From the IMG/VR virus record IMGVR_UViG_3300046169_000125, positions 1-60,788 of that record: DNA of 60,788 nucleotides. One strand, given 5' to 3'. The position numbers and the translations under genes are program-made. Below are positions 1 through 60,788 of this stretch, in pieces (position 1 is the stretch's first letter; each line of letters opens with the position of its first letter). A model generated the notes under the pieces. It saw nothing but the letters and a program-made list of their open reading frames with translations. It made no database searches and was not told the DNA's origin. The stretch is from a virus. Taxonomy: Duplodnaviria; Caudoviricetes.

Positions 1-533
1 GAACAGTGAATAGATTTATTGCGAATTGAAAATTCAATCGCTTCGTTGTGGTCTGGCATGTTTAGTTTAAATAATTTATTTATACATTTAATTATAAATC
101 TGTTGTATATATAATAATATTTGTTTATCCATACGTTTACTCCATCGCAATGTATAACCAATGATGATTTGTTTGCGCATTTGAAATAAACCGAGCGAAC
201 AACTCTTTTGGTGTTGATGTTGTATTTGATTGAAAAGTTTAAACCTGTTAGCGATTGATGATTTTCCTGTGAATCATCTGCATTAAAGTATCCCATAAAC
301 GCATAATGAAATAAATCGTTATTGAAGAACCAATGCGAAAAATTGCAATCATAGATATCTTTTTTTGTATATATTTTATAATAAAATTTGATTGATAATA
401 TATCTTCTTCATCAAAATCAAATGCATAACCGTCAAGAGTTTTATATTGCTGTTTTAAATGACTAGAAAAGTCAGCAAATCGCGAGAGATCAGTTGATGC
501 TTTGCGGTGAATCAGGTATTGACGAATGTTCAT
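1..533 (-). CDS. Hypothetical protein, runs off the left edge (not in ORF track)
   Basis: ATG at 533 overlaps the end of the upstream gene; hand translation MNIRQYLIHRKASTDLSRF...EFSIRNKSIHC is open for 177 codons to the edge. Confidence 0.75.
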   Translation of the reverse strand, partial: MNIRQYLIHRKASTDLSRFADFSSHLKQQYKTLDGYAFDFDEEDILSIKFYYKIYTKKDIYDCNFSHWFFNNDLFHYAFMGYFNADDSQENHQSLTGLNFSIKYNINTKRVVRSVYFKCANKSSLVIHCDGVNVWINKYYYIYNRFIIKCINKLFKLNMPDHNEAIEFSIRNKSIHC

Positions 534-1131
534 TTTTTATATTTTCAAAAGAAGGAACTACTTTATTGAATTTGTTTTTAGTTTTGTTATAAAGTTTAAG
601 CCATCCAAACATTCTACCCATCAATGGAAGGAATAAACAATTGCTTGGGTCAATTCCATTGTCTAACGAAAGGGCTGCGATTGCACACCCAATATTCATT
701 GGTACGGGCATCTGCTCTTGAAGCCTTAAACAAAAATTTGTGTGATTATCTATCAAGTCGGCGAAATTTGTTATAAGGTAAATTACTCTTGCATCTTCTT
801 GCTTGATTGACGGATGTCCAAAGCCGGGAATTTTTATGCCATCATTTTCGCGCACAATATCTATAGGGTTTTTGTGGTAATTGCTTGATATAAATTCCGC
901 AATTTGATTGATTGGAAGATGTTGATCGGTTATACAGTTTAGTCCCGCCGCAAGTGCATGTGGCAAATCGGAACCACAATTTGCTGCAAGAGCAACAACT
1001 GCCGAGCTTGGCGGTTCATTGTCAATCGGAAATTCAACAAATACGCTTGCTAGCGCATCGAATAATCGACGCTGTTGCTTTGTGTATACTTGTTTGTCGA
1101 TTAAATATTCTAATACTTGATCAAAAAACAT
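490..1131 (-). CDS. Citrate synthase / citryl-CoA lyase-like protein (C-terminal domain only, degenerate)
   Basis: Motifs PPS, ALAAGL, QHLP (HGGA-like His), IPGFGHP...D.R, MNIG (NVD-like position), GRMFG. Confidence 0.75.
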   Translation of the reverse strand: MFFDQVLEYLIDKQVYTKQQRRLFDALASVFVEFPIDNEPPSSAVVALAANCGSDLPHALAAGLNCITDQHLPINQIAEFISSNYHKNPIDIVRENDGIKIPGFGHPSIKQEDARVIYLITNFADLIDNHTNFCLRLQEQMPVPMNIGCAIAALSLDNGIDPSNCLFLPLMGRMFGWLKLYNKTKNKFNKVVPSFENIKNEHSSIPDSPQSIN

Positions 1132-1627
1132 CTATTTTTCCCTTAAATTTAAATGATATTAAATCTGCGTCACAGTTTAATTGTTTAGCGACCTTTTGAG
1201 CGTTTAGCAGTGAGGCGTTGTTTGTTGTGTATATTTCAAACATACAACTATCAAAGCCTCTTAATTTTAATTCTTTAACTAAAGACAATCTTAAGCGACT
1301 TCCGATTCCAAACTTTCTAAAATCTGGGTGAACTATGGTAACAATACCGTGCGCTATTTTGCTTTTTGTGTCATAAATTTTATGTATTTGCGTAGAACAA
1401 CAAGAAAATCCTACGCAAGTTTCATTGAGAATACATGCGAAGGATGGGTCGTCATTAAATATTGTTTGAAACACTTCATGTTTGTAAAAGCTTAGAACAT
1501 TTTTTTCTGTATTTTTTAATGAACATAACCCGTGTATTTCTTCGTTGTTTGATATTGAATGTCTGATTATTTCGAGCACATCTTCTTCGTGATCATGAGA
1601 TAATGGCACTATCTGGGCTTTGTCCAT
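1121..1627 (-). CDS. GNAT family N-acetyltransferase
   Basis: Motif A VHPDFRKFGIGS and downstream N..S (TTNNASL). Confidence 0.85.
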   Translation of the reverse strand: MDKAQIVPLSHDHEEDVLEIIRHSISNNEEIHGLCSLKNTEKNVLSFYKHEVFQTIFNDDPSFACILNETCVGFSCCSTQIHKIYDTKSKIAHGIVTIVHPDFRKFGIGSRLRLSLVKELKLRGFDSCMFEIYTTNNASLLNAQKVAKQLNCDADLISFKFKGKIDVF

Positions 1628-1651
1628 AAATGATGTTATATTTAAGAGGCT

Positions 1652-1777
1652 TTATTTTCCATAAAATTCATTATCTTTCTTTTTTTGAAAAGAAAAGATG
1701 ATTGCAGCTAATAATCCAAAAGCCAAAAAGTCACCTGTAAAAAATTCAAAATATGAAGACGCGATAATTTGTATCAT
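1652..1777 (-). CDS. Small membrane protein, 41 aa (not in ORF track)
   Basis: ATG overlaps the stop of the upstream gene; MIQIIASSYFEFFTGDFLAFGLLAAIIFSFQKKKDNEFYGK is one TM helix plus a basic tail; fills the gap. Confidence 0.6.
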   Translation of the reverse strand: MIQIIASSYFEFFTGDFLAFGLLAAIIFSFQKKKDNEFYGK

Positions 1778-2313
1778 CTATATTCTTTTCTTAACAAGCG
1801 CCAGCGATCTGAATCAATAGACTTGTTTCCATCATCAATGGCATACAACATTTGGATAATTTCGTCAACATTATTATAAATGTATTTATGAGGAAACATA
1901 CCAAGCATCCATAGCGGAGTCTTTGCTTTGCCACCTTCCATACTTACGAATACAGGTTTTTTTTCTCGAACCGCTGTGACAATTTCTTCAGCACTGCCCC
2001 AGCTTGCTACTTCAGGCACAAGATGCGCAATAATAAAATCACTACGATCTACCAAATTTAAATCGTATGCACGCACGGTTTTCATTCGCTCGGTTACTCG
2101 ATCATATTGCTTGGTACTCATCCAAGTTTCCATTTCTTGGCGACTAGCTTCGTCCTCTTCTACATCTTTAATGAAAGGTTTCTTATATGGATCAAAGCAT
2201 GTAATACTTAATGGTTTAAGTTCTTCTGCTACATGATCTCTCCAGTTACGACCGCTCACATACTGCATGTGACCCACTAAATAACATTTAGTTCTGTACA
2301 ATAGATTTTTCAT
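1774..2313 (-). CDS. Nucleoside 2-deoxyribosyltransferase-like / dNMP N-glycosidase family protein
   Basis: YLVGHM...W...PY, DLNLVDRSDFIIA, SWGSAEEI (catalytic Glu), KKPVFV. Confidence 0.8.
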   Translation of the reverse strand: MKNLLYRTKCYLVGHMQYVSGRNWRDHVAEELKPLSITCFDPYKKPFIKDVEEDEASRQEMETWMSTKQYDRVTERMKTVRAYDLNLVDRSDFIIAHLVPEVASWGSAEEIVTAVREKKPVFVSMEGGKAKTPLWMLGMFPHKYIYNNVDEIIQMLYAIDDGNKSIDSDRWRLLRKEYR

Positions 2314-2319
2314 GCTTCA

Positions 2320-2348
2320 ACTATAACACATAGCTGAAGGTATGTCAA
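2320..2348 (-). promoter_or_regulatory. Sigma70-type promoter, likely leaderless transcript
   Basis: TTGACA-17 nt-TATAGT on the minus strand, ATG of the 2313 gene 6 nt downstream. Confidence 0.8.
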
Positions 2349-2351
2349 GTA

Positions 2352-3374
2352 TTATCTTGTTGCGTGAATGTGAAGTTTTGCGTCTTCTGGGAGATCTGCC
2401 ACAAATGAAACTTTAAAAGATGAAGTTGTTGATTCGCTAATTAAATAAGAAACAATAAAGTTTTCACTTTCTAAACTTGTTGACAGTATAGGTGGAGCAA
2501 CAAATGCTTCTGGGTATGTTATTTCAAATGAAGACTGTCCTGATGCAAGATCTTCAACTAAGGATATTGTTTTTGTTTGTCTAAAAGACGCTCCTCCTGT
2601 TGGTTTTGCGAGAGTGTGAATCTTGTACGAATCATTAGGTATATTACTTGCAAAATTAACTGTATAATTCTGATTTGTTACATTCGTAATAAGGTATGGC
2701 ACGGCTACAGATCCAGATCCCTGAAGGTCCAGAGTTACAGATGGGGGGCTCTCGAAAGTTTTTGGAAAATCTATATTATACTGAGAGATTCCTGAAACTA
2801 ATGAAAGGGTGAAATTGACAGACTCTTCTGGATAAGAAGATATTTTTACAAACCCACCTGCATCATCTGATACATATAAATTATTAAAATATCCATCTCC
2901 ATTTACCGTAAGAGCTCCCGATGAAGATGTTGTGTTTATCGACAGCGACCCAGTACTGTCAATATTCATGGTTTGGCCGCTGACATCTATATTGATTGAA
3001 TCATTTGCTGCGAAATTAATTTTACCCGACTCGAATTGAATATAAGTATCTAAATCATCTTTGTGATAAATATAATCTTCCACAGTATAAGAATCCACCC
3101 CCAAACCTCCACCAAAAGAACACTCATCAATGAAAGTTTTTGAACCTCTAATTTCTTGGTCTCCACTTAACAAAACTGATGTGTCAAGTATTGATTTTTT
3201 TAAATTTTTAAATTTTATTTTTTCATTACTTGCTCCTGAAGATGCCACCATAAAAAGAACGTCGTCATCTTGATTGCCAATATTTGGGTCAAATCCAGAA
3301 GGAATGAAGGATGAATCAAAAGAAAACAAGCTCGTTGCTTCGTCTAAGTTTGAGATTCTATTATTTGTTGCCAT
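2352..3374 (-). CDS. Virion fibre-like protein with two C-terminal H-type-lectin-like domains
   Basis: Likely start MATNNRISNL (ATG 3374); GDQEIRGSKTF fibre motif; two I.FP..F...P.V domains; paralogous to 3376..4443. Confidence 0.6.
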   Translation of the reverse strand: MATNNRISNLDEATSLFSFDSSFIPSGFDPNIGNQDDDVLFMVASSGASNEKIKFKNLKKSILDTSVLLSGDQEIRGSKTFIDECSFGGGLGVDSYTVEDYIYHKDDLDTYIQFESGKINFAANDSINIDVSGQTMNIDSTGSLSINTTSSSGALTVNGDGYFNNLYVSDDAGGFVKISSYPEESVNFTLSLVSGISQYNIDFPKTFESPPSVTLDLQGSGSVAVPYLITNVTNQNYTVNFASNIPNDSYKIHTLAKPTGGASFRQTKTISLVEDLASGQSSFEITYPEAFVAPPILSTSLESENFIVSYLISESTTSSFKVSFVADLPEDAKLHIHATR

Positions 3375-3375
3375 T

Positions 3376-4443
3376 TTAATTGCTTTCTTGAGATAAAGTA
3401 TGTATTGTATAATTTTGATCCACTTGTGATTCAAAACGAATAGTATATGAATTATTATTTACACTAGATATGGCGTGCGCAACAATGTTATTTGAGCTCT
3501 CCACTGAGGCGTGTACAGAAGGAGTGGATGAATATACAAAAGGAAAGTTGATTGTATGGGTTAAAGATTGAGCGGATAGCTGTGTGTGAAAACGTTGTAT
3601 TGTTCGAGCATCAGACACGCTACTTTCGCTTGAGTCAGGAAGAATAGAGGGGCTAAATGCTGACACATGCAAAGAGTAATCATTTTCTGTAATTGCTGAA
3701 TCGAATTTAATTTGAAAGCTATAGGTGTTAACATTCAATAAGATAAACGGCACATATGCTTGAGAATTTTCGCGAAATAAGTTTGCAGTTATAATTGGTT
3801 TATATTTAAAAGTTTTCGGAAGATATACTGTGGCAAGCGCTGTTCCCGCCTCTATTTTATGATCAAAACATACCGTTTCATCCTCTAGGTCTTCAAGTGG
3901 TAACTTGTTATAATTGCCTTTTATATTTTTTACATAAGTATTATTTATGTATGCGTCACCATTAATATTTAATGCTCCTTTATTTGTGTCTGTGTTGATG
4001 TTGAGACATCCACTGTTTGAAAAGTATACGTTTTTATTTTGATCAGAATAAAATGAAACTTCTTTGTCTGAATTTAAAAATAGTTTACCTTCTTCAAATC
4101 TTGCCGAACAAGATCCATCTGATTCATCATTGATATATTCATCGATGTATAGGTTTTGATAGGAGACTGCGTCTTGCGTTTTTAAGAAACATAGATCCAT
4201 GAAAACTTTTGATCCAGATATCTCTTGCTCACCTTCAGTTAATAATGAATTATCTATATTTGATTTTTTTAAATTTTCAAAAGATATTTTTTGATTAGAC
4301 GCATTCTCTATTGCAGTCAAAAATAAAATATCGTCATGATCTGAGCCAAGTGTGGAATTATTAGACGCAGATACCGCCTCTTTAATGCAGTCGGAGAATA
4401 ATCCCGAAGTTTCTTGCAGTTCTGATATTTTTTGATTCGGCAT
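3376..4443 (-). CDS. Virion fibre-like protein, paralogue of 2352..3374
   Basis: Likely start MPNQKISEL; GEQEISGSKVF; GALNINGDAY; two LPKTF..KP / FPFVYSSTPSV domains. Confidence 0.6.
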   Translation of the reverse strand: MPNQKISELQETSGLFSDCIKEAVSASNNSTLGSDHDDILFLTAIENASNQKISFENLKKSNIDNSLLTEGEQEISGSKVFMDLCFLKTQDAVSYQNLYIDEYINDESDGSCSARFEEGKLFLNSDKEVSFYSDQNKNVYFSNSGCLNINTDTNKGALNINGDAYINNTYVKNIKGNYNKLPLEDLEDETVCFDHKIEAGTALATVYLPKTFKYKPIITANLFRENSQAYVPFILLNVNTYSFQIKFDSAITENDYSLHVSAFSPSILPDSSESSVSDARTIQRFHTQLSAQSLTHTINFPFVYSSTPSVHASVESSNNIVAHAISSVNNNSYTIRFESQVDQNYTIHTLSQESN

Positions 4444-4456
4444 AACGAGCAATGTT

Positions 4457-4487
4457 TATTACACTAAACAGTATAAATAGTGTAATA
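4457..4487. promoter_or_regulatory. Back-to-back putative late promoters (GTGTAATA on both strands)
   Basis: Perfect 10-bp inverted repeat TATTACACTA-N11-TAGTGTAATA between divergent virion genes; + copy is 14 nt before GTG 4494. Confidence 0.7.
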
Positions 4488-4493
4488 TGATTC

Positions 4494-5978
4494 GTGGCAC
4501 AAGGAACAATTACTCGTTTAACTTACGAAAGGCTTGGTATTTTACTAACCGATGCACCTGCGTACAAAGAGAGCGGAACTAAATATAGTGATTTAATACG
4601 TATACAAAGCATGGATTATAGCTTCTCTCATGAAGCTGCAGACATAAAGGCTGTTGGTAGTGATAAACTTGTTACGAGGAGCGGGCAAAGTCCAATTATT
4701 AGAGCCCCCTCCGTTGACTGCAATATAGAGTATTTATTTTCAGAAGGTCAAAATGAAATTGCCGCAGGTCTTCATATGGGTAGGAATGATAGTGTCATTA
4801 AAAATTATGTACAAACATCTTCTACTGATGATATTAATATACTTGTTGTTGCTTCTGATGAAGATAGCCATAAAGATCTTTCTTTCTTAAATAGTGAGTC
4901 TGATTTTGAAGATTATAATGTTATTGGTATTGGTAATGCATTTTTAATTAATTATGCATATAATGCTTCGGTCGGTTCATTACCAACCAGTTCTTTAAGT
5001 TTTGCTGCGAGCAACATGAAGTATGACGCATACTCTGCAAGCAGTCGACCAACTTTACCCGCTGTAAAGCTTGGCGTGAACAACATTAACTCTACTGAGG
5101 AGGTTCATTTAGATGTATCAAAAATAAAAGACCATAGCCACGATCGAGAAAATCAAGGTTATGTATTTGATCAACATTTTAATCCAGAAGTGTCTGCGAT
5201 AAAGCCTGGTGACATAAAAATAACGATGACAAAACAAAGCGGAGGAAGGGGGGGTGCAATTCTTGATTCTTTGTCTGCAGCAGTTCAAGACATATCTATT
5301 GATCTGCCTATACCTCGCCAAGATATTTATGGAATGGGTAGTAATTATGTTTTTAATAGAAAATTAAAGCTTCCAATAATTGGCTCGCTATCTGTAGGCA
5401 TGGTTCTTAGGGGATATGCTCAAGATCAGGTTGACTCGTTTTTAACTCAAACGGATGTATATAATATACTCGTTGAACATACCACGCCAAAAAGAGTTGT
5501 TGGTAATCAAGGGGAAACTTTGGTTGAGAATCTTTATTATTATATTGCTGTTGAAAATAATGACTGGAGGAGAGTTTTAATGGAGTCGTTTACTCATTCC
5601 ATCTCTGGAAGTGTTGGAGACACTGCTTTTAGTAATGACGGTAACTTTTATTATGTTTGTATAAACGGTTTTACTTGGGGAAGAATAAATTTAACAAATT
5701 CAAGTGAGTCGTTTTCTGGTAATATTGCTTATTCTTATAATTTTATATACGTTCTGGATGGAACTACTTGGAAAAAATTCTCCGTCAATACAATTGACTT
5801 TGATTCTATTGGCTCAGGAACCGCATTAAATATTTCTTCGGGTATAGCTTTTGAAGTCAATAGAGCTCAATTAAAAAATCAGTCGTACAGTCATGCGATT
5901 GGATCTAATGTTCAAGTAGATAGCGCTATGACTTTTGATGTTACTAAAACCGACGGACTGAGGTTGTATTTTAAATAA
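4494..5978 (+). CDS. Tail tube-fold paralogue with inserted aromatic repeat domain
   Basis: RIQSMDYSFS, IGIGNAFLINY..NASVGSLPT and IKPGDI match 6041..7360; C-terminal insert with three Y.YV...W.R repeats. Confidence 0.7.
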   Translation: MAQGTITRLTYERLGILLTDAPAYKESGTKYSDLIRIQSMDYSFSHEAADIKAVGSDKLVTRSGQSPIIRAPSVDCNIEYLFSEGQNEIAAGLHMGRNDSVIKNYVQTSSTDDINILVVASDEDSHKDLSFLNSESDFEDYNVIGIGNAFLINYAYNASVGSLPTSSLSFAASNMKYDAYSASSRPTLPAVKLGVNNINSTEEVHLDVSKIKDHSHDRENQGYVFDQHFNPEVSAIKPGDIKITMTKQSGGRGGAILDSLSAAVQDISIDLPIPRQDIYGMGSNYVFNRKLKLPIIGSLSVGMVLRGYAQDQVDSFLTQTDVYNILVEHTTPKRVVGNQGETLVENLYYYIAVENNDWRRVLMESFTHSISGSVGDTAFSNDGNFYYVCINGFTWGRINLTNSSESFSGNIAYSYNFIYVLDGTTWKKFSVNTIDFDSIGSGTALNISSGIAFEVNRAQLKNQSYSHAIGSNVQVDSAMTFDVTKTDGLRLYFK

Positions 5979-6017
5979 TAAAAAACCCCCGACCGAATTA
6001 ACAGTCGAGGGTTTTTT
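5979..6017. terminator. Bidirectional rho-independent terminator
   Basis: A-tract, CCCCCGAC-loop-GTCGAGGG, T-tract between convergent genes; best stem (with G:U pairs) is on the minus strand after the major tube gene. Confidence 0.85.
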
Positions 6018-6040
6018 AAGAACAAGCTGTTATATTATAA

Positions 6041-7360
6041 TTATGCGAAATACTGGTGAATGCCAGTTGCGTTTCTTGATCCTGAAATAAAGATTCCGTT
6101 AGATTGATCTTCTGGACCTCCGACTTGAGCTGTAAACGTAAGATCTACGCTTTTATTATCTCCAATTGAAGAGCTGAACGATTCTCCTTCGAGTCGAGCT
6201 CCTTTCACTGTATACTGCATTGCGATTGGACCATTTCCGCTTTGAGTGGGCTCTCTCATTGTAAAAACAAGATCGTGTTCCTCTTGATCAAATAGCATGT
6301 CTGCAACGTTTCCTTCTTTGAGGTCAGAAAGAATTGCGTTTACTGACACAGATATATTTACTGGAAAATCTGTTACTTTTGCGTATCCATATGGATTTCC
6401 AAGACGATTAATGTTACTGCGGCTTATTGGCAAATCAATGCTAAAGCTTTGAACATGAGCAGATCCAGAACCTTCATAATCATCTGTAGGGTCAGCAGAA
6501 GGTAAAAGTTCGAATTCACCTGCGCGTCCTCCAGCTCCAAGCTTTAAGGATATATCTCCTGGGCGCAAGCATGAAATTCCCTCATCTCCAAAACCTTCAT
6601 TATTTCCTGTCCAGACGTCATCTGTACTTCCCCAGATTCCATCATTACCAATTAAAGCCTCTCCTTTTCCGCTAACGGCATCTGGAAGAGAGAACTCAAC
6701 ACCTTCTACCTCATAACCGTGCGTTGTGTTGATAGAGGGAAGTGTTTTGTTTTCAGTTCCGTTGTAACTACGAAGATTTAAACCGTCAATCGTTACACTT
6801 GCTGTTGGCATTCCTCCTACAGCCGCCTCGATCGAGTAATTAGATACAAATCCATTACCAAGCGCAATAACGCTTTTTGAGGCGTCAGCACTGGCATTGT
6901 TTACTGCATCTGTACCTTCTGGCGTTGTTAAAATGAAAAAGTTTTTACCGCCTGGGTTTTCAGCAGAATTTGATTTGCCAAGAAGTATTTCGTCTGCTAG
7001 GGATGAAGTTTCACCACCAACATCAAAACCTAAAAGGCGCTCATTAATTCCATTCGTTAAGTAGTAAGAAAAATCTAGCGTTACTGTGGGCGGTTCAATT
7101 GATACACTATCAATACGAGCGAGTTGGCCAAATTGATTTACATCTTGACGATTAACGCTAAAACTATAGTTTGCGCTTTGCACTCGACGAAGCTGCATAA
7201 TTCCTGTTTTAACATCTCCTCCTGCAGCTGTAGCGGCGGTTTGTGCGGTGCCTTGCGTTGCAAAACCTGTTCCGTTTACTGTGAAGTGATGACCTGTGGC
7301 GTCTACTGTACCAGCGTATAATGCCTCACTTTGATAAATTACTCTTGCTCTATTTGCCAT
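6041..7360 (-). CDS. Major tail tube protein (internally duplicated fold)
   Basis: Follows neck genes; acidic and G/S-rich; two halves RRVQSANYSFSVNRQDVNQFG and AHVQSFSIDLPISRSNINRLG; own promoter and terminator. Confidence 0.75.
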   Translation of the reverse strand: MANRARVIYQSEALYAGTVDATGHHFTVNGTGFATQGTAQTAATAAGGDVKTGIMQLRRVQSANYSFSVNRQDVNQFGQLARIDSVSIEPPTVTLDFSYYLTNGINERLLGFDVGGETSSLADEILLGKSNSAENPGGKNFFILTTPEGTDAVNNASADASKSVIALGNGFVSNYSIEAAVGGMPTASVTIDGLNLRSYNGTENKTLPSINTTHGYEVEGVEFSLPDAVSGKGEALIGNDGIWGSTDDVWTGNNEGFGDEGISCLRPGDISLKLGAGGRAGEFELLPSADPTDDYEGSGSAHVQSFSIDLPISRSNINRLGNPYGYAKVTDFPVNISVSVNAILSDLKEGNVADMLFDQEEHDLVFTMREPTQSGNGPIAMQYTVKGARLEGESFSSSIGDNKSVDLTFTAQVGGPEDQSNGIFISGSRNATGIHQYFA

Positions 7361-7395
7361 GATATGTATAAAATTGAAGTTAAATTTCTGCTGTT

Positions 7396-7403
7396 AATTA
7401 CAT
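7396..7403 (-). promoter_or_regulatory. Putative late promoter (ATGTAATT variant)
   Basis: Same motif as 53974, preceded by an A-tract, 43 nt upstream of the tube gene ATG. Confidence 0.5.
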
Positions 7404-7424
7404 TTTTTAAGTATTAAAGGGAAA

Positions 7425-8273
7425 TTATGATCTAGGAAATCTTAAGTTTGTGATTTCAAAGTCAACGAATCCCACAAAAAGAGATGGATCAATATTTTTA
7501 CTAACGCGGTCACTAAGCTTGGAGCAGCGCACATCTTCCACATGAAAAAGATCACGCCCTTTACTGTGAATTAATGTCATATAGTTGAATCCTGTTGTGT
7601 CTCCGTATTCAGTTAATGGATAATCTGAAAAGTCTACTTTTTGAAATACTTCATTCTTTGAGTCGGCAAAAACCGACATTGCTCCATCAAGTTGATAGGT
7701 GTTTTCAGCGAAAACTACGCAACGAATGTTAGTGCTAGTTTTATCTTCTCCGCCAAATGCAAATGGCTCGTTTTCAACCAATTCAGGGTTTACGAAAATT
7801 GCAGGAACAACTTGTTTGTGAGGCGCAATTCCTGAAAGTTCTTGCTTGAACCTCCCATTAGAATCGAATTTGCTCTCCACAATGAGCTGCTCTTCAGTTT
7901 GGTTTGTAATGTACCAATTAAACTCTTTCACAGAATATGCGCCGCTTAGGGCGCTATTATTCGCACCAAAAGATGCATCAAGTATCACTCGACCATCATC
8001 AAAATCAATAATTAATCCGTCCTCTCCACGATCAATAAATGAACCATTATTATATATTCCACTTGGAATCTGTGCTCCATCAATACTTTCATCGAATACC
8101 CATTGCTTGTGTGGACTACTATAAGTTACAAACCCCGAACCAAGTTGGTCATCAACTCCCATTGGGTAAAGTGGGGATACGTAATTTTGGAAAGCTTCTG
8201 CCTTATCCACGACGAAATTGTCGGCCCAGAGCATAAAACTTGTTGTTAATTCATGTTGAAATTGCGGTTTCAT
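7425..8273 (-). CDS. Putative tail completion/terminator protein
   Basis: Position between neck and tube genes; VPAIFV...EPFAFGG...IRCVVFAE pattern. Confidence 0.55.
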   Translation of the reverse strand: MKPQFQHELTTSFMLWADNFVVDKAEAFQNYVSPLYPMGVDDQLGSGFVTYSSPHKQWVFDESIDGAQIPSGIYNNGSFIDRGEDGLIIDFDDGRVILDASFGANNSALSGAYSVKEFNWYITNQTEEQLIVESKFDSNGRFKQELSGIAPHKQVVPAIFVNPELVENEPFAFGGEDKTSTNIRCVVFAENTYQLDGAMSVFADSKNEVFQKVDFSDYPLTEYGDTTGFNYMTLIHSKGRDLFHVEDVRCSKLSDRVSKNIDPSLFVGFVDFEITNLRFPRS

Positions 8274-8275
8274 TT

Positions 8276-8899
8276 TTAAAAATATTTACTTGATACTCTT
8301 GATGCTTGTATTGAGTTTAAGTTTGTTTCGAATTGTTGTAATAATTGTTTTATGTATGGTATTTGTACACGTCCTCCCTCTGGTCGATTGCGATTTTGAA
8401 AACCAGCACCACTTCGGCTAGAGTTGATTCGTTTGTGCATGTATTGACCTAGATTGGGAATGCCGCGACCTTCAAGCTCACGCAGCCAACTTGATCCGCT
8501 GGCCCATGGTAGTGGAGTTGCTGCATACAAATCTTGCATTGATGGAGATGTGACCATGTAAGTCCACACAAATCCAAACGTGCCCATTTTGCGGCGGCGT
8601 ATTATAATATCTGTTTTTGCTAGCATTTTTTCGATTGTGCTGACAGGATCTGCGCCAGTCTCAAAACCAATAAATCCAAAAAGATTTCCTTCGGGTAATG
8701 TACCACTAATATTAGAACTTCCTGGGCCAGATCGTAACTCTCTGGTTACTGCGTGACCTTCAAATTCACTCATCATTTTTTGTTTTGCAACGCGAAATTG
8801 CTTTTCAATCAATAATCTTACTTTTAATTGCAGTTCTTTATCTCTACTGAGTTGTCGAGCAATAGTTGTTTTGATTGATCTATTTAGTGGATTGGCCAT
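8276..8899 (-). CDS. Putative neck / tail-completion protein
   Basis: Basic protein in head-tail joining position; WLRELEG...G, IPYIKQLL. Confidence 0.5.
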   Translation of the reverse strand: MANPLNRSIKTTIARQLSRDKELQLKVRLLIEKQFRVAKQKMMSEFEGHAVTRELRSGPGSSNISGTLPEGNLFGFIGFETGADPVSTIEKMLAKTDIIIRRRKMGTFGFVWTYMVTSPSMQDLYAATPLPWASGSSWLRELEGRGIPNLGQYMHKRINSSRSGAGFQNRNRPEGGRVQIPYIKQLLQQFETNLNSIQASRVSSKYF

Positions 8900-9359
8900 T
8901 TGCTTCGATGGGTCTCAAAAATAGAGTTGTGAATTGTATTACATCAAACAATCCGTGTGGTCGCGGATCCGATTCAACATGAAACATTCTACCATCAAGT
9001 TCAACGCGTTTTGCTTCTTTTATATACTCGTAATCTTCTACTCTTAATTTGATGCGTACTGTACTGTTTGGATCTGGGCGATTAACTTTAACTTGCGCAT
9101 CTGCTTCTCCAAAATATTCCAAACTGCGATCGGTGTCATATCTAACCCGCGCCTTGAAAACTTTGCGAACAGGAACATTTTCAACGCTTGGCGTATTTTT
9201 TCCTGCATTGCCGTACAGCTTGTTGAATCCTGGATCGGTACTGATAACAACTTTTTGCGCTTCTTTATATACAATAATTTCTCTTCCAAATGTGTCGTGA
9301 AGATCAATCAGGTTTGCCGCAATACTTGCTCGTTGAGAAGATGATAAAAACTCTGCCAT
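8880..9359 (-). CDS. Putative head closure / head-tail connector protein
   Basis: DTFGREIIVYK...FKARVRY...VELDGRMFHV beta-rich pattern; size and synteny. Confidence 0.55.
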   Translation of the reverse strand: MAEFLSSSQRASIAANLIDLHDTFGREIIVYKEAQKVVISTDPGFNKLYGNAGKNTPSVENVPVRKVFKARVRYDTDRSLEYFGEADAQVKVNRPDPNSTVRIKLRVEDYEYIKEAKRVELDGRMFHVESDPRPHGLFDVIQFTTLFLRPIEANGQSTK

Positions 9360-9365
9360 AAATGT

Positions 9366-9413
9366 TTTTACACTAAAGAAAATTTTTTGTGTACTTCATT
9401 TCAAGGTATAAGG
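9366..9413. promoter_or_regulatory. Divergent putative late promoters plus AAGGTATAAGG leader motif
   Basis: GTGTAAAA on minus (14 nt before ATG 9359); GTGTAC on plus at 9389; AAGGTATAAGG at 9403-9413, 4 nt before ATG 9418. Confidence 0.6.
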
Positions 9414-9417
9414 TTTA

Positions 9418-9705
9418 ATGAACGCAGAAGACATTTTTAAAAAATGTTGTCACAGGAATACGGTTTCCCTTTTTAAGGGTTTCCTCGTAATGCTTGAGGA
9501 CTTACATAAAGAGCATGAGATTAATTTCAATAAGTTAAGAAATAATCTTCCAGAGGGTTGTGTCCCTATTGTTGATCAAGCCGACTACTTTGATGAAGAA
9601 AAATTACAACATCTTCGCAAACGGACTCTCGATATTGGTAACGAAACAATTAGAAATATCATGGGAGATTTAGATAATTATACTATAGGCTTTACATTTA
9701 AATAA
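9418..9705 (+). CDS. Hypothetical protein (first gene of tail chaperone operon)
   Basis: 95-aa ORF with promoter and leader motif; tightly coupled to the next gene. Confidence 0.75.
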   Translation: MNAEDIFKKCCHRNTVSLFKGFLVMLEDLHKEHEINFNKLRNNLPEGCVPIVDQADYFDEEKLQHLRKRTLDIGNETIRNIMGDLDNYTIGFTFK

Positions 9706-9707
9706 TC

Positions 9708-10535
9708 ATGTCAGAATCAGCAACACAAGAAAAAACGCTTCCTACAATGGATGATACTCGAAAGAAATTACGTGAAATTTATAGTTTTACGTTCGAAAAA
9801 GAGGAGAAAGTAAAACGTACTGAAACAAGTAGCGTAAAGAATCCCGAAACAGGAGAACAAGAAGAAGTGTCCGTAACCAAAGAGGTTACAGATAAGGTTC
9901 CCTACCGCATCGTGATGAAGCAACCCACGCGTCGCCAGATTGAAGAGGCTGAGCTTGAGTTTAGTGTCGAGATGAGTAATTGTATTAAGAAAGGTGTGTT
10001 GACGAAAGCTATGCTTGCCAAAAAGTATAGTGACACAGGTGGACTGCTTGCCGAAGAAGATGCAAAAGCGTTAACAAGTATGTATGTTAAGTACGGCGAA
10101 CTATCTCAAGAAAGCGAAAAGCTTGGAATCAAATCATCCACTCTCAATGAAAAAGATACTGAGCGCATGAATGACATCGCAGGAGAAATTGCTACTTTGC
10201 GAAAAGATATTGTTAATGTTGAAACATCATATTCTAATTTATTCAATCATACTGCCGATGTTCGTGCAGAAAATAAAGTTATACAATGGTACATATTGAA
10301 TCTTACATTTTTACAAAAATCAGATGAAGAAGATATGACTCCGTTGTTTGCGGGCAATGACTTTGAACAAAAATTACAAACCTACTATGAAATGGAAGAA
10401 GAAGGAGATGAATTGTATGACATTGTGGGAGGAAAGATTGCGGCGCTCTATAGCTTTTGGTATTACAGTAGTGGTGCAGTGGGCAAAGCTGATTTCGAAA
10501 AGCTTGACAACGACATCGAAGAAGGAAATATATAA
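9708..10535 (+). CDS. Putative tail assembly chaperone
   Basis: Acidic helical protein upstream of tape measure; MKQPTRRQ motif. Confidence 0.6.
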   Translation: MSESATQEKTLPTMDDTRKKLREIYSFTFEKEEKVKRTETSSVKNPETGEQEEVSVTKEVTDKVPYRIVMKQPTRRQIEEAELEFSVEMSNCIKKGVLTKAMLAKKYSDTGGLLAEEDAKALTSMYVKYGELSQESEKLGIKSSTLNEKDTERMNDIAGEIATLRKDIVNVETSYSNLFNHTADVRAENKVIQWYILNLTFLQKSDEEDMTPLFAGNDFEQKLQTYYEMEEEGDELYDIVGGKIAALYSFWYYSSGAVGKADFEKLDNDIEEGNI

Positions 10536-10538
10536 TGC

Positions 10539-11525
10539 GTGGAATCGACGAAGCGCAGAAGAATCTTTAGGGACGTTGTTCGCGGCTACTCTAGCACGCT
10601 TTTCAACGACAAGCTTGTATATATAAAACATCTCACTCCACACGATCAGGTGGAGCTTGAGGAAATTGAAGAGCGTTATCACAACGAGGCATTGCGGCGC
10701 GGTGTGCCCACCGAGGCAGACATGCTTGAGTTTCTGAAGGGGGAAGGTCAATGGCTTGACGAAGACGAACGTGTGATCACCGAGAAAACTCTTTATCTTG
10801 AAAATTTAAAAAAAGCATTAACCAAGCTCGTGCTCAAAAAAGATGTTGATCGACAAAAAAGTGTGATTGCAAAAGAGGAAAAGTTGCTGCTCGAAAAACA
10901 AACACAGAAAATACAACTTGTTGGCAACACATGCGAAAAGTACGCGAAAGATCGACTCAATGATTTTTATATGATCAAGAGTTTCTTTAAAGATGCCGAC
11001 ATGAAAACAGAATTGTTCAGCGAAGAGGTGTTTGACGAGCTTGAAAATTACGACATCAAAAAAATAATCTTTACATACAACGATATCTTTCAAAGTTTCA
11101 GCGAAGAAAATATACAATATACAATACTAGAAGATTTTTACAATCCATATCTCAGCTTTGCAGAAGATAGTCTACAATTTTATGGAAAACCATTTTGTGA
11201 TCTAACATACAATCAAATAAGATTGATCGTATATACTAGAGTGTTTAAAAATATATTTGACTCAAATGAAAATATACCTGAGAACATAAGAAAAGATCCC
11301 GCGAAATTGTTGGAATTTGGTAGCAGTTCAAAAGAAGAGCGCGACAAAGTGAAAGACAAACTTTCTCAAGGAGATGGCGGCACAATTGTTGGCGCAAAAC
11401 GCGAAGATTATGAACAACTAGGAGTCAAAAAACAAAAGGGCGGAGTTGATCTACATGAGGAAGCAAAGAAAAAAGGTGGAACATTAAATATGGAAGATTT
11501 GATGAAATTGCATGGTGTGACATAA
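10539..11525 (+). CDS. Putative second tail assembly chaperone
   Basis: Directly upstream of tape measure; helical; YIKHLT and FYGKPF.DLT.NQ motifs; similar style to the preceding gene. Confidence 0.55.
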   Translation: MESTKRRRIFRDVVRGYSSTLFNDKLVYIKHLTPHDQVELEEIEERYHNEALRRGVPTEADMLEFLKGEGQWLDEDERVITEKTLYLENLKKALTKLVLKKDVDRQKSVIAKEEKLLLEKQTQKIQLVGNTCEKYAKDRLNDFYMIKSFFKDADMKTELFSEEVFDELENYDIKKIIFTYNDIFQSFSEENIQYTILEDFYNPYLSFAEDSLQFYGKPFCDLTYNQIRLIVYTRVFKNIFDSNENIPENIRKDPAKLLEFGSSSKEERDKVKDKLSQGDGGTIVGAKREDYEQLGVKKQKGGVDLHEEAKKKGGTLNMEDLMKLHGVT

Positions 11526-11530
11526 TTTTG

Positions 11531-11560
11531 GTGTATTAATACCTTATCTAAGGAATAAGG
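11531..11560 (+). promoter_or_regulatory. Putative late promoter GTGTATTA plus AAGGAATAAGG leader motif
   Basis: Motif 34 nt before TMP ATG; tandem AAGG ends 4 nt before ATG; CCTTAT can pair with ATAAGG. Confidence 0.65.
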
Positions 11561-11564
11561 AAAT

Positions 11565-14500
11565 ATGGCTATTGATCTTGATGTACATGGTAATACAAAA
11601 CCGCTTGAAGCGGCGGTACAGGCGGCTGTAAATAGAATTCGTCGTCAACCAATTAAAATTACGGTTGATGACAAGGGCGCCACCCAGCCATTGGGCAACA
11701 TGAAGCGTGGTGCTGATGAGTTTACCAAATCGATGGAAGCGGCGAATGCTCGTATTCTTGCGTTCGGTGCGAGTATGGCAATCATAAATGGTGTGGCTAA
11801 TGCATTCAAGGGTATGGTCAAAAACCTTGTTGAGGTTGAGAAAGCTATGGCTGACGTTAATGTGGTCATGGGTTTGAGCGCTCAAAACTTGGAAAAATTT
11901 AGTGATGGACTTTTTAAAGTGGCAAAAGAAACTGGTGCGGCATTCAGGGTTGCTGCAGATGCCGCTACAGAATATGCTCGTCAGGGCTTGGGTGTTGAAG
12001 AATCTCTAAAAAGAACGAGAGACGCTTTGGTTCTTACTCGCTTGACTGGCATGGACTCTGCCGAAGCAGTAAAATCCTTGACTGCCGCGATGAACACATA
12101 CGGCACACAAATCAAAGATACCACGCAATTGGTTAGTAAGTTTGCTGCTGTTGATGTTAAGTTTGCGGTTAGCGCCCAAGATTTTGCGGACGCTATTTCT
12201 CGTACTGGTCAATCTGCTCAAAGCGCTGGGGTGAGCATTGACGAGCTTGTGGGTATTGTAACTGCTGCTCAGCAAAAAACTGCTCGTGGTGGTGCGGTTA
12301 TTGGTAATGCGTTGAAAACAATTTTCACAAAAACAGGAAAAACCGATACTCTCAATCAACTTGAAAATTTAGGAATCGCAGTTCGCGATCTTGAGGGAAA
12401 TACAATTGGTGCACAACGCATACTGAATGATCTCGCCAATACGTTTGATACTCTTAGTGCTGCGCAAAAAGCTCAGATTACTCAAACAATGGGCGGTTTG
12501 TTTCACATCAATATTTTGAAAGCTGTTTTGAGTGACGCCGCAAAACAAAATGGTATCATGGCTGAGGCTACCAGAATATCTGCTGGTGCTACAGATGAAG
12601 CTATACAAAAGAATGAAGAGTTGCGCAAAACAATGTCTGCGGTTGCCACAGAAACAGGGCTCGCAATCAAACAAGTTAGTACTCAAATAGGTGAAATAGC
12701 ACTTGCTCCAGGAATGGAAAAGATTCTCAACTCTGTTAAAAGTCTGGCAGAAGGATTGAGTGGAGTGTTGGGAGATGGAGAAAGTACTGGAAGTAGTTTT
12801 GCCACTGGCCTTCTTAAAGGTATTGGTAATGTTATTACTGGGCCAGGACTTGTTGTTCTCGCGGGTGTATTTTTTAAATTATTTGGTCAAGCATTAAAGT
12901 TTACAAAAGAAAGCTTGACATCGTTGGTCGGCGTAACAACCGAAAAACAAAAACAAAAAGCCATACAAACAAGCTTGGTTGCACTGTTTGGTCAAAATGC
13001 AGCGCTCAACAAAGAAATGTTGCGTACTGATATTGGTCGCACCGAAAAAGAAAAAATCATACTAGGCCTACTCAAGGCGCAAGTTGTAGAAGCTAAAGCG
13101 TTGAATACTTTAACTGCTGGCATGGCTGGCACATTGTATCGAAAAGGGTATGGCGCAAATTTAACACCTGTTGGTAAAAAAGCAAGTGGACACATTCCAA
13201 ATTATGCAAATCCAGAACGCGCACAAGCTGCGCAGGGTGGATATGCCGCTGGAAGTATTCGAAGTATGAACATGCCTGGCGAAGGCCCAGTCATATACAA
13301 CAGCGCAGAAACAGTCAAAAATTTCGCAGGCTTTAAACAACCCGCAATCATGCCACCACAATCCAGCAAGGCTGGAAAAAATTATCAACAAGCATTTGGT
13401 AATATACATGGATTCGATCCATATGCTGCGGGGGGATATATACCAAATTTTAAGAAATCGAAAGCGAAAACTAAGGAAAAAGCTGGGCCGCCTATTAATT
13501 TAAATAGTTTGTTTGGGTCGCAAATTAAATCTATGGGAGTTTTGTTAGGTTTTGGGTCAGAGGGACCCGCTAAAGGACAAAAGTATAGTCAAACCTATAA
13601 TAGTTTACCTCCAAATGCTAAAGCGGTGTTAAAGAAGAAAAATATAGTTGATCGTGGTACATCGCAAGTAGTTGCAAAATTGCCAACCAAGGCTGTTTAC
13701 GAAGTAACCGAAGCGGACGTTGGAAAGATTGGAGGGGTTTTAGGAAAAAGCGAATTAGAGAAAAAGCTTTATCACTATGTTGGCCGCCCTTTTGATAAAT
13801 TTTCTCAAGCCATTGGAATGGATATGTTTGGAGGTAAAGTTGGTAAAGCTGGAATTAATGTTTTAAAGACACATATGGAAGGTTCTGTGCTGGGAGGTTT
13901 GTTTGAATCTGCAGTGAGGGGATCTTTAGATAATAAAAAAGTTAAAGATAGTCAAGCTCCTTTTGATTTCACCGGTTCTAACGCTGAGAATATTGCGGGG
14001 TTCATGGGTAACAAGAACTTGAGCCTGATTGAGGCAAAGTATAATTTATCTGCAGCAAAAGGAGGAGGTATTCCAAAAAAAGTTTTAAATTATATTTATA
14101 AAAATTCTAAGGGCTCAACTGAAGTTAGTCATACCAGTGACTTAATAACAAAAAAAGGTGAAGATATTTATGTGGGCGCCGAGAAATTTGACAATACAAA
14201 TAAAGATCAAATTAACAGGCTGGAGGAAGCGGAGCTTCCTACTACTTGGCAAAAATTAAATAAACTATTTAACGCTAGCGGTTTTATTCCCAACTTCGCT
14301 GACCCATTATCTGATGCAATAGGCCGAGAAAAAGCGGCTGGCGTTCCAGTTTCACAAATTCGTGTGGGCTCACACGGCGCACTCATGAGCAAAGGAAATC
14401 CCCTCGGCCTCGGCGTAACCAATACACATGATGAGCCAAATGGTTTGCGTGATGTGTTTGGTGCGAATGGATTTGTGCCGAATTACTTTAACCCCCTAGA

Positions 14501-17500
14501 CGGTATAAAAAGTTCTATAGCAAACACAAAATTTGGACAAAACTGGGAAAAAGCCACTACAGAACACGCCAAAAAAATAGAGAAGTTAAATCGCAGAATA
14601 GAGCAAAGAGTACAAGCTATACAAAAACATAATCAAGAGCTGTCGACACTTACCAAGGGTACTAGCGAGTATAGGGCAGCACAATCAAAACTTAAAAGTA
14701 CTACAAGTAATCTAGATAAAACCAGAGCGAAATTGAGTGTTCTTGAAAAATCTTCAGCCACAGGAATCGGAGGTAGAATGGGAAGGTTATCTTCTGGCCT
14801 TGGGAGGGCTTTTTCAGGAAACACTGGTATGGCAATGATGATGGGAGCACCAATGGCCGCGGGTTTTTTACAACAAGGTGGAATGGGTGCTCAAGGAGGT
14901 AATCAAAGTATGTATGCCGCAGGAGGAGCCTTAACAGGCGCTGCTTCTGGAGCAATGATGGCAAGTGTGATCGCGCCAATGTTTGGACCCGGCGCACCGC
15001 TGGTGATAGCGCTCGGGGGTGCTGTTGGAGCTTATCAGGGTTGGGCGAGTGCAACCGAAGAAAATACAAAAGCTTTAAAAAATGCAGAATTAAAAAGGCA
15101 ACAAGGGGTTGTTTCCTCTTTTGTGACTACAAGTCCAAAGTTTATGCAAAAATTTTCTAAAAACATATTTGATGATATGAGTCAAGAGGGTAAGCAGGTT
15201 ATGAAGATGGCTGCTCCAAAGTACACAGCTACTACGCCTCCCGATATCAGTGAAAAGGATTTTCTTACAAGGGGCCCGAATAACCCAATATTTAAAATGA
15301 AAATACCTTTTATTTCTGACCTTTTTGGCCCGTCAGCAGGAGAGATAGATCAGATCACGAAATATCGTGAGCAAGGAGATCAACAAAATGAATTTCAAAA
15401 AATTCAAAAATACCAAGTCGGCACTATGAAAAAAGCTATAGGCTCTATGGGTGATGAAGAGTTTTTGCTACCATCTTATATAAAAGATAAAGAAGGGAAA
15501 ATACAAAAACAGGATCAACCTGAACGACAAAAAGCATCTGATTATTTAAAGAAATTAGAAAAAATAGATTTTTTTAAAGTTGAGGATACAGGAGATGTAA
15601 AAAGAATTGAGGCGTTAAGATCTGCATTGTATAAAATTTATCAAGAACAAATCACTGCAGAGCACGATCAAAGTGAAGCAATAATTCTACAGTTAAATAT
15701 TCAAAAAGTCATGCTTGAATCTCAAAAAAGAGCAAAGCAAGCACAGTTTAATATTTCTTCCTCCATGCAAGCCCAAGCAAGTAATCTATCTTTAATGGAA
15801 AAAACAATGGGTGGATTTGCAACCGAACAACAGAAGGCTCAATTTAAATATATTGGATCAATAAATAAAGCCGCCGAAACTTATGCATCTTCTGCGCAGC
15901 AAGCTGAGAACGCTTTTGAGTCTAATATGTTGGGGGTACTTAAGGATGATGATGTAAAAAGTAAAGTCAAAACCGCACTAGCAAAGAGAATTAAGGAAAG
16001 GGGCGGCGGAAAAGTAGACGCAAATAAACTTGATGTTTCAGATGAATTAATAAATCTTTCCCAAGAAGAAAGGCAGGAGATGTATAAAGAATTGAAACTT
16101 GGAGACGACATTACTAAAAATATAGAAAACCAAGTTACTGCTCGAGAAAACGCATTAAGCCTTGCAGCGCAGCAAGTAAATCAATCAAACTCAATTGCAC
16201 AGTCAGAATTTAGAGTAAATGACGCTATTGCTAGAAGAAAAGATCTAATAAGTAATTTAAAGTCCGGCGGAGCCTTAATGTCTCAAGCGCTTGGTCATGC
16301 TCAAGCTATGCGAGGAATGGATGCACAAGTGGGCGCTGCACAAAGATTAACTAACGTAGGACCCGGATATCAAACACGTGCCGAGCAAGAAGCTTTTCAA
16401 ATGAGGGAAAAACAAATTGCGCTAGAAGATCAAATAAAAACAATTCGAGAAAACGCCACAATAGAGCTTCAAAAAGAGCAAACTAATCTTGAAGAAATAA
16501 AAATGGAGGAGCAGCAACTTCTAGATTTAAAAGCAAAAAGAGATAGCTTTGTTGGGGCTGGTGCAGAACTTGATGAAGATGACTTAGCTACTTTAAATGG
16601 TTTAATTCAGACTGAAGATAAAAGAAATCAAGCAAAAGAAAAAACACAAAATGCTATAGACAATATACTCAAGAAATCAGAAAAAGAAGTATCTACCGCC
16701 GAAAAACTATTAGCTTTAGAAGAAAAAAGATTAGCCGCAAAGCGCGCGCATGAAACTGGCCCAGGTGCATTTGGCAGAGGAATGAGTGACACCACGAAAT
16801 CAATGCGCGAACAAGTTAAAATGATGGATTACGAACTTGGCAAAAGAATACCAAGCGCTTTTGCCGACGGACTTGCCGGAGCAATGACCGAAGCAATCAA
16901 TGGAACAAAAAGCCTAAAAGATGCATTGACTGATGCCGCGGTTGGATTTCTTGGAATGATTCAACAAGCAATGATGCAAAAAATGGCCTATCAAATGGTG
17001 GGTGCAACGGGATTATTCTCTCGAGGTGGAAATGTTCGCAAATATTCAAAGGGTGGTGGGGTGCCTGCAATGGTAAGCAATGGTGAATATGTTATGGGTC
17101 GCGATGCAGTAAATAAATATGGCGGATCATTCATGCACGGAATGAATGCTGGCGGACGCATACCTGGATTTGCTAGTGGAGGGTCGGTAGAAAATGATTT
17201 ATTATCAAAAGGAAAAATAAGAAGAGAAGGTGCGCCAGGAGGTCCCGCAGCGCAAGGTTCTGCACTGGCATCTAATTTTGGAGGAGGACGAGGATTTGAT
17301 TCTGGTAGATTATATCAAAGAAAAGCAATGAGCGGCTCTTTTTACGCTCAATCTGGAAATGTAGGATTGGGAGAAGATACAAGCGCAATACAAGCAATAC
17401 TTTCAGAAGAAGAACGTCTTCGTCAAGAAGCTGAAGCAAAACGGCAAGCCAAAAAAGCAAAACGTAGACAGTTGCTGGGAATGGTTGCGAGTATTGGATT

Positions 17501-18047
17501 GATGTATGGATTGGGTAAAATGAATTTGTTTGGGTCAAAAACTCCTCAAGGAAGTATGTCTGCTCCGACCCGACCAGGTAGCGTTGGAGCTTGGTTTCTT
17601 AACCCAACAAACAGATACATGGGCGGCCCAATTCGCAAATACGCCAGCGGCGGACACATCGCAGGAAAATCTGGCATCGACCAAATTCCCGCAATGCTCA
17701 GTGAGGGAGAATATGTTATTCGTGCAAGTAGCGCTCGCCAAATTGGCAAGCCAATGCTTGATCAAATAAATGCAGGTAAATTTAATGAAGGAGGACCTGT
17801 CAGCGAAATCGGAGGTTCAAGTGAAACCGGATCGACTGGTGGCAACACAAACAACATTAGTATTTCTGTGAATATGGAACGTGGTTCGTCAAATAAGCAG
17901 CAACAACAAGATGATTCAAGCGGGCAAAATCCTGCAGATAAATCAAATGAAGAGCAAAGTAATGCTAAGCTTGCAGAACGCATCAAACAACAAGTAGTTT
18001 CCGTAATTGTGGAGGAACAACGTCCAGGAGGTTTATTGAGTGATTAA
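11565..18047 (+). CDS. Tail tape measure protein (TP901-type N-terminal core) with inserted domains
   Basis: 2160 aa; TP901 core (EYARQG, AVSAQDFADAISRTG, GAVIGNALKTIF); A/G-rich hydrophobic segments; two PAM.S.GEYV modules; followed by distal tail genes. Confidence 0.95.
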   Translation: MAIDLDVHGNTKPLEAAVQAAVNRIRRQPIKITVDDKGATQPLGNMKRGADEFTKSMEAANARILAFGASMAIINGVANAFKGMVKNLVEVEKAMADVNVVMGLSAQNLEKFSDGLFKVAKETGAAFRVAADAATEYARQGLGVEESLKRTRDALVLTRLTGMDSAEAVKSLTAAMNTYGTQIKDTTQLVSKFAAVDVKFAVSAQDFADAISRTGQSAQSAGVSIDELVGIVTAAQQKTARGGAVIGNALKTIFTKTGKTDTLNQLENLGIAVRDLEGNTIGAQRILNDLANTFDTLSAAQKAQITQTMGGLFHINILKAVLSDAAKQNGIMAEATRISAGATDEAIQKNEELRKTMSAVATETGLAIKQVSTQIGEIALAPGMEKILNSVKSLAEGLSGVLGDGESTGSSFATGLLKGIGNVITGPGLVVLAGVFFKLFGQALKFTKESLTSLVGVTTEKQKQKAIQTSLVALFGQNAALNKEMLRTDIGRTEKEKIILGLLKAQVVEAKALNTLTAGMAGTLYRKGYGANLTPVGKKASGHIPNYANPERAQAAQGGYAAGSIRSMNMPGEGPVIYNSAETVKNFAGFKQPAIMPPQSSKAGKNYQQAFGNIHGFDPYAAGGYIPNFKKSKAKTKEKAGPPINLNSLFGSQIKSMGVLLGFGSEGPAKGQKYSQTYNSLPPNAKAVLKKKNIVDRGTSQVVAKLPTKAVYEVTEADVGKIGGVLGKSELEKKLYHYVGRPFDKFSQAIGMDMFGGKVGKAGINVLKTHMEGSVLGGLFESAVRGSLDNKKVKDSQAPFDFTGSNAENIAGFMGNKNLSLIEAKYNLSAAKGGGIPKKVLNYIYKNSKGSTEVSHTSDLITKKGEDIYVGAEKFDNTNKDQINRLEEAELPTTWQKLNKLFNASGFIPNFADPLSDAIGREKAAGVPVSQIRVGSHGALMSKGNPLGLGVTNTHDEPNGLRDVFGANGFVPNYFNPLDGIKSSIANTKFGQNWEKATTEHAKKIEKLNRRIEQRVQAIQKHNQELSTLTKGTSEYRAAQSKLKSTTSNLDKTRAKLSVLEKSSATGIGGRMGRLSSGLGRAFSGNTGMAMMMGAPMAAGFLQQGGMGAQGGNQSMYAAGGALTGAASGAMMASVIAPMFGPGAPLVIALGGAVGAYQGWASATEENTKALKNAELKRQQGVVSSFVTTSPKFMQKFSKNIFDDMSQEGKQVMKMAAPKYTATTPPDISEKDFLTRGPNNPIFKMKIPFISDLFGPSAGEIDQITKYREQGDQQNEFQKIQKYQVGTMKKAIGSMGDEEFLLPSYIKDKEGKIQKQDQPERQKASDYLKKLEKIDFFKVEDTGDVKRIEALRSALYKIYQEQITAEHDQSEAIILQLNIQKVMLESQKRAKQAQFNISSSMQAQASNLSLMEKTMGGFATEQQKAQFKYIGSINKAAETYASSAQQAENAFESNMLGVLKDDDVKSKVKTALAKRIKERGGGKVDANKLDVSDELINLSQEERQEMYKELKLGDDITKNIENQVTARENALSLAAQQVNQSNSIAQSEFRVNDAIARRKDLISNLKSGGALMSQALGHAQAMRGMDAQVGAAQRLTNVGPGYQTRAEQEAFQMREKQIALEDQIKTIRENATIELQKEQTNLEEIKMEEQQLLDLKAKRDSFVGAGAELDEDDLATLNGLIQTEDKRNQAKEKTQNAIDNILKKSEKEVSTAEKLLALEEKRLAAKRAHETGPGAFGRGMSDTTKSMREQVKMMDYELGKRIPSAFADGLAGAMTEAINGTKSLKDALTDAAVGFLGMIQQAMMQKMAYQMVGATGLFSRGGNVRKYSKGGGVPAMVSNGEYVMGRDAVNKYGGSFMHGMNAGGRIPGFASGGSVENDLLSKGKIRREGAPGGPAAQGSALASNFGGGRGFDSGRLYQRKAMSGSFYAQSGNVGLGEDTSAIQAILSEEERLRQEAEAKRQAKKAKRRQLLGMVASIGLMYGLGKMNLFGSKTPQGSMSAPTRPGSVGAWFLNPTNRYMGGPIRKYASGGHIAGKSGIDQIPAMLSEGEYVIRASSARQIGKPMLDQINAGKFNEGGPVSEIGGSSETGSTGGNTNNISISVNMERGSSNKQQQQDDSSGQNPADKSNEEQSNAKLAERIKQQVVSVIVEEQRPGGLLSD

Positions 18048-18049
18048 TT

Positions 18050-18919
18050 ATGAGTTATTCAAACTATGAACAAAAAGTCATTATTAATGGTTATGAATTA
18101 CTTGGAGTTCAAAGTGTTGATGGTAATTATGGTATAAGCGAAAAGCCTGTCAGGGTTGCTGGAGTGGGATTTATTGACGCAGTTATCGATAGTCCTCTTG
18201 AGGGTAATTTTAGTATCAATAGGAAAATGGTCAGCAATGACCCCTTGATTGAAAAATCTGGAAGTCAATATTTATATGATGAACAAGAAATTAGCGGCGC
18301 AATACTATACGACAACGATACAAAAGGTTTTGGTTTCACAAAAGGTAGAATGTCTAGATATACAGCTAGCTGCTCTGTAGGCGAAGTTCCTGATGTACAG
18401 GTTGATATAACTGTATATGGAGATTTGGGTAGCGGAGTAAGTATGAACTCCCCTTCAGAAACACATCCTCCTGTACAATACCCAGATCAATCTGGTATGC
18501 GCGTCACGGTTAGTGATTTTTCGATTGATGCGATAAGCGACTTTAGTTTTAGTAGAACTATAAACACCCAACCTTTCTACGCTATTCCAAAAGGTGATTC
18601 CTCGGATTGGACTAACGGTACAGCTGGAACTAAAAATTTAGAACCTATACAAATCGACACACAATACCCTATAGAAACTGATATTAATTTTACTATAATT
18701 GCTGATAATTATGAAGTTCGTGAAATAAAAGATAGAATACAAGCTGCTCCAGAGAGTGATGTTAAGATAGAAATATTTGATTCTATTAGTGGTACATTAA
18801 TAAATGAATTTATTGGTGAGAACGTGAGGTTGATTAGTGAGAGCATAAATAGTACTACAGAAGAAGAAATGAGTATCTCTTTAACATATAAGGGATATAA
18901 AACTTTGCACAATTCATAA
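18050..18919 (+). CDS. Tail tube-fold minor tail protein
   Basis: LLGVQSVDGNY, YTASCSVGEVP, ISDFSFS and TQYPIETDINFTI echo the motifs of 6041..7360. Confidence 0.6.
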   Translation: MSYSNYEQKVIINGYELLGVQSVDGNYGISEKPVRVAGVGFIDAVIDSPLEGNFSINRKMVSNDPLIEKSGSQYLYDEQEISGAILYDNDTKGFGFTKGRMSRYTASCSVGEVPDVQVDITVYGDLGSGVSMNSPSETHPPVQYPDQSGMRVTVSDFSIDAISDFSFSRTINTQPFYAIPKGDSSDWTNGTAGTKNLEPIQIDTQYPIETDINFTIIADNYEVREIKDRIQAAPESDVKIEIFDSISGTLINEFIGENVRLISESINSTTEEEMSISLTYKGYKTLHNS

Positions 18920-19821
18920 TGACCACTCCACTTTTAAGATTTGAAGATAGCAAGGTTGCTATTGGTGGAAAGAACTTATTTGCAGATAGCGCAGGTTTAT
19001 CTCTAGCTCCCGCGCTTGAGGTTGAAAGAGTTTATGGAGATTATGATGCAAACTTGGCGGGAGCAAAAACTCAATTTGTAAATTTTTCACCAACCAACGG
19101 GCTAAAAGGTAAATTAGATGTTTCTTTTTTTATATCCGCCGAACAATTTGCACATGGAGGAAATCCTAATACGATACATAGAATGTTTGAAATTGCAGAA
19201 GGTATGAGCGAGGTCCCTATTCATCAAAATAGAGTTGGTCGATATGCTTTTGATAATATGTATCTTACTTCATTTACTTTTGATATGAGTCCTTTTCAAA
19301 TTATAAAAGCTAGTGCAAGTTATGATATATATGGAAGTGTTAATAAGGTAATAGATACAAGATTCAGTAAAAGTCAAATTGATTTCGCGCACTCATTAAA
19401 GTCATTTGGAGGATTGTCCGCAACAGGAATAACTGATGAGGAGTTTGAGATATCTAGTTTGAACTATAATATAATTGTTGGGCGAAAAGTTTATAATCAT
19501 ATCAGGGGTAATGAAGGCACAATTGTAAATACCTCTCCGAATGGAGTGGTTCCTGTTAGAGTTTCTGTAGAAAATATCGAAAAAGAAATGACTATAGGAT
19601 GCAGTGAAATGCTTGAAAATTTAAACGCATACGGTGATAAACAAGATTCAATGACTTCATCAGGGCTTCCAGATTCTAAAATTGAAGCGTTTCTCTTATC
19701 TATGCAGGGTGATAGAATAGCTAGATTTTCTGCGTCAGGTAAGATACAGTCTGAATCTATGAGTATTGCAGAGGGAAAACATGCTGATGGAAAAATAACA
19801 ATAAAAGAAATAGTTAAATGA
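18919..19821 (+). CDS. Minor tail protein (probable tube-fold paralogue)
   Basis: Post-TMP position; NMYLTSFTFDMSP, ISSLNYNI, GKIQSESMSI beta patterns. Confidence 0.55.
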   Translation: MTTPLLRFEDSKVAIGGKNLFADSAGLSLAPALEVERVYGDYDANLAGAKTQFVNFSPTNGLKGKLDVSFFISAEQFAHGGNPNTIHRMFEIAEGMSEVPIHQNRVGRYAFDNMYLTSFTFDMSPFQIIKASASYDIYGSVNKVIDTRFSKSQIDFAHSLKSFGGLSATGITDEEFEISSLNYNIIVGRKVYNHIRGNEGTIVNTSPNGVVPVRVSVENIEKEMTIGCSEMLENLNAYGDKQDSMTSSGLPDSKIEAFLLSMQGDRIARFSASGKIQSESMSIAEGKHADGKITIKEIVK

Positions 19822-22112
19822 TAGATAATTCAAACATATTTAGTTCTGAATATTTAACTAACACTTCTAATTATAGCGGTGTATTCCAAACTGGAACAAG
19901 TTATAAAAAATTTGATTTTGTTCATGATACTGGAGATGGATTGTTTTATTATGCTAAAGAGAATGTTGTATATGGAGGAGGCGCGCAAATATCTGGGGCG
20001 AATCGATTGACTTTAGTTCCTGGCGGGTCATACACAAGTGAGGGTGATGCTCATTTTATAGTTGACACGCAAAATCAATTAGAGAATTTAGGAGCTTCTT
20101 TTGAGGTTGGACAGATTGTTTCTCTGCAAGGTTCAACTGGCACAAATGATGGAACCTATAAAATACTATCCATAGAGAAAGATTTATTGTCTGTAAATTA
20201 TGACAATTCAATTACTGGATCCTCGATGACAGTTATTGGGTTAAATAATAATGATTCAATCGACACTTTGGAGGTTGCGAGTGCAAACATATTGAGTTTA
20301 TCTGAAATAAATATATCTCCTGGAGATAATGATACGGTTTGGTCTAGAGATTCGTTTTTCTTTGACGCAGATTACGGAAGCAATGTAAGTTTTAAGGCAA
20401 ACAATCATAAATATCAATATGGAAATGGATATTACATACTTCAACCAAAAAACATTAATAGCCTGAGTATTGAAGTTAATTTAAAATTTAAAAATCGAAC
20501 AAATAGAGAATCAAATGCAATAGTTCACTTTTTAGAAAATCATCAAGGGCAACAAGAGCAGATAAATATTTCTCCAAATTTAATATATAGTCAGGGTATA
20601 TCAGGTTTTCGGTGGGACGAATCTTCAACCTTTCACCCCTATGCTTCAATAGGACTTCAGGCAAAAAGGTTTACCTGTGGCGAATGGAATCATAGTTTAA
20701 ATTTTGAAAACAGTAATGATATAGAAGTTAAGCTGAGAAATTTGGATTCATCTATCCTTCAAAAAACAAGCGGTTTGTTTGTATCTCCTATAGAGGCATA
20801 TTCTGATTCTAGAACTTACGAGAAAAATGATGCGGTGTATAGCACGGGTAATAAGCGTCATTATTATTGGAGTGGTGATTCCAGTTTGAGTGGATTTGCT
20901 CCGTCACAAAATAGATCTGAGTGGAGTAGAGCCGGGGGTTTTTATCAGGATATAAACACGCAGTATTGGACGCGCGATTTTTTCTGGAAACCCTCCCTTG
21001 GTTTGAGCGTGAGTCAAAAACCAAGAATGCAGGATATCGGTGTTGGCGATGCATATATACAAATATTTAACGATGGAATTAATGAAAGTTTACTGACTCT
21101 TGATTTGGATTTTAATAATCGCAATGATTCTGAAGCGAGATCTATTATTCATTTTTTAGAGCAACATTATGGTTGCGTACCTTTCGGTTTTACTCCTCCG
21201 GCACCCTACGAAACAAGGCAAAATTTTGTATGTCAAGAATGGAGCCATTCTTATAATTTTAAAGGTAATCATAGTATAAGTGCTAAGTTTGAGCAATACC
21301 CCTTTAATTTAGAGGGTCAACAATATGATTCTATTAATCCCGTTCCTTTTATTAATACTGGAGAGCTAATATTTACTTCGCCTTTTATTATGAGAAGTCA
21401 AGATTCACAAGAGCGGTTATCAATATATAATCCGTTTAGATCTAAGTTCCTGTTGAAAAATATTGGTGATACCCCTATCGATTTAAGTTATTGCTCTATA
21501 TCCGGCAGAGAGAATCTACAATTTTCAATTCTAGGTCAAGAAAATAATGATGTACCAATGGTTTCAAAAAATTTAGTTGCTAGTGATTATGAATACACTC
21601 TACCTTTACAAGGAACGCTTCCAGCAGAATCAGGATTAAGCAATAGTTCTTCCACAATCGATTTGCACGGAGCTAATATTAGACTTAGGAAGGGGTTTTT
21701 GGGGGGAGATGAGGGCGGGTATATTTTTGAGCTTCAAGACAAAACAAGATCATTTATTCAATATAATGATGGACTAATCCGCGATCTTGGTAATGCCGAT
21801 TATATGCTGCAAACTAATTATTTTATAAATTATGACTTTATTACTGGGAATAAAACAAGCATTTTAAATGCGCAGGAGTCTTCTGATATAGAAATTATTT
21901 ACCAAGGTGCAGATGAAAGTGATTTATTTTGTAACTTACTTGATATAGACGGAGACAATTTGATTTATATGACCGACACCAATCCAAGTACTGAAGGTGG
22001 GAACATATTATTAAAAGAAGCTAGTAGATATTATGAGCAGGAAATATTAATAAGTGGAAATTATTTAAATAGCCCAAAATCTGGAGATGTGAGAATATAC
22101 CTAAATATATAA
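19818..22112 (+). CDS. Minor tail protein with two lambda gpM-like (distal tail) domains
   Basis: Two copies of G.gY....p..IN...L.F.NR...E...I.HFLE.H.G...F.C.EW; immediately before gpL. Confidence 0.75.
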   Translation: MIDNSNIFSSEYLTNTSNYSGVFQTGTSYKKFDFVHDTGDGLFYYAKENVVYGGGAQISGANRLTLVPGGSYTSEGDAHFIVDTQNQLENLGASFEVGQIVSLQGSTGTNDGTYKILSIEKDLLSVNYDNSITGSSMTVIGLNNNDSIDTLEVASANILSLSEINISPGDNDTVWSRDSFFFDADYGSNVSFKANNHKYQYGNGYYILQPKNINSLSIEVNLKFKNRTNRESNAIVHFLENHQGQQEQINISPNLIYSQGISGFRWDESSTFHPYASIGLQAKRFTCGEWNHSLNFENSNDIEVKLRNLDSSILQKTSGLFVSPIEAYSDSRTYEKNDAVYSTGNKRHYYWSGDSSLSGFAPSQNRSEWSRAGGFYQDINTQYWTRDFFWKPSLGLSVSQKPRMQDIGVGDAYIQIFNDGINESLLTLDLDFNNRNDSEARSIIHFLEQHYGCVPFGFTPPAPYETRQNFVCQEWSHSYNFKGNHSISAKFEQYPFNLEGQQYDSINPVPFINTGELIFTSPFIMRSQDSQERLSIYNPFRSKFLLKNIGDTPIDLSYCSISGRENLQFSILGQENNDVPMVSKNLVASDYEYTLPLQGTLPAESGLSNSSSTIDLHGANIRLRKGFLGGDEGGYIFELQDKTRSFIQYNDGLIRDLGNADYMLQTNYFINYDFITGNKTSILNAQESSDIEIIYQGADESDLFCNLLDIDGDNLIYMTDTNPSTEGGNILLKEASRYYEQEILISGNYLNSPKSGDVRIYLNI

Positions 22113-22113
22113 A

Positions 22114-23214
22114 ATGAGTAGCCAGTCAGCAAATATAAATAAACAACTAGTTTCTTTGGTTCCTGATTCCTTAATTGATTTATATGAGATTGATTTTAGT
22201 AATCTGCAATCTAATTTTGAGGAATTAAAGAATTTGTATGATATAAATTTAGGGGTTGATACAGTATATCGATTTTGCCCTATGAAAAATGGAGTTAATC
22301 CTATTATTTGGCAAGGATTTTCTTATCAACCTTTACCTATTAGAACTGATGGTTTTGAGTCTCAATCAGACGGAAAACTTCCTAGGCCAACTTTAACTCT
22401 CGCAAACCCTGAGGGGTTATTTTCTAAAATTTTAAAATCAAATCAAGATTTTGCGAACTGCAAGGTAGTGAGAAAAAGGACATATGCAAGATTTCTTGAT
22501 GAGGTAAATTTTCAGGGAGGCGTAAATCCTTTTGGTTCGTCTAGCGAAAGTTCTTATCTGCCTGACGATGTTTTTTATATCAATAATAAAAAAATAGAAA
22601 ATAAAAAAGTTATTGAATTGGAGCTAGTATCTGCTCTAGAACTCGAGGATTCTTTTATTCCTGCAAGGGTAGTTTTGTCTGGTTATTGCAATTTTACCTA
22701 TAGATGCAGTATTGGTTGTGGATATAAAGGTTTACCGATTGAGACGTCAGAAGGAAAAAGTTTAATCAAAGGTTTTGCTGTTAACAAAGAGAAAATTGGA
22801 GATCAATATGACACTGGTATTGTAGATGCTTCGATCTATGGTGGAAATATAAGTAATGTGGATTATTGGAACAAATATGGGAAAGACGGAAACTACCAAA
22901 GTTTATCTGGTTATCAATTGGGGGATGTTGTTAAGATTGTTCCAACAAATGCAAACAATCCATATAAATCTACTCCGCATATTTTTGTTTGCATTCAAAA
23001 GCATGAAGACGCATCAAGATATCATCCATTTTTCTCAAAAGAATATTGGCTTAAGGATTCATGCTCTAAAACAATTGAGTCATGCAAAAAAAGGTTTACC
23101 TTAAAAAAGGATCCGATAACAGGTCAAGATCTAACACCCTACAATGAAAGCCTGAAAGCAAGAGGTTTGAGATTTGGAGGTTTTCCGGGAACAGAAAGGT
23201 ATCCAATTGAATGA
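22114..23214 (+). CDS. Phage minor tail protein L-like
   Basis: IDLYEID, WQGFSYQPLP, GKLPRPTL, RKRTYARFLD, C...YR...CGY, CSK....CKKRF, FGGFPG. Confidence 0.9.
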   Translation: MSSQSANINKQLVSLVPDSLIDLYEIDFSNLQSNFEELKNLYDINLGVDTVYRFCPMKNGVNPIIWQGFSYQPLPIRTDGFESQSDGKLPRPTLTLANPEGLFSKILKSNQDFANCKVVRKRTYARFLDEVNFQGGVNPFGSSSESSYLPDDVFYINNKKIENKKVIELELVSALELEDSFIPARVVLSGYCNFTYRCSIGCGYKGLPIETSEGKSLIKGFAVNKEKIGDQYDTGIVDASIYGGNISNVDYWNKYGKDGNYQSLSGYQLGDVVKIVPTNANNPYKSTPHIFVCIQKHEDASRYHPFFSKEYWLKDSCSKTIESCKKRFTLKKDPITGQDLTPYNESLKARGLRFGGFPGTERYPIE

Positions 23215-23539
23215 AATAAACAAAACAATACTTGATGAAATTAGAAAATATTGCCGGAAATTTAAAAAACAGGAATCTTGTGGGGTGGTTTATTTTGATA
23301 ATTCTACTTTATATTTTTTGCCATGTGAAAATATAAGCAGGTCTCCCGAGTATTATTTTTTAATAGACCCTGTAATTTTAATAGATTATGATGTACAATA
23401 TATTGTGCATTCTCATGTAATAGGATCATCTCAGCCAAGCGAAAATGATATCAATAGTTCGAACGAATTATGTATACCTTATTTGATATATAGCTTGAGA
23501 GACAATGACTTTTTCCTGTATGAAAATATAGGTGTATAA
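23174..23539 (+). CDS. Tail tip protein K-like, JAB/MPN domain only (start probably TTG 23207)
   Basis: ESCG, PCENIS, IVHSH...PSEND, PYLIYS; no NlpC/P60 domain. Confidence 0.85.
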   Translation: MEVFREQKGIQLNEINKTILDEIRKYCRKFKKQESCGVVYFDNSTLYFLPCENISRSPEYYFLIDPVILIDYDVQYIVHSHVIGSSQPSENDINSSNELCIPYLIYSLRDNDFFLYENIGV

Positions 23540-23557
23540 ACTATAAAAGGTTTAAGG
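23532..23557 (+). promoter_or_regulatory. Putative late promoter GTGTATAA plus AAGGTTTAAGG leader motif
   Basis: Motif 30 nt before GTG 23562; tandem AAGG ends 4 nt before the start. Confidence 0.6.
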
Positions 23558-23561
23558 TAAA

Positions 23562-26500
23562 GTGAAAACGGTATATCTACATGGAGAGCTAGGCAAACGC
23601 TTTGGTAAAAAGTGGGAACTTGCTGTGAACAATATCGAGGAGGCGTTTTCTGCTATAGAGGCAAATTGCGAAGGATTTTTTAATTATGTGTACAAGTCTT
23701 CAGCTAAAGGTATTGATTATATTATACTCACAAAAGATCCAAAATCTATAAAAGATAAGGATGATTTACGCGAAAATATAATTGATGAAAAATTATCGAA
23801 AGTAAATTCAAAACAAAAAGAAATACATCTTTTGAGTCCTGTTGGTGGGTCTGCTGTTTTTGGGGTTGGTGGATCTCTTGCGTTGTTAAAGGTAGGGGGA
23901 GGTTTAACGACTCTTGGTATGGTTGTTGCTTCTGTGGCAATATCTTTTGCAATGCAAGCTTTGACTAAACCGCCAAAGCCACCCCAGCGAAAAGATTCAA
24001 TAAGTACAAAATCATTTTTAATTTCAGGAGGTATAACTAGGCAAGCTCAAGGAATAGCTGTTCCTTTGGGTTATGGGCGTTTAAAAATTGGCCCAACAAA
24101 CATCGCATCAAAAAAAAGTAGTAAAAAACTGTCTAAATATAATTCTGGAAGTTCGGCAACTTTGGAAAGTTATACAGAGTCAGAGTTTATAGACTTACTT
24201 TCCGAAGGTCCGATACATGGCTTTGTTGATCAATACGGAGTAACTCTGCCCGCTGATGATGTTTTTGAGGGAATATACTTAAATGATGTACAGGTAAGAA
24301 ACTCGGCCTCCCCGGGAGAACAGGTTGGTACATATAATTATATATTAAATGAAAATCAAAAAAATTCTCAAGGTAGGCCTAAATATAAAATTGGATCAGA
24401 CGAAGAGAGTATAATATTGACCAAAGGTGTGTTTCACGTAAGGGAATACGACGTTATATTGTATGGACCTAGTCCATATACCACAGCTGATACAGCAAAC
24501 GAAGCTATAGAAAAGGGTTCGAAGGTAGCGTCTCATTTTGTTTCAAATTCATCAGTAGATGAAATAACTATTTCGATTCGCACAGAATTATATGTACAGA
24601 ATATGGAGACGGGGGGAATGAATTCAAATACTGTTTTGTTTGCGATTTTAGTTTCAAGAGGCAATAAAGATTTTAATATTCTTGAGCCTGAATCTGGGTG
24701 TATAATGATTACAAAAAAAGGTGATGGCCTCAGTTGGGATGAAGGCATCAACAGATTTGAAATGTCAGGAATTGCTACCTCTACTTATCAATTTGATATA
24801 AGCTTTAAGGTCGATAGAAATTTAGATATTTCTGACGCTAGTGGAGGAATAACTTTTAAGATAATTAAAATTTCTCCTGAATACGATCCCTCTGTTAAGG
24901 GTAGTTCTGGGGGTGTAGGAAGGGTAAGGTCTATTCAATTGTCACATGTAGAGGAAAAAATAAGTGAAAATTTAATATATCCACATAGTGCTATGGTTAA
25001 AATATTAGTTGATAGTAAAAACTTTTCAAGTATACCTGATCGATCATATCACTTGAAGTTGAAGAAGGTTGTTATTCCTGATAATTATGATCCGATATCC
25101 AGAAAGTATACCGGACCTTGGAATGGACTATTTAAGGGTCAGTTGCACGGAAATATGTCTGTACATTCAATAGCTGATTCAGATAAATATTGGACGGATA
25201 ATCCTGCTTGGATATTTTTTGATTTATTGTATAACGCTAGATATGGAGTGGGTAAATATGGACTCGAGGAGGAGAATGTTGATAAGTGGCAATTATATAA
25301 AATTGCAAAATACTGTGATGAGCTTGTAGAGACTGATTACCCTATTGAGACTGAAAATGGTCAACCGATTGCATTTACATGTTTAAATAATTTGAATGAA
25401 TCTGTTGAACCTAATCAATTACAAATTAAAATAAAATATAGTGAAACAGAAATAATAGCTCCAACCCCTGAACCTCCAAGCTATGATCATAGTACATACG
25501 AGGTTATTAATGGAAATTATACGTACTCACAAGCCAAAGCAGATGCAATATCTAGAGGTGGAAGACTTGCTATTATAAGAAATGCTCAAGAAAGTCAACA
25601 GGTAATTACCGCCTACAACTCCGGCATTTCGCACGGATTGGGAAGTTTTTACCGTGCATGGATTGGTTTGGAGCAGGTTGGTTTGGATAATTCAAGCTGG
25701 ACTTGGTCAGACGGTTCAAGTTTAACTTATACAAATTGGGGGGGGAATAACCCAAATAACGATTCGGAAACTAGGGGTTTAATTGGTTGGGATGGGAAAC
25801 ATAGAACAACATGGAATGATGCACAGTCATCCACGGTAGCTTCTTATATACTTGAAAAAAAGGGTGTGGATGTTAATAATCCAACACCAACCCTACTACA
25901 ATTAAATAAAGAAAAATTTATTTCTAAATTCGGCGAAGGTAACTCACTTAAGGGTAAAAAGGTGGCATTTTTTATACCAAAAACATCCAGCTCTCTTACA
26001 GAGGAGTCTTTGATCGAAAAAGCTGTTGCTAGAGAAGGTAAAATGAAAATTGAAGAAAGAATGATTTTAAGTTCAGACCCGTCAACATTTAGTGTGATTG
26101 TTTCTGGGCCAAAAATAGAGGATAATAAAGGTTCGTTTGATTTTGTAGTTGGTGCATGCGCTGTCCAATTAAACCACCCTGTAGTTGAACCTAGATTCAC
26201 TGCAAATTTATACCTAACTGACAGAGCAGAGGCTTTAGAGGTTATTAAAAATTTAGCATCAATGTTTCGCGGAATATCTGCATACTCTGCCGGTAAAATA
26301 TTGGCAATTCAAGATTCTCAGAAAAAACCAATACAACTTTTTAATAATTCAAATGTCGATAACAACGGTTTTATTTATATGGGTGTGCAGAAAAACAAGA
26401 GGATTACAGCCTCTTTAGTGAGGTTTAATAATTCTGTAAAAAATTATAAGCCCGATTTAGTTTATGAAGAAGATTCCGAAGCTATACAAAAATTTGGCTA

Positions 26501-28430
26501 CATAGAGAATGAAACAATGGCCCTTGGTGTAACTTCTGAAAGTCAAGCCCGCAGATTTGCAAAATGGATACTTCTTACGTCTCAATTTGAAACCGAAACA
26601 ATAACCTTTAACACTGGTCAAGAAGCTTCTTATCTGTTTCCTGGGTGCATATTTGAAGTTTCTGACGAGTTAAGAGCTGGACAAACAAAAAGTGGTAGGA
26701 TTTTGGATATCGCTCCTTCTCGAAAACTCGAAATAAATGGAGTACAGTATACTCACAATGACCCGTATATACTTATAGATAAATCTGTTAAAGATGATCC
26801 TGTATTATCAAGGGTGGAACTTACGGTTTGTGTAGGGCTAGAAAATTCAAATCAAGAAAACTTAGACTTAAGAGCTCCATCAGAGGCTTCTCAGGAAGAT
26901 CAGGATCAAGAAATTGAATCGATTTTTACACCTCAAATTTATAAGTTTGATGCGTTATTGAAAGAATCTGATAATATTAAAAAGGGACCAAGGGGACAAA
27001 AAACGATTGCTTGCGAATTATTGCTTAAAATACCATTGGAGATTGACCTTGCAAAAAATAGAATAAAAAAATATAACCATAATTTTGATTCTGGTGAAAA
27101 AATAATTTTAAGAAGCGAAGGTGTTCTTCCTGGCGGTTTACAAGAAGACAGGGTATACTTTGTTGTTAATAAAACAAAAAATACATTTCAAATATCACTT
27201 GATGACCCGTCTTCCGTGCCCCAGTATCAGGTTGTTAATATAATTGATGAAGGAAAAGATTTTCTTGGTGTTGATGGAGGGGATCATTATTTTTGTCCGT
27301 TTTCCATACTTGGTGTTAATAATGTAAGAACACGAGAGGCGTTAGATCAAGTATCTATAGGCTCCAGTTATTCAATAAAAGGTCTAATTGGCGCTTCTTC
27401 CAAGGGGGGATTGGGTTATCAAAACTTAATACAAAACCTTGAAATAGAGGGTTCGTTAACTGATGGTTGGGGAGTCTCTTCGATATTTGGATATATAAAT
27501 ATCGAAAATAATGACGGTTGGGTGTATTCTGTTCAGTTAAATGAGTGGATTTTTCTTAAAAATAAAATAGAGAATAATTCTGGTTGGTTCTATTTAGATT
27601 CTTTGGGTTGGATTTACTTGAAGAGTGATGGAGATAATTATTTGTGGTATATATCTTCACAGGATGAATGGGTTCGCTCTGAAAAATATTCTAATAAGTT
27701 TTATAGATTTCAGCAATCTACAAGTGGCATATCTAGTGGAGACTCAAAAAAAATAAATAACAAGACAATATTTGTTAAGAACATATTTTCTAATCACGGT
27801 TACTTCTTTTCGTTTCTTGAAAACTCTTCAGATATTACTTCAACTAATCCAAGTTCATCGTTTAATACTACTATATCTGAAGTTAATCCAGGAATGAGTT
27901 CATCAATTATTTCTGACGTAATATCAGTTACTTCAGAGGAGTCTTTACAAGGTCAGGACTCAATAAGAATAATATTTCAATCCGGGCACGGGCTAGATTT
28001 AAGGAGTAATAATATTGTTAATATATCAGGTTTTTCTAGCGATAATTCTGCTCTTAACTCCCATATAAATCAACAAGGTATTGGTACTATATTTATTAAT
28101 TCAACCGTGATAGAGTTAGTAAACTCAAATTCTGCCGCGACCTTAATCGGTTCTTCTACGATTTCTTCAAAAGGTACATTAAGTTTCATTAACTCGGCGA
28201 AAAGTAAAGTAGAAAGAATGCTTGAATCTCAATTATTTAGAGCAGTAAGCGTAAAAGAATTGTCAGAAAATAAATATGAAGTTGTTGGTTTAGAATATAA
28301 TAGTAGTAAATTTAATGCTGTAGATAAAAAAGGCGCAATTAAGAAACCTCATTTGCCTATTCCCCCACAAGCAGATATTGCTGCCCCAACTGCCCCAGCC
28401 GGATTAACGTTGAATAATTTAACCTTGTAA
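23562..28430 (+). CDS. Tail tip / host specificity protein: gpI-gpJ fusion with C-type lectin insert
   Basis: N-term VYLHGELGKRFG (gpI-like); VPLGYGR, LSEGPI, YPHSA, WTDNPAW, YCDELV, EPRFTAN, SESQARRFAKW (gpJ); CTL motifs WIGL, W.DGS, YTNW, WND. Confidence 0.92.
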   Translation: MKTVYLHGELGKRFGKKWELAVNNIEEAFSAIEANCEGFFNYVYKSSAKGIDYIILTKDPKSIKDKDDLRENIIDEKLSKVNSKQKEIHLLSPVGGSAVFGVGGSLALLKVGGGLTTLGMVVASVAISFAMQALTKPPKPPQRKDSISTKSFLISGGITRQAQGIAVPLGYGRLKIGPTNIASKKSSKKLSKYNSGSSATLESYTESEFIDLLSEGPIHGFVDQYGVTLPADDVFEGIYLNDVQVRNSASPGEQVGTYNYILNENQKNSQGRPKYKIGSDEESIILTKGVFHVREYDVILYGPSPYTTADTANEAIEKGSKVASHFVSNSSVDEITISIRTELYVQNMETGGMNSNTVLFAILVSRGNKDFNILEPESGCIMITKKGDGLSWDEGINRFEMSGIATSTYQFDISFKVDRNLDISDASGGITFKIIKISPEYDPSVKGSSGGVGRVRSIQLSHVEEKISENLIYPHSAMVKILVDSKNFSSIPDRSYHLKLKKVVIPDNYDPISRKYTGPWNGLFKGQLHGNMSVHSIADSDKYWTDNPAWIFFDLLYNARYGVGKYGLEEENVDKWQLYKIAKYCDELVETDYPIETENGQPIAFTCLNNLNESVEPNQLQIKIKYSETEIIAPTPEPPSYDHSTYEVINGNYTYSQAKADAISRGGRLAIIRNAQESQQVITAYNSGISHGLGSFYRAWIGLEQVGLDNSSWTWSDGSSLTYTNWGGNNPNNDSETRGLIGWDGKHRTTWNDAQSSTVASYILEKKGVDVNNPTPTLLQLNKEKFISKFGEGNSLKGKKVAFFIPKTSSSLTEESLIEKAVAREGKMKIEERMILSSDPSTFSVIVSGPKIEDNKGSFDFVVGACAVQLNHPVVEPRFTANLYLTDRAEALEVIKNLASMFRGISAYSAGKILAIQDSQKKPIQLFNNSNVDNNGFIYMGVQKNKRITASLVRFNNSVKNYKPDLVYEEDSEAIQKFGYIENETMALGVTSESQARRFAKWILLTSQFETETITFNTGQEASYLFPGCIFEVSDELRAGQTKSGRILDIAPSRKLEINGVQYTHNDPYILIDKSVKDDPVLSRVELTVCVGLENSNQENLDLRAPSEASQEDQDQEIESIFTPQIYKFDALLKESDNIKKGPRGQKTIACELLLKIPLEIDLAKNRIKKYNHNFDSGEKIILRSEGVLPGGLQEDRVYFVVNKTKNTFQISLDDPSSVPQYQVVNIIDEGKDFLGVDGGDHYFCPFSILGVNNVRTREALDQVSIGSSYSIKGLIGASSKGGLGYQNLIQNLEIEGSLTDGWGVSSIFGYINIENNDGWVYSVQLNEWIFLKNKIENNSGWFYLDSLGWIYLKSDGDNYLWYISSQDEWVRSEKYSNKFYRFQQSTSGISSGDSKKINNKTIFVKNIFSNHGYFFSFLENSSDITSTNPSSSFNTTISEVNPGMSSSIISDVISVTSEESLQGQDSIRIIFQSGHGLDLRSNNIVNISGFSSDNSALNSHINQQGIGTIFINSTVIELVNSNSAATLIGSSTISSKGTLSFINSAKSKVERMLESQLFRAVSVKELSENKYEVVGLEYNSSKFNAVDKKGAIKKPHLPIPPQADIAAPTAPAGLTLNNLTL

Positions 28431-28434
28431 GGAA

Positions 28435-31400
28435 ATGAAATCAACATCAATATCTATAGAGTTTATCGTTAACGACTTAAGTGCGAATTATGAAATTATT
28501 GGCACTTCAGATAATTATTCTTTTCAGCATAAAATGGGGAAGGGGTCAAGTTTGGTTGACTCTATTGGGGAAAGCGCTATACAAATTATACCTCTAAGGG
28601 GAAACTACGGGCAGTTTGAAATAAAGCTTTTTGCTGTAAGTGATATTGGTATCAGGTCTAGTTTTGTAACTAGCTTTATAACTGTTAACCCACCAATATT
28701 TGATGGAACCTTTACATTTAATAATTTAAGAATATCCGATTTAAAAGGAGCGGTGCAGGATAGTTTTTTTGTAGATCAATACCCCTCTGCAACTGAGAAT
28801 AAATTAACTACTTTTCAACGCTTTCAAGGCAAGGATGTAGAAATATCCTGGGAGTTGATTCCTCCTAGCGGTCATGCGAGGGAGAGTCAATCTTTATCAA
28901 CAGAATTATTGTCGGATACTTTGTTTTCTGGTTTCATGGTTAATATAATAAGTGATGGTCAGGTTATTGATGCGTCTTCTTATAGCGGTGAAAATCTTGC
29001 AATACAATCCCTTTCAGAACAATTGAATACAACCACTGGTAATGTCGCCGAAAATCTTCAAGGTTTTCGAGATTTTTCATTAATTCTGGATAGAGATGTA
29101 TTTGATGGATTTAGTTTATCTAGGAATATTGGCCTTGAGATTGTTGCTGTTGATAATTTTGGCTCAACTGCTACAGGTAGTATTAGTGGTAGTAGTATAG
29201 AAGCCTCTTTCACCACTTTTATTTCAAACTTGAACGGTTCAGATATGTCTTTCTCCTGGGGTGCAACACAGCAAGATTATAGTGGAGTGATCATTGACGT
29301 TGTTGCTATACCTGCAGATAGAGAACTGTTTGATAGTGGTAATTTAAATGCCAATATGAACTTTTTTAATGATTTGAATTCAGCGATATATGGAGAAATA
29401 TCGTGGGATGAAAATTTTAATTACTCTTCTGGAGATTTTGTATCAATAAGTGGGAGTGGTTTTCAGGCAAATATTGATCATACTGGTACTTACGCAAATT
29501 CACCACAAAGTGATTCTGTGAATTGGACTAATTATGGGGAGTTCATTGATTTTTCTTTTGCAAGAGAAACTGTAAGCGATTTAAAGTTTAATCAAGAACA
29601 ATTTTTTGGGTACAAGTATTATTATACGTTTGAATTATTTGATAGTTTTGGTGCAAGCGATGTAATGCTATTATCTGAAGAAGGCTCTCTAAGTCCACAA
29701 GGAGAGTCAGGCTCTTTCTTGTTTCCATATCAATCAGAACTAAAAATTAAAAACTTAAGATACCTAGAAAGAAAAGATGACTTAGTTTTTAATTGGGATA
29801 TCGTAGATCAAGATGATAATTTAATTGATCTAATCCAGTATCGATTGGCATTTAAGAACGGTGAGTTGCCTGCTATATTAGGATTGAGTGGCTCTCTGTA
29901 TGATATTAATACGGATCAAATTTTAACTGGATTAACAGAAGGTAATAACTCTATATCTCTATCTGAAGATGAAAACTTTGAAACCTCAACTACTTTTGGT
30001 TTACCAACGGCTAAGTTATTTGAAACATTTGAGTATACAAGGAATTTAAATAATTCAATATATAGTACGGGAGGTTTTCCTAGTAATTATGAAGCCTTGA
30101 ATTATAGCGGAAGCTATATCTCTGGCGACCATGTTGTTGATTCGTCAAATAATGTTTACAAAAACATGATTGATACTTCTTTTAGAGATCCGTTAGTTCA
30201 ACCCTTTTATGATGATTGGTCTAAAAAAATAAATTATATTTCAGGCGAATCTTTTATTTATGGAGCGTTTCTCTATCAAGCTAATCAGGAGTTTGGGCCT
30301 CGGTATACAGATGGGCTATTTGATTTTTCTAAAACTTATTATTCTGGAGATTTAGTTATATCTCCAAACGAGCACTATGAAAACTTTAATTCCGGAAGTG
30401 GATACGCGTTTAATGATTTAGTTGTACATAATTCAACGTTATATAGGAGTCTTCAGAATCAAGAAAGCGGTTATTCTGTTACTCCTGGATCTGATCACAC
30501 CAAGTGGAAAATCACCTCTTTATTTAATGGAGTAGATTGTGATGTATATAAAGCCCTCGACTCTTCATCAGGGCTAATACCCGTGAACCTACAAATTTAC
30601 GAGTCGGGTGTGTTTGTTGATAAATGGGAAATATCTACACCCGAAACATTTAGTGGTTCACAAAATTACATACAAACTTATAGTCAGCAGATTAGTGAGT
30701 GGACAAGTGGTCAAGATTTTTTCACTGGAGATTTTGTTGTTTATTCAAATGATATATGGAGCGGCGTTCAGAATAGTGGGCCAAATCAAGGTTCTGGCTC
30801 TATTGCTCCAGGTACAAATTCTCAATTTTGGACAGATCAAACTGGCGGACAGGATATAATTTTTTCATACAATTCTGGGGATCTTGTATACAGTAATGGT
30901 ACTGTATATAAAGCAGGCAGTGATAACCCTGTTGGAGCACCAATAGCTGCAATTAATGAACCTGGCGAAGAATCTCAGTCAACATACGAAGGAACTGAGT
31001 GGATTCCATATTGGCAACAAGAAGTCCAGTATCAAGATACAGTTTTTGGTCATGCGGGAATACCTCAAAGCGGCAAAAGAAGTGTTGGAATTGAACTTGC
31101 TATTGTTGATAGAGAAGGAGATATATTTAGTTATCAGAAGTTGAATGCAGAAAACCCTCCTCCTGTTATATTGAGTAGTGGATTTAATGTTGATAGCATA
31201 AGTGAGGCGTCTAAGGTTAAGCTTAATTTTAATTATAATCTAGGGTTTCAAGAGAAAACAACCAAGGTATATTTGTATAGGTCAGAAAACCCAGTTTTTG
31301 ATATTATTGATGAAGATGGATACCCTTTAACGAGTACAGGTACTGCGTTTGTTAAAAGTGTTATTGGCGCAGGAGATTCAACATTTGGACAAAACATAAC

Positions 31401-34400
31401 ACAAATAATTGACGAACCGCCAATTCCAAGGATTGATGGAGTAGATAAAATAACAGGATACTATTATAAAATATTACCTTTTGATGATTTTGGTAGTGGT
31501 GAGCTCTATAATGCAAATGATAATATGGGGGATTTGGAGAAAGTAATTGTTTATCCGACTAGATATAACAGTCCTAACCCTAATTCTGTTCCTGGAAGAG
31601 TTTTGCGCGCAGATCCAACTGATGGTGAAGGTGGCGTGCCTGGACCTATTATTGATTTTTCAGGCTCAACAGCTTTCGAGAATTTCTTTTTAAATTGGAA
31701 GGCTCCGGGGTCAGAATATGAAACTGGGATAAATACCTTATTGAAGGAAAAACAAAATGATATTGATCATTACGAGGTTTGGGCTTGGACGGGCAGCGTA
31801 CTGTATACTGGTGATGGCCAGGGTAATATTTCACCTTTTTCACAAGCAGATAACAATAATGGGCATAGAAAAATAAATGGAGTCGCTTATAGTACAGGTA
31901 TTATACCAACAGAATCTATTGACCCCGCATTAAATATATTTGGCGCTAGGAATATTTTTGATGTCTCAGCAAATTCGCCGTCTTTAGAGGCTGTATATCC
32001 AGGCACAACAAGTAAAAATGAAAATTTTTGGATTAGAGCTGTTGATTTTGCTGGTAATAAAAGTCCATTTACTGGATCATTAATTAATGATAACGATAAT
32101 ATTTCAGGACTATCTTTGACTCCTGGATTGGCGAGCGCCACAGATGTTGCAGATTTTGAAATAGGAATGACTGAAAAATTTGGAAATAGTATTGCTTTGA
32201 TTCCCTCGAACCCTTTCTCTGATGATGTAGGGAGTATATCATGGGTTGATCATGTTTTGTATTTTAGGGGGACGGGATATTTTATTAATGGCTCTAGTAC
32301 AAATAGTGGATATGTTTGGTGGGATATAAGCGAAAAACCGAATCAATCTAATTACGAATATCAAGGCTTAAGAGATATTAAATATAGTGGCGATTATAAA
32401 GTATCTGACGCTCATCCTCAGGGTGGTTATAACGCAAGTAATGAATATATTTCTGGTTTGGATGGTTTTCAGGATATAGATTTTATTATTGCAAGAAATG
32501 ATAACGGTACTGCTTCTCCTGCGTTTTCCTCATTTCCGAACGCTTTAATTGGTACCGCTAATATTGCAGAAGCGGCAATAGTGAGCGCAAAAATTAACGA
32601 CTTATCTGCAGATAAAATAACCTCATCCAAAATTACTAGTGCGGATATACAAATAAGTACATCTGGGAGTGGGGCTGGGGTAATTCGATCTGACGGATTT
32701 ACGGGAATCGATTCTAATCAAAACCGTTCAGGTTTTTACATAAGTGGAGATGGAACTTTTGCGTTTCAAGGAGGAGGAAGTAGCTTAAGTCTTGAAGATG
32801 ACACTTTAACCCTTAGGGGTAAACTTCGGCAAACAAATGGCTTTGATTATGATTTTGTAGACTTAAATGTTTCTCCTAGTTATTTCAATTATATCGAAGC
32901 TAGAGGTTATGAGGCTGGTACCGCTGGAGTTGATACATTCATTCCTGATGATAATTCTCCAACTAGTATTGAAATAATTTCAACTTTTAGGAATAGCTCT
33001 GTAACTCAAACAGGTGTTCGTTTTAGAATGGATGTTTTGTCTGGAGATAATAGGCGTCCCGTGTTTGGTTATGACGAGTTTACTGGTAGCGGACAATATA
33101 ATGTTTCCGGTTTTGAGTATAATCCAAACAACTTTATTGATGATTCCAATAATTCCTCGACTAAAATAGCTAGTGGAAGTTTTGCTTTAGGGAAAAGATT
33201 AGATTCCACTGCACAGCTTAATGGGTTTGATTATTTAATTGATGAAGCTTTTCCAGGTTCTGGGCTTGCTGATTCTGTGGTGTTATATGTTTCAGGTCTA
33301 TACTCAACTTACGAAAGGTCTTTCACTATAACAAGAATTAATGATGGTAGATTTGGGGATCCAGGAGTAACTCCAACATACCGAGGTCCTTGGAATAATA
33401 CAAATATTTACAACTTCACTCCATCAACAATAGATAATCCTGGGCGAGGTGATATTGTTAGTTTTGGGCAGAATCATGCAGATAGAACACCGACTGATTT
33501 AATTAATAGTAACTATTTTATAGCGAATCAAGATAATTTTAGTGGACAGAAGCCCGTTGTTTCTGGAAGTGTTAATTCATTATACTGGTCTCAGTTTGGT
33601 TCTGAGTTAGAAAATGTAGCCACCGATTTACTTCTTACTAAAGATGCGTTTATAACAGAAAAATTAACAATGGGGGCAAATAATGGCCCCGCGGATATTC
33701 CTCATAGTGGAATAATCGTTTCAGAAGGTTTCACTGGTGGACTGTTGAATGTAAATACTCTACCATATCAAGAATTGGATCCTTCAATAGAAAACTACGA
33801 AACGCCAGGTTTTCTTCTAGCTCGAAAAGATGGAGGAGTTGTTTTTGATGTTGGGGGAACGGGAAAAGCTGGGCAAACTGGATACATTAGATTTAATAGT
33901 CATACAGGGAAATTAGAAATCGCCGGTTCGTTTATTAATAATACTGTTTATGATGAAAGTTTGCTATATACAGGAAGTTTTGCAAGTTTTCAGGAAGCTG
34001 ATAATTTAACAAGTTTTATTGGTGGTGGGTATAATAACACATTATCAACTGAACCTGGTGGAAATTATAAATATTTTGAGAACTTAGGGTCAGCTATACT
34101 TGGGGGAGCATGGAATACGATGGATAGTAGATTTTCCGCTATTGCTGGCGGTTATAGCGGATACCTTGCAGATAATTTTTCGTTCATTGGTGCTGGGTAT
34201 GGAAATTCTATGCCCCTCGAAGAACCTGGGGATCATCAAGGCGCAAACTTTATTGGTGGAGGTATAGAAAATATTATAAGTGGGGGAGCGTCACAGAGTA
34301 TACTTAATGGTATTGAAAATAAAATAAATCAAACAGAAGGTAAATATTTAAATAATGAATCCGTAAAGTTTGACGAAGATCAAGGGTGGTTAAGTTCTAG

Positions 34401-34851
34401 GTTTTTGGGTGATCAGCTAACTGCTCAATTTATACCTAATCAAACAGGTATGGTTTCTGGAGTAATATTTCCAAGTGTAGAAAATTCTGACTGGGGAGAA
34501 AATGCAAGCGGTTATTGGCAAAATGAGTTGAATGTTGGGCACCTGGAGGGAATTAATGAAGGAGGGTGGATAGAATACTCGGGACTGGGGTGGTTTTACA
34601 TGAACGAACCAAACGTAAGCGATATTTATTCTGATAGCAACTGGAATCTAGGTTGGGTATTTTCACATACATATAGAACTTGGATGTATTGGGTGGGAGA
34701 GTACGACGATGAAAAACATCATCTTATAGCTTTGTCTACCACAGGGTGGTTTGAGATGAGAATGAATAGGAGTAATCCTTCCTCACCTTATGTTCAGGTC
34801 ACACTACAAGACTCTGGCAATTGGGATTCATGGGGTAATCCAATAACTTAA
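28435..34851 (+). CDS. Large tail fibre/tip protein with Fn3-like, CBM5/12-like and beta-helix repeats
   Basis: 2138 aa; IRAVDFAGNKS (Fn3-like); W.....Y.SGD.V repeats; IGTANIAEAAIVSAKINDLSADKI; IGGGY.N repeats; W-rich C-terminus. Confidence 0.8.
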   Translation: MKSTSISIEFIVNDLSANYEIIGTSDNYSFQHKMGKGSSLVDSIGESAIQIIPLRGNYGQFEIKLFAVSDIGIRSSFVTSFITVNPPIFDGTFTFNNLRISDLKGAVQDSFFVDQYPSATENKLTTFQRFQGKDVEISWELIPPSGHARESQSLSTELLSDTLFSGFMVNIISDGQVIDASSYSGENLAIQSLSEQLNTTTGNVAENLQGFRDFSLILDRDVFDGFSLSRNIGLEIVAVDNFGSTATGSISGSSIEASFTTFISNLNGSDMSFSWGATQQDYSGVIIDVVAIPADRELFDSGNLNANMNFFNDLNSAIYGEISWDENFNYSSGDFVSISGSGFQANIDHTGTYANSPQSDSVNWTNYGEFIDFSFARETVSDLKFNQEQFFGYKYYYTFELFDSFGASDVMLLSEEGSLSPQGESGSFLFPYQSELKIKNLRYLERKDDLVFNWDIVDQDDNLIDLIQYRLAFKNGELPAILGLSGSLYDINTDQILTGLTEGNNSISLSEDENFETSTTFGLPTAKLFETFEYTRNLNNSIYSTGGFPSNYEALNYSGSYISGDHVVDSSNNVYKNMIDTSFRDPLVQPFYDDWSKKINYISGESFIYGAFLYQANQEFGPRYTDGLFDFSKTYYSGDLVISPNEHYENFNSGSGYAFNDLVVHNSTLYRSLQNQESGYSVTPGSDHTKWKITSLFNGVDCDVYKALDSSSGLIPVNLQIYESGVFVDKWEISTPETFSGSQNYIQTYSQQISEWTSGQDFFTGDFVVYSNDIWSGVQNSGPNQGSGSIAPGTNSQFWTDQTGGQDIIFSYNSGDLVYSNGTVYKAGSDNPVGAPIAAINEPGEESQSTYEGTEWIPYWQQEVQYQDTVFGHAGIPQSGKRSVGIELAIVDREGDIFSYQKLNAENPPPVILSSGFNVDSISEASKVKLNFNYNLGFQEKTTKVYLYRSENPVFDIIDEDGYPLTSTGTAFVKSVIGAGDSTFGQNITQIIDEPPIPRIDGVDKITGYYYKILPFDDFGSGELYNANDNMGDLEKVIVYPTRYNSPNPNSVPGRVLRADPTDGEGGVPGPIIDFSGSTAFENFFLNWKAPGSEYETGINTLLKEKQNDIDHYEVWAWTGSVLYTGDGQGNISPFSQADNNNGHRKINGVAYSTGIIPTESIDPALNIFGARNIFDVSANSPSLEAVYPGTTSKNENFWIRAVDFAGNKSPFTGSLINDNDNISGLSLTPGLASATDVADFEIGMTEKFGNSIALIPSNPFSDDVGSISWVDHVLYFRGTGYFINGSSTNSGYVWWDISEKPNQSNYEYQGLRDIKYSGDYKVSDAHPQGGYNASNEYISGLDGFQDIDFIIARNDNGTASPAFSSFPNALIGTANIAEAAIVSAKINDLSADKITSSKITSADIQISTSGSGAGVIRSDGFTGIDSNQNRSGFYISGDGTFAFQGGGSSLSLEDDTLTLRGKLRQTNGFDYDFVDLNVSPSYFNYIEARGYEAGTAGVDTFIPDDNSPTSIEIISTFRNSSVTQTGVRFRMDVLSGDNRRPVFGYDEFTGSGQYNVSGFEYNPNNFIDDSNNSSTKIASGSFALGKRLDSTAQLNGFDYLIDEAFPGSGLADSVVLYVSGLYSTYERSFTITRINDGRFGDPGVTPTYRGPWNNTNIYNFTPSTIDNPGRGDIVSFGQNHADRTPTDLINSNYFIANQDNFSGQKPVVSGSVNSLYWSQFGSELENVATDLLLTKDAFITEKLTMGANNGPADIPHSGIIVSEGFTGGLLNVNTLPYQELDPSIENYETPGFLLARKDGGVVFDVGGTGKAGQTGYIRFNSHTGKLEIAGSFINNTVYDESLLYTGSFASFQEADNLTSFIGGGYNNTLSTEPGGNYKYFENLGSAILGGAWNTMDSRFSAIAGGYSGYLADNFSFIGAGYGNSMPLEEPGDHQGANFIGGGIENIISGGASQSILNGIENKINQTEGKYLNNESVKFDEDQGWLSSRFLGDQLTAQFIPNQTGMVSGVIFPSVENSDWGENASGYWQNELNVGHLEGINEGGWIEYSGLGWFYMNEPNVSDIYSDSNWNLGWVFSHTYRTWMYWVGEYDDEKHHLIALSTTGWFEMRMNRSNPSSPYVQVTLQDSGNWDSWGNPIT

Positions 34852-34865
34852 CAAATTAATAAATT

Positions 34866-35540
34866 ATGAGTCAACATCAGGTAGATCTTACTTCTATTCC
34901 AACAGCTAGTGAAAGTTTTTCATTGTATTACAATGATAATAATTTTATCGGCGCAGGTTTCGAAAATGAAATAAAAGATAGTATAAGATGTAGTATAATA
35001 CAGGGGTCAAACAATACTATTAGTGGTAAATATAATTGTCATGTCGTTGGTGATTATATTGGTATGAGTGGAATAACTGAAGTTAGAGACAATTCATTTC
35101 ACGTAGGATGTTATAATGGAATGGATATTTGGGGTTCATTAAATGTTAAGCGAGGTGGCTCGATAATAAAGGGAGATGTACTTGTGTCTGGTAATATATC
35201 CGCAACCGGAGATGTTGTTGCATTTGTTACATCTGATTCAAGATTAAAGAATGATCAAACACCAATATCTGGATCTCTTCAGAAAATATCCACACTTGAT
35301 CCAATACAATTTAATTGGAGTGAGAAACAAAATACTTATGTGGGGCATGATATAGGGTTAATCGCCCAACAGGTACAGTCTATAGCCCCTGAAATTGTAA
35401 TTGAAAGACCAGATGGTTTTTTAGCTATGAAGTACGATAAGATGGTTCCTTTATTGGTTGGCGCAATACAAGATCAACAAAAAATTATAGATGAGATGCG
35501 CGCCGAACTTGATGAATTAAAATCAAAGATTAACCATTAA
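34866..35540 (+). CDS. Tail fibre protein with peptidase S74 intramolecular chaperone
   Basis: GDVVAFVTSDSRLKND, GLIAQQV...PEIV, YDKMVPLLVGAIQD plus coiled coil. Confidence 0.9.
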   Translation: MSQHQVDLTSIPTASESFSLYYNDNNFIGAGFENEIKDSIRCSIIQGSNNTISGKYNCHVVGDYIGMSGITEVRDNSFHVGCYNGMDIWGSLNVKRGGSIIKGDVLVSGNISATGDVVAFVTSDSRLKNDQTPISGSLQKISTLDPIQFNWSEKQNTYVGHDIGLIAQQVQSIAPEIVIERPDGFLAMKYDKMVPLLVGAIQDQQKIIDEMRAELDELKSKINH

Positions 35541-36369
35541 TCTCTCTCATTAATATGCGCGCATCAGTCGGAGATATATCGCTAAAGTCGCTCCAATCTT
35601 TAGCTCTTTCATTTTGATATTTTCCATCTTTCCACCAGTCTCTAAGTATAACTTTAAATTCTTCAAAATTAGAACAGTTTAATTTTTCTTTTGCTAGATT
35701 TTGTACCATTGAATATGGAGTAAGTGATGGTGAAATATTTAATGACGAATTGTTTGTTCCTCCCCCTGGATTGTTTGATTTGTCAATCTCATCGTCACCT
35801 ACAATGTGGACGTTTAAAAAATTGCGAACGCAGCGAACGAATGCCCGATTACATGCGATAGTTTCTAAAAACTTTGTAGCGAAACTACTTGTGTTGTCAA
35901 GAGTAGCATTTGCCATGTCTTGAAATTGTACAGCCTTACCCCCGGTTTCATAATTAGGTAGAAAGCTCATGTGGCAAATTACAGCGACATGATCGGGTTG
36001 ACATTTAACAACTTCGTAAGATACATCTGTAAAACCACGAAGCTTTGCAAGTTCCTTGATTCCACTAAGCTTGATAAGTAGTTGATGATCCTTGAGGCCG
36101 TCTATACTACGTGGAAGATCTTTTTTGCGTAAATCAAACCACGAGCGGTTTGGAAATAAATGTTCATCTTTGATCATACTTCTCCAGTTGACCGAACCAT
36201 CTTCTGCAAACTCATAGTCTACATCACCTAATAGTCCAAATGTATTGCGCTGAAACTTGCCTGGGCCGTCGGCGTAATTTTTTGGGTATTCTACTTTTGT
36301 TTCTTTTATTTTTGTTTCTGTTTCATATGTTACAGAATTGTCTGATGTTGATTGTGATTTACGTACCAT
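35530..36369 (-). CDS. Putative single-strand annealing protein (Redbeta/RecT/Rad52-like)
   Basis: IKLSGIKELA, MANAT..N, ETIACNRAFVRCVR...GDDEI resemble the MA..RA..RA.R...EE core of SSAPs. Confidence 0.45.
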   Translation of the reverse strand: MVRKSQSTSDNSVTYETETKIKETKVEYPKNYADGPGKFQRNTFGLLGDVDYEFAEDGSVNWRSMIKDEHLFPNRSWFDLRKKDLPRSIDGLKDHQLLIKLSGIKELAKLRGFTDVSYEVVKCQPDHVAVICHMSFLPNYETGGKAVQFQDMANATLDNTSSFATKFLETIACNRAFVRCVRNFLNVHIVGDDEIDKSNNPGGGTNNSSLNISPSLTPYSMVQNLAKEKLNCSNFEEFKVILRDWWKDGKYQNERAKDWSDFSDISPTDARILMREING

Positions 36370-37528
36370 GATTATTGTCGTTATAAAGTTTTAGATTGAT
36401 TGCGTCTTCCCAAAATTCATCGCAGTCGATAACGGTATTGTGTTCTCCCTCGATACCGTTCCTCCATGCCGCTTTGCTAGCATAGATTTTATTATCTGAT
36501 ACGATGACTTGTGAGCTTTTATAACGAGTATTATTGCATATTTTATCATGGTTGTCAATATCATTCTTTGTTTTTTGTTCAAGAAAATGCACATCCCAAT
36601 CGAAGAACTTTAATCGCACATCATTTATTATGTCATTATCTTTGCATATTAATTTTAATTTTATACCTAATTTCTTGCATGCTTTAAAAAATGTATCGTC
36701 ATCATCTGGTTGTACAAAATAATTGATTTGATTTACATTGTTTTTGATTGCCTGTAAGTAGTTGATTTGCATAGGTTGGTCAAGGAATAGGTTTACCTTG
36801 CGGGTGTATGCCCATTGAGCGATATTCTGTTCGTTAAAATGTTCGTGACCAAGTATGTTTGCGGGTTGACCTGACGCAAAGCTTTTGCCGAGTACGCAAT
36901 TTGGAACAACTGCAAGTGAGCTAGCGTGATATGCGGCGCCAGTATGAAAAGTTTTAATGTTATGTAGATTATTTTTTATATTCAATAACCTCAAGACGGA
37001 TTCCGCGATTTGCTCGGGCTTGATTTCATTGATTGTTTTTGGATATTCATTGTCAGAAAAACTTGCTTTTCTTTTGGTGCGATCTGGTTCAAGTAAAATT
37101 TGACTTGCTTGGTCGCCCCAATATGGCCCACAACATTCTTTGTATAATGTAGAATATAAATTCACTATCTTTTTATCGAAGCCGCTTGCAATATGAGTAC
37201 TGAATGAATCAGTGCCAAAATGAAGCATTGAATTTTTGATGATGTATGCTGCTTGACGAATAGTTGTTTGACCTTGGTGGTGCAAGCAATGACTTACCTT
37301 AGATTCTTCTTTATTCCCTATTTGTATAATTTTAATATTTTCTTTATCTAAATAAGGGTGAATTAGGTCTGTTACGTCATTGTAATAATCGTAAGTTTTT
37401 GATTGAATGCGGTTGCTTGCATGTAATGTGATATACTTATCCGGTGTAACTGGGAAGTAAGAAGTTTCGATTGAGGGCCTGTCTATTTTAACACCGCAGG
37501 AAAGTGCATATTGTTCGACTAGGTGCAT
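36359..37528 (-). CDS. Glycosyltransferase family 9-like (C-terminal domain) fused to an unknown domain
   Basis: ITLHAS...K.Y..Y, IIQIG, T.IRQAAYII, GTDSFSTHIA, INEIKPEQI. Confidence 0.75.
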   Translation of the reverse strand: MHLVEQYALSCGVKIDRPSIETSYFPVTPDKYITLHASNRIQSKTYDYYNDVTDLIHPYLDKENIKIIQIGNKEESKVSHCLHHQGQTTIRQAAYIIKNSMLHFGTDSFSTHIASGFDKKIVNLYSTLYKECCGPYWGDQASQILLEPDRTKRKASFSDNEYPKTINEIKPEQIAESVLRLLNIKNNLHNIKTFHTGAAYHASSLAVVPNCVLGKSFASGQPANILGHEHFNEQNIAQWAYTRKVNLFLDQPMQINYLQAIKNNVNQINYFVQPDDDDTFFKACKKLGIKLKLICKDNDIINDVRLKFFDWDVHFLEQKTKNDIDNHDKICNNTRYKSSQVIVSDNKIYASKAAWRNGIEGEHNTVIDCDEFWEDAINLKLYNDNNHGT

Positions 37529-39426
37529 AATTCAAATTGTATTTTATCTTTACCGTTATGTGGAAAGTTGACGATTCGTTGGGTGCCAAGAAATGGAATG
37601 AATGCAATTTCGAAATATCCTTCGTGATCGCCTTGACCCTCCATAAGTGGTAGGTTTGCCAGTGAGTCGTGATAAGGTATGCATTTATGAATATAAGGGT
37701 TTCCATCTAACACTTCAAAATACTGTGGGCGAGTGGCAAAGTAAATATTTAAATTTTTGTATTGTTTTTTTATGTTTGGAAGAAGTGAAGTTGTGAGATA
37801 CACGTCCCCAATTCTTTCTGGCATTACAATCAACAACCTTTTTCCTTTATCATCTTCGTCTAATAGGTCACTTAAATCTACCTTTTTGTTTTCACGGTTT
37901 TCTTTTTCTGCAACACTTCTGAAATATTTTAATACGTCTTCTCTTTTTAAGTCATCATTTAACCTTTTCATCCAATGCTTGTGCCCTTCATCTGTTGGAT
38001 ATGTCTCTACTTTAAGTATGTTTTTATATAAATCACTTAACCATTCTGAGTCATTATCTGTTTGTATTGGTTCATAATTTGGATCTCTTTCCTCTGTCTC
38101 AAAATCAAAATTCCAATCAACTGGCTGCATTTCATCCAAAACCTTTTCGAGCTGCTTACCTATAACTTCTACACTGTAATTATCTATAACGAATTGTCTC
38201 GCCTGCTTACCCATTTTTTCACGCTTTTTGGGTTTCATTTCATAAACTTTTCGAAGTTGGTAAGCTATACTTTTGGGGTCGGTACTTGCTTTAATGAATT
38301 GAGTTCCTGGTTCACGGTATTCTGTCCAACTAAGAGGTAAACTTTCAGCCTCAGGTACGCAACAATCCTCTCCGCAACTATAATTTGTTACAAGAGTAAC
38401 TAGCTCTGTTAACTTAGCTTCTTGAATGGGAATTTCTTGGCCACCACTTGTAAATGGGTGACAATAAACATTCATTAAATTATAAATTTCATTGAGCTGA
38501 TCTTCATCTACTCCAGCTCTAGTACTTGTTGTTACTTGAGTTTTTTCTCCACCACAAAATTTACAATCCTGATTTTCTCCCGAAAAATTTTTTACTTCAT
38601 ACTCTTTGCATTCTTTACAATAATAAGTTGTTAGAATTTTTGTTGGATCTATATCTTTTTCTTTCAGTAGTCGTGGTATGTCCCAACCTTCACCCCAGTG
38701 AGTATGCAACAGTAATTTTGCATTGCATGTTGGGTTTTGTTGACAAAAGATTTTGAATCCTTCGAGAAGATTCGGGACGCTTTTGCGAAGTTGGTTGCGA
38801 AAAACAAAACCAATGATGAAATCATCCGAGTTGACATTATGTCTCTGACGAAGCTCCCAACGTTTTTCATCTTTAAGTTTATAAAAATTAGATGTGTCTA
38901 ATGCGCCACGAAGAGTCTTTACGTGATCTTGACCGATTTCATTTAAAGATCTTTGAGCGAAACTTGCCCATGTAAAATAGTTTTTAATTTTTGGGGCAGC
39001 TTTAACTGCGTCAGGTAAGATCGGAAGACTGTCTAACGTTGTCCAAATCATTGAATTTATCTTATTCCACCAAGTTTTTTCAGTGAAACCATTGAAAGCC
39101 CAAATATCTTCAATTCCAATGTAAACGTCAGGCTTTTCACGTTCGATGATTTTATCTATCATCTCAGCTCCGTATCCAGCATTTCTAGCTAATTGAGGAT
39201 CCTGTTGTAGTTTTTTTATAGTTCTGGAGTCGGAAGGTAGGGAACCTTCAGCTTTCCATGGTAGGTTTTTCAAACTTGGATCACCCCACCTTATTCCGTT
39301 TGAGAATTCTACTAAATCATATTTACCAGTTTTCTGAAGATGTATCAGTATATTTTTGGTACATTTACCAAATCCAGTAAAAGCTTTACAGTGATTGCTA
39401 TGTATTAAAACCTTCTTTTTTTTCAT
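37519..39426 (-). CDS. GT4-like glycosyltransferase with Zn-finger insert and C-terminal GT9 N-domain
   Basis: TGFG, RNQLRK, CKEC/CKFC, PFTSGGQEIPIQEA; C-terminal ERIGDVYLTTSLL...GNPYI. Confidence 0.85.
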   Translation of the reverse strand: MKKKKVLIHSNHCKAFTGFGKCTKNILIHLQKTGKYDLVEFSNGIRWGDPSLKNLPWKAEGSLPSDSRTIKKLQQDPQLARNAGYGAEMIDKIIEREKPDVYIGIEDIWAFNGFTEKTWWNKINSMIWTTLDSLPILPDAVKAAPKIKNYFTWASFAQRSLNEIGQDHVKTLRGALDTSNFYKLKDEKRWELRQRHNVNSDDFIIGFVFRNQLRKSVPNLLEGFKIFCQQNPTCNAKLLLHTHWGEGWDIPRLLKEKDIDPTKILTTYYCKECKEYEVKNFSGENQDCKFCGGEKTQVTTSTRAGVDEDQLNEIYNLMNVYCHPFTSGGQEIPIQEAKLTELVTLVTNYSCGEDCCVPEAESLPLSWTEYREPGTQFIKASTDPKSIAYQLRKVYEMKPKKREKMGKQARQFVIDNYSVEVIGKQLEKVLDEMQPVDWNFDFETEERDPNYEPIQTDNDSEWLSDLYKNILKVETYPTDEGHKHWMKRLNDDLKREDVLKYFRSVAEKENRENKKVDLSDLLDEDDKGKRLLIVMPERIGDVYLTTSLLPNIKKQYKNLNIYFATRPQYFEVLDGNPYIHKCIPYHDSLANLPLMEGQGDHEGYFEIAFIPFLGTQRIVNFPHNGKDKIQFELCT

Positions 39427-39998
39427 TAAAAAGGAACGTCTTCACTAGGCTCAGGGCTTTGACTTTCTTCTTTTTTGTTTGACTTGTAGTCTTTTAATTT
39501 TTTAAGCTCTTCTTTGCGGCGGTGGGAATATAAAGTATTTAAATAAAACTTTAAAAATTCACAAAGATTTTCTACCTCTCCAGGTTCAAGTGGAATTCTA
39601 AATGCTTGATTTCCGTTTCTGGTGAAATTTATTCCAAAGGCAGGAAGCGTTATCCATTCTTCTTTGTCTCCATTGCGAACTTTTGATTTCTTGTCCCAGG
39701 GAGCGCACTTGATTGTGGTTTTGTTTTCTTCGTAAGCGTGGTAAGATGAAAATTCATGACGTTTTTGAAACGCGCTAATCATTCCACCAATTTCGAATTC
39801 AGTAAATTTTAAATTAATTTTCTTTTCGGGGTCGCTAGCATTACCTGAGAAGTTTCCCGTTCTCCTCTTTTCGTCCCAACCGAATTGCTGAATTGCGTTG
39901 ACGTATACTACAGGCTCTTTCTTTTTATCGACCCCGATAGAAAAGTTAAATGCGCAACCTGTGTTTTTACTGTTTGGTTTATATATTGCTAGTGACAT
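39426..39998 (-). CDS. Hypothetical protein with SSB-like acidic C-terminal tail
   Basis: Beta-rich and basic (IYKPN...FNFS); ends PEPSEDVPF. Confidence 0.7.
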   Translation of the reverse strand: MSLAIYKPNSKNTGCAFNFSIGVDKKKEPVVYVNAIQQFGWDEKRRTGNFSGNASDPEKKINLKFTEFEIGGMISAFQKRHEFSSYHAYEENKTTIKCAPWDKKSKVRNGDKEEWITLPAFGINFTRNGNQAFRIPLEPGEVENLCEFLKFYLNTLYSHRRKEELKKLKDYKSNKKEESQSPEPSEDVPF

Positions 39999-40019
39999 AG
40001 TTTAATAATTTGTTTAATG

Positions 40020-40047
40020 ATTATATCAACTATGTTGTTTTTTTCAA
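40020..40047 (-). promoter_or_regulatory. Sigma70-type promoter with extended -10
   Basis: TTGAAA-16 nt-TATAAT with TGn, upstream of ATG 39998. Confidence 0.6.
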
Positions 40048-40866
40048 TTATATATCATTTATATGATGACACCAATCTTCTTCTGCTCGCAGGGAATCGT
40101 ATTTTCTGTAACTAGATGTCCATGTGCGACTAGGTAGATCGCGTATTCGAATAATGTCAAAGTGCTTTTTCATTTGTTCTTTTGAGCGATTTGGATCAGG
40201 TTTATCGCGGAATTTTAAAATAGGGTCAAAATAAGTTGATATGACTCCGTGTGCAATTAGTTGTTCTGGGCCAAGGGAGCCAATCCTATTCATAACGCAC
40301 CTCATGTAAGTGTACTCGAAAATCTCTTGCATCCTTTTTTTGTTGCCAGCTATTAGGTGGTCGGAAGGGTGAAATTTAAGTTGTGAGTCTCTGCGAAAAT
40401 AAATATTGGATGTTACGATTTTGTACCAATTTTGCGAATCTCTATTTGATTTAAGTATTTTTAGTAACGAATCAAGTAAGGGGTAACTTTCGTCAGATCG
40501 TGTTTTAATCGCAAAGTATCCAGTTGCTTCTTTTAATCCGTTATATGTTGTATGGTTTTGAAGTATAAGTGGATGCTTTTGGTTTGTACGTTTGGCTTTT
40601 CCAAAAATATCTTTGTAGTCGTTGACTATAATTTTTATTTTATCTTTATATGCGTCAAGCAATGATAGGTTATCATTGTTCCAACAGCTTACAATCACCT
40701 CTCCATACTTTAAGTAATTAGGGATGGTATCAATGCTTCTTTTGTTAAGTGGGCCCTGTATGATAATAGAAACTGTATCTTCATAAGCTTCTATTTTTTT
40801 TAATAAGCATTTATTAAACTCAAGCCACCAACGATCAAAGCGGCTAACATACGGCTCGTGGTTCAC
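40048..40866 (-). CDS. WavE-like polysaccharide synthesis protein
   Basis: IIIQGP, VIVSCW, Q..TT..GL, AIKTRSD, FHPSDH..AG. Confidence 0.65.
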   Translation of the reverse strand: MNHEPYVSRFDRWWLEFNKCLLKKIEAYEDTVSIIIQGPLNKRSIDTIPNYLKYGEVIVSCWNNDNLSLLDAYKDKIKIIVNDYKDIFGKAKRTNQKHPLILQNHTTYNGLKEATGYFAIKTRSDESYPLLDSLLKILKSNRDSQNWYKIVTSNIYFRRDSQLKFHPSDHLIAGNKKRMQEIFEYTYMRCVMNRIGSLGPEQLIAHGVISTYFDPILKFRDKPDPNRSKEQMKKHFDIIRIRDLPSRTWTSSYRKYDSLRAEEDWCHHINDI

Positions 40867-41285
40867 AATAAATAATCACCACACAATCCAAAGCAATTTT
40901 TACTAACATAATTTCTTGTGTCTTGCATAACTAAAACACTTTTTTGACAAACGCTCTTTTGTGGATATGTCCACACGTACCCTTTTGATGTTAATGTTCG
41001 GTCATCTTCTTGATGAAAGAAAATATTGAGTGAATCAAAATGTATTAATGTAAATAACGCTTCGTCGTTTTTGCAATGTATCCATAATTTGTTTTTGTTT
41101 TGTATGAGAAAACTTAGTGAGCATGGATACTGGGGGCTGTCGTGACCAAGCCATAGTTGTTTGTGTGCCCAAACGTCAACCTCTACATCGTATCCTTTAT
41201 CAATCGCTTCAATGATATACTTAGGATCATTTTCGCGCTCAGGGTTCGGGCCCTCAATGTTTCCTCTATGAGCTATTAATTTCAT
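40863..41285 (-). CDS. Glycerophosphodiester phosphodiesterase-like protein (short)
   Basis: IAHRGN, EN, DVEVDVW, LGHD, WIHCKN, LTSKG..WTYP, C.DY. Confidence 0.8.
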   Translation of the reverse strand: MKLIAHRGNIEGPNPERENDPKYIIEAIDKGYDVEVDVWAHKQLWLGHDSPQYPCSLSFLIQNKNKLWIHCKNDEALFTLIHFDSLNIFFHQEDDRTLTSKGYVWTYPQKSVCQKSVLVMQDTRNYVSKNCFGLCGDYLL

Positions 41286-42642
41286 ACTTCAAAAATAAGT
41301 CTAAATCTTCCGGGGTGCCAAGGCCCCACATTTTATCAATATGAAAAGTTTTAACTCTAGCGCCGCGAAGAAGTGCTTCATTATAAACAGGGCAAACATA
41401 AAATTCATTGTTTACTCGAATATCTTTTTCAATCATAGATTCTGCGCATTCAACATAATCTTTCCCACGCTTCCAGAAATAAATTCCAACTGTAGCATGC
41501 TTACTGATTGGTTTTTTTTCTGCTACTTCAGTAACAAAACCGTCCTCGTTTAATTTTGCGTAACTCCATTTTGGGTGAGTTGCTTCGAATGTCAATATTG
41601 ATCCATCAATGTCGTCAGCCATGCATGAGTACATGTATTCATTACTGTTCCAATTTACATACTGATCTGAGTTTGCAAGAACAAGCGGTTCGTCGTTGTT
41701 TATAAATTCTTTCGCGAGGAGTGTCGTGCACGCCGCGCCTTCAGTGATTCCTTCTACTTGTACAATTTCACAGTTTGGTGCAATTAAATTGAGTGTGTGT
41801 TGAAGCGCATACTTTTCGTAATGTTCTTTTTGCACAATAAATATATGTCTAGCATCCATGTTTAGGTTCTCAACAACTCTTTGAATCATTGGTTTACCAT
41901 TGACATCAATAAGAGGTTTTGGGAAAGTATACCCCGCCTGCTCAAATCGAGAGCCTGCACCTGCCATTGGAATTAATACGTTCATATTTCCTCCTTGCCA
42001 CTTGGGTTGTATGTGTGATCTTCGTTCTGCATTAATGATAGTATTGTGAACTTTATCAAATGTCAAATCGTTGCTATCAGTTACCGCGCAGAGATTAGCT
42101 CCTGAGCGTAGAGCTCCCTTTCTACCAATGTGCGAATCTTCAATGATAACTGTTTCATCTGGATTGACTGCACATCTCAACATACATCTCATATAAATTT
42201 CTGCATTTGGTTTTGGGCTTTGTACATCTTCGTTTGAATAAAGAAAGTCTATATGTTCAAAGAATCCTTTTCTTATGAGTTGTAATTTTGCTGTACTGCG
42301 TATAGAGTTGGTTGCGCATGCAATTGTATAATTTTGTTTTTTTAATTTTTTTAAAATTTCTTGTATTCGAGTGTCAATTGTAAAATTGTTAATTTCTTCA
42401 AGAGTTTTTTGTTGCTTCAATTTCCATACTTGATTGTGGCTAGATTTAGGCAATCCTTTTTCGCGAGTTAGTTTCGCTAGTTTTTGTGTTGTGGTTAACG
42501 CATCATACTTGCAGAGATGCTCTTCTTTACTTATAACATATTGCTCGCCAACGTCAGATAGCGCTCGATTCAATGCGATGAAGTGTAATTCGCGCGACTC
42601 AACGAGTACGCCATCAAGATCAAATATTATTAATTTTATCAT
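41266..42642 (-). CDS. HAD phosphatase + sugar nucleotidyltransferase (BcbE-like) fusion
   Basis: FDLDGVL, KP.AEIY, IEDS; then IPMAGAGSRF..GY..PKPLI, TEGAACT, NSDQ, EKKPIS, LGTPEDL. Confidence 0.9.
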   Translation of the reverse strand: MIKLIIFDLDGVLVESRELHFIALNRALSDVGEQYVISKEEHLCKYDALTTTQKLAKLTREKGLPKSSHNQVWKLKQQKTLEEINNFTIDTRIQEILKKLKKQNYTIACATNSIRSTAKLQLIRKGFFEHIDFLYSNEDVQSPKPNAEIYMRCMLRCAVNPDETVIIEDSHIGRKGALRSGANLCAVTDSNDLTFDKVHNTIINAERRSHIQPKWQGGNMNVLIPMAGAGSRFEQAGYTFPKPLIDVNGKPMIQRVVENLNMDARHIFIVQKEHYEKYALQHTLNLIAPNCEIVQVEGITEGAACTTLLAKEFINNDEPLVLANSDQYVNWNSNEYMYSCMADDIDGSILTFEATHPKWSYAKLNEDGFVTEVAEKKPISKHATVGIYFWKRGKDYVECAESMIEKDIRVNNEFYVCPVYNEALLRGARVKTFHIDKMWGLGTPEDLDLFLKYEINSS

Positions 42643-43373
42643 TTTATTAGTTTTGTTTTTAGGTTACCAAATTTTGTTGAACCTGTCAATACTGAATATT
42701 TTATGTTATTCATTTTTAGATACATTGTTAATATGCATTCGGGTATTTTGCACATGTAATCAGGGTATCCTTGGTTCCACATAAAATTTACAGGCTCTTC
42801 TATTTTATCAAAACAATTCATGTATTTTTTCATCTGTTTGGGGGCGCCAATTGCTATCTGATCATTGATTTGATTTGGCAATATCGCTTTCTCGTAAACA
42901 AAACTGAATGCAAATTCTTTTTTTAGTTCTTCGTCGTGGTCGTATATTTTATGACCTTCGTAAAATGGTAATTTTATATGCTTGCGACTGATTGCGTCCT
43001 TGATTTCATGCAGTTTTATTTGATTCAGTACATCCAGATCAGGACGAAGTCTGATCACAAGATCATAATCTTTTTTGTGAAGCTTGACGTAATCCTCAAA
43101 TACACCGAAGACTTTCTTCATTCCGAATGTCATGGGTTTGAGGCCCGACCAAATGTCGATCGTGGAACTCTTCATTTTGTGTTCATGGTTCGCATAATCA
43201 AGGGCTGAGAATCTAATTGGTTTATAGTGATTGCAAAAAGCTTGGTGATCTTCATTTTCCCATGTCGACAGAAAGATATCTGGTTTGAATGGTAAGATTA
43301 TATTCTCAAATATACTGTCTCTTGTGAGCTTCCATTCTCCAAGTTTACCACTAAAGCACAGAGCTACCTTCAT
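42639..43373 (-). CDS. Putative glycosyltransferase-like protein
   Basis: KVALCFSG, DIFLSTW, YDLVIRLRPD, NDQIAIG, PE..L; inside the sugar cluster. Confidence 0.6.
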   Translation of the reverse strand: MKVALCFSGKLGEWKLTRDSIFENIILPFKPDIFLSTWENEDHQAFCNHYKPIRFSALDYANHEHKMKSSTIDIWSGLKPMTFGMKKVFGVFEDYVKLHKKDYDLVIRLRPDLDVLNQIKLHEIKDAISRKHIKLPFYEGHKIYDHDEELKKEFAFSFVYEKAILPNQINDQIAIGAPKQMKKYMNCFDKIEEPVNFMWNQGYPDYMCKIPECILTMYLKMNNIKYSVLTGSTKFGNLKTKLIK

Positions 43374-43678
43374 GATTTGCCGCGAACTATCAGTTTGCCT
43401 CCATCAAGAACTAGGGTCTCAAGCTTTGTTGCGGTTCTATTGCAAGTCTTGAATCTTGATATGTGTTGAGCTTTTTTTAGTCGAGATAAACTAGCAGATA
43501 TCTTTCCATAAGACATACCACCAAGATCTTTACCGATTCTCTCGTTTGTAAAAAATATATTTTTACCATGACTAGCTTTAGTTACAAGATAATTGTAAAC
43601 TACGAGATCGTTTCCTATTAATTTTCCGCTAATTACATCTTCCTGAATAGCGCTTGGTATCTGTGTGAATTTTCTCAT
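43370..43678 (-). CDS. Winged helix-turn-helix DNA-binding protein
   Basis: FTQIP...VVYNYL...FFTNERIGKDLG.MS...ISASLSRL...HI, like the N-terminal wHTH of phage replication initiators. Confidence 0.7.
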   Translation of the reverse strand: MRKFTQIPSAIQEDVISGKLIGNDLVVYNYLVTKASHGKNIFFTNERIGKDLGGMSYGKISASLSRLKKAQHISRFKTCNRTATKLETLVLDGGKLIVRGKS

Positions 43679-43685
43679 GCAAATA

Positions 43686-43714
43686 ATACTAATTCAAAAA
43701 CTATGTTTTGTCAA
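43686..43714 (-). promoter_or_regulatory. Sigma70-type promoter, likely leaderless
   Basis: TTGACA-17 nt-TAGTAT, ATG 7 nt downstream. Confidence 0.7.
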
Positions 43715-43817
43715 ACAAAATTCAAAAAATTGAATCCTGGACATTCAATTAATTGTACAATGTTAATACAATACATATTCATAGATATATCTTAATTAAT
43801 ATATATAAATATAAGAA

Positions 43818-43846
43818 TTGACAAATTGATGAAATGTTGATATACT
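43818..43846 (+). promoter_or_regulatory. Sigma70-type promoter, likely leaderless
   Basis: TTGACA-17 nt-TATACT with TGn, ATG 43853 six nt downstream. Confidence 0.85.
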
Positions 43847-43852
43847 TGCTGT

Positions 43853-44149
43853 ATGAAAATTATAGATTTAAGTGATGGAAGATATTATATGATTCGTTGC
43901 TCTGACTGGTCAGTAGTAATCCAAGCTGAAGATGAAACCGAGGCCTGTACCGAAGCTCTCAGGGAGATGCTCGATCGGCGAGACAAGAACCTGAAACTAT
44001 CATCAGTCATGATTTCCCACGAGCTCAAGGCTGACGCAATGGAGGATGAATTCGATGACCTAATATCGTACCATAGCGTATCAAGAATGCTAGCTAACGC
44101 TGGATTACACGACCTATCATCTAATGTTAAGATGGTATTTGGCGCATAA
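43853..44149 (+). CDS. Hypothetical protein
   Basis: 98-aa ORF directly after a consensus promoter, coupled to the next gene. Confidence 0.75.
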   Translation: MKIIDLSDGRYYMIRCSDWSVVIQAEDETEACTEALREMLDRRDKNLKLSSVMISHELKADAMEDEFDDLISYHSVSRMLANAGLHDLSSNVKMVFGA

Positions 44150-44151
44150 TT

Positions 44152-44700
44152 ATGAAACTCATAGGAATATGTGGCTTAGCTAGATGTGGTAAGGATAGTT
44201 TATTCGACCTATCAAAACCATTCTTCGATTCCGCAGGTAAGAAATACAAAAGGTACGCGTTCGCGGACTCATTAAAAAAAGAAGCAGATGAACTACTCTC
44301 AAAGTATGTTGGTATATCTGCCTTTACGGAAGATACATCTCAAAAGCAAACAATAAGACCATTTTTGGTTACATACGGAACTCACGTTCGAAGAAAATTA
44401 AATAAGAATTGTTGGATCGACAAAATCAAAGATGATGTTCTTAGGGATCTAAGTAGCGAAGTTTATGTATTTGTAACAGATGTTCGATTCGAAAACGAGA
44501 TTGATTGGATTCATGAGATGGGCGGAGAGGCAATACATATCACTAGAACGGGTAATGTAGCACCAAACCAAGAGGAGTTAGATAACGACCCCATACTCAA
44601 AAATAAATCAAGAAACCATATTGAATGGAGTGATTTCGATCTTGAAAACATGGAAGAAATATCGAATAAAGTAAATCAAGTGTTATCATCTATATTATGA
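44152..44700 (+). CDS. Deoxynucleoside monophosphate kinase (T4 gp1-like)
   Basis: GICGLARCGKD P-loop, AFADSLK, R.FL..YG, W, VTDVRFENE. Confidence 0.85.
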   Translation: MKLIGICGLARCGKDSLFDLSKPFFDSAGKKYKRYAFADSLKKEADELLSKYVGISAFTEDTSQKQTIRPFLVTYGTHVRRKLNKNCWIDKIKDDVLRDLSSEVYVFVTDVRFENEIDWIHEMGGEAIHITRTGNVAPNQEELDNDPILKNKSRNHIEWSDFDLENMEEISNKVNQVLSSIL

Positions 44701-45293
44701 ATGAAAACCTAGAAGATTCACAGCTCATCCAAAATATTCAAAAACAAATTGATGTTGAAGACAGTCTTGAGGAATTAGTTAATAGGCACAGCGGCATCTA
44801 TCTCGAGATGGTCAATAATTACGCAAGTCCAAACAATCCCTTTATTGATTACAACGAATTAATACAAGATAAGGAATATAAAATATATAACGCCGCCAAG
44901 AAATATGACCCAGATCGAGGTGCGAAATTTAGCACTTATCTTGGCAATGAAACTAAATGGATGTGTTTAAATTTATATAACAGAAACAAGCGTCGCCCAG
45001 CATTCCAAAACGAGTTCATAGAAAATATGCCTGAAAACAATAATTTTAATGAAGACACAATATCTGAGAGCATTAAGCAAGATCTGTTCAATAAAGTATT
45101 GGGCGTAATAAAAGAACATCCCGATACTAGGGTTGAAAAAATATTTGAAATGAGATACATTATTGGCACAAAAAATAAAGTTATGCCATGGAAAAAAATA
45201 GGAGAATCAATGAATTTAAGCATACAGGGTTGTATCAACATCCACAACTCTGCAATAGAACACATACAACACGAATTATTAGAAGAATTATGA
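44697..45293 (+). CDS. Phage-encoded sigma70-family RNA polymerase sigma factor
   Basis: Region 2 AAKKYDPDRGAKFSTY; region 4 FEMRY...WKKIGESMNLS.QGC..IH. Confidence 0.85.
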   Translation: MNENLEDSQLIQNIQKQIDVEDSLEELVNRHSGIYLEMVNNYASPNNPFIDYNELIQDKEYKIYNAAKKYDPDRGAKFSTYLGNETKWMCLNLYNRNKRRPAFQNEFIENMPENNNFNEDTISESIKQDLFNKVLGVIKEHPDTRVEKIFEMRYIIGTKNKVMPWKKIGESMNLSIQGCINIHNSAIEHIQHELLEEL

Positions 45294-45691
45294 ACAAATA
45301 TATAGCATTAGGAAATTTAACGCGCGACCCAAAGTTCCGCGAAATCAAAGGAGATAATAAAGTTTGCGACTTCGCAGTTGCAATTAACAATAAAGTTAAT
45401 AATAGCGTCTTTTATATTGACGTAGAGACATGGAATAGCGTAGCAGAAAACTGCAACCGCTTCTTAAGTAAGGGAAGAAAAGTATTGGTCGAAGGAAGAC
45501 TCGCTTCAAGCAGCTGGAAGACGAAAGATGGAGAAAATCGCACTCGAACATATTGTGTTGCAGAAAAAGTAACATTTCTTGATAAGTCTGAAGATTCTTC
45601 CAGCTCAGGACAATCAAGCACCAAAGAACCTCAAGCCAAAGAACCTCAAGCCGAAGAAGCTGACGACGAATTTTCAGATATTCCATTCTGA
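45290..45691 (+). CDS. ssb: Single-stranded DNA-binding protein
   Basis: MNK...GNLTRDP, KGRKVLVEGRL, W..KDG, C-terminal DDEFSDIPF; true start ATG 45290. Confidence 0.95.
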   Translation: MNKYIALGNLTRDPKFREIKGDNKVCDFAVAINNKVNNSVFYIDVETWNSVAENCNRFLSKGRKVLVEGRLASSSWKTKDGENRTRTYCVAEKVTFLDKSEDSSSSGQSSTKEPQAKEPQAEEADDEFSDIPF

Positions 45692-45692
45692 T

Positions 45693-46748
45693 ATGAATAG
45701 ACTAATATACAAAGGACCACTAAACTCATTGTCATTTGGCAATGTATCCTACAATCTACTCAAGGCAATGTTCAAAAAAAATATGGATGTTGCGTTGTTT
45801 CCCATTGGAAAGATTGATGTTAGTTCATTTGGAGAGGAGAAAGATGACTTCAGGAAGTGGCTTGAAGAATCCGGCAAACAGAGATACTCAAAACTAGATA
45901 TTGATACGCCCACTCTACAAATGTGGCATCTCAATGGATCTGAACACAGAGTTTCCTCTCGGCAAATACTTTATACTTTTTACGAACTAGACGAACCAAC
46001 ACAATCAGAGAAAAAGCTTGCCTCGTTTCAAGATAAAGTTGTATTCAGTAGTAGCTACGCGGCAAGCAAATTTGATAACGCCCACAGTGCACCACTTGGA
46101 TTTGATGAATCATTTCATAAAACAAACAAAACATACATGCCAAATAAAATACATTTTGGCTTGATGGGTAAGTTTGAAAAAAGAAAACATACAGAAAAGA
46201 TCATACAATCCTGGATTAAAAAGTATGGAAACAATTATGACTATCAATTGACATGCTGCATTACCAATCCATTCTTTAAGAAAGAACAAATGGAAAGTGC
46301 TATCTCGAATATCACAAAAGGAAAAAGATATGGAAATATAAATTTCCTTCCGTTTCTACCGCAAAACTCACAAGTAAATGATTTCCTAAACTCAATAGAT
46401 ATTGATCTTGGAGGAATGAGTGGCGCAGAAGGATGGAACCTACCATCTTTTAACGCAACCTGCTTGGGCAAGTGGAGCGTGGTATTAAATGCAAGCAGTC
46501 ACACTGATTGGGCGACACAAAAAAATAGCATACTGGTTGAGCCAAGTGGAACAGAGCCCGTGTATGATAACATATTCTTCCATCAAGGCGGTGACTTCAA
46601 TCAAGGAAACATACATACATTTGATACAGATGAGTTTATATCAGCTATGGAAAAAGCAGAAACAAAATGTAAAATAAATAACAGTGAAGGTGAAAAATTA
46701 AAACAAACCTTTACTTATGAAAATACATTAAATAAAATTCTAGAATAA
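45693..46748 (+). CDS. GT4-like glycosyltransferase
   Basis: NSLSFG, YTFYE, PLGFD, GKFEKRK, SGAEGWNLP; start ATG 45693. Confidence 0.8.
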   Translation: MNRLIYKGPLNSLSFGNVSYNLLKAMFKKNMDVALFPIGKIDVSSFGEEKDDFRKWLEESGKQRYSKLDIDTPTLQMWHLNGSEHRVSSRQILYTFYELDEPTQSEKKLASFQDKVVFSSSYAASKFDNAHSAPLGFDESFHKTNKTYMPNKIHFGLMGKFEKRKHTEKIIQSWIKKYGNNYDYQLTCCITNPFFKKEQMESAISNITKGKRYGNINFLPFLPQNSQVNDFLNSIDIDLGGMSGAEGWNLPSFNATCLGKWSVVLNASSHTDWATQKNSILVEPSGTEPVYDNIFFHQGGDFNQGNIHTFDTDEFISAMEKAETKCKINNSEGEKLKQTFTYENTLNKILE

Positions 46749-47092
46749 TGCCGCTTTATACATACGAACATCCTGAAACAGGAGAAACTCTTGATTTACT
46801 TCAATCAATGAAAGATGAGCACATCTATATTGATAAAGAGGGAGTGAAGTGGAATAGGGTATTTTATAGTCCTGAAGCTGCCATAGATAGCAGTATTGAT
46901 CCATTCAGCAATCAAGCTTTCGTTGAAAAAACCGGAAATTCAAAAGGTACAGTTGGCGAACTGATGGATAGAAGCAATGAAATGAGTCAGAGACGCACAG
47001 ATAAACTTGGCTACGATCCAATGAGACAAAAATACTTTAAGGAATATAGCAAGAAAAGGAACGGTATCAAACATCGCCTAGATAAGGGTTAA
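46748..47092 (+). CDS. FmdB-like regulatory protein lacking Zn-binding cysteines
   Basis: MPLYTYEHPETGE...QSM...W.RVF pattern. Confidence 0.55.
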   Translation: MPLYTYEHPETGETLDLLQSMKDEHIYIDKEGVKWNRVFYSPEAAIDSSIDPFSNQAFVEKTGNSKGTVGELMDRSNEMSQRRTDKLGYDPMRQKYFKEYSKKRNGIKHRLDKG

Positions 47093-47098
47093 AAAAAA

Positions 47099-47106
47099 GT
47101 GTAATA
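47099..47106 (+). promoter_or_regulatory. Putative late promoter GTGTAATA
   Basis: After an A-tract, 17 nt before ATG 47116. Confidence 0.65.
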
Positions 47107-47115
47107 GTTTCTGAA

Positions 47116-48150
47116 ATGCCAGAAACTAACATTCATAGCCACAATCCGTGTTATACGGATATAATAAAACTTGACTATCCTACCCCAGGCCCCTCTTTTA
47201 ATTACAACTGGAATTTAGAAAGTCAAAGATGGGAACCTGCAGTAGGGGTAACTATTGATAATGTTAATATTGATAGTTTAGATATTGATTTTTCTGACAC
47301 AAACCAGATACTATCTTTAATATCAGATCAGGTATCTGGATTATCTGGAGTAATAGGAAATTTAAATCTCTCAGGTTTATCGAGTACGTCCACAGCTATA
47401 TCTGGGTCGATACAAGATCAAGAAACTCACAGGTTATTATCTGGACTATCTGGTCAATTTGACTCAATAAACGACCAAGAAACACACAGATTACTCTCGG
47501 GCGTATCTGGACAATTATCGAATTTATCAATATCTACAGACTCCTATAGATTATCAACAAAAACCGTAAACCTAAAAATAGAAGAAGATTTTATACTTCT
47601 CGAAAACATTCCAGATCAAGACAGATTTGGAAATGTAACCGGAAATACTTACGGAATTGATAGATTTGTAATGAACGACATATTCAATACCCACTATCAA
47701 AATGGAAGAACAAACCCCAGTACCCCAGAAACAGGTCATGTTAATTACTTCCTCCATTCAGAAAGTACAGACCCTGATAGAAGTACAGATTCCATACATA
47801 CTTTTCATAGCGACACGTTACATAGCATGCGTTTTGAAAATGACTCAGCTAGTTCAATAAATTCCTACGAACTAAAAGATTTCACAAGTTTATATGAGAG
47901 TGGTCTTGCCCAGAGCATATTATTAATCAATGAATCTAGTTACCCCATAAAATTCCACACTATAGATGAAGACTTTAAGAAACATCAACTAGATGATCCA
48001 GAAAATACAAACCTTATAACATTATACGGAGGAAGCTCGGTTGAGATAGATAGTGATGAAGCTCAAAAAATATACATTAAAAGACCGCACACAATATCGG
48101 GCTTTATGATGAAATACACAATTACTTACAGAGAAAAAATAAATAAGTAA
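47116..48150 (+). CDS. Putative virion protein with Ser-Gly-rich segment
   Basis: Late motif; VSGLSG...LSGLSG; 19-aa internal duplication (DQETHRLLSG.SGQ). Confidence 0.7.
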   Translation: MPETNIHSHNPCYTDIIKLDYPTPGPSFNYNWNLESQRWEPAVGVTIDNVNIDSLDIDFSDTNQILSLISDQVSGLSGVIGNLNLSGLSSTSTAISGSIQDQETHRLLSGLSGQFDSINDQETHRLLSGVSGQLSNLSISTDSYRLSTKTVNLKIEEDFILLENIPDQDRFGNVTGNTYGIDRFVMNDIFNTHYQNGRTNPSTPETGHVNYFLHSESTDPDRSTDSIHTFHSDTLHSMRFENDSASSINSYELKDFTSLYESGLAQSILLINESSYPIKFHTIDEDFKKHQLDDPENTNLITLYGGSSVEIDSDEAQKIYIKRPHTISGFMMKYTITYREKINK

Positions 48151-48152
48151 AT

Positions 48153-48542
48153 ATGAAATTCCAACAAGTAAGAAACCCACTAACGGAAGTTGAACCGGGA
48201 AAATTTGTTATAGGAAATGACCCTTTAAACCCTGAACTTATAGTGGGTGGTGGAGAGATCGAAATACCATCTACCCTAAAAATAGAAGGAATTGACTTTA
48301 AGGAATATATTACTGGAGACGTAATAGTAAGTAACACAATTTTAAATAATTATACATCCGGAAGGCATACGCTAGAAGAGGCTTTTGAGCTGGATGCAGA
48401 AGGGGACATTGTTCCATCCAATGCTCAACACATATCTGATTCTATGTGGACACTAAGAAGTGATAATGATCTTGAGTTAAAAAATAATTTATGGAGATAT
48501 AACACTGGTCCAGACGCATTTACAGACGAGATATCATTCTAG
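48153..48542 (+). CDS. Hypothetical (putative virion) protein
   Basis: 129 aa, acidic; FELDAEGDIVP / W.L..DNDL repeats; coupled to the previous gene. Confidence 0.7.
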   Translation: MKFQQVRNPLTEVEPGKFVIGNDPLNPELIVGGGEIEIPSTLKIEGIDFKEYITGDVIVSNTILNNYTSGRHTLEEAFELDAEGDIVPSNAQHISDSMWTLRSDNDLELKNNLWRYNTGPDAFTDEISF

Positions 48543-48551
48543 ATATATTTT

Positions 48552-48559
48552 GTGTAATA
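48552..48559 (+). promoter_or_regulatory. Putative late promoter GTGTAATA
   Basis: After a T-tract, 14 nt before ATG 48566. Confidence 0.7.
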
Positions 48560-48565
48560 AATAAG

Positions 48566-51151
48566 ATGGCTACAAGAAATTTAGTACCAAGAAATAGTGG
48601 TGAAGGCGGAGTTGGTAGACCAACTAAAGCTTGGGCGACCGGTGTGTTTGATAATCTTTATATTAGTGGATTATCTATTTCTTTAGATCAGAACGTAAGA
48701 ACTTCAGATAATGTTGTATTTTCAAGCGGAGAATTTTCCCAAGGGTTAACTATTAATGGAGTTGATGTAGCAACATCCGTTGAAACAATCGAACAAACAT
48801 TAGAAGAATCTTCCCCCTTTATATTTTTCTCTGATGCTATAGATAACCAAGGAGTTACAAACAAAGACTTTTATCAAACTCCCACGTCAAACACTCAACT
48901 TTCTGGAATTACTGTTGCAAGCGCGCAAAATATGAAAGTTTCTCTTCAATGGGATGGACCAAACGATGAATATATTGGAGCTGCAAGTATAAACGGACAA
49001 CAAATACCCTTCAACAACATAAATCAATTAGGAACAAATACCAGACGCTTTGAAGGTTTCATTGATAACCTTGATGCCGCAGGACTCACAGGAATTACTG
49101 GGGAAGCAAACGGAAGAGAAGTGATCCTCCCGCTAAATGAGCTTGGAGCTGGTCCTGCCCCAATAAATATACTGATTGACTCTATAGATAACGTAACACC
49201 AAAACAAGGTGAGCTCTTAGGTTCGACGCATTTAAAACAAGGGGACACAATAAATATATATGTAGACTTTGATAGAAGTGATATACAAAGCATCAAAGTT
49301 CATGACCACGGGCTAGCTGAAGAAATTGATTTTACGAGTTATAATTTACAAAGCATAGGCGGGAATTTCAGAGCTACTATCCCAGTAACTGTATCCAGTA
49401 GAAACGGATCTCAATCTGTAGCAATTCAGGCTATTGATAATTTCGGTAGTACAGGCCAACTAAGAGAGGCTATAGACTTTGCTCATTCCAGCGGATCAAG
49501 AGACCTTGATCAAACATATCCAAATGTGATCGCCTCAGACCCCAGCTCCTACAATTCAAGAAGTGACGGATTAAGAGAATCAGAAAGTACAACCTTTAAT
49601 AATAGTATATCCAATTGGAGTAGCACTACAGATTTCGTTAGTTATACAAGTCTAACAAATGATATATCCATAAATAATAGCGGAGATTTTGAAGCAATCA
49701 AGACCGTCAATTATGAAGATGGCATATACAGCAATACGGATAATATAGAAATATACGCAATAAGAACAGGAAATGGAGCAACAGACACAGAAAGGGTTTC
49801 AGTTAATATAGCCAATGGCCCAGTTATCATATCAACGCAAATGGATAATCTTGCTACCAATTCAACTTCACCCCACATTGTTGGAACAAATCAAGTTAAA
49901 GCAGGAGACACAGTTAACTCATCTATTGAGGTTGACGGAAAAGGTGTTGCCATTGAGGATATATCAATTTCAGTCTCAAGTGCAGGTATAAGTGATGGAT
50001 CACAAACTTCATTTAGTTCTAGTTATTCAAAAACAACCCTTCCTAATGGAAATTTCGAGTTCTCAGTACCATTAAATGTTTTTGGCCCACTTGGCGCAGC
50101 ATCTAGAGACGGAAATCAACCCGCAACATTCACAGCTAAAAATAATTTTGGAACCATTGGTGATTCTGTAACAAGTTTAGATACAGCAGAAGTTCATAAT
50201 GCAACAACTCCATCTATCAGCATTGGATCAGTGTCTTACCCTTCTAATCAAGAAGCAATAAAATCAACAGAATCAGCCTCCGTAAACAATACAATTTTAG
50301 ATCAAGATATAATTTCTTATACTTCACCCAATAATCAATTAACTGTTTCCAACTCAAGTACTTACGAAACAAATAAAAATGTTTCATATTCTAGTGGTGG
50401 ATATAATATAGATGGAGATGGAGGTGTAAATAATTTAAAAATTACAGCAACAAAAACATCAAACGGCGCAGTCAGTGAATCATTTAAAATAGTAAATATT
50501 GCAAATACTCCATTAACAATAAGCATAAATAACCTTGCATCAAAAATAAAAACAAGCACAAGTAGCACAAGTGATAATTTTAATTTATCAACAAGTCAAT
50601 TGATGCTGAATGCACCTACGGTAACAGTTGATTCAAATCAAACGAATCCATCAAGCCTTTCGCAAACAGCAAGCGGTACAGGAAAATTAAGTAATGCATA
50701 CAGCTTGACAGTCACAGATACAGACACAAAAGGAACATTCAACTGGGGTGCCAGCGCTACCAATTTAGCAGGCATAACAACAACCTCTATACTAAGCAAC
50801 CCCAATTATACGCTCGAAGGATTCACATCAAGAACCGTTATCGCATCCCCAAACAGTTTGGGTGCTGGACTAGCTCCTATTGGGACAAACGTTTCAGTAC
50901 CAGGAAACATAACATTTGAAAATGTATCAGAAGGTGGTACCGCCGCAAATGGCGGAACAATTTATACATACCAAAGCTTTTTAGATGGAGTGCAGCTTGA
51001 TAATAGTTATGATATAAACAATAAGTTTACTGTTTGTGATAGCAATGGAGTAACAGACTCTGACGGAGATTATGTATTCAACTTGGACCAATTAAACAGA
51101 TCAGCAAACAGCTCAACAAGCAACCCGGCTAGTTTCGTAATTTCAGAATAA
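48566..51151 (+). CDS. Large S/T/N-rich virion fibre/decoration protein with Ig-like repeats
   Basis: MATRNLVPR..GEGGVG...K.W fibre-type start; DQNVRTSDNVVF; duplicated beta module (LKQGDT / VKAGDT ... NFG..G). Confidence 0.7.
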   Translation: MATRNLVPRNSGEGGVGRPTKAWATGVFDNLYISGLSISLDQNVRTSDNVVFSSGEFSQGLTINGVDVATSVETIEQTLEESSPFIFFSDAIDNQGVTNKDFYQTPTSNTQLSGITVASAQNMKVSLQWDGPNDEYIGAASINGQQIPFNNINQLGTNTRRFEGFIDNLDAAGLTGITGEANGREVILPLNELGAGPAPINILIDSIDNVTPKQGELLGSTHLKQGDTINIYVDFDRSDIQSIKVHDHGLAEEIDFTSYNLQSIGGNFRATIPVTVSSRNGSQSVAIQAIDNFGSTGQLREAIDFAHSSGSRDLDQTYPNVIASDPSSYNSRSDGLRESESTTFNNSISNWSSTTDFVSYTSLTNDISINNSGDFEAIKTVNYEDGIYSNTDNIEIYAIRTGNGATDTERVSVNIANGPVIISTQMDNLATNSTSPHIVGTNQVKAGDTVNSSIEVDGKGVAIEDISISVSSAGISDGSQTSFSSSYSKTTLPNGNFEFSVPLNVFGPLGAASRDGNQPATFTAKNNFGTIGDSVTSLDTAEVHNATTPSISIGSVSYPSNQEAIKSTESASVNNTILDQDIISYTSPNNQLTVSNSSTYETNKNVSYSSGGYNIDGDGGVNNLKITATKTSNGAVSESFKIVNIANTPLTISINNLASKIKTSTSSTSDNFNLSTSQLMLNAPTVTVDSNQTNPSSLSQTASGTGKLSNAYSLTVTDTDTKGTFNWGASATNLAGITTTSILSNPNYTLEGFTSRTVIASPNSLGAGLAPIGTNVSVPGNITFENVSEGGTAANGGTIYTYQSFLDGVQLDNSYDINNKFTVCDSNGVTDSDGDYVFNLDQLNRSANSSTSNPASFVISE

Positions 51152-51185
51152 ATAACGATATTCACACAAGTCCTTAGCGACTGTA

Positions 51186-53522
51186 TTAAAGTTTCTCAAG
51201 CTTAAAGTTAGTAAATGTAAATGTAGGAGCATTACTACCCTGTATCTTTAACTCGTAGACCCCCTCAGTTGCGGTGAAGGTTTGCTCTTTGACACCAGCT
51301 CCCCCTCCAAGACCCAGGTTAAAATCACTAAATAAATAGGAACTACTATCCCCTTGATTTCTTGACGAAAGAATTATTTTACCAAACCCAGAGGAAATTG
51401 AATTAATGTTTACTGACAATTTATAGGGTCCTGATTGTAATTCTGATATTTTTACACATTCGTCAAAACCATTTAGTTCTATGGCAGAAGGATTTGTCGT
51501 TTCAGTTCCTTCATATGTATCGAAAAAAGAGACGTTATTGTTTACTGCAATAAACTCAAATTCTCCTGTATTTATAGAATAATTCGCGGTTATCGAAACA
51601 TTTTCGTCGGGCATCACGAACGAATCGTTAACAATTGTTACTCCTCCGCTATTTATCGTCCAGCCGTCAAAAATATATCCACTATCTGGTGTGGCAGAAA
51701 GCGTTACAGTGTCACCGACATTGTAGGTACCACCACCACCTTGTGTGCCATTATCGCCATCAACCGTAACCGCATAATCTATCGCTGTGTAATTCGCAGT
51801 GATCGAAACACTTTCGTCCGGCATCACAAACGAATCGTTAACAATCGTCACCCCTCCGCTGTTTACCGTCCAGCTGTCAAAAGTATATCCACTATCTGGT
51901 GTGGCAGAAAGTGTCACGGTATCTTCAACATTATATGTCCCCCCTCCAGTTTCGATGCCATTATCACCATCAACTGTAACCGTATTATCACCAAGAGGAT
52001 TATCTAAACAGCTTAAAACTACTAATTGGTAAGTAGATTGGTTTTTAATTATTGATATTTTGTCTCTAACCAGGTAATTCCCGACAACTAAATTTAAATT
52101 CCAGGTGCTTGGTTTAAAAAAGCTACTTAAAACACTTAACTGAGGAAAATAAAACACATCTCCAATTTCAGTATCTTCCCATAATTCTGATGTATTAGGG
52201 TTTTGATTGTTAATTCTTACGCACCAATTTGCAACAGAACCATCAAAATAACCGTTATCAAACCAATTAGTTTTTATATCTTGAAGCTCATTGTTACTTG
52301 GATTAATCAGAGCCTCTTGATAAGGTATGCTGATATTATAAAGCGCAAAGGTGCTAGCCATATATTTCTCTGAAAGGTTTAAATTTGTGGTTGGATTATG
52401 ATGCATTATCTCATTACTTTGGTACCTGATATCAGTAGGATCATCCCATTGTAAAAACAAATGCTCCGCTTCCGTAGACCACCCACTAAAGCATGCGTGC
52501 TCATCTATAGTATAATTCGCAGTGATCGATACATCATTATCAGGCATCGTAAACGAATTGTTAAAAATTGTTACTCCTCCATCATTTACCGTCCAGCCAG
52601 AAAGATTATAACCCGTATTAGGTGCGGCAGAAAGCGTCACTGTAGATCCAACTGTTTTTTGCCCGCCTCCAGAAACAGAACCATTTAAACTTGTAATTAA
52701 AACAGCGTAACTTGTATCAAACTCATCATCTACTCCATCGCCATCTGTATCATTTCCACTTGCACGGTCTGAATCGCTTGGAAAGTTATCGCTCTCATTC
52801 GCCACTCCATCGCCATCTATATCGTCATCAAACTCATCATCTACTCCATCGCCATCTGTATCATTTCCACTTGCACGGTCTGAATCGCTTGGAAAGTTAT
52901 CGCTCTCATTCGCCACTCCATCGCCATCTATATCGTCATCAAACTCATCATCTACTCCATCACCATCTGTATCGGTTCCACTTGCACGATTTTCATTGTT
53001 TGGAAAGTTGTCGTTCTGATTGGTCACACCATCACCATCACTATCTCCAAGCGGCCCGTCTGTGTTGTCGGTATCAAACTCATCATCTACTCCATCACCA
53101 TCTGTATCATTTCCACTTGCACGGTCTGAATCGCTTGGAAAGTTATCGCTCTCATTCGCCACTCCATCGCCATCTATATCGTCATCAAACTCATCATCTA
53201 CTCCATCGCCATCTGTATCATTTCCACTTGCACGGTCTGAATCGCTTGGAAAGTTATCGCTCTCATTCGCCACTCCATCGCCATCTATATCGTCATCAAA
53301 CTCATCATCTACTCCATCGCCATCTGTATCGATCCCACTTGATTCAACATAAGAAGACCTAATTCTTACATTAAGAGAGGGCATTAAAAAAATACCATCT
53401 TCATCTACAGAGACATCCCCATACTCCACCACCCAAGAATTAAAGACGTGCCCCTCTGGAGCTTCATCAGCTATAAGGGATATAGATTTACCTACATTAA
53501 AAACCCCAGTAAAATTAGACAT
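51186..53522 (-). CDS. Adhesin-like protein with thrombospondin-3-like Ca-binding repeats and InlB-B-like repeats
   Basis: DTDGDGVDD and DNFP.D repeats; GGG.Y..G.TVTLSA.P..GY.F..W...F.MP...VSITANY domains; no signal peptide. Confidence 0.8.
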   Translation of the reverse strand: MSNFTGVFNVGKSISLIADEAPEGHVFNSWVVEYGDVSVDEDGIFLMPSLNVRIRSSYVESSGIDTDGDGVDDEFDDDIDGDGVANESDNFPSDSDRASGNDTDGDGVDDEFDDDIDGDGVANESDNFPSDSDRASGNDTDGDGVDDEFDTDNTDGPLGDSDGDGVTNQNDNFPNNENRASGTDTDGDGVDDEFDDDIDGDGVANESDNFPSDSDRASGNDTDGDGVDDEFDDDIDGDGVANESDNFPSDSDRASGNDTDGDGVDDEFDTSYAVLITSLNGSVSGGGQKTVGSTVTLSAAPNTGYNLSGWTVNDGGVTIFNNSFTMPDNDVSITANYTIDEHACFSGWSTEAEHLFLQWDDPTDIRYQSNEIMHHNPTTNLNLSEKYMASTFALYNISIPYQEALINPSNNELQDIKTNWFDNGYFDGSVANWCVRINNQNPNTSELWEDTEIGDVFYFPQLSVLSSFFKPSTWNLNLVVGNYLVRDKISIIKNQSTYQLVVLSCLDNPLGDNTVTVDGDNGIETGGGTYNVEDTVTLSATPDSGYTFDSWTVNSGGVTIVNDSFVMPDESVSITANYTAIDYAVTVDGDNGTQGGGGTYNVGDTVTLSATPDSGYIFDGWTINSGGVTIVNDSFVMPDENVSITANYSINTGEFEFIAVNNNVSFFDTYEGTETTNPSAIELNGFDECVKISELQSGPYKLSVNINSISSGFGKIILSSRNQGDSSSYLFSDFNLGLGGGAGVKEQTFTATEGVYELKIQGSNAPTFTFTNFKLEKL
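52714..53331 (-). repeat. Coding tandem repeat, 111-bp unit (37 aa)
   Basis: AAACTCATCATC recurs at 52719 and 52830; four near-identical units around one longer variant unit. Confidence 0.95.
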
Positions 53523-53538
53523 ATAAATTTAGGTCAAC

Positions 53539-53856
53539 TCAATTGCTCGAAGCTGAACCTCCCTCAACCTCAACCCTGTAAAAGTCACTGAGCGCAACCC
53601 TCCTCCATGTATCTTGATCAACACAAATATAAAAATGTCCAGTATCGTATGCAGTTTGACCCTCCAACCCCAAGCTTAATCCGCTCTCCGGCAAGTCTGA
53701 GTTACCAAAAGTCGAACCTTCTAAGCTTCCTGATATTTGATAAATATCACCACTCATATTATCAATCCTACCTGACAACACATTAAAATCCTGAACAACA
53801 TTATCGGCCTGTACATGATCAAAAACTCCACTATCTGATTTAAAAACTATTGACAT
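53539..53856 (-). CDS. Small virion protein with YD...YIC....W.RVAL motif
   Basis: Late motif; SG-rich coil; GQTAYDTGHFYICVDQDTWRRVALS, a motif common in phage fibre anchors. Confidence 0.7.
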   Translation of the reverse strand: MSIVFKSDSGVFDHVQADNVVQDFNVLSGRIDNMSGDIYQISGSLEGSTFGNSDLPESGLSLGLEGQTAYDTGHFYICVDQDTWRRVALSDFYRVEVEGGSASSN

Positions 53857-53862
53857 ATAAAA

Positions 53863-53870
53863 ATATACAC
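53863..53870 (-). promoter_or_regulatory. Putative late promoter GTGTATAT
   Basis: 14 nt before ATG 53856. Confidence 0.6.
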
Positions 53871-53967
53871 ATTTTTCAATTACTAGTGCAATATTATAAT
53901 TAAAGAATTCTCCGGAACGCCAGTAAGTAAGCGGGTTCTAGCAAAAAATAAAGTTCCCAAAAATAAT

Positions 53968-53981
53968 AATTACATGTAATT
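53968..53981. promoter_or_regulatory. Palindromic late promoter AATTACATGTAATT
   Basis: Perfect 14-bp palindrome; + strand ATGTAATT is 14 nt before ATG 53988. Confidence 0.6.
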
Positions 53982-53987
53982 TCAAGT

Positions 53988-55850
53988 ATGGCGAAAATAT
54001 TCCGCACACAAGAGTTAAGCGTAAATGGGGACAATATCCGCATTTCCGCAGATCAAAATGGAAATATCGTATTCAAAGACAAAGATGAAAATGTTGTAAC
54101 AAGTTCAAATCAAATTACAACTGAAGTCTCCAGTCTTCATGCTCAACGCGATGGCGACTTGAACACAAAGAATACTGAAGTTTCCAGTCTTGCTGCTCAA
54201 CGCGACAGCGACCTGAACACAAAGAATACTGAAGTTTCCAGTCTTCATGCTCAACGCGTAAGTGATGAGTCAGTAAAAACAGGTGAAATGTCCAGTCTCT
54301 CCGCTAAAGATCTTGATCTTGACGGTGATGTTTCAAGTTTAAAAGTTGAAATCAACAGTGCGTTGACAGCTTCAACAGGAGATCTTGATGATGACATTTC
54401 CAGTCTTCAAGCTCAACGCGAAAGTGACGAGAACACAAAGAATACTGAAGTTTCCAGTCTTCAAGCTCAACGCGAAAGCGACTTGAACACAAAGAATACT
54501 GAAGTTTCCAGTCTTCAAGCTCAACGCGTAAGTGATGAGAACACAAAGAATACTGAAGTTTCCAGTCTTCAAGCTCAACGCGAAAGCGACTTGGGTACAA
54601 AGAATACTGAAGTTTCCAGTCTTCATGCTCAACGCGTAAGTGATGAGTCAGTAAAAACAGGTGAAATGTCCAGCCTCTCCGCTAAAGATCTTGATCTTGA
54701 CGGTGATGTTTCAAGTTTGAAAGTTGAAATCAACAGTGCGTTGACAGCTTCAACAGGAGATCTTGATGATGACATTTCCAGTCTTCAAGCTCAACGCGAA
54801 AGTGACGAGAACACAAAGAATACTGAAGTTTCCAGTCTTCAAGCTCAACGCGAAAGCGACTTGAACACAAAGAATACTGAAGTTTCCAGTCTTCAAGCTC
54901 AACGCGTAAGTGATGAGAACACAAAGAATACTGAAGTTTCCAGTCTTCAAGCTCAACGCGAAAGCGACTTGGGTACAAAGAATACTGAAGTTTCCAGTCT
55001 TCAAGCTCAACGCGAAAGCGACTTGGGTACAAAGAATACTGAAGTTTCCAGTCTTCATGCTCAACGCGTAAGTGATGAGTCAGTAAAAACAGGTGAAATG
55101 TCCAGTCTCTCCGCTAAAGATCTTGATCTTGACGGTGATGTTTCAAGTTTAAAAGTTGAAATCAACAGTGCGTTGACAGCTTCAACAGGAGATCTTGATG
55201 ATGACATTTCCAGTCTTCAAGCTCAACGCGAAAGTGACGAGAACACAAAGAATACTGAAGTTTCCAGTCTTCAAGCTCAACGCGAAAGCGACTTGAACAC
55301 AAAGAATACTGAAGTTTCCAGTCTTCAAGCTCAACGCGTAAGTGATGAGAACACAAAGAATACTGAAGTTTCCAGTCTTCAAGCTCAACGCGAAAGCGAC
55401 TTGGGTACAAAGAATACTGAAGTTTCCAGTCTTCATGCTCAACGCGTAAGTGATGAGTCAGTAAAAACAGGTGAAATGTCCAGCCTCTCCGCTAAAGATC
55501 TTGATCTTGACGGTGATGTTTCAAGTTTGAAAGTTGAAATCAACAGTGCGTTGACAGCTTCAACAGGAGATCTTGATAATGACATTTCTAGCTTGAACGC
55601 TAAGATTGAATTGGAAGACGTTAGAGTTATGAGTGAAAGCTTGAGTGTTAATGATGAGTCCATCACTGTAACATTCCCAACTGCTTTCTCGGGTACTCCA
55701 TCAGTAATAGGAATCATCCAAGGCGACGACGCAGATTCCCCAATTATTGCATGTCAGTTAGTGTCAAAAAGTACAACCGGAGCAACATTCCAATTCTCAG
55801 ATGGAATTCCTACAACAGGATATACCATCGAGATTATGGCTTCTGTATAA
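53988..55850 (+). CDS. Coiled-coil fibre protein with 18-aa repeats and C-terminal H-type-lectin-like domain
   Basis: NTKNTEVSSLQAQRESDL repeats; C-terminal VTFPTAFSGTPSV; own promoter and terminator. Confidence 0.8.
   Translation: MAKIFRTQELSVNGDNIRISADQNGNIVFKDKDENVVTSSNQITTEVSSLHAQRDGDLNTKNTEVSSLAAQRDSDLNTKNTEVSSLHAQRVSDESVKTGEMSSLSAKDLDLDGDVSSLKVEINSALTASTGDLDDDISSLQAQRESDENTKNTEVSSLQAQRESDLNTKNTEVSSLQAQRVSDENTKNTEVSSLQAQRESDLGTKNTEVSSLHAQRVSDESVKTGEMSSLSAKDLDLDGDVSSLKVEINSALTASTGDLDDDISSLQAQRESDENTKNTEVSSLQAQRESDLNTKNTEVSSLQAQRVSDENTKNTEVSSLQAQRESDLGTKNTEVSSLQAQRESDLGTKNTEVSSLHAQRVSDESVKTGEMSSLSAKDLDLDGDVSSLKVEINSALTASTGDLDDDISSLQAQRESDENTKNTEVSSLQAQRESDLNTKNTEVSSLQAQRVSDENTKNTEVSSLQAQRESDLGTKNTEVSSLHAQRVSDESVKTGEMSSLSAKDLDLDGDVSSLKVEINSALTASTGDLDNDISSLNAKIELEDVRVMSESLSVNDESITVTFPTAFSGTPSVIGIIQGDDADSPIIACQLVSKSTTGATFQFSDGIPTTGYTIEIMASV
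54120..55600 (+). repeat. Hierarchical coding tandem repeat (54 bp, 378/432 bp, 810 bp)
   Basis: 54-bp unit; TCAGTAAAAACAGG block at 54270, 54648, 55080, 55458. Confidence 0.95.
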
Positions 55851-55874
55851 TACGAGCAAGATTATCTTATCTTG

Positions 55875-55902
55875 GGCGACCCCGTTTGGGGTCGCCTTTT
55901 TT
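55875..55902 (+). terminator. Rho-independent terminator
   Basis: GGCGACCCC-GTTT-GGGGTCGCC followed by T6. Confidence 0.92.
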
Positions 55903-55910
55903 GTGTAAAC
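55903..55910 (+). promoter_or_regulatory. Putative late promoter GTGTAAAC
   Basis: Directly after the terminator T-tract, 15 nt before ATG 55918. Confidence 0.55.
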
Positions 55911-55917
55911 ATATAAA

Positions 55918-56565
55918 ATGAAAAATTGGAAAAATATATTCTTTAAAAAGAGAAACGATCAAATAGATAAATTTCAAGAAACAAAGTCAACTAGAAGTCA
56001 AAATCAAAAAATATTAAAAAAGAAATTTAATAAACTCAAACATAAAGCATTGTACCTTGATGCTGAATACGAAGAAGTAAGTGATATATTCGCTCACGCA
56101 AAAAGTGAATTTATTAGCTCTATCTTCAATTACTGCTCTAACAGAAAAATACGCCCACCATTGAGCGATGGTAAGAAGTCAGACGATACAACAAATAATA
56201 AACTAGAAACAAGTCAAGAGATGAAAGATCTCTACAGAGAAATTGTAAAGGTTACACATCCAGATAAAACAAAGTCTCTTGAAGAGGATGAAATAGAAGA
56301 AAGGACGGAGCTCTACCAAGAAGCAGTTCTAGGTAAGCAAAAAGGTGATTATTGGGGTATTTTTAAAGCTGCATTAGAACTCGGAGTTCCTATAAAAAAC
56401 TTATCTTTTGAATATTTGGAAGAATTAGAGCAAACAATATTAAAAATAGAGGAAAAGTCTAACATTATGAAAAACGACTTGATGTATAAATGGTTCCATT
56501 GCGATAAAGAAGCAAGGGAGAATATTTTTGAACAACTTACAAAAAATCAAGAAAAGTACGAATAA
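55918..56565 (+). CDS. J-domain-like co-chaperone
   Basis: MKDLYREIVKVTHPDK...ELYQEA (HPD motif) flanked by coiled coils. Confidence 0.8.
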   Translation: MKNWKNIFFKKRNDQIDKFQETKSTRSQNQKILKKKFNKLKHKALYLDAEYEEVSDIFAHAKSEFISSIFNYCSNRKIRPPLSDGKKSDDTTNNKLETSQEMKDLYREIVKVTHPDKTKSLEEDEIEERTELYQEAVLGKQKGDYWGIFKAALELGVPIKNLSFEYLEELEQTILKIEEKSNIMKNDLMYKWFHCDKEARENIFEQLTKNQEKYE

Positions 56566-56584
56566 TTTGTTAATATATAAGACT

Positions 56585-56776
56585 ATGATACAATTTTACA
56601 ATGTAAAGAAAAAACAAAAAGTTAAAGTTGACCCAACTAAAATAACAAAGCATGCATATGAAAAAACCGCTAAAAGTGGCAAGCTTACGATTCGATATGC
56701 GTTAAAAGCTGTGGACGAAGATGGCACAAAGCTCACCAAGTTCTGCAGTAAAGCAGATTATGACTCAATAAAATAG
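56585..56776 (+). CDS. Small basic protein, possible DNA-binding/chromatin protein
   Basis: 63 aa, Lys-rich; likely start MIQFYNVKKKQKV. Confidence 0.65.
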   Translation: MIQFYNVKKKQKVKVDPTKITKHAYEKTAKSGKLTIRYALKAVDEDGTKLTKFCSKADYDSIK

Positions 56777-58911
56777 CGCATAAATATTTTTTTCAACTCG
56801 AATGGATAAGCCATAAAATGTAATATAAAAGTGTGCTCGTCGACGAAACGTGGCTCAGTATTAAATTCATTCATAGGAAAGATCTTTCGGTTAAAACCAA
56901 AACCGTCACTTTCCTTCAATACATCACACAATATTCCTTGATCGCCGCCACTTGCATATAAACTACTTTTATCGCAATCTGCGTTCATCCATTTTCTTAT
57001 TATGTTTTTTGTATAAGAATGATTTCTAAAAACAACAACTCCACTATTAAGCATCATACCTTTGGTAATTTTTTTGTTATTCGTGCCAATATCTTCACAT
57101 GCAATAATCTTTTTTGTACCAGTGCATCTAGAAAGTATATCTTCGAAACGTTTTTGTGGATTGTATATGATTGTATCTGAATCCATCCATACAATGTCTT
57201 CGTGATCATCAAAGTGATTGAGAATCGCGCGCGCTTTCGACCAATTTGCACTAGCATCAGCTTGTAGTTTTTCGCGATAAACATAAAATGTATATCCATT
57301 TGCCAAACAATAATCTCGCACACTCATCTCAGAACATATCGCATAATCTGCAATCTCAGGAGTATACAAACTAACAATCGCGATTTTCTTTCCAGGATTG
57401 TATACTGTGAACTTCTCCTTGGGTACATCCACTTGATTTAAATGCTTACTTATGTATTTAAGGTAATCGCGGCCAACAAGATTAGACCATTCATCTTTCA
57501 ACCTTAAAAATTCTTTATGTTTTTGTGAATCAATTTGGGAACTATTTTGTTTCTTTTTATTATCAATTGAAAATTTTTGCCAGAAATTCGCGCCAGAACA
57601 ATCACTATTCCAGGGCTTATCTTTACCTATAAAATGCAAGACAAAAGATTTGTAACTTGATAAACTTGATTTCTTTAAAAAGTGCTCTCCAAGCTTGCAA
57701 CCAGTTTCGTAATTTTGAGATACCAAAATATCCCCCTCAACCGAAACGAACTGTTCGGAGCTTAAACAATTTAAATTATCGCTTAATATGGTATAATCAC
57801 ACCTACAATATATATTAATTATATCTTGATCACCCCCGGTTAATGGAATTTTTTGATGGTTTGTTTTTTTTATTTCAAAACATTTTTCAGTGAATTTATT
57901 TTGTCTTAATAAATCAAGGTTCAATAACATAACTCCAGTATTGCCTATGATCTTATCGCCAAACTCAACAGGATTTTTATTTTCTGTTGCAGTTCCTTTT
58001 GAGCCATTAAATGTTCTCCAGCCATTTTTTATTTCAGGTTTTAACGCTACGCCTGACTTGTTCAATTTAATATCATCGAACAAACTTAAATCAACAAAAG
58101 GAATAGTGTCTATATCAAAATACAATACCCGACTTACCCCTAAAAGTATCTCAGGTATTTTTAGTTTAAGGTTTGTGGCGCTTGATAAATGATCAATAGA
58201 TCTACAACTTTTTTCGGTTTTTATAGCAATCTCGGAATGCAAATATACCTTAAGATTTAAATTGTTTTTATTTTCAATAAATTGTTTTAATGGAATCAAT
58301 TCGCTTTCTTTACCTGAATAAATTAAATGTATATTTATACTTTTGTCTTTATTTTTTTGACTCAAAGCATTAACTGGATTAACAATGTAATTTATTAAAT
58401 TTTCATCGCAACAAAAGCATACATCATAAACTTTCCTTTTCTCGGCAATTATATTTGCAATATCTTGTTTTAATTGTTGTTTGTATTTAACCCACCAAGA
58501 TTGTACTTTCTTGGAATGCTTAATTATCCACTCTGTATTCTCAAGAAGTAAATTTATATCGTTGGATATATTATTCCAAGAGGCAGTTTCAATGAGTGGA
58601 TGTTCGCCAAGCATATCACTCCAATAATCGCTCTTCTCAACAATTGGAATTGCGCCCACTTCTAGCGCTTCGTACAATCTAAAAGTGTCAACGCTTGTGT
58701 TTCCACGAGGGCATGGTACAAAAATTGAGTCACTTAATATTTTTTTATATTCTTGAGTGCTCAAAGAATTGCCCGATTGCCAACCCTCGGCTACATGAAG
58801 ATGATATTCGCCATTGCATTTTTTCAACAAATCAATCATTTTTGAGCGATCACCTTGTGCATGAACCTGACCAGCGAAACACCAAGTATATTTTTTATCC
58901 AATGAATTCAT
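56758..58911 (-). CDS. Multidomain glycosyltransferase: exostosin (GT47) C-half + GT8 + GT34-like
   Basis: PCPRGN..DTFRLYEALEVGAIPIV; LYFDID, NTGVMLLNL, DQDIIN, HFIGKDKPW; WSK, WMDSD, NSGVV, DQG, HFM. Confidence 0.88.
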   Translation of the reverse strand: MNSLDKKYTWCFAGQVHAQGDRSKMIDLLKKCNGEYHLHVAEGWQSGNSLSTQEYKKILSDSIFVPCPRGNTSVDTFRLYEALEVGAIPIVEKSDYWSDMLGEHPLIETASWNNISNDINLLLENTEWIIKHSKKVQSWWVKYKQQLKQDIANIIAEKRKVYDVCFCCDENLINYIVNPVNALSQKNKDKSINIHLIYSGKESELIPLKQFIENKNNLNLKVYLHSEIAIKTEKSCRSIDHLSSATNLKLKIPEILLGVSRVLYFDIDTIPFVDLSLFDDIKLNKSGVALKPEIKNGWRTFNGSKGTATENKNPVEFGDKIIGNTGVMLLNLDLLRQNKFTEKCFEIKKTNHQKIPLTGGDQDIINIYCRCDYTILSDNLNCLSSEQFVSVEGDILVSQNYETGCKLGEHFLKKSSLSSYKSFVLHFIGKDKPWNSDCSGANFWQKFSIDNKKKQNSSQIDSQKHKEFLRLKDEWSNLVGRDYLKYISKHLNQVDVPKEKFTVYNPGKKIAIVSLYTPEIADYAICSEMSVRDYCLANGYTFYVYREKLQADASANWSKARAILNHFDDHEDIVWMDSDTIIYNPQKRFEDILSRCTGTKKIIACEDIGTNNKKITKGMMLNSGVVVFRNHSYTKNIIRKWMNADCDKSSLYASGGDQGILCDVLKESDGFGFNRKIFPMNEFNTEPRFVDEHTFILHFMAYPFELKKIFMRYFIES

Positions 58912-58944
58912 TTGGATTATTTATGTTTTAAATTTTTTCATTAT

Positions 58945-59736
58945 TTAATGAGGTACATTCATATCTTTAAGCTGTTCTGCATGATATAATATATTTTCCG
59001 GAGAAAACCTTATTTCTTCATTGTTACTTGAAGTATATTCATAAATTCTATCAATTCTATTAAAACTTTGAAAACTATATACCATCCAAAAAGCTTCAAG
59101 AGTACTTTGATCTTTAATATTTAAATCAGCAAAAGAAACAAATTTCTCAAAATCAATAGGATGATGACCCATGAAATGTATCGCAAAATCACCCTTTTTA
59201 TAATTTTTTGGATATATATTTAAATCATGAGGATTTTGTATTGGAATACTATATTTTTTTAAAACTTCATTAAGATATTGTTGGTCAGCATCTCCGTTCC
59301 CAGCTTGATGCCTCCAATGCTTATCAGTTCCAATAATTCTATTGTCCCACCACTCATTGAGTATTTGCCTAGATAAATCAGAATTTTTAAAAAACACAAC
59401 TCCACTATTCGCTGTTTGATTTGAAAAATAAGCTGGGTCTCTACATATCAACACGTCCTGATTTTTATCGATCAAGTAACCCTGCAAATCAAAACTTCTA
59501 TTTGCTATAGCTATATCCATATCCATCCAACCAACATACTGAAAAGAATCAATTTCTTTTAAAATAGATAAAGGTTTTTGAAAAGCTACATGGGTAGACT
59601 TATCTAATGTTCCCACCAAACCCCTCCATTCATAACCCATTTTATTGCAGTAGTTAGAGACAGACCGAACACAGCCCTTTCTGTCTTCATAATATTTTTT
59701 ATCAGCTAATTGTATAATACATATTTTATTTTTCAC
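58945..59736 (-). CDS. GT34-like (GMA12/MNN10) glycosyltransferase
   Basis: FQKP, WMDMD, NSGVVFFKNS, DQQYL, GDFAIHFMG. Confidence 0.8.
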   Translation of the reverse strand: MKNKICIIQLADKKYYEDRKGCVRSVSNYCNKMGYEWRGLVGTLDKSTHVAFQKPLSILKEIDSFQYVGWMDMDIAIANRSFDLQGYLIDKNQDVLICRDPAYFSNQTANSGVVFFKNSDLSRQILNEWWDNRIIGTDKHWRHQAGNGDADQQYLNEVLKKYSIPIQNPHDLNIYPKNYKKGDFAIHFMGHHPIDFEKFVSFADLNIKDQSTLEAFWMVYSFQSFNRIDRIYEYTSSNNEEIRFSPENILYHAEQLKDMNVPH

Positions 59737-60788
59737 AATTTAAATCCTTTCTTGTATCCCAATGGAATGAATGTTACATTATCTGCTACAGCATCTTTTC
59801 TATAATATTGTCGAAATACATGTTTAAAATTTTCGTAATGATCAATTTCGGCGTGACAATGTTCGTCGCTCAAATGAACCAATATACAATTTTTATTTTT
59901 TAATTTTTCAAAATATTCATTTTGTTTTGCGCGCAATTGATTTAGGTTTTCGCGGATTTTTTCTGGGTATATGTTTATGTTTTTTGCATACATATCACTA
60001 TAAATTATAATACTATCCTTAGCGACAACCTGCATTTCGGTATCAAATATTTTTTCGTAATCATTATTGGCAAATAATTCATCAATAAAATCTTCCTCAA
60101 AAAGATGTTTTTCCAAAATAATAATTTTACTACTTACTTCATCAATAGAGGTTGAACCCTGAATTTCAAATCTATCATTACGCCCCCTTACATCAGAACT
60201 TTTATCCCCCTGGGTATTTCCATTTATCTCATGCCTCTGGCAAGACATTAAGGGGTTTAAGTGAAAAATTTGGCCAGCTCTTCCTTCATCAATTAAACCT
60301 TGTTGCAAAAAGTGATCTACAGCACAATCCATCCCATATTTATACACCTTATCGCACAACCTCACGGCAGCTTCTTTACTCAATATATATGAGTTGGCAT
60401 TCATATGCCAAAAAGAATTTAAATCGCCGAAAAATTGATTTTTTTTAATTCTGCAAAAATAATCATTATATCGAATTAATACATTGTTATAACGAGGCGT
60501 ATTCCAAGGTTGACAACCCCCAAGGAAGATCAGAGAATATTGCTGTGGGATACTATTACTAAATACTTGATTCCAGAAAACTGTAAAGCCATCTTTAAAA
60601 ACATTATCATCCTCAAGTATCAAATAGTTTGACGCAGATTTATCCTTTGAAAGTTTTTCCCACAATCTAAAATGACTAATTGCGCAGCATATCTCACCCC
60701 TGCTCCTAGAATTCCATGTTTTAGGAAATAAAAGCTTAACTTTTTGACTATCCACATTACTACTTGAATCTGTCGCGGAGAACCTTTG
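59733..60788 (-). CDS. GT25 glycosyltransferase fused to exostosin N-half; 5' end lies beyond the window
   Basis: Frame is open to the edge (QRFSATD...); GEICCAISH..LW, ILEDD, SYILS..AA, VD; C-terminal HLSDE...FRQYY...IPLGY. Confidence 0.85.
   Translation of the reverse strand, partial: QRFSATDSSSNVDSQKVKLLFPKTWNSRSRGEICCAISHFRLWEKLSKDKSASNYLILEDDNVFKDGFTVFWNQVFSNSIPQQYSLIFLGGCQPWNTPRYNNVLIRYNDYFCRIKKNQFFGDLNSFWHMNANSYILSKEAAVRLCDKVYKYGMDCAVDHFLQQGLIDEGRAGQIFHLNPLMSCQRHEINGNTQGDKSSDVRGRNDRFEIQGSTSIDEVSSKIIILEKHLFEEDFIDELFANNDYEKIFDTEMQVVAKDSIIIYSDMYAKNINIYPEKIRENLNQLRAKQNEYFEKLKNKNCILVHLSDEHCHAEIDHYENFKHVFRQYYRKDAVADNVTFIPLGYKKGFKL

Follow-up and report, generated by a model that had tools for sequence, protein, structure and literature searches.

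A short peptide motif marks the joints at which a nuclease-like module is exchanged within the tape measure protein of uncultured marine phages

Introduction

Tape measure proteins (TMPs) are commonly viewed as rulers and channel formers, sometimes with a cell-wall hydrolase. The TMP of an uncultured virus of the Caudoviricetes raises the question of whether such a protein may also carry an exchangeable effector. A preliminary description of the DNA, made from its letters alone, had noted several copies of a short peptide motif behind the core of this TMP and a segment between two of them that was proposed to be a nuclease of the PD-(D/E)xK type. Our search of the literature on TMP nucleases, motifs and polymorphic toxins returned no description of nuclease-like or fenced TMP modules. 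Here, we describe the module structure of this protein, the exchange of one of its modules among related phages, and the putative function of that module.

Results

The tape measure protein and its phage

The window, i.e., the whole stretch of 60,788 nucleotides that was analyzed, is the IMG/VR record IMGVR_UViG_3300046169_000125, for which CheckV estimates a completeness of ~43%. Its TMP has the following features:

11565..18047, + strand: TMP gene, 2160 aa, TP901 family (open reading frame; PF10145, TIGR01760 and TMP PHROGs)
11790..12773, + strand: TP901-type TMP core, aa 76-403 (TIGR01760)
14760..15035, + strand: Gly/Ala/Met-rich hydrophobic stretch, aa 1066-1157, within the variable region past module C (GxxxG motifs, hydropathy)
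17574..18041, + strand: C-terminal ~155 aa, homologue of the C-terminal portion of lambda gpH (phrog_24)

Membership of the TP901 family is indicated by both core models, which exceed their cut-offs: PF10145 matches aa 120-311 (E = 5.8e-27, 95.3 bits against a cut-off of 33.2) and TIGR01760 matches the core given above (E = 2.2e-34, 119 bits against a cut-off of 28.8). The genomic context agrees with this assignment, as the very long open reading frame lies directly ahead of the lambda-like tail-tip genes phrog_14, phrog_18 and the gpJ-like phrog_31, which are followed by a fibre gene. The C-terminal part of the protein matches positions 923-1052 of phrog_24 (E = 2e-5), the same region that is reached by lambda gpH, whose aa 1-852 occupy positions 205-1055.

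The hydrophobic stretch at aa 1066-1157 comes soon after the last of the modules described below. GxxxG motifs start at aa 1069, 1108, 1121, 1125, 1151 and 1155, and hydropathy peaks at aa 1118-1157. The stretch is a possible membrane-inserting segment.

The names found among the TMP homologues are those of Crocinitomicaceae and Bacteroidetes metagenome-assembled genomes (MAGs), and the sole genome match informative about the host consisted of two short contigs of one Flavobacteriaceae MAG. These names and this match point to marine Bacteroidota as hosts, and the phage, which is uncultured, is probably a lambda-like siphovirus of such hosts. A tblastn search with TMP aa 540-974 gave no match in a set of isolated phages that may lack close records.

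A conserved peptide motif divides the protein into modules

Beyond its core, the TMP contains four copies of the motif G-x-[IV]-P-N-[FY], which start at aa 542, 624, 906 and 969, in agreement with the preliminary description. No further copy was found elsewhere in the window when all six frames were scanned. The motifs and the modules between them are arranged as follows:

13188..13205, + strand: fence motif 1, GHIPNY, aa 542-547 (pattern scan, homologue counts)
13206..13433, + strand: module A, 76 aa, highly conserved
13434..13451, + strand: fence motif 2, GYIPNF, aa 624-629, left exchange boundary (ends of blastn blocks)
13452..14279, + strand: module B, 276 aa, basic and of mixed alpha/beta type, polymorphic and nuclease-like (family clustering, AlphaFold2 models)
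14280..14297, + strand: fence motif 3, GFIPNF, aa 906-911, right exchange boundary (restarts of blastn blocks)
14298..14468, + strand: module C, 57 aa, a highly conserved island
14469..14486, + strand: fence motif 4, GFVPNY, aa 969-974, where the next variable stretch begins (ends of blastn blocks)

From the composition of the TMP, 0.002 matches to the motif are expected by chance, and at least one match occurred in 43 of 20000 shuffled sequences. A search with TMP aa 530-985 yielded 792 matches, of which the 120 listed ones were analyzed. All of these are long TMP-like proteins, 116 with a precomputed PF10145 match, and none lacks the motif: four copies are present in 92, five in 19, six in 7, seven in one and three in one. 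The number of motifs among these relatives thus varies between three and seven, a variation that the preliminary description had proposed to test for, and up to 10 copies occur in more distant TMPs retrieved by an exhaustive profile search.

The motif is maintained as a peptide. In 64 non-redundant modules, the proline codon of motif 2 is CCT in 27, CCG in 17, CCA in 15 and CCC in 5 cases, and third codon positions are free to vary at both motifs flanking module B, with the peptide kept in 64 of 64. Since the synonymous positions vary freely, selection acts on the peptide and not on a DNA signal.

Across the 120 listed homologues, the pieces between the motifs measure 74-78 aa (A), 228-348 aa (B) and 57-59 aa (C). 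Modules A and C, matched in nearly all of them, are 60-100% and 69-100% identical, respectively, to those of the window, and the N-terminal 530 aa of the TMP were matched by BLASTP at 59-100% identity in 118 of the 119 other listed homologues, the one unmatched protein being truncated. Some relatives contain extra modules of 86-94, 121-135, 244 or ~590 aa, and those of 121-135 aa resemble module A (hhalign probability 99.6%). No Pfam family exceeded its cut-off in these other modules, and modules A and C were without a Pfam or PHROG match. A single-sequence search against PDB sequences gave only chance matches, to influenza PA and located in module A (E = 0.34). The possibility that A and C are repeats of one another was rejected (hhalign probability 0.2%).

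Module B is exchanged at the motifs

For DNA comparison, blastn blocks were defined against the TMP gene of the window; the counts that follow refer to a locus set in which some contigs are represented repeatedly. In the 139 loci that share the left flank, similarity runs through module B in 11 and stops in 128. The stops are concentrated at the motif: 116 of the 128 blocks end at gene nt 1883-1896, where motif 2 occupies nt 1870-1887. On the right side, 108 of 109 loci regain similarity at nt 2687-2723, 73 of them at nt 2714-2723, motif 3 being located at nt 2716-2733. The block that crosses module C stops at nt 2921-2924 in 95 of 120 loci, next to motif 4 (nt 2905-2922).

This pattern is well illustrated by one related locus, L026, which is 95% identical to the window at the DNA level across 10.3 kb ending at nt 13457. 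It shows no DNA match over module B, regains 96% identity at nt 14286-14485, and has a second break past motif 4. Farther downstream, the two sequences are collinear with 84% identity across 6.7 kb, and the breaks are confined to the TMP gene. At the protein level, the two B modules share 23% identity. Comparison of the same two loci revealed no co-varying neighbour gene of an immunity-like or inhibitor kind within ~10 kb on each side.

The uncoupling of module B from the rest of the protein is not limited to this pair of loci. Among 285 pairs of TMPs with cores at least 95% identical, the median identity of B is 20%, with 68% of the pairs below 30%, and core identity and B identity are nearly uncorrelated (Spearman 0.11). 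At 40% identity, B sorts into 14 types, and BLASTP matched the B module of the window in only 36 of the 119 other listed homologues. These data support the view that the motifs delimit exchangeable modules.

B modules are alleles of one family with six invariant residues

The preliminary description had envisaged exchangeable cassettes between the motifs. The exchange was supported by the DNA breaks at the motifs and by the independence of B from the core, but the notion of unrelated cassettes had to be rejected, as all 120 listed B modules fall into one cluster (E ≤ 1e-10, 60% coverage). They are therefore alleles of one domain that is always present.

An L-INS-i alignment of the 120 listed modules contains only six fixed positions:

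13893..14081, + strand: invariant residues G777 (13893), E781 (13905), D801 (13965), E823 (14031), K825 (14037) and K839 (14079) of module B (L-INS-i alignment)

G777, E781, D801, K825 and K839 are each kept in 120 of 120 modules, and position 823 is Glu in 91 and Asp in 29. In the 64 non-redundant modules derived from the loci, the six residues are retained in 61-64, and the few exceptions look like misalignments; the order E...D...(D/E)xK that is typical of PD-(D/E)xK enzymes is found in 62-64 of the 64. Residues E781 and D801 are 20 residues apart, and D801 and position 823 are separated by 22. The numbering of the preliminary description was accurate, with GGLFE beginning at aa 777 (E781), APFD at aa 798 (D801) and LIEAK at aa 821 (E823, K825).

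When 1.84 billion representatives were searched exhaustively with a profile of module B, 509 cluster representatives matched at E ≤ 0.001, of which 247 also passed E ≤ 1e-10. In the best 150 matches, B occupies about residues 620-930 of long proteins. Thirteen of these 150 are shorter than 700 aa; all 13 carry fence motifs, most of them together with a recognisable TMP flank, and are therefore probably fragments. A stand-alone form of B was accordingly rejected among the best 150 profile matches, where none was found.

Fold and putative activity of module B

The segment of aa 630-900 has a pI of 9.66, and the AlphaFold2 model of aa 624-911 is mixed alpha/beta (mean pLDDT 79.3, pTM 0.65; alignment of 46 modules), in line with the earlier impression of a basic, globular domain unlike coiled coil. 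Both motifs that flank B are poorly ordered in the model (block-mean pLDDT ~52-53 for the terminal residues including the motifs). In the models, a helix contains E781 together with G777, D801 immediately precedes a strand of two residues, E823 and K825 are part of a strand, and K839 belongs to the following helix. With a helix bearing the Glu, a strand beginning at the Asp, (D/E)xK in the strand after it and a Lys in the helix beyond, the modelled placement of these invariant residues may correspond to that of PD-(D/E)xK phosphodiesterases. Compared with the alpha-beta-beta-beta-alpha-beta core of that superfamily, the models lack the first strand and have an additional helix. Between the Glu helix and the Asp they show a loop of hydrophilic sequence, so that the canonical first strand is considered missing. 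Modelled alone, the C-terminal lobe reached a pTM of 0.39 and is therefore not a free-standing core.

Family libraries gave no match to module B, neither Pfam (46 modules, E ≤ 10) nor PHROGs nor NCBIfam. There was no match among PDB sequences, where a profile search gave designed helical proteins only (E = 1.4), and no usable match in the ESM Atlas. The Mrr family, which had been named in the preliminary description, received no support: Mrr_cat (PF04471) did not match the window genome at E ≤ 10, and hhalign of the 120 B modules against its 15 sequences gave a probability of 0.1%. The same probability was obtained with VRR_NUC (PF08774), a comparison of low power (7 sequences) in which only the ExK stretch pairs locally, and profile similarity to this family was therefore likewise not found.

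A check by AlphaFold and Foldseek, as suggested earlier, produced the model described above and no match for it with Foldseek in PDB and BFVD; the model of the C-terminal lobe had no match in PDB either. A structure search returned low-Z matches only (2.0-2.8), and 13 of the 50 matches listed are nucleases of the PD-(D/E)xK fold, in part according to their entry titles. This fold is the only one that recurs among the listed structural matches of B. Minimal members of the fold with which B may be compared include VRR-NUC (4qbl, 4qbo), the 3ijm protein, the Cas4-family ACE1 (9iab) and bunyavirus cap-snatching endonucleases (5ize, 7ewu).

Of the PD-(D/E)xK signature proposed from the letters, the residues stood, being invariant in 120 of 120 listed modules and modelled in a helix, at a strand start and in a strand, but a profile link was not found, and structural matches were of low Z or lacking. 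The evidence is weak support for a PD-(D/E)xK fold. We consider the chances about even that B belongs, as a strongly diverged member, to the metal-dependent phosphodiesterases of PD-(D/E)xK type, with both fold and activity being predictions. With this putative activity, the tail may deliver a nuclease together with the phage DNA.

Discussion

A proposed module bay in the tape measure protein

Our preferred reading, to which we give an evenly balanced verdict as a whole, is that the TMP contains a module bay in which B is swapped at motif-marked joints, and that B is PD-(D/E)xK-like and delivered with the TMP. The bay is built into the TMP, with the G-x-[IV]-P-N-[FY] peptide marking its joints and kept by selection at the protein level. 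Each relative has one copy of B between joints 2 and 3, which occurs as many deeply diverged alleles, and recombination that breaks at the joints shifts these alleles among phages that are nearly identical elsewhere. The data establish the motifs, the modules, the exchange and the invariant residues; fold, nuclease activity, delivery, release by cleavage and the selective agent belong to the interpretation.

The TMP is expected to fill the tail lumen and to exit first at ejection, and B would ride in the lumen as a part of the TMP and leave with it. A folded domain of 270 aa is too large for the lumen of an intact tail, and B would therefore have to travel unfolded. Refolding would then plausibly take place at the inner membrane or past it, where B would act on nucleic acid. 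The diversity of its alleles might be maintained by host factors that bind, inhibit, block or sense B.

Several observations in other systems bear on these steps. As reported for phage P23-45, its TMP contains a virion RNA polymerase that is active and transcribes the pre-early genes (PMC10770324). During injection, a TurboID fusion at the inner membrane is described as labelling the lambda TMP, and the same study reports that the defence nuclease SNIPE binds the lambda TMP and that escape maps to TMP regions (10.1101/2025.11.03.685801). According to an account of type VI secretion, a T6SS DNase crosses the inner membrane of the target via a glycine-zipper segment, and a similar segment is described in TMPs (PMC10240207).

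A bolder extension, which we consider rather doubtful, holds that the joints are release sites cut by the TMP or a protease, that the freed polymorphic nuclease would act on nucleic acid of the host, of rival phages or of defence systems, that an arms race with inhibitors or sensors of the host would maintain its alleles, and that this would apply to a large group of uncultured aquatic phages. If this were true, the cargo-bay TMP would be the phage counterpart of bacterial polymorphic toxins.

Comparison with known systems

In polymorphic toxins, such as CdiA-CT past the VENN motif and Rhs tips, a conserved scaffold and a demarcation peptide are followed by a swapped variable domain that keeps its catalytic residues. 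The TMP has the same layout of scaffold, demarcation motif and variable domain swapped at the motif, a likeness in working principle only. In contrast to these toxins, B is internal and fenced on both sides, its carrier is a phage tail protein, and no adjacent co-varying immunity gene was seen within the ~10 kb on each side.

The TMP of the window would belong with the known TMPs that hold an embedded functional domain. In Thermus phage P23-45, a nucleic-acid enzyme is built into the TMP gp96 and is described as acting in the cell right after ejection (PMC10770324). However, the domain of gp96 is a large N-terminal RNA polymerase of demonstrated activity, whereas B is a small internal module that is polymorphic and motif-fenced and whose activity is putative. 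Other TMPs are reported to carry peptidoglycan-hydrolase motifs (PMC1796659).

Lambda gpH, to which the C-terminal part of the TMP is related, differs in having no module bay and no known enzyme. It is described as being processed to gpH* and gpHC by a cut in a Gly-rich region near Y-A-T-G-G-Y-V (PMC12617516). This sequence resembles Y-A-A-G-G-Y-I-P-N-F of the window TMP. A link between the fence motif and gpH was nevertheless rejected, as the match covers 7 residues only and is not significant (E = 0.087 in a single comparison).

Alternative explanations

B could also be non-enzymatic. It would then contact a component of the host envelope or inner membrane during formation of the DNA channel, or be targeted there by defence or exclusion proteins; its invariant charges would hold the fold or a metal, and its alleles would track host variants or evade recognition. 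This explanation is possible, although we do not favour it. Polymorphism, and shuffling that does not follow the core, are what would be expected of a host-contact surface, and B has neither a nuclease family nor a clear fold match. In lambda, TMP regions are reported to set ManYZ dependence and SNIPE escape (10.1101/2025.11.03.685801), and gpH* is described as forming a trans-envelope channel, with no known enzyme activity in the account concerned (PMC12617516). However, it is unusual for a pure binding surface that six catalytic-type residues (G, E, D, E/D, K, K) stay invariant amid near-total change, in the order and secondary-structure setting of a known active site, and one nuclease fold is over-represented among the low-Z structural matches.

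Alternatively, B might be another enzyme using Glu, Asp and Lys, either a hydrolase that degrades the envelope or a domain for self-processing, with cuts in the TMP at the joints. We regard this as unlikely. Embedded muralytic motifs are described as the usual cargo of TMPs (PMC1796659, PMC12617516), and cleavage is reported for the TMPs of lambda and T5, with the catalyst and exact site in lambda given as unknown in the account consulted (PMC12617516). Moreover, an invariant Asn is present in the joints, for which the model shows poor order. Against this speak the joints that also border modules A and C, which lack the residues in question, and the lack of any family or fold match to a lysozyme, transglycosylase or peptidase with either model or the 46 modules.

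It is extremely improbable that the motifs serve recombination as signals in the DNA, or are repeats that arose by chance, and play no role in the protein: breakpoints do cluster at the motifs, but the peptide is kept in 64 of 64 modules with free third codon positions, its chance expectation is 0.002 per protein, and the conserved flanks A and C alone would supply homology for recombination.

Implications

On our preferred reading of a module bay, the TMP would carry interchangeable effectors, given an active-site-like module that is swapped among near-identical phages at joints defined by the protein. The at least 14 allele types of B provide a ready panel for biochemistry, and metagenomes can be screened for such module bays with the joint motif as a simple marker. 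The system offers a handle on two questions, namely what enters the cell together with the DNA and why host defence targets TMPs.

Further variable and repeated parts of the tape measure protein

A second variable stretch of the tape measure protein (TMP) was delimited by DNA comparison with relatives, and the following features lie within it or beyond it in the protein.

14487-16745 (+), second variable stretch, TMP aa 975 to about 1727
14760-15035 (+), hydrophobic Gly/Ala/Met-rich segment, TMP aa 1066-1157
17000-17200 (+), unit 1 of GG-x-[IV]-P-A-M-[LV]-S-x-G-E-Y-V, TMP aa about 1815-1880
17600-17780 (+), unit 2 of the same type, TMP aa about 2020-2075

Across the variable stretch, the similarity of near-identical relatives to the window drops out and is regained in conserved islands at about nucleotides 5181-5618, 5623-5932 and 6058-6483 of the TMP gene. 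The exact start point of the stretch is the fence motif GFVPNY (motif 4). The hydrophobic segment contains several GxxxG motifs and is possibly a membrane-inserting glycine zipper, resembling the one reported for T6SS Tde1 and for some TMPs (PMC10240207).

Additional fenced modules are present in the TMPs of relatives (L016:4047-4343, L018:11198-11596, L030:8825-10024 and L071:2750-3436), located before the polymorphic module B or between B and the conserved module C, with sizes of 87-94, 121-135 and about 190-230 aa. A Pfam search of these modules returned no family above the cut-off, the L071 module giving a weak Phage_ASH match below it (E 7.4e-4).

Both C-terminal units are similar to P-A-G-I-V-H-R-G-E-F-V-F in the lambda TMP, gpH. 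Unit 1 lies in the best stretch of the phrog_3547 match and unit 2 in that of phrog_13338. The phrog_24 match also includes unit 2.

Other tail genes and further ORFs

23562-28430 (+), giant tail protein, 1622 aa, gpJ-like (phrog_31), its N-terminal part matching phrog_32 (tail-assembly)
28435-34851 (+), giant tail protein, 2138 aa, nearly without family matches
37519-39426 (-), 41266-42642 (-) and 45579-46748 (+), two glycosyltransferase-like ORFs (phrog_2170) and one HAD-hydrolase fusion, interspersed with phage genes
48566-51151 (+), 861-aa ORF, phrog_15433, annotated 'tail sheath' (E 8.1e-48)

The sheath annotation is unexpected next to a lambda-like non-contractile tail module; the family may bear a wrong label, or the ORF may represent a second structure.
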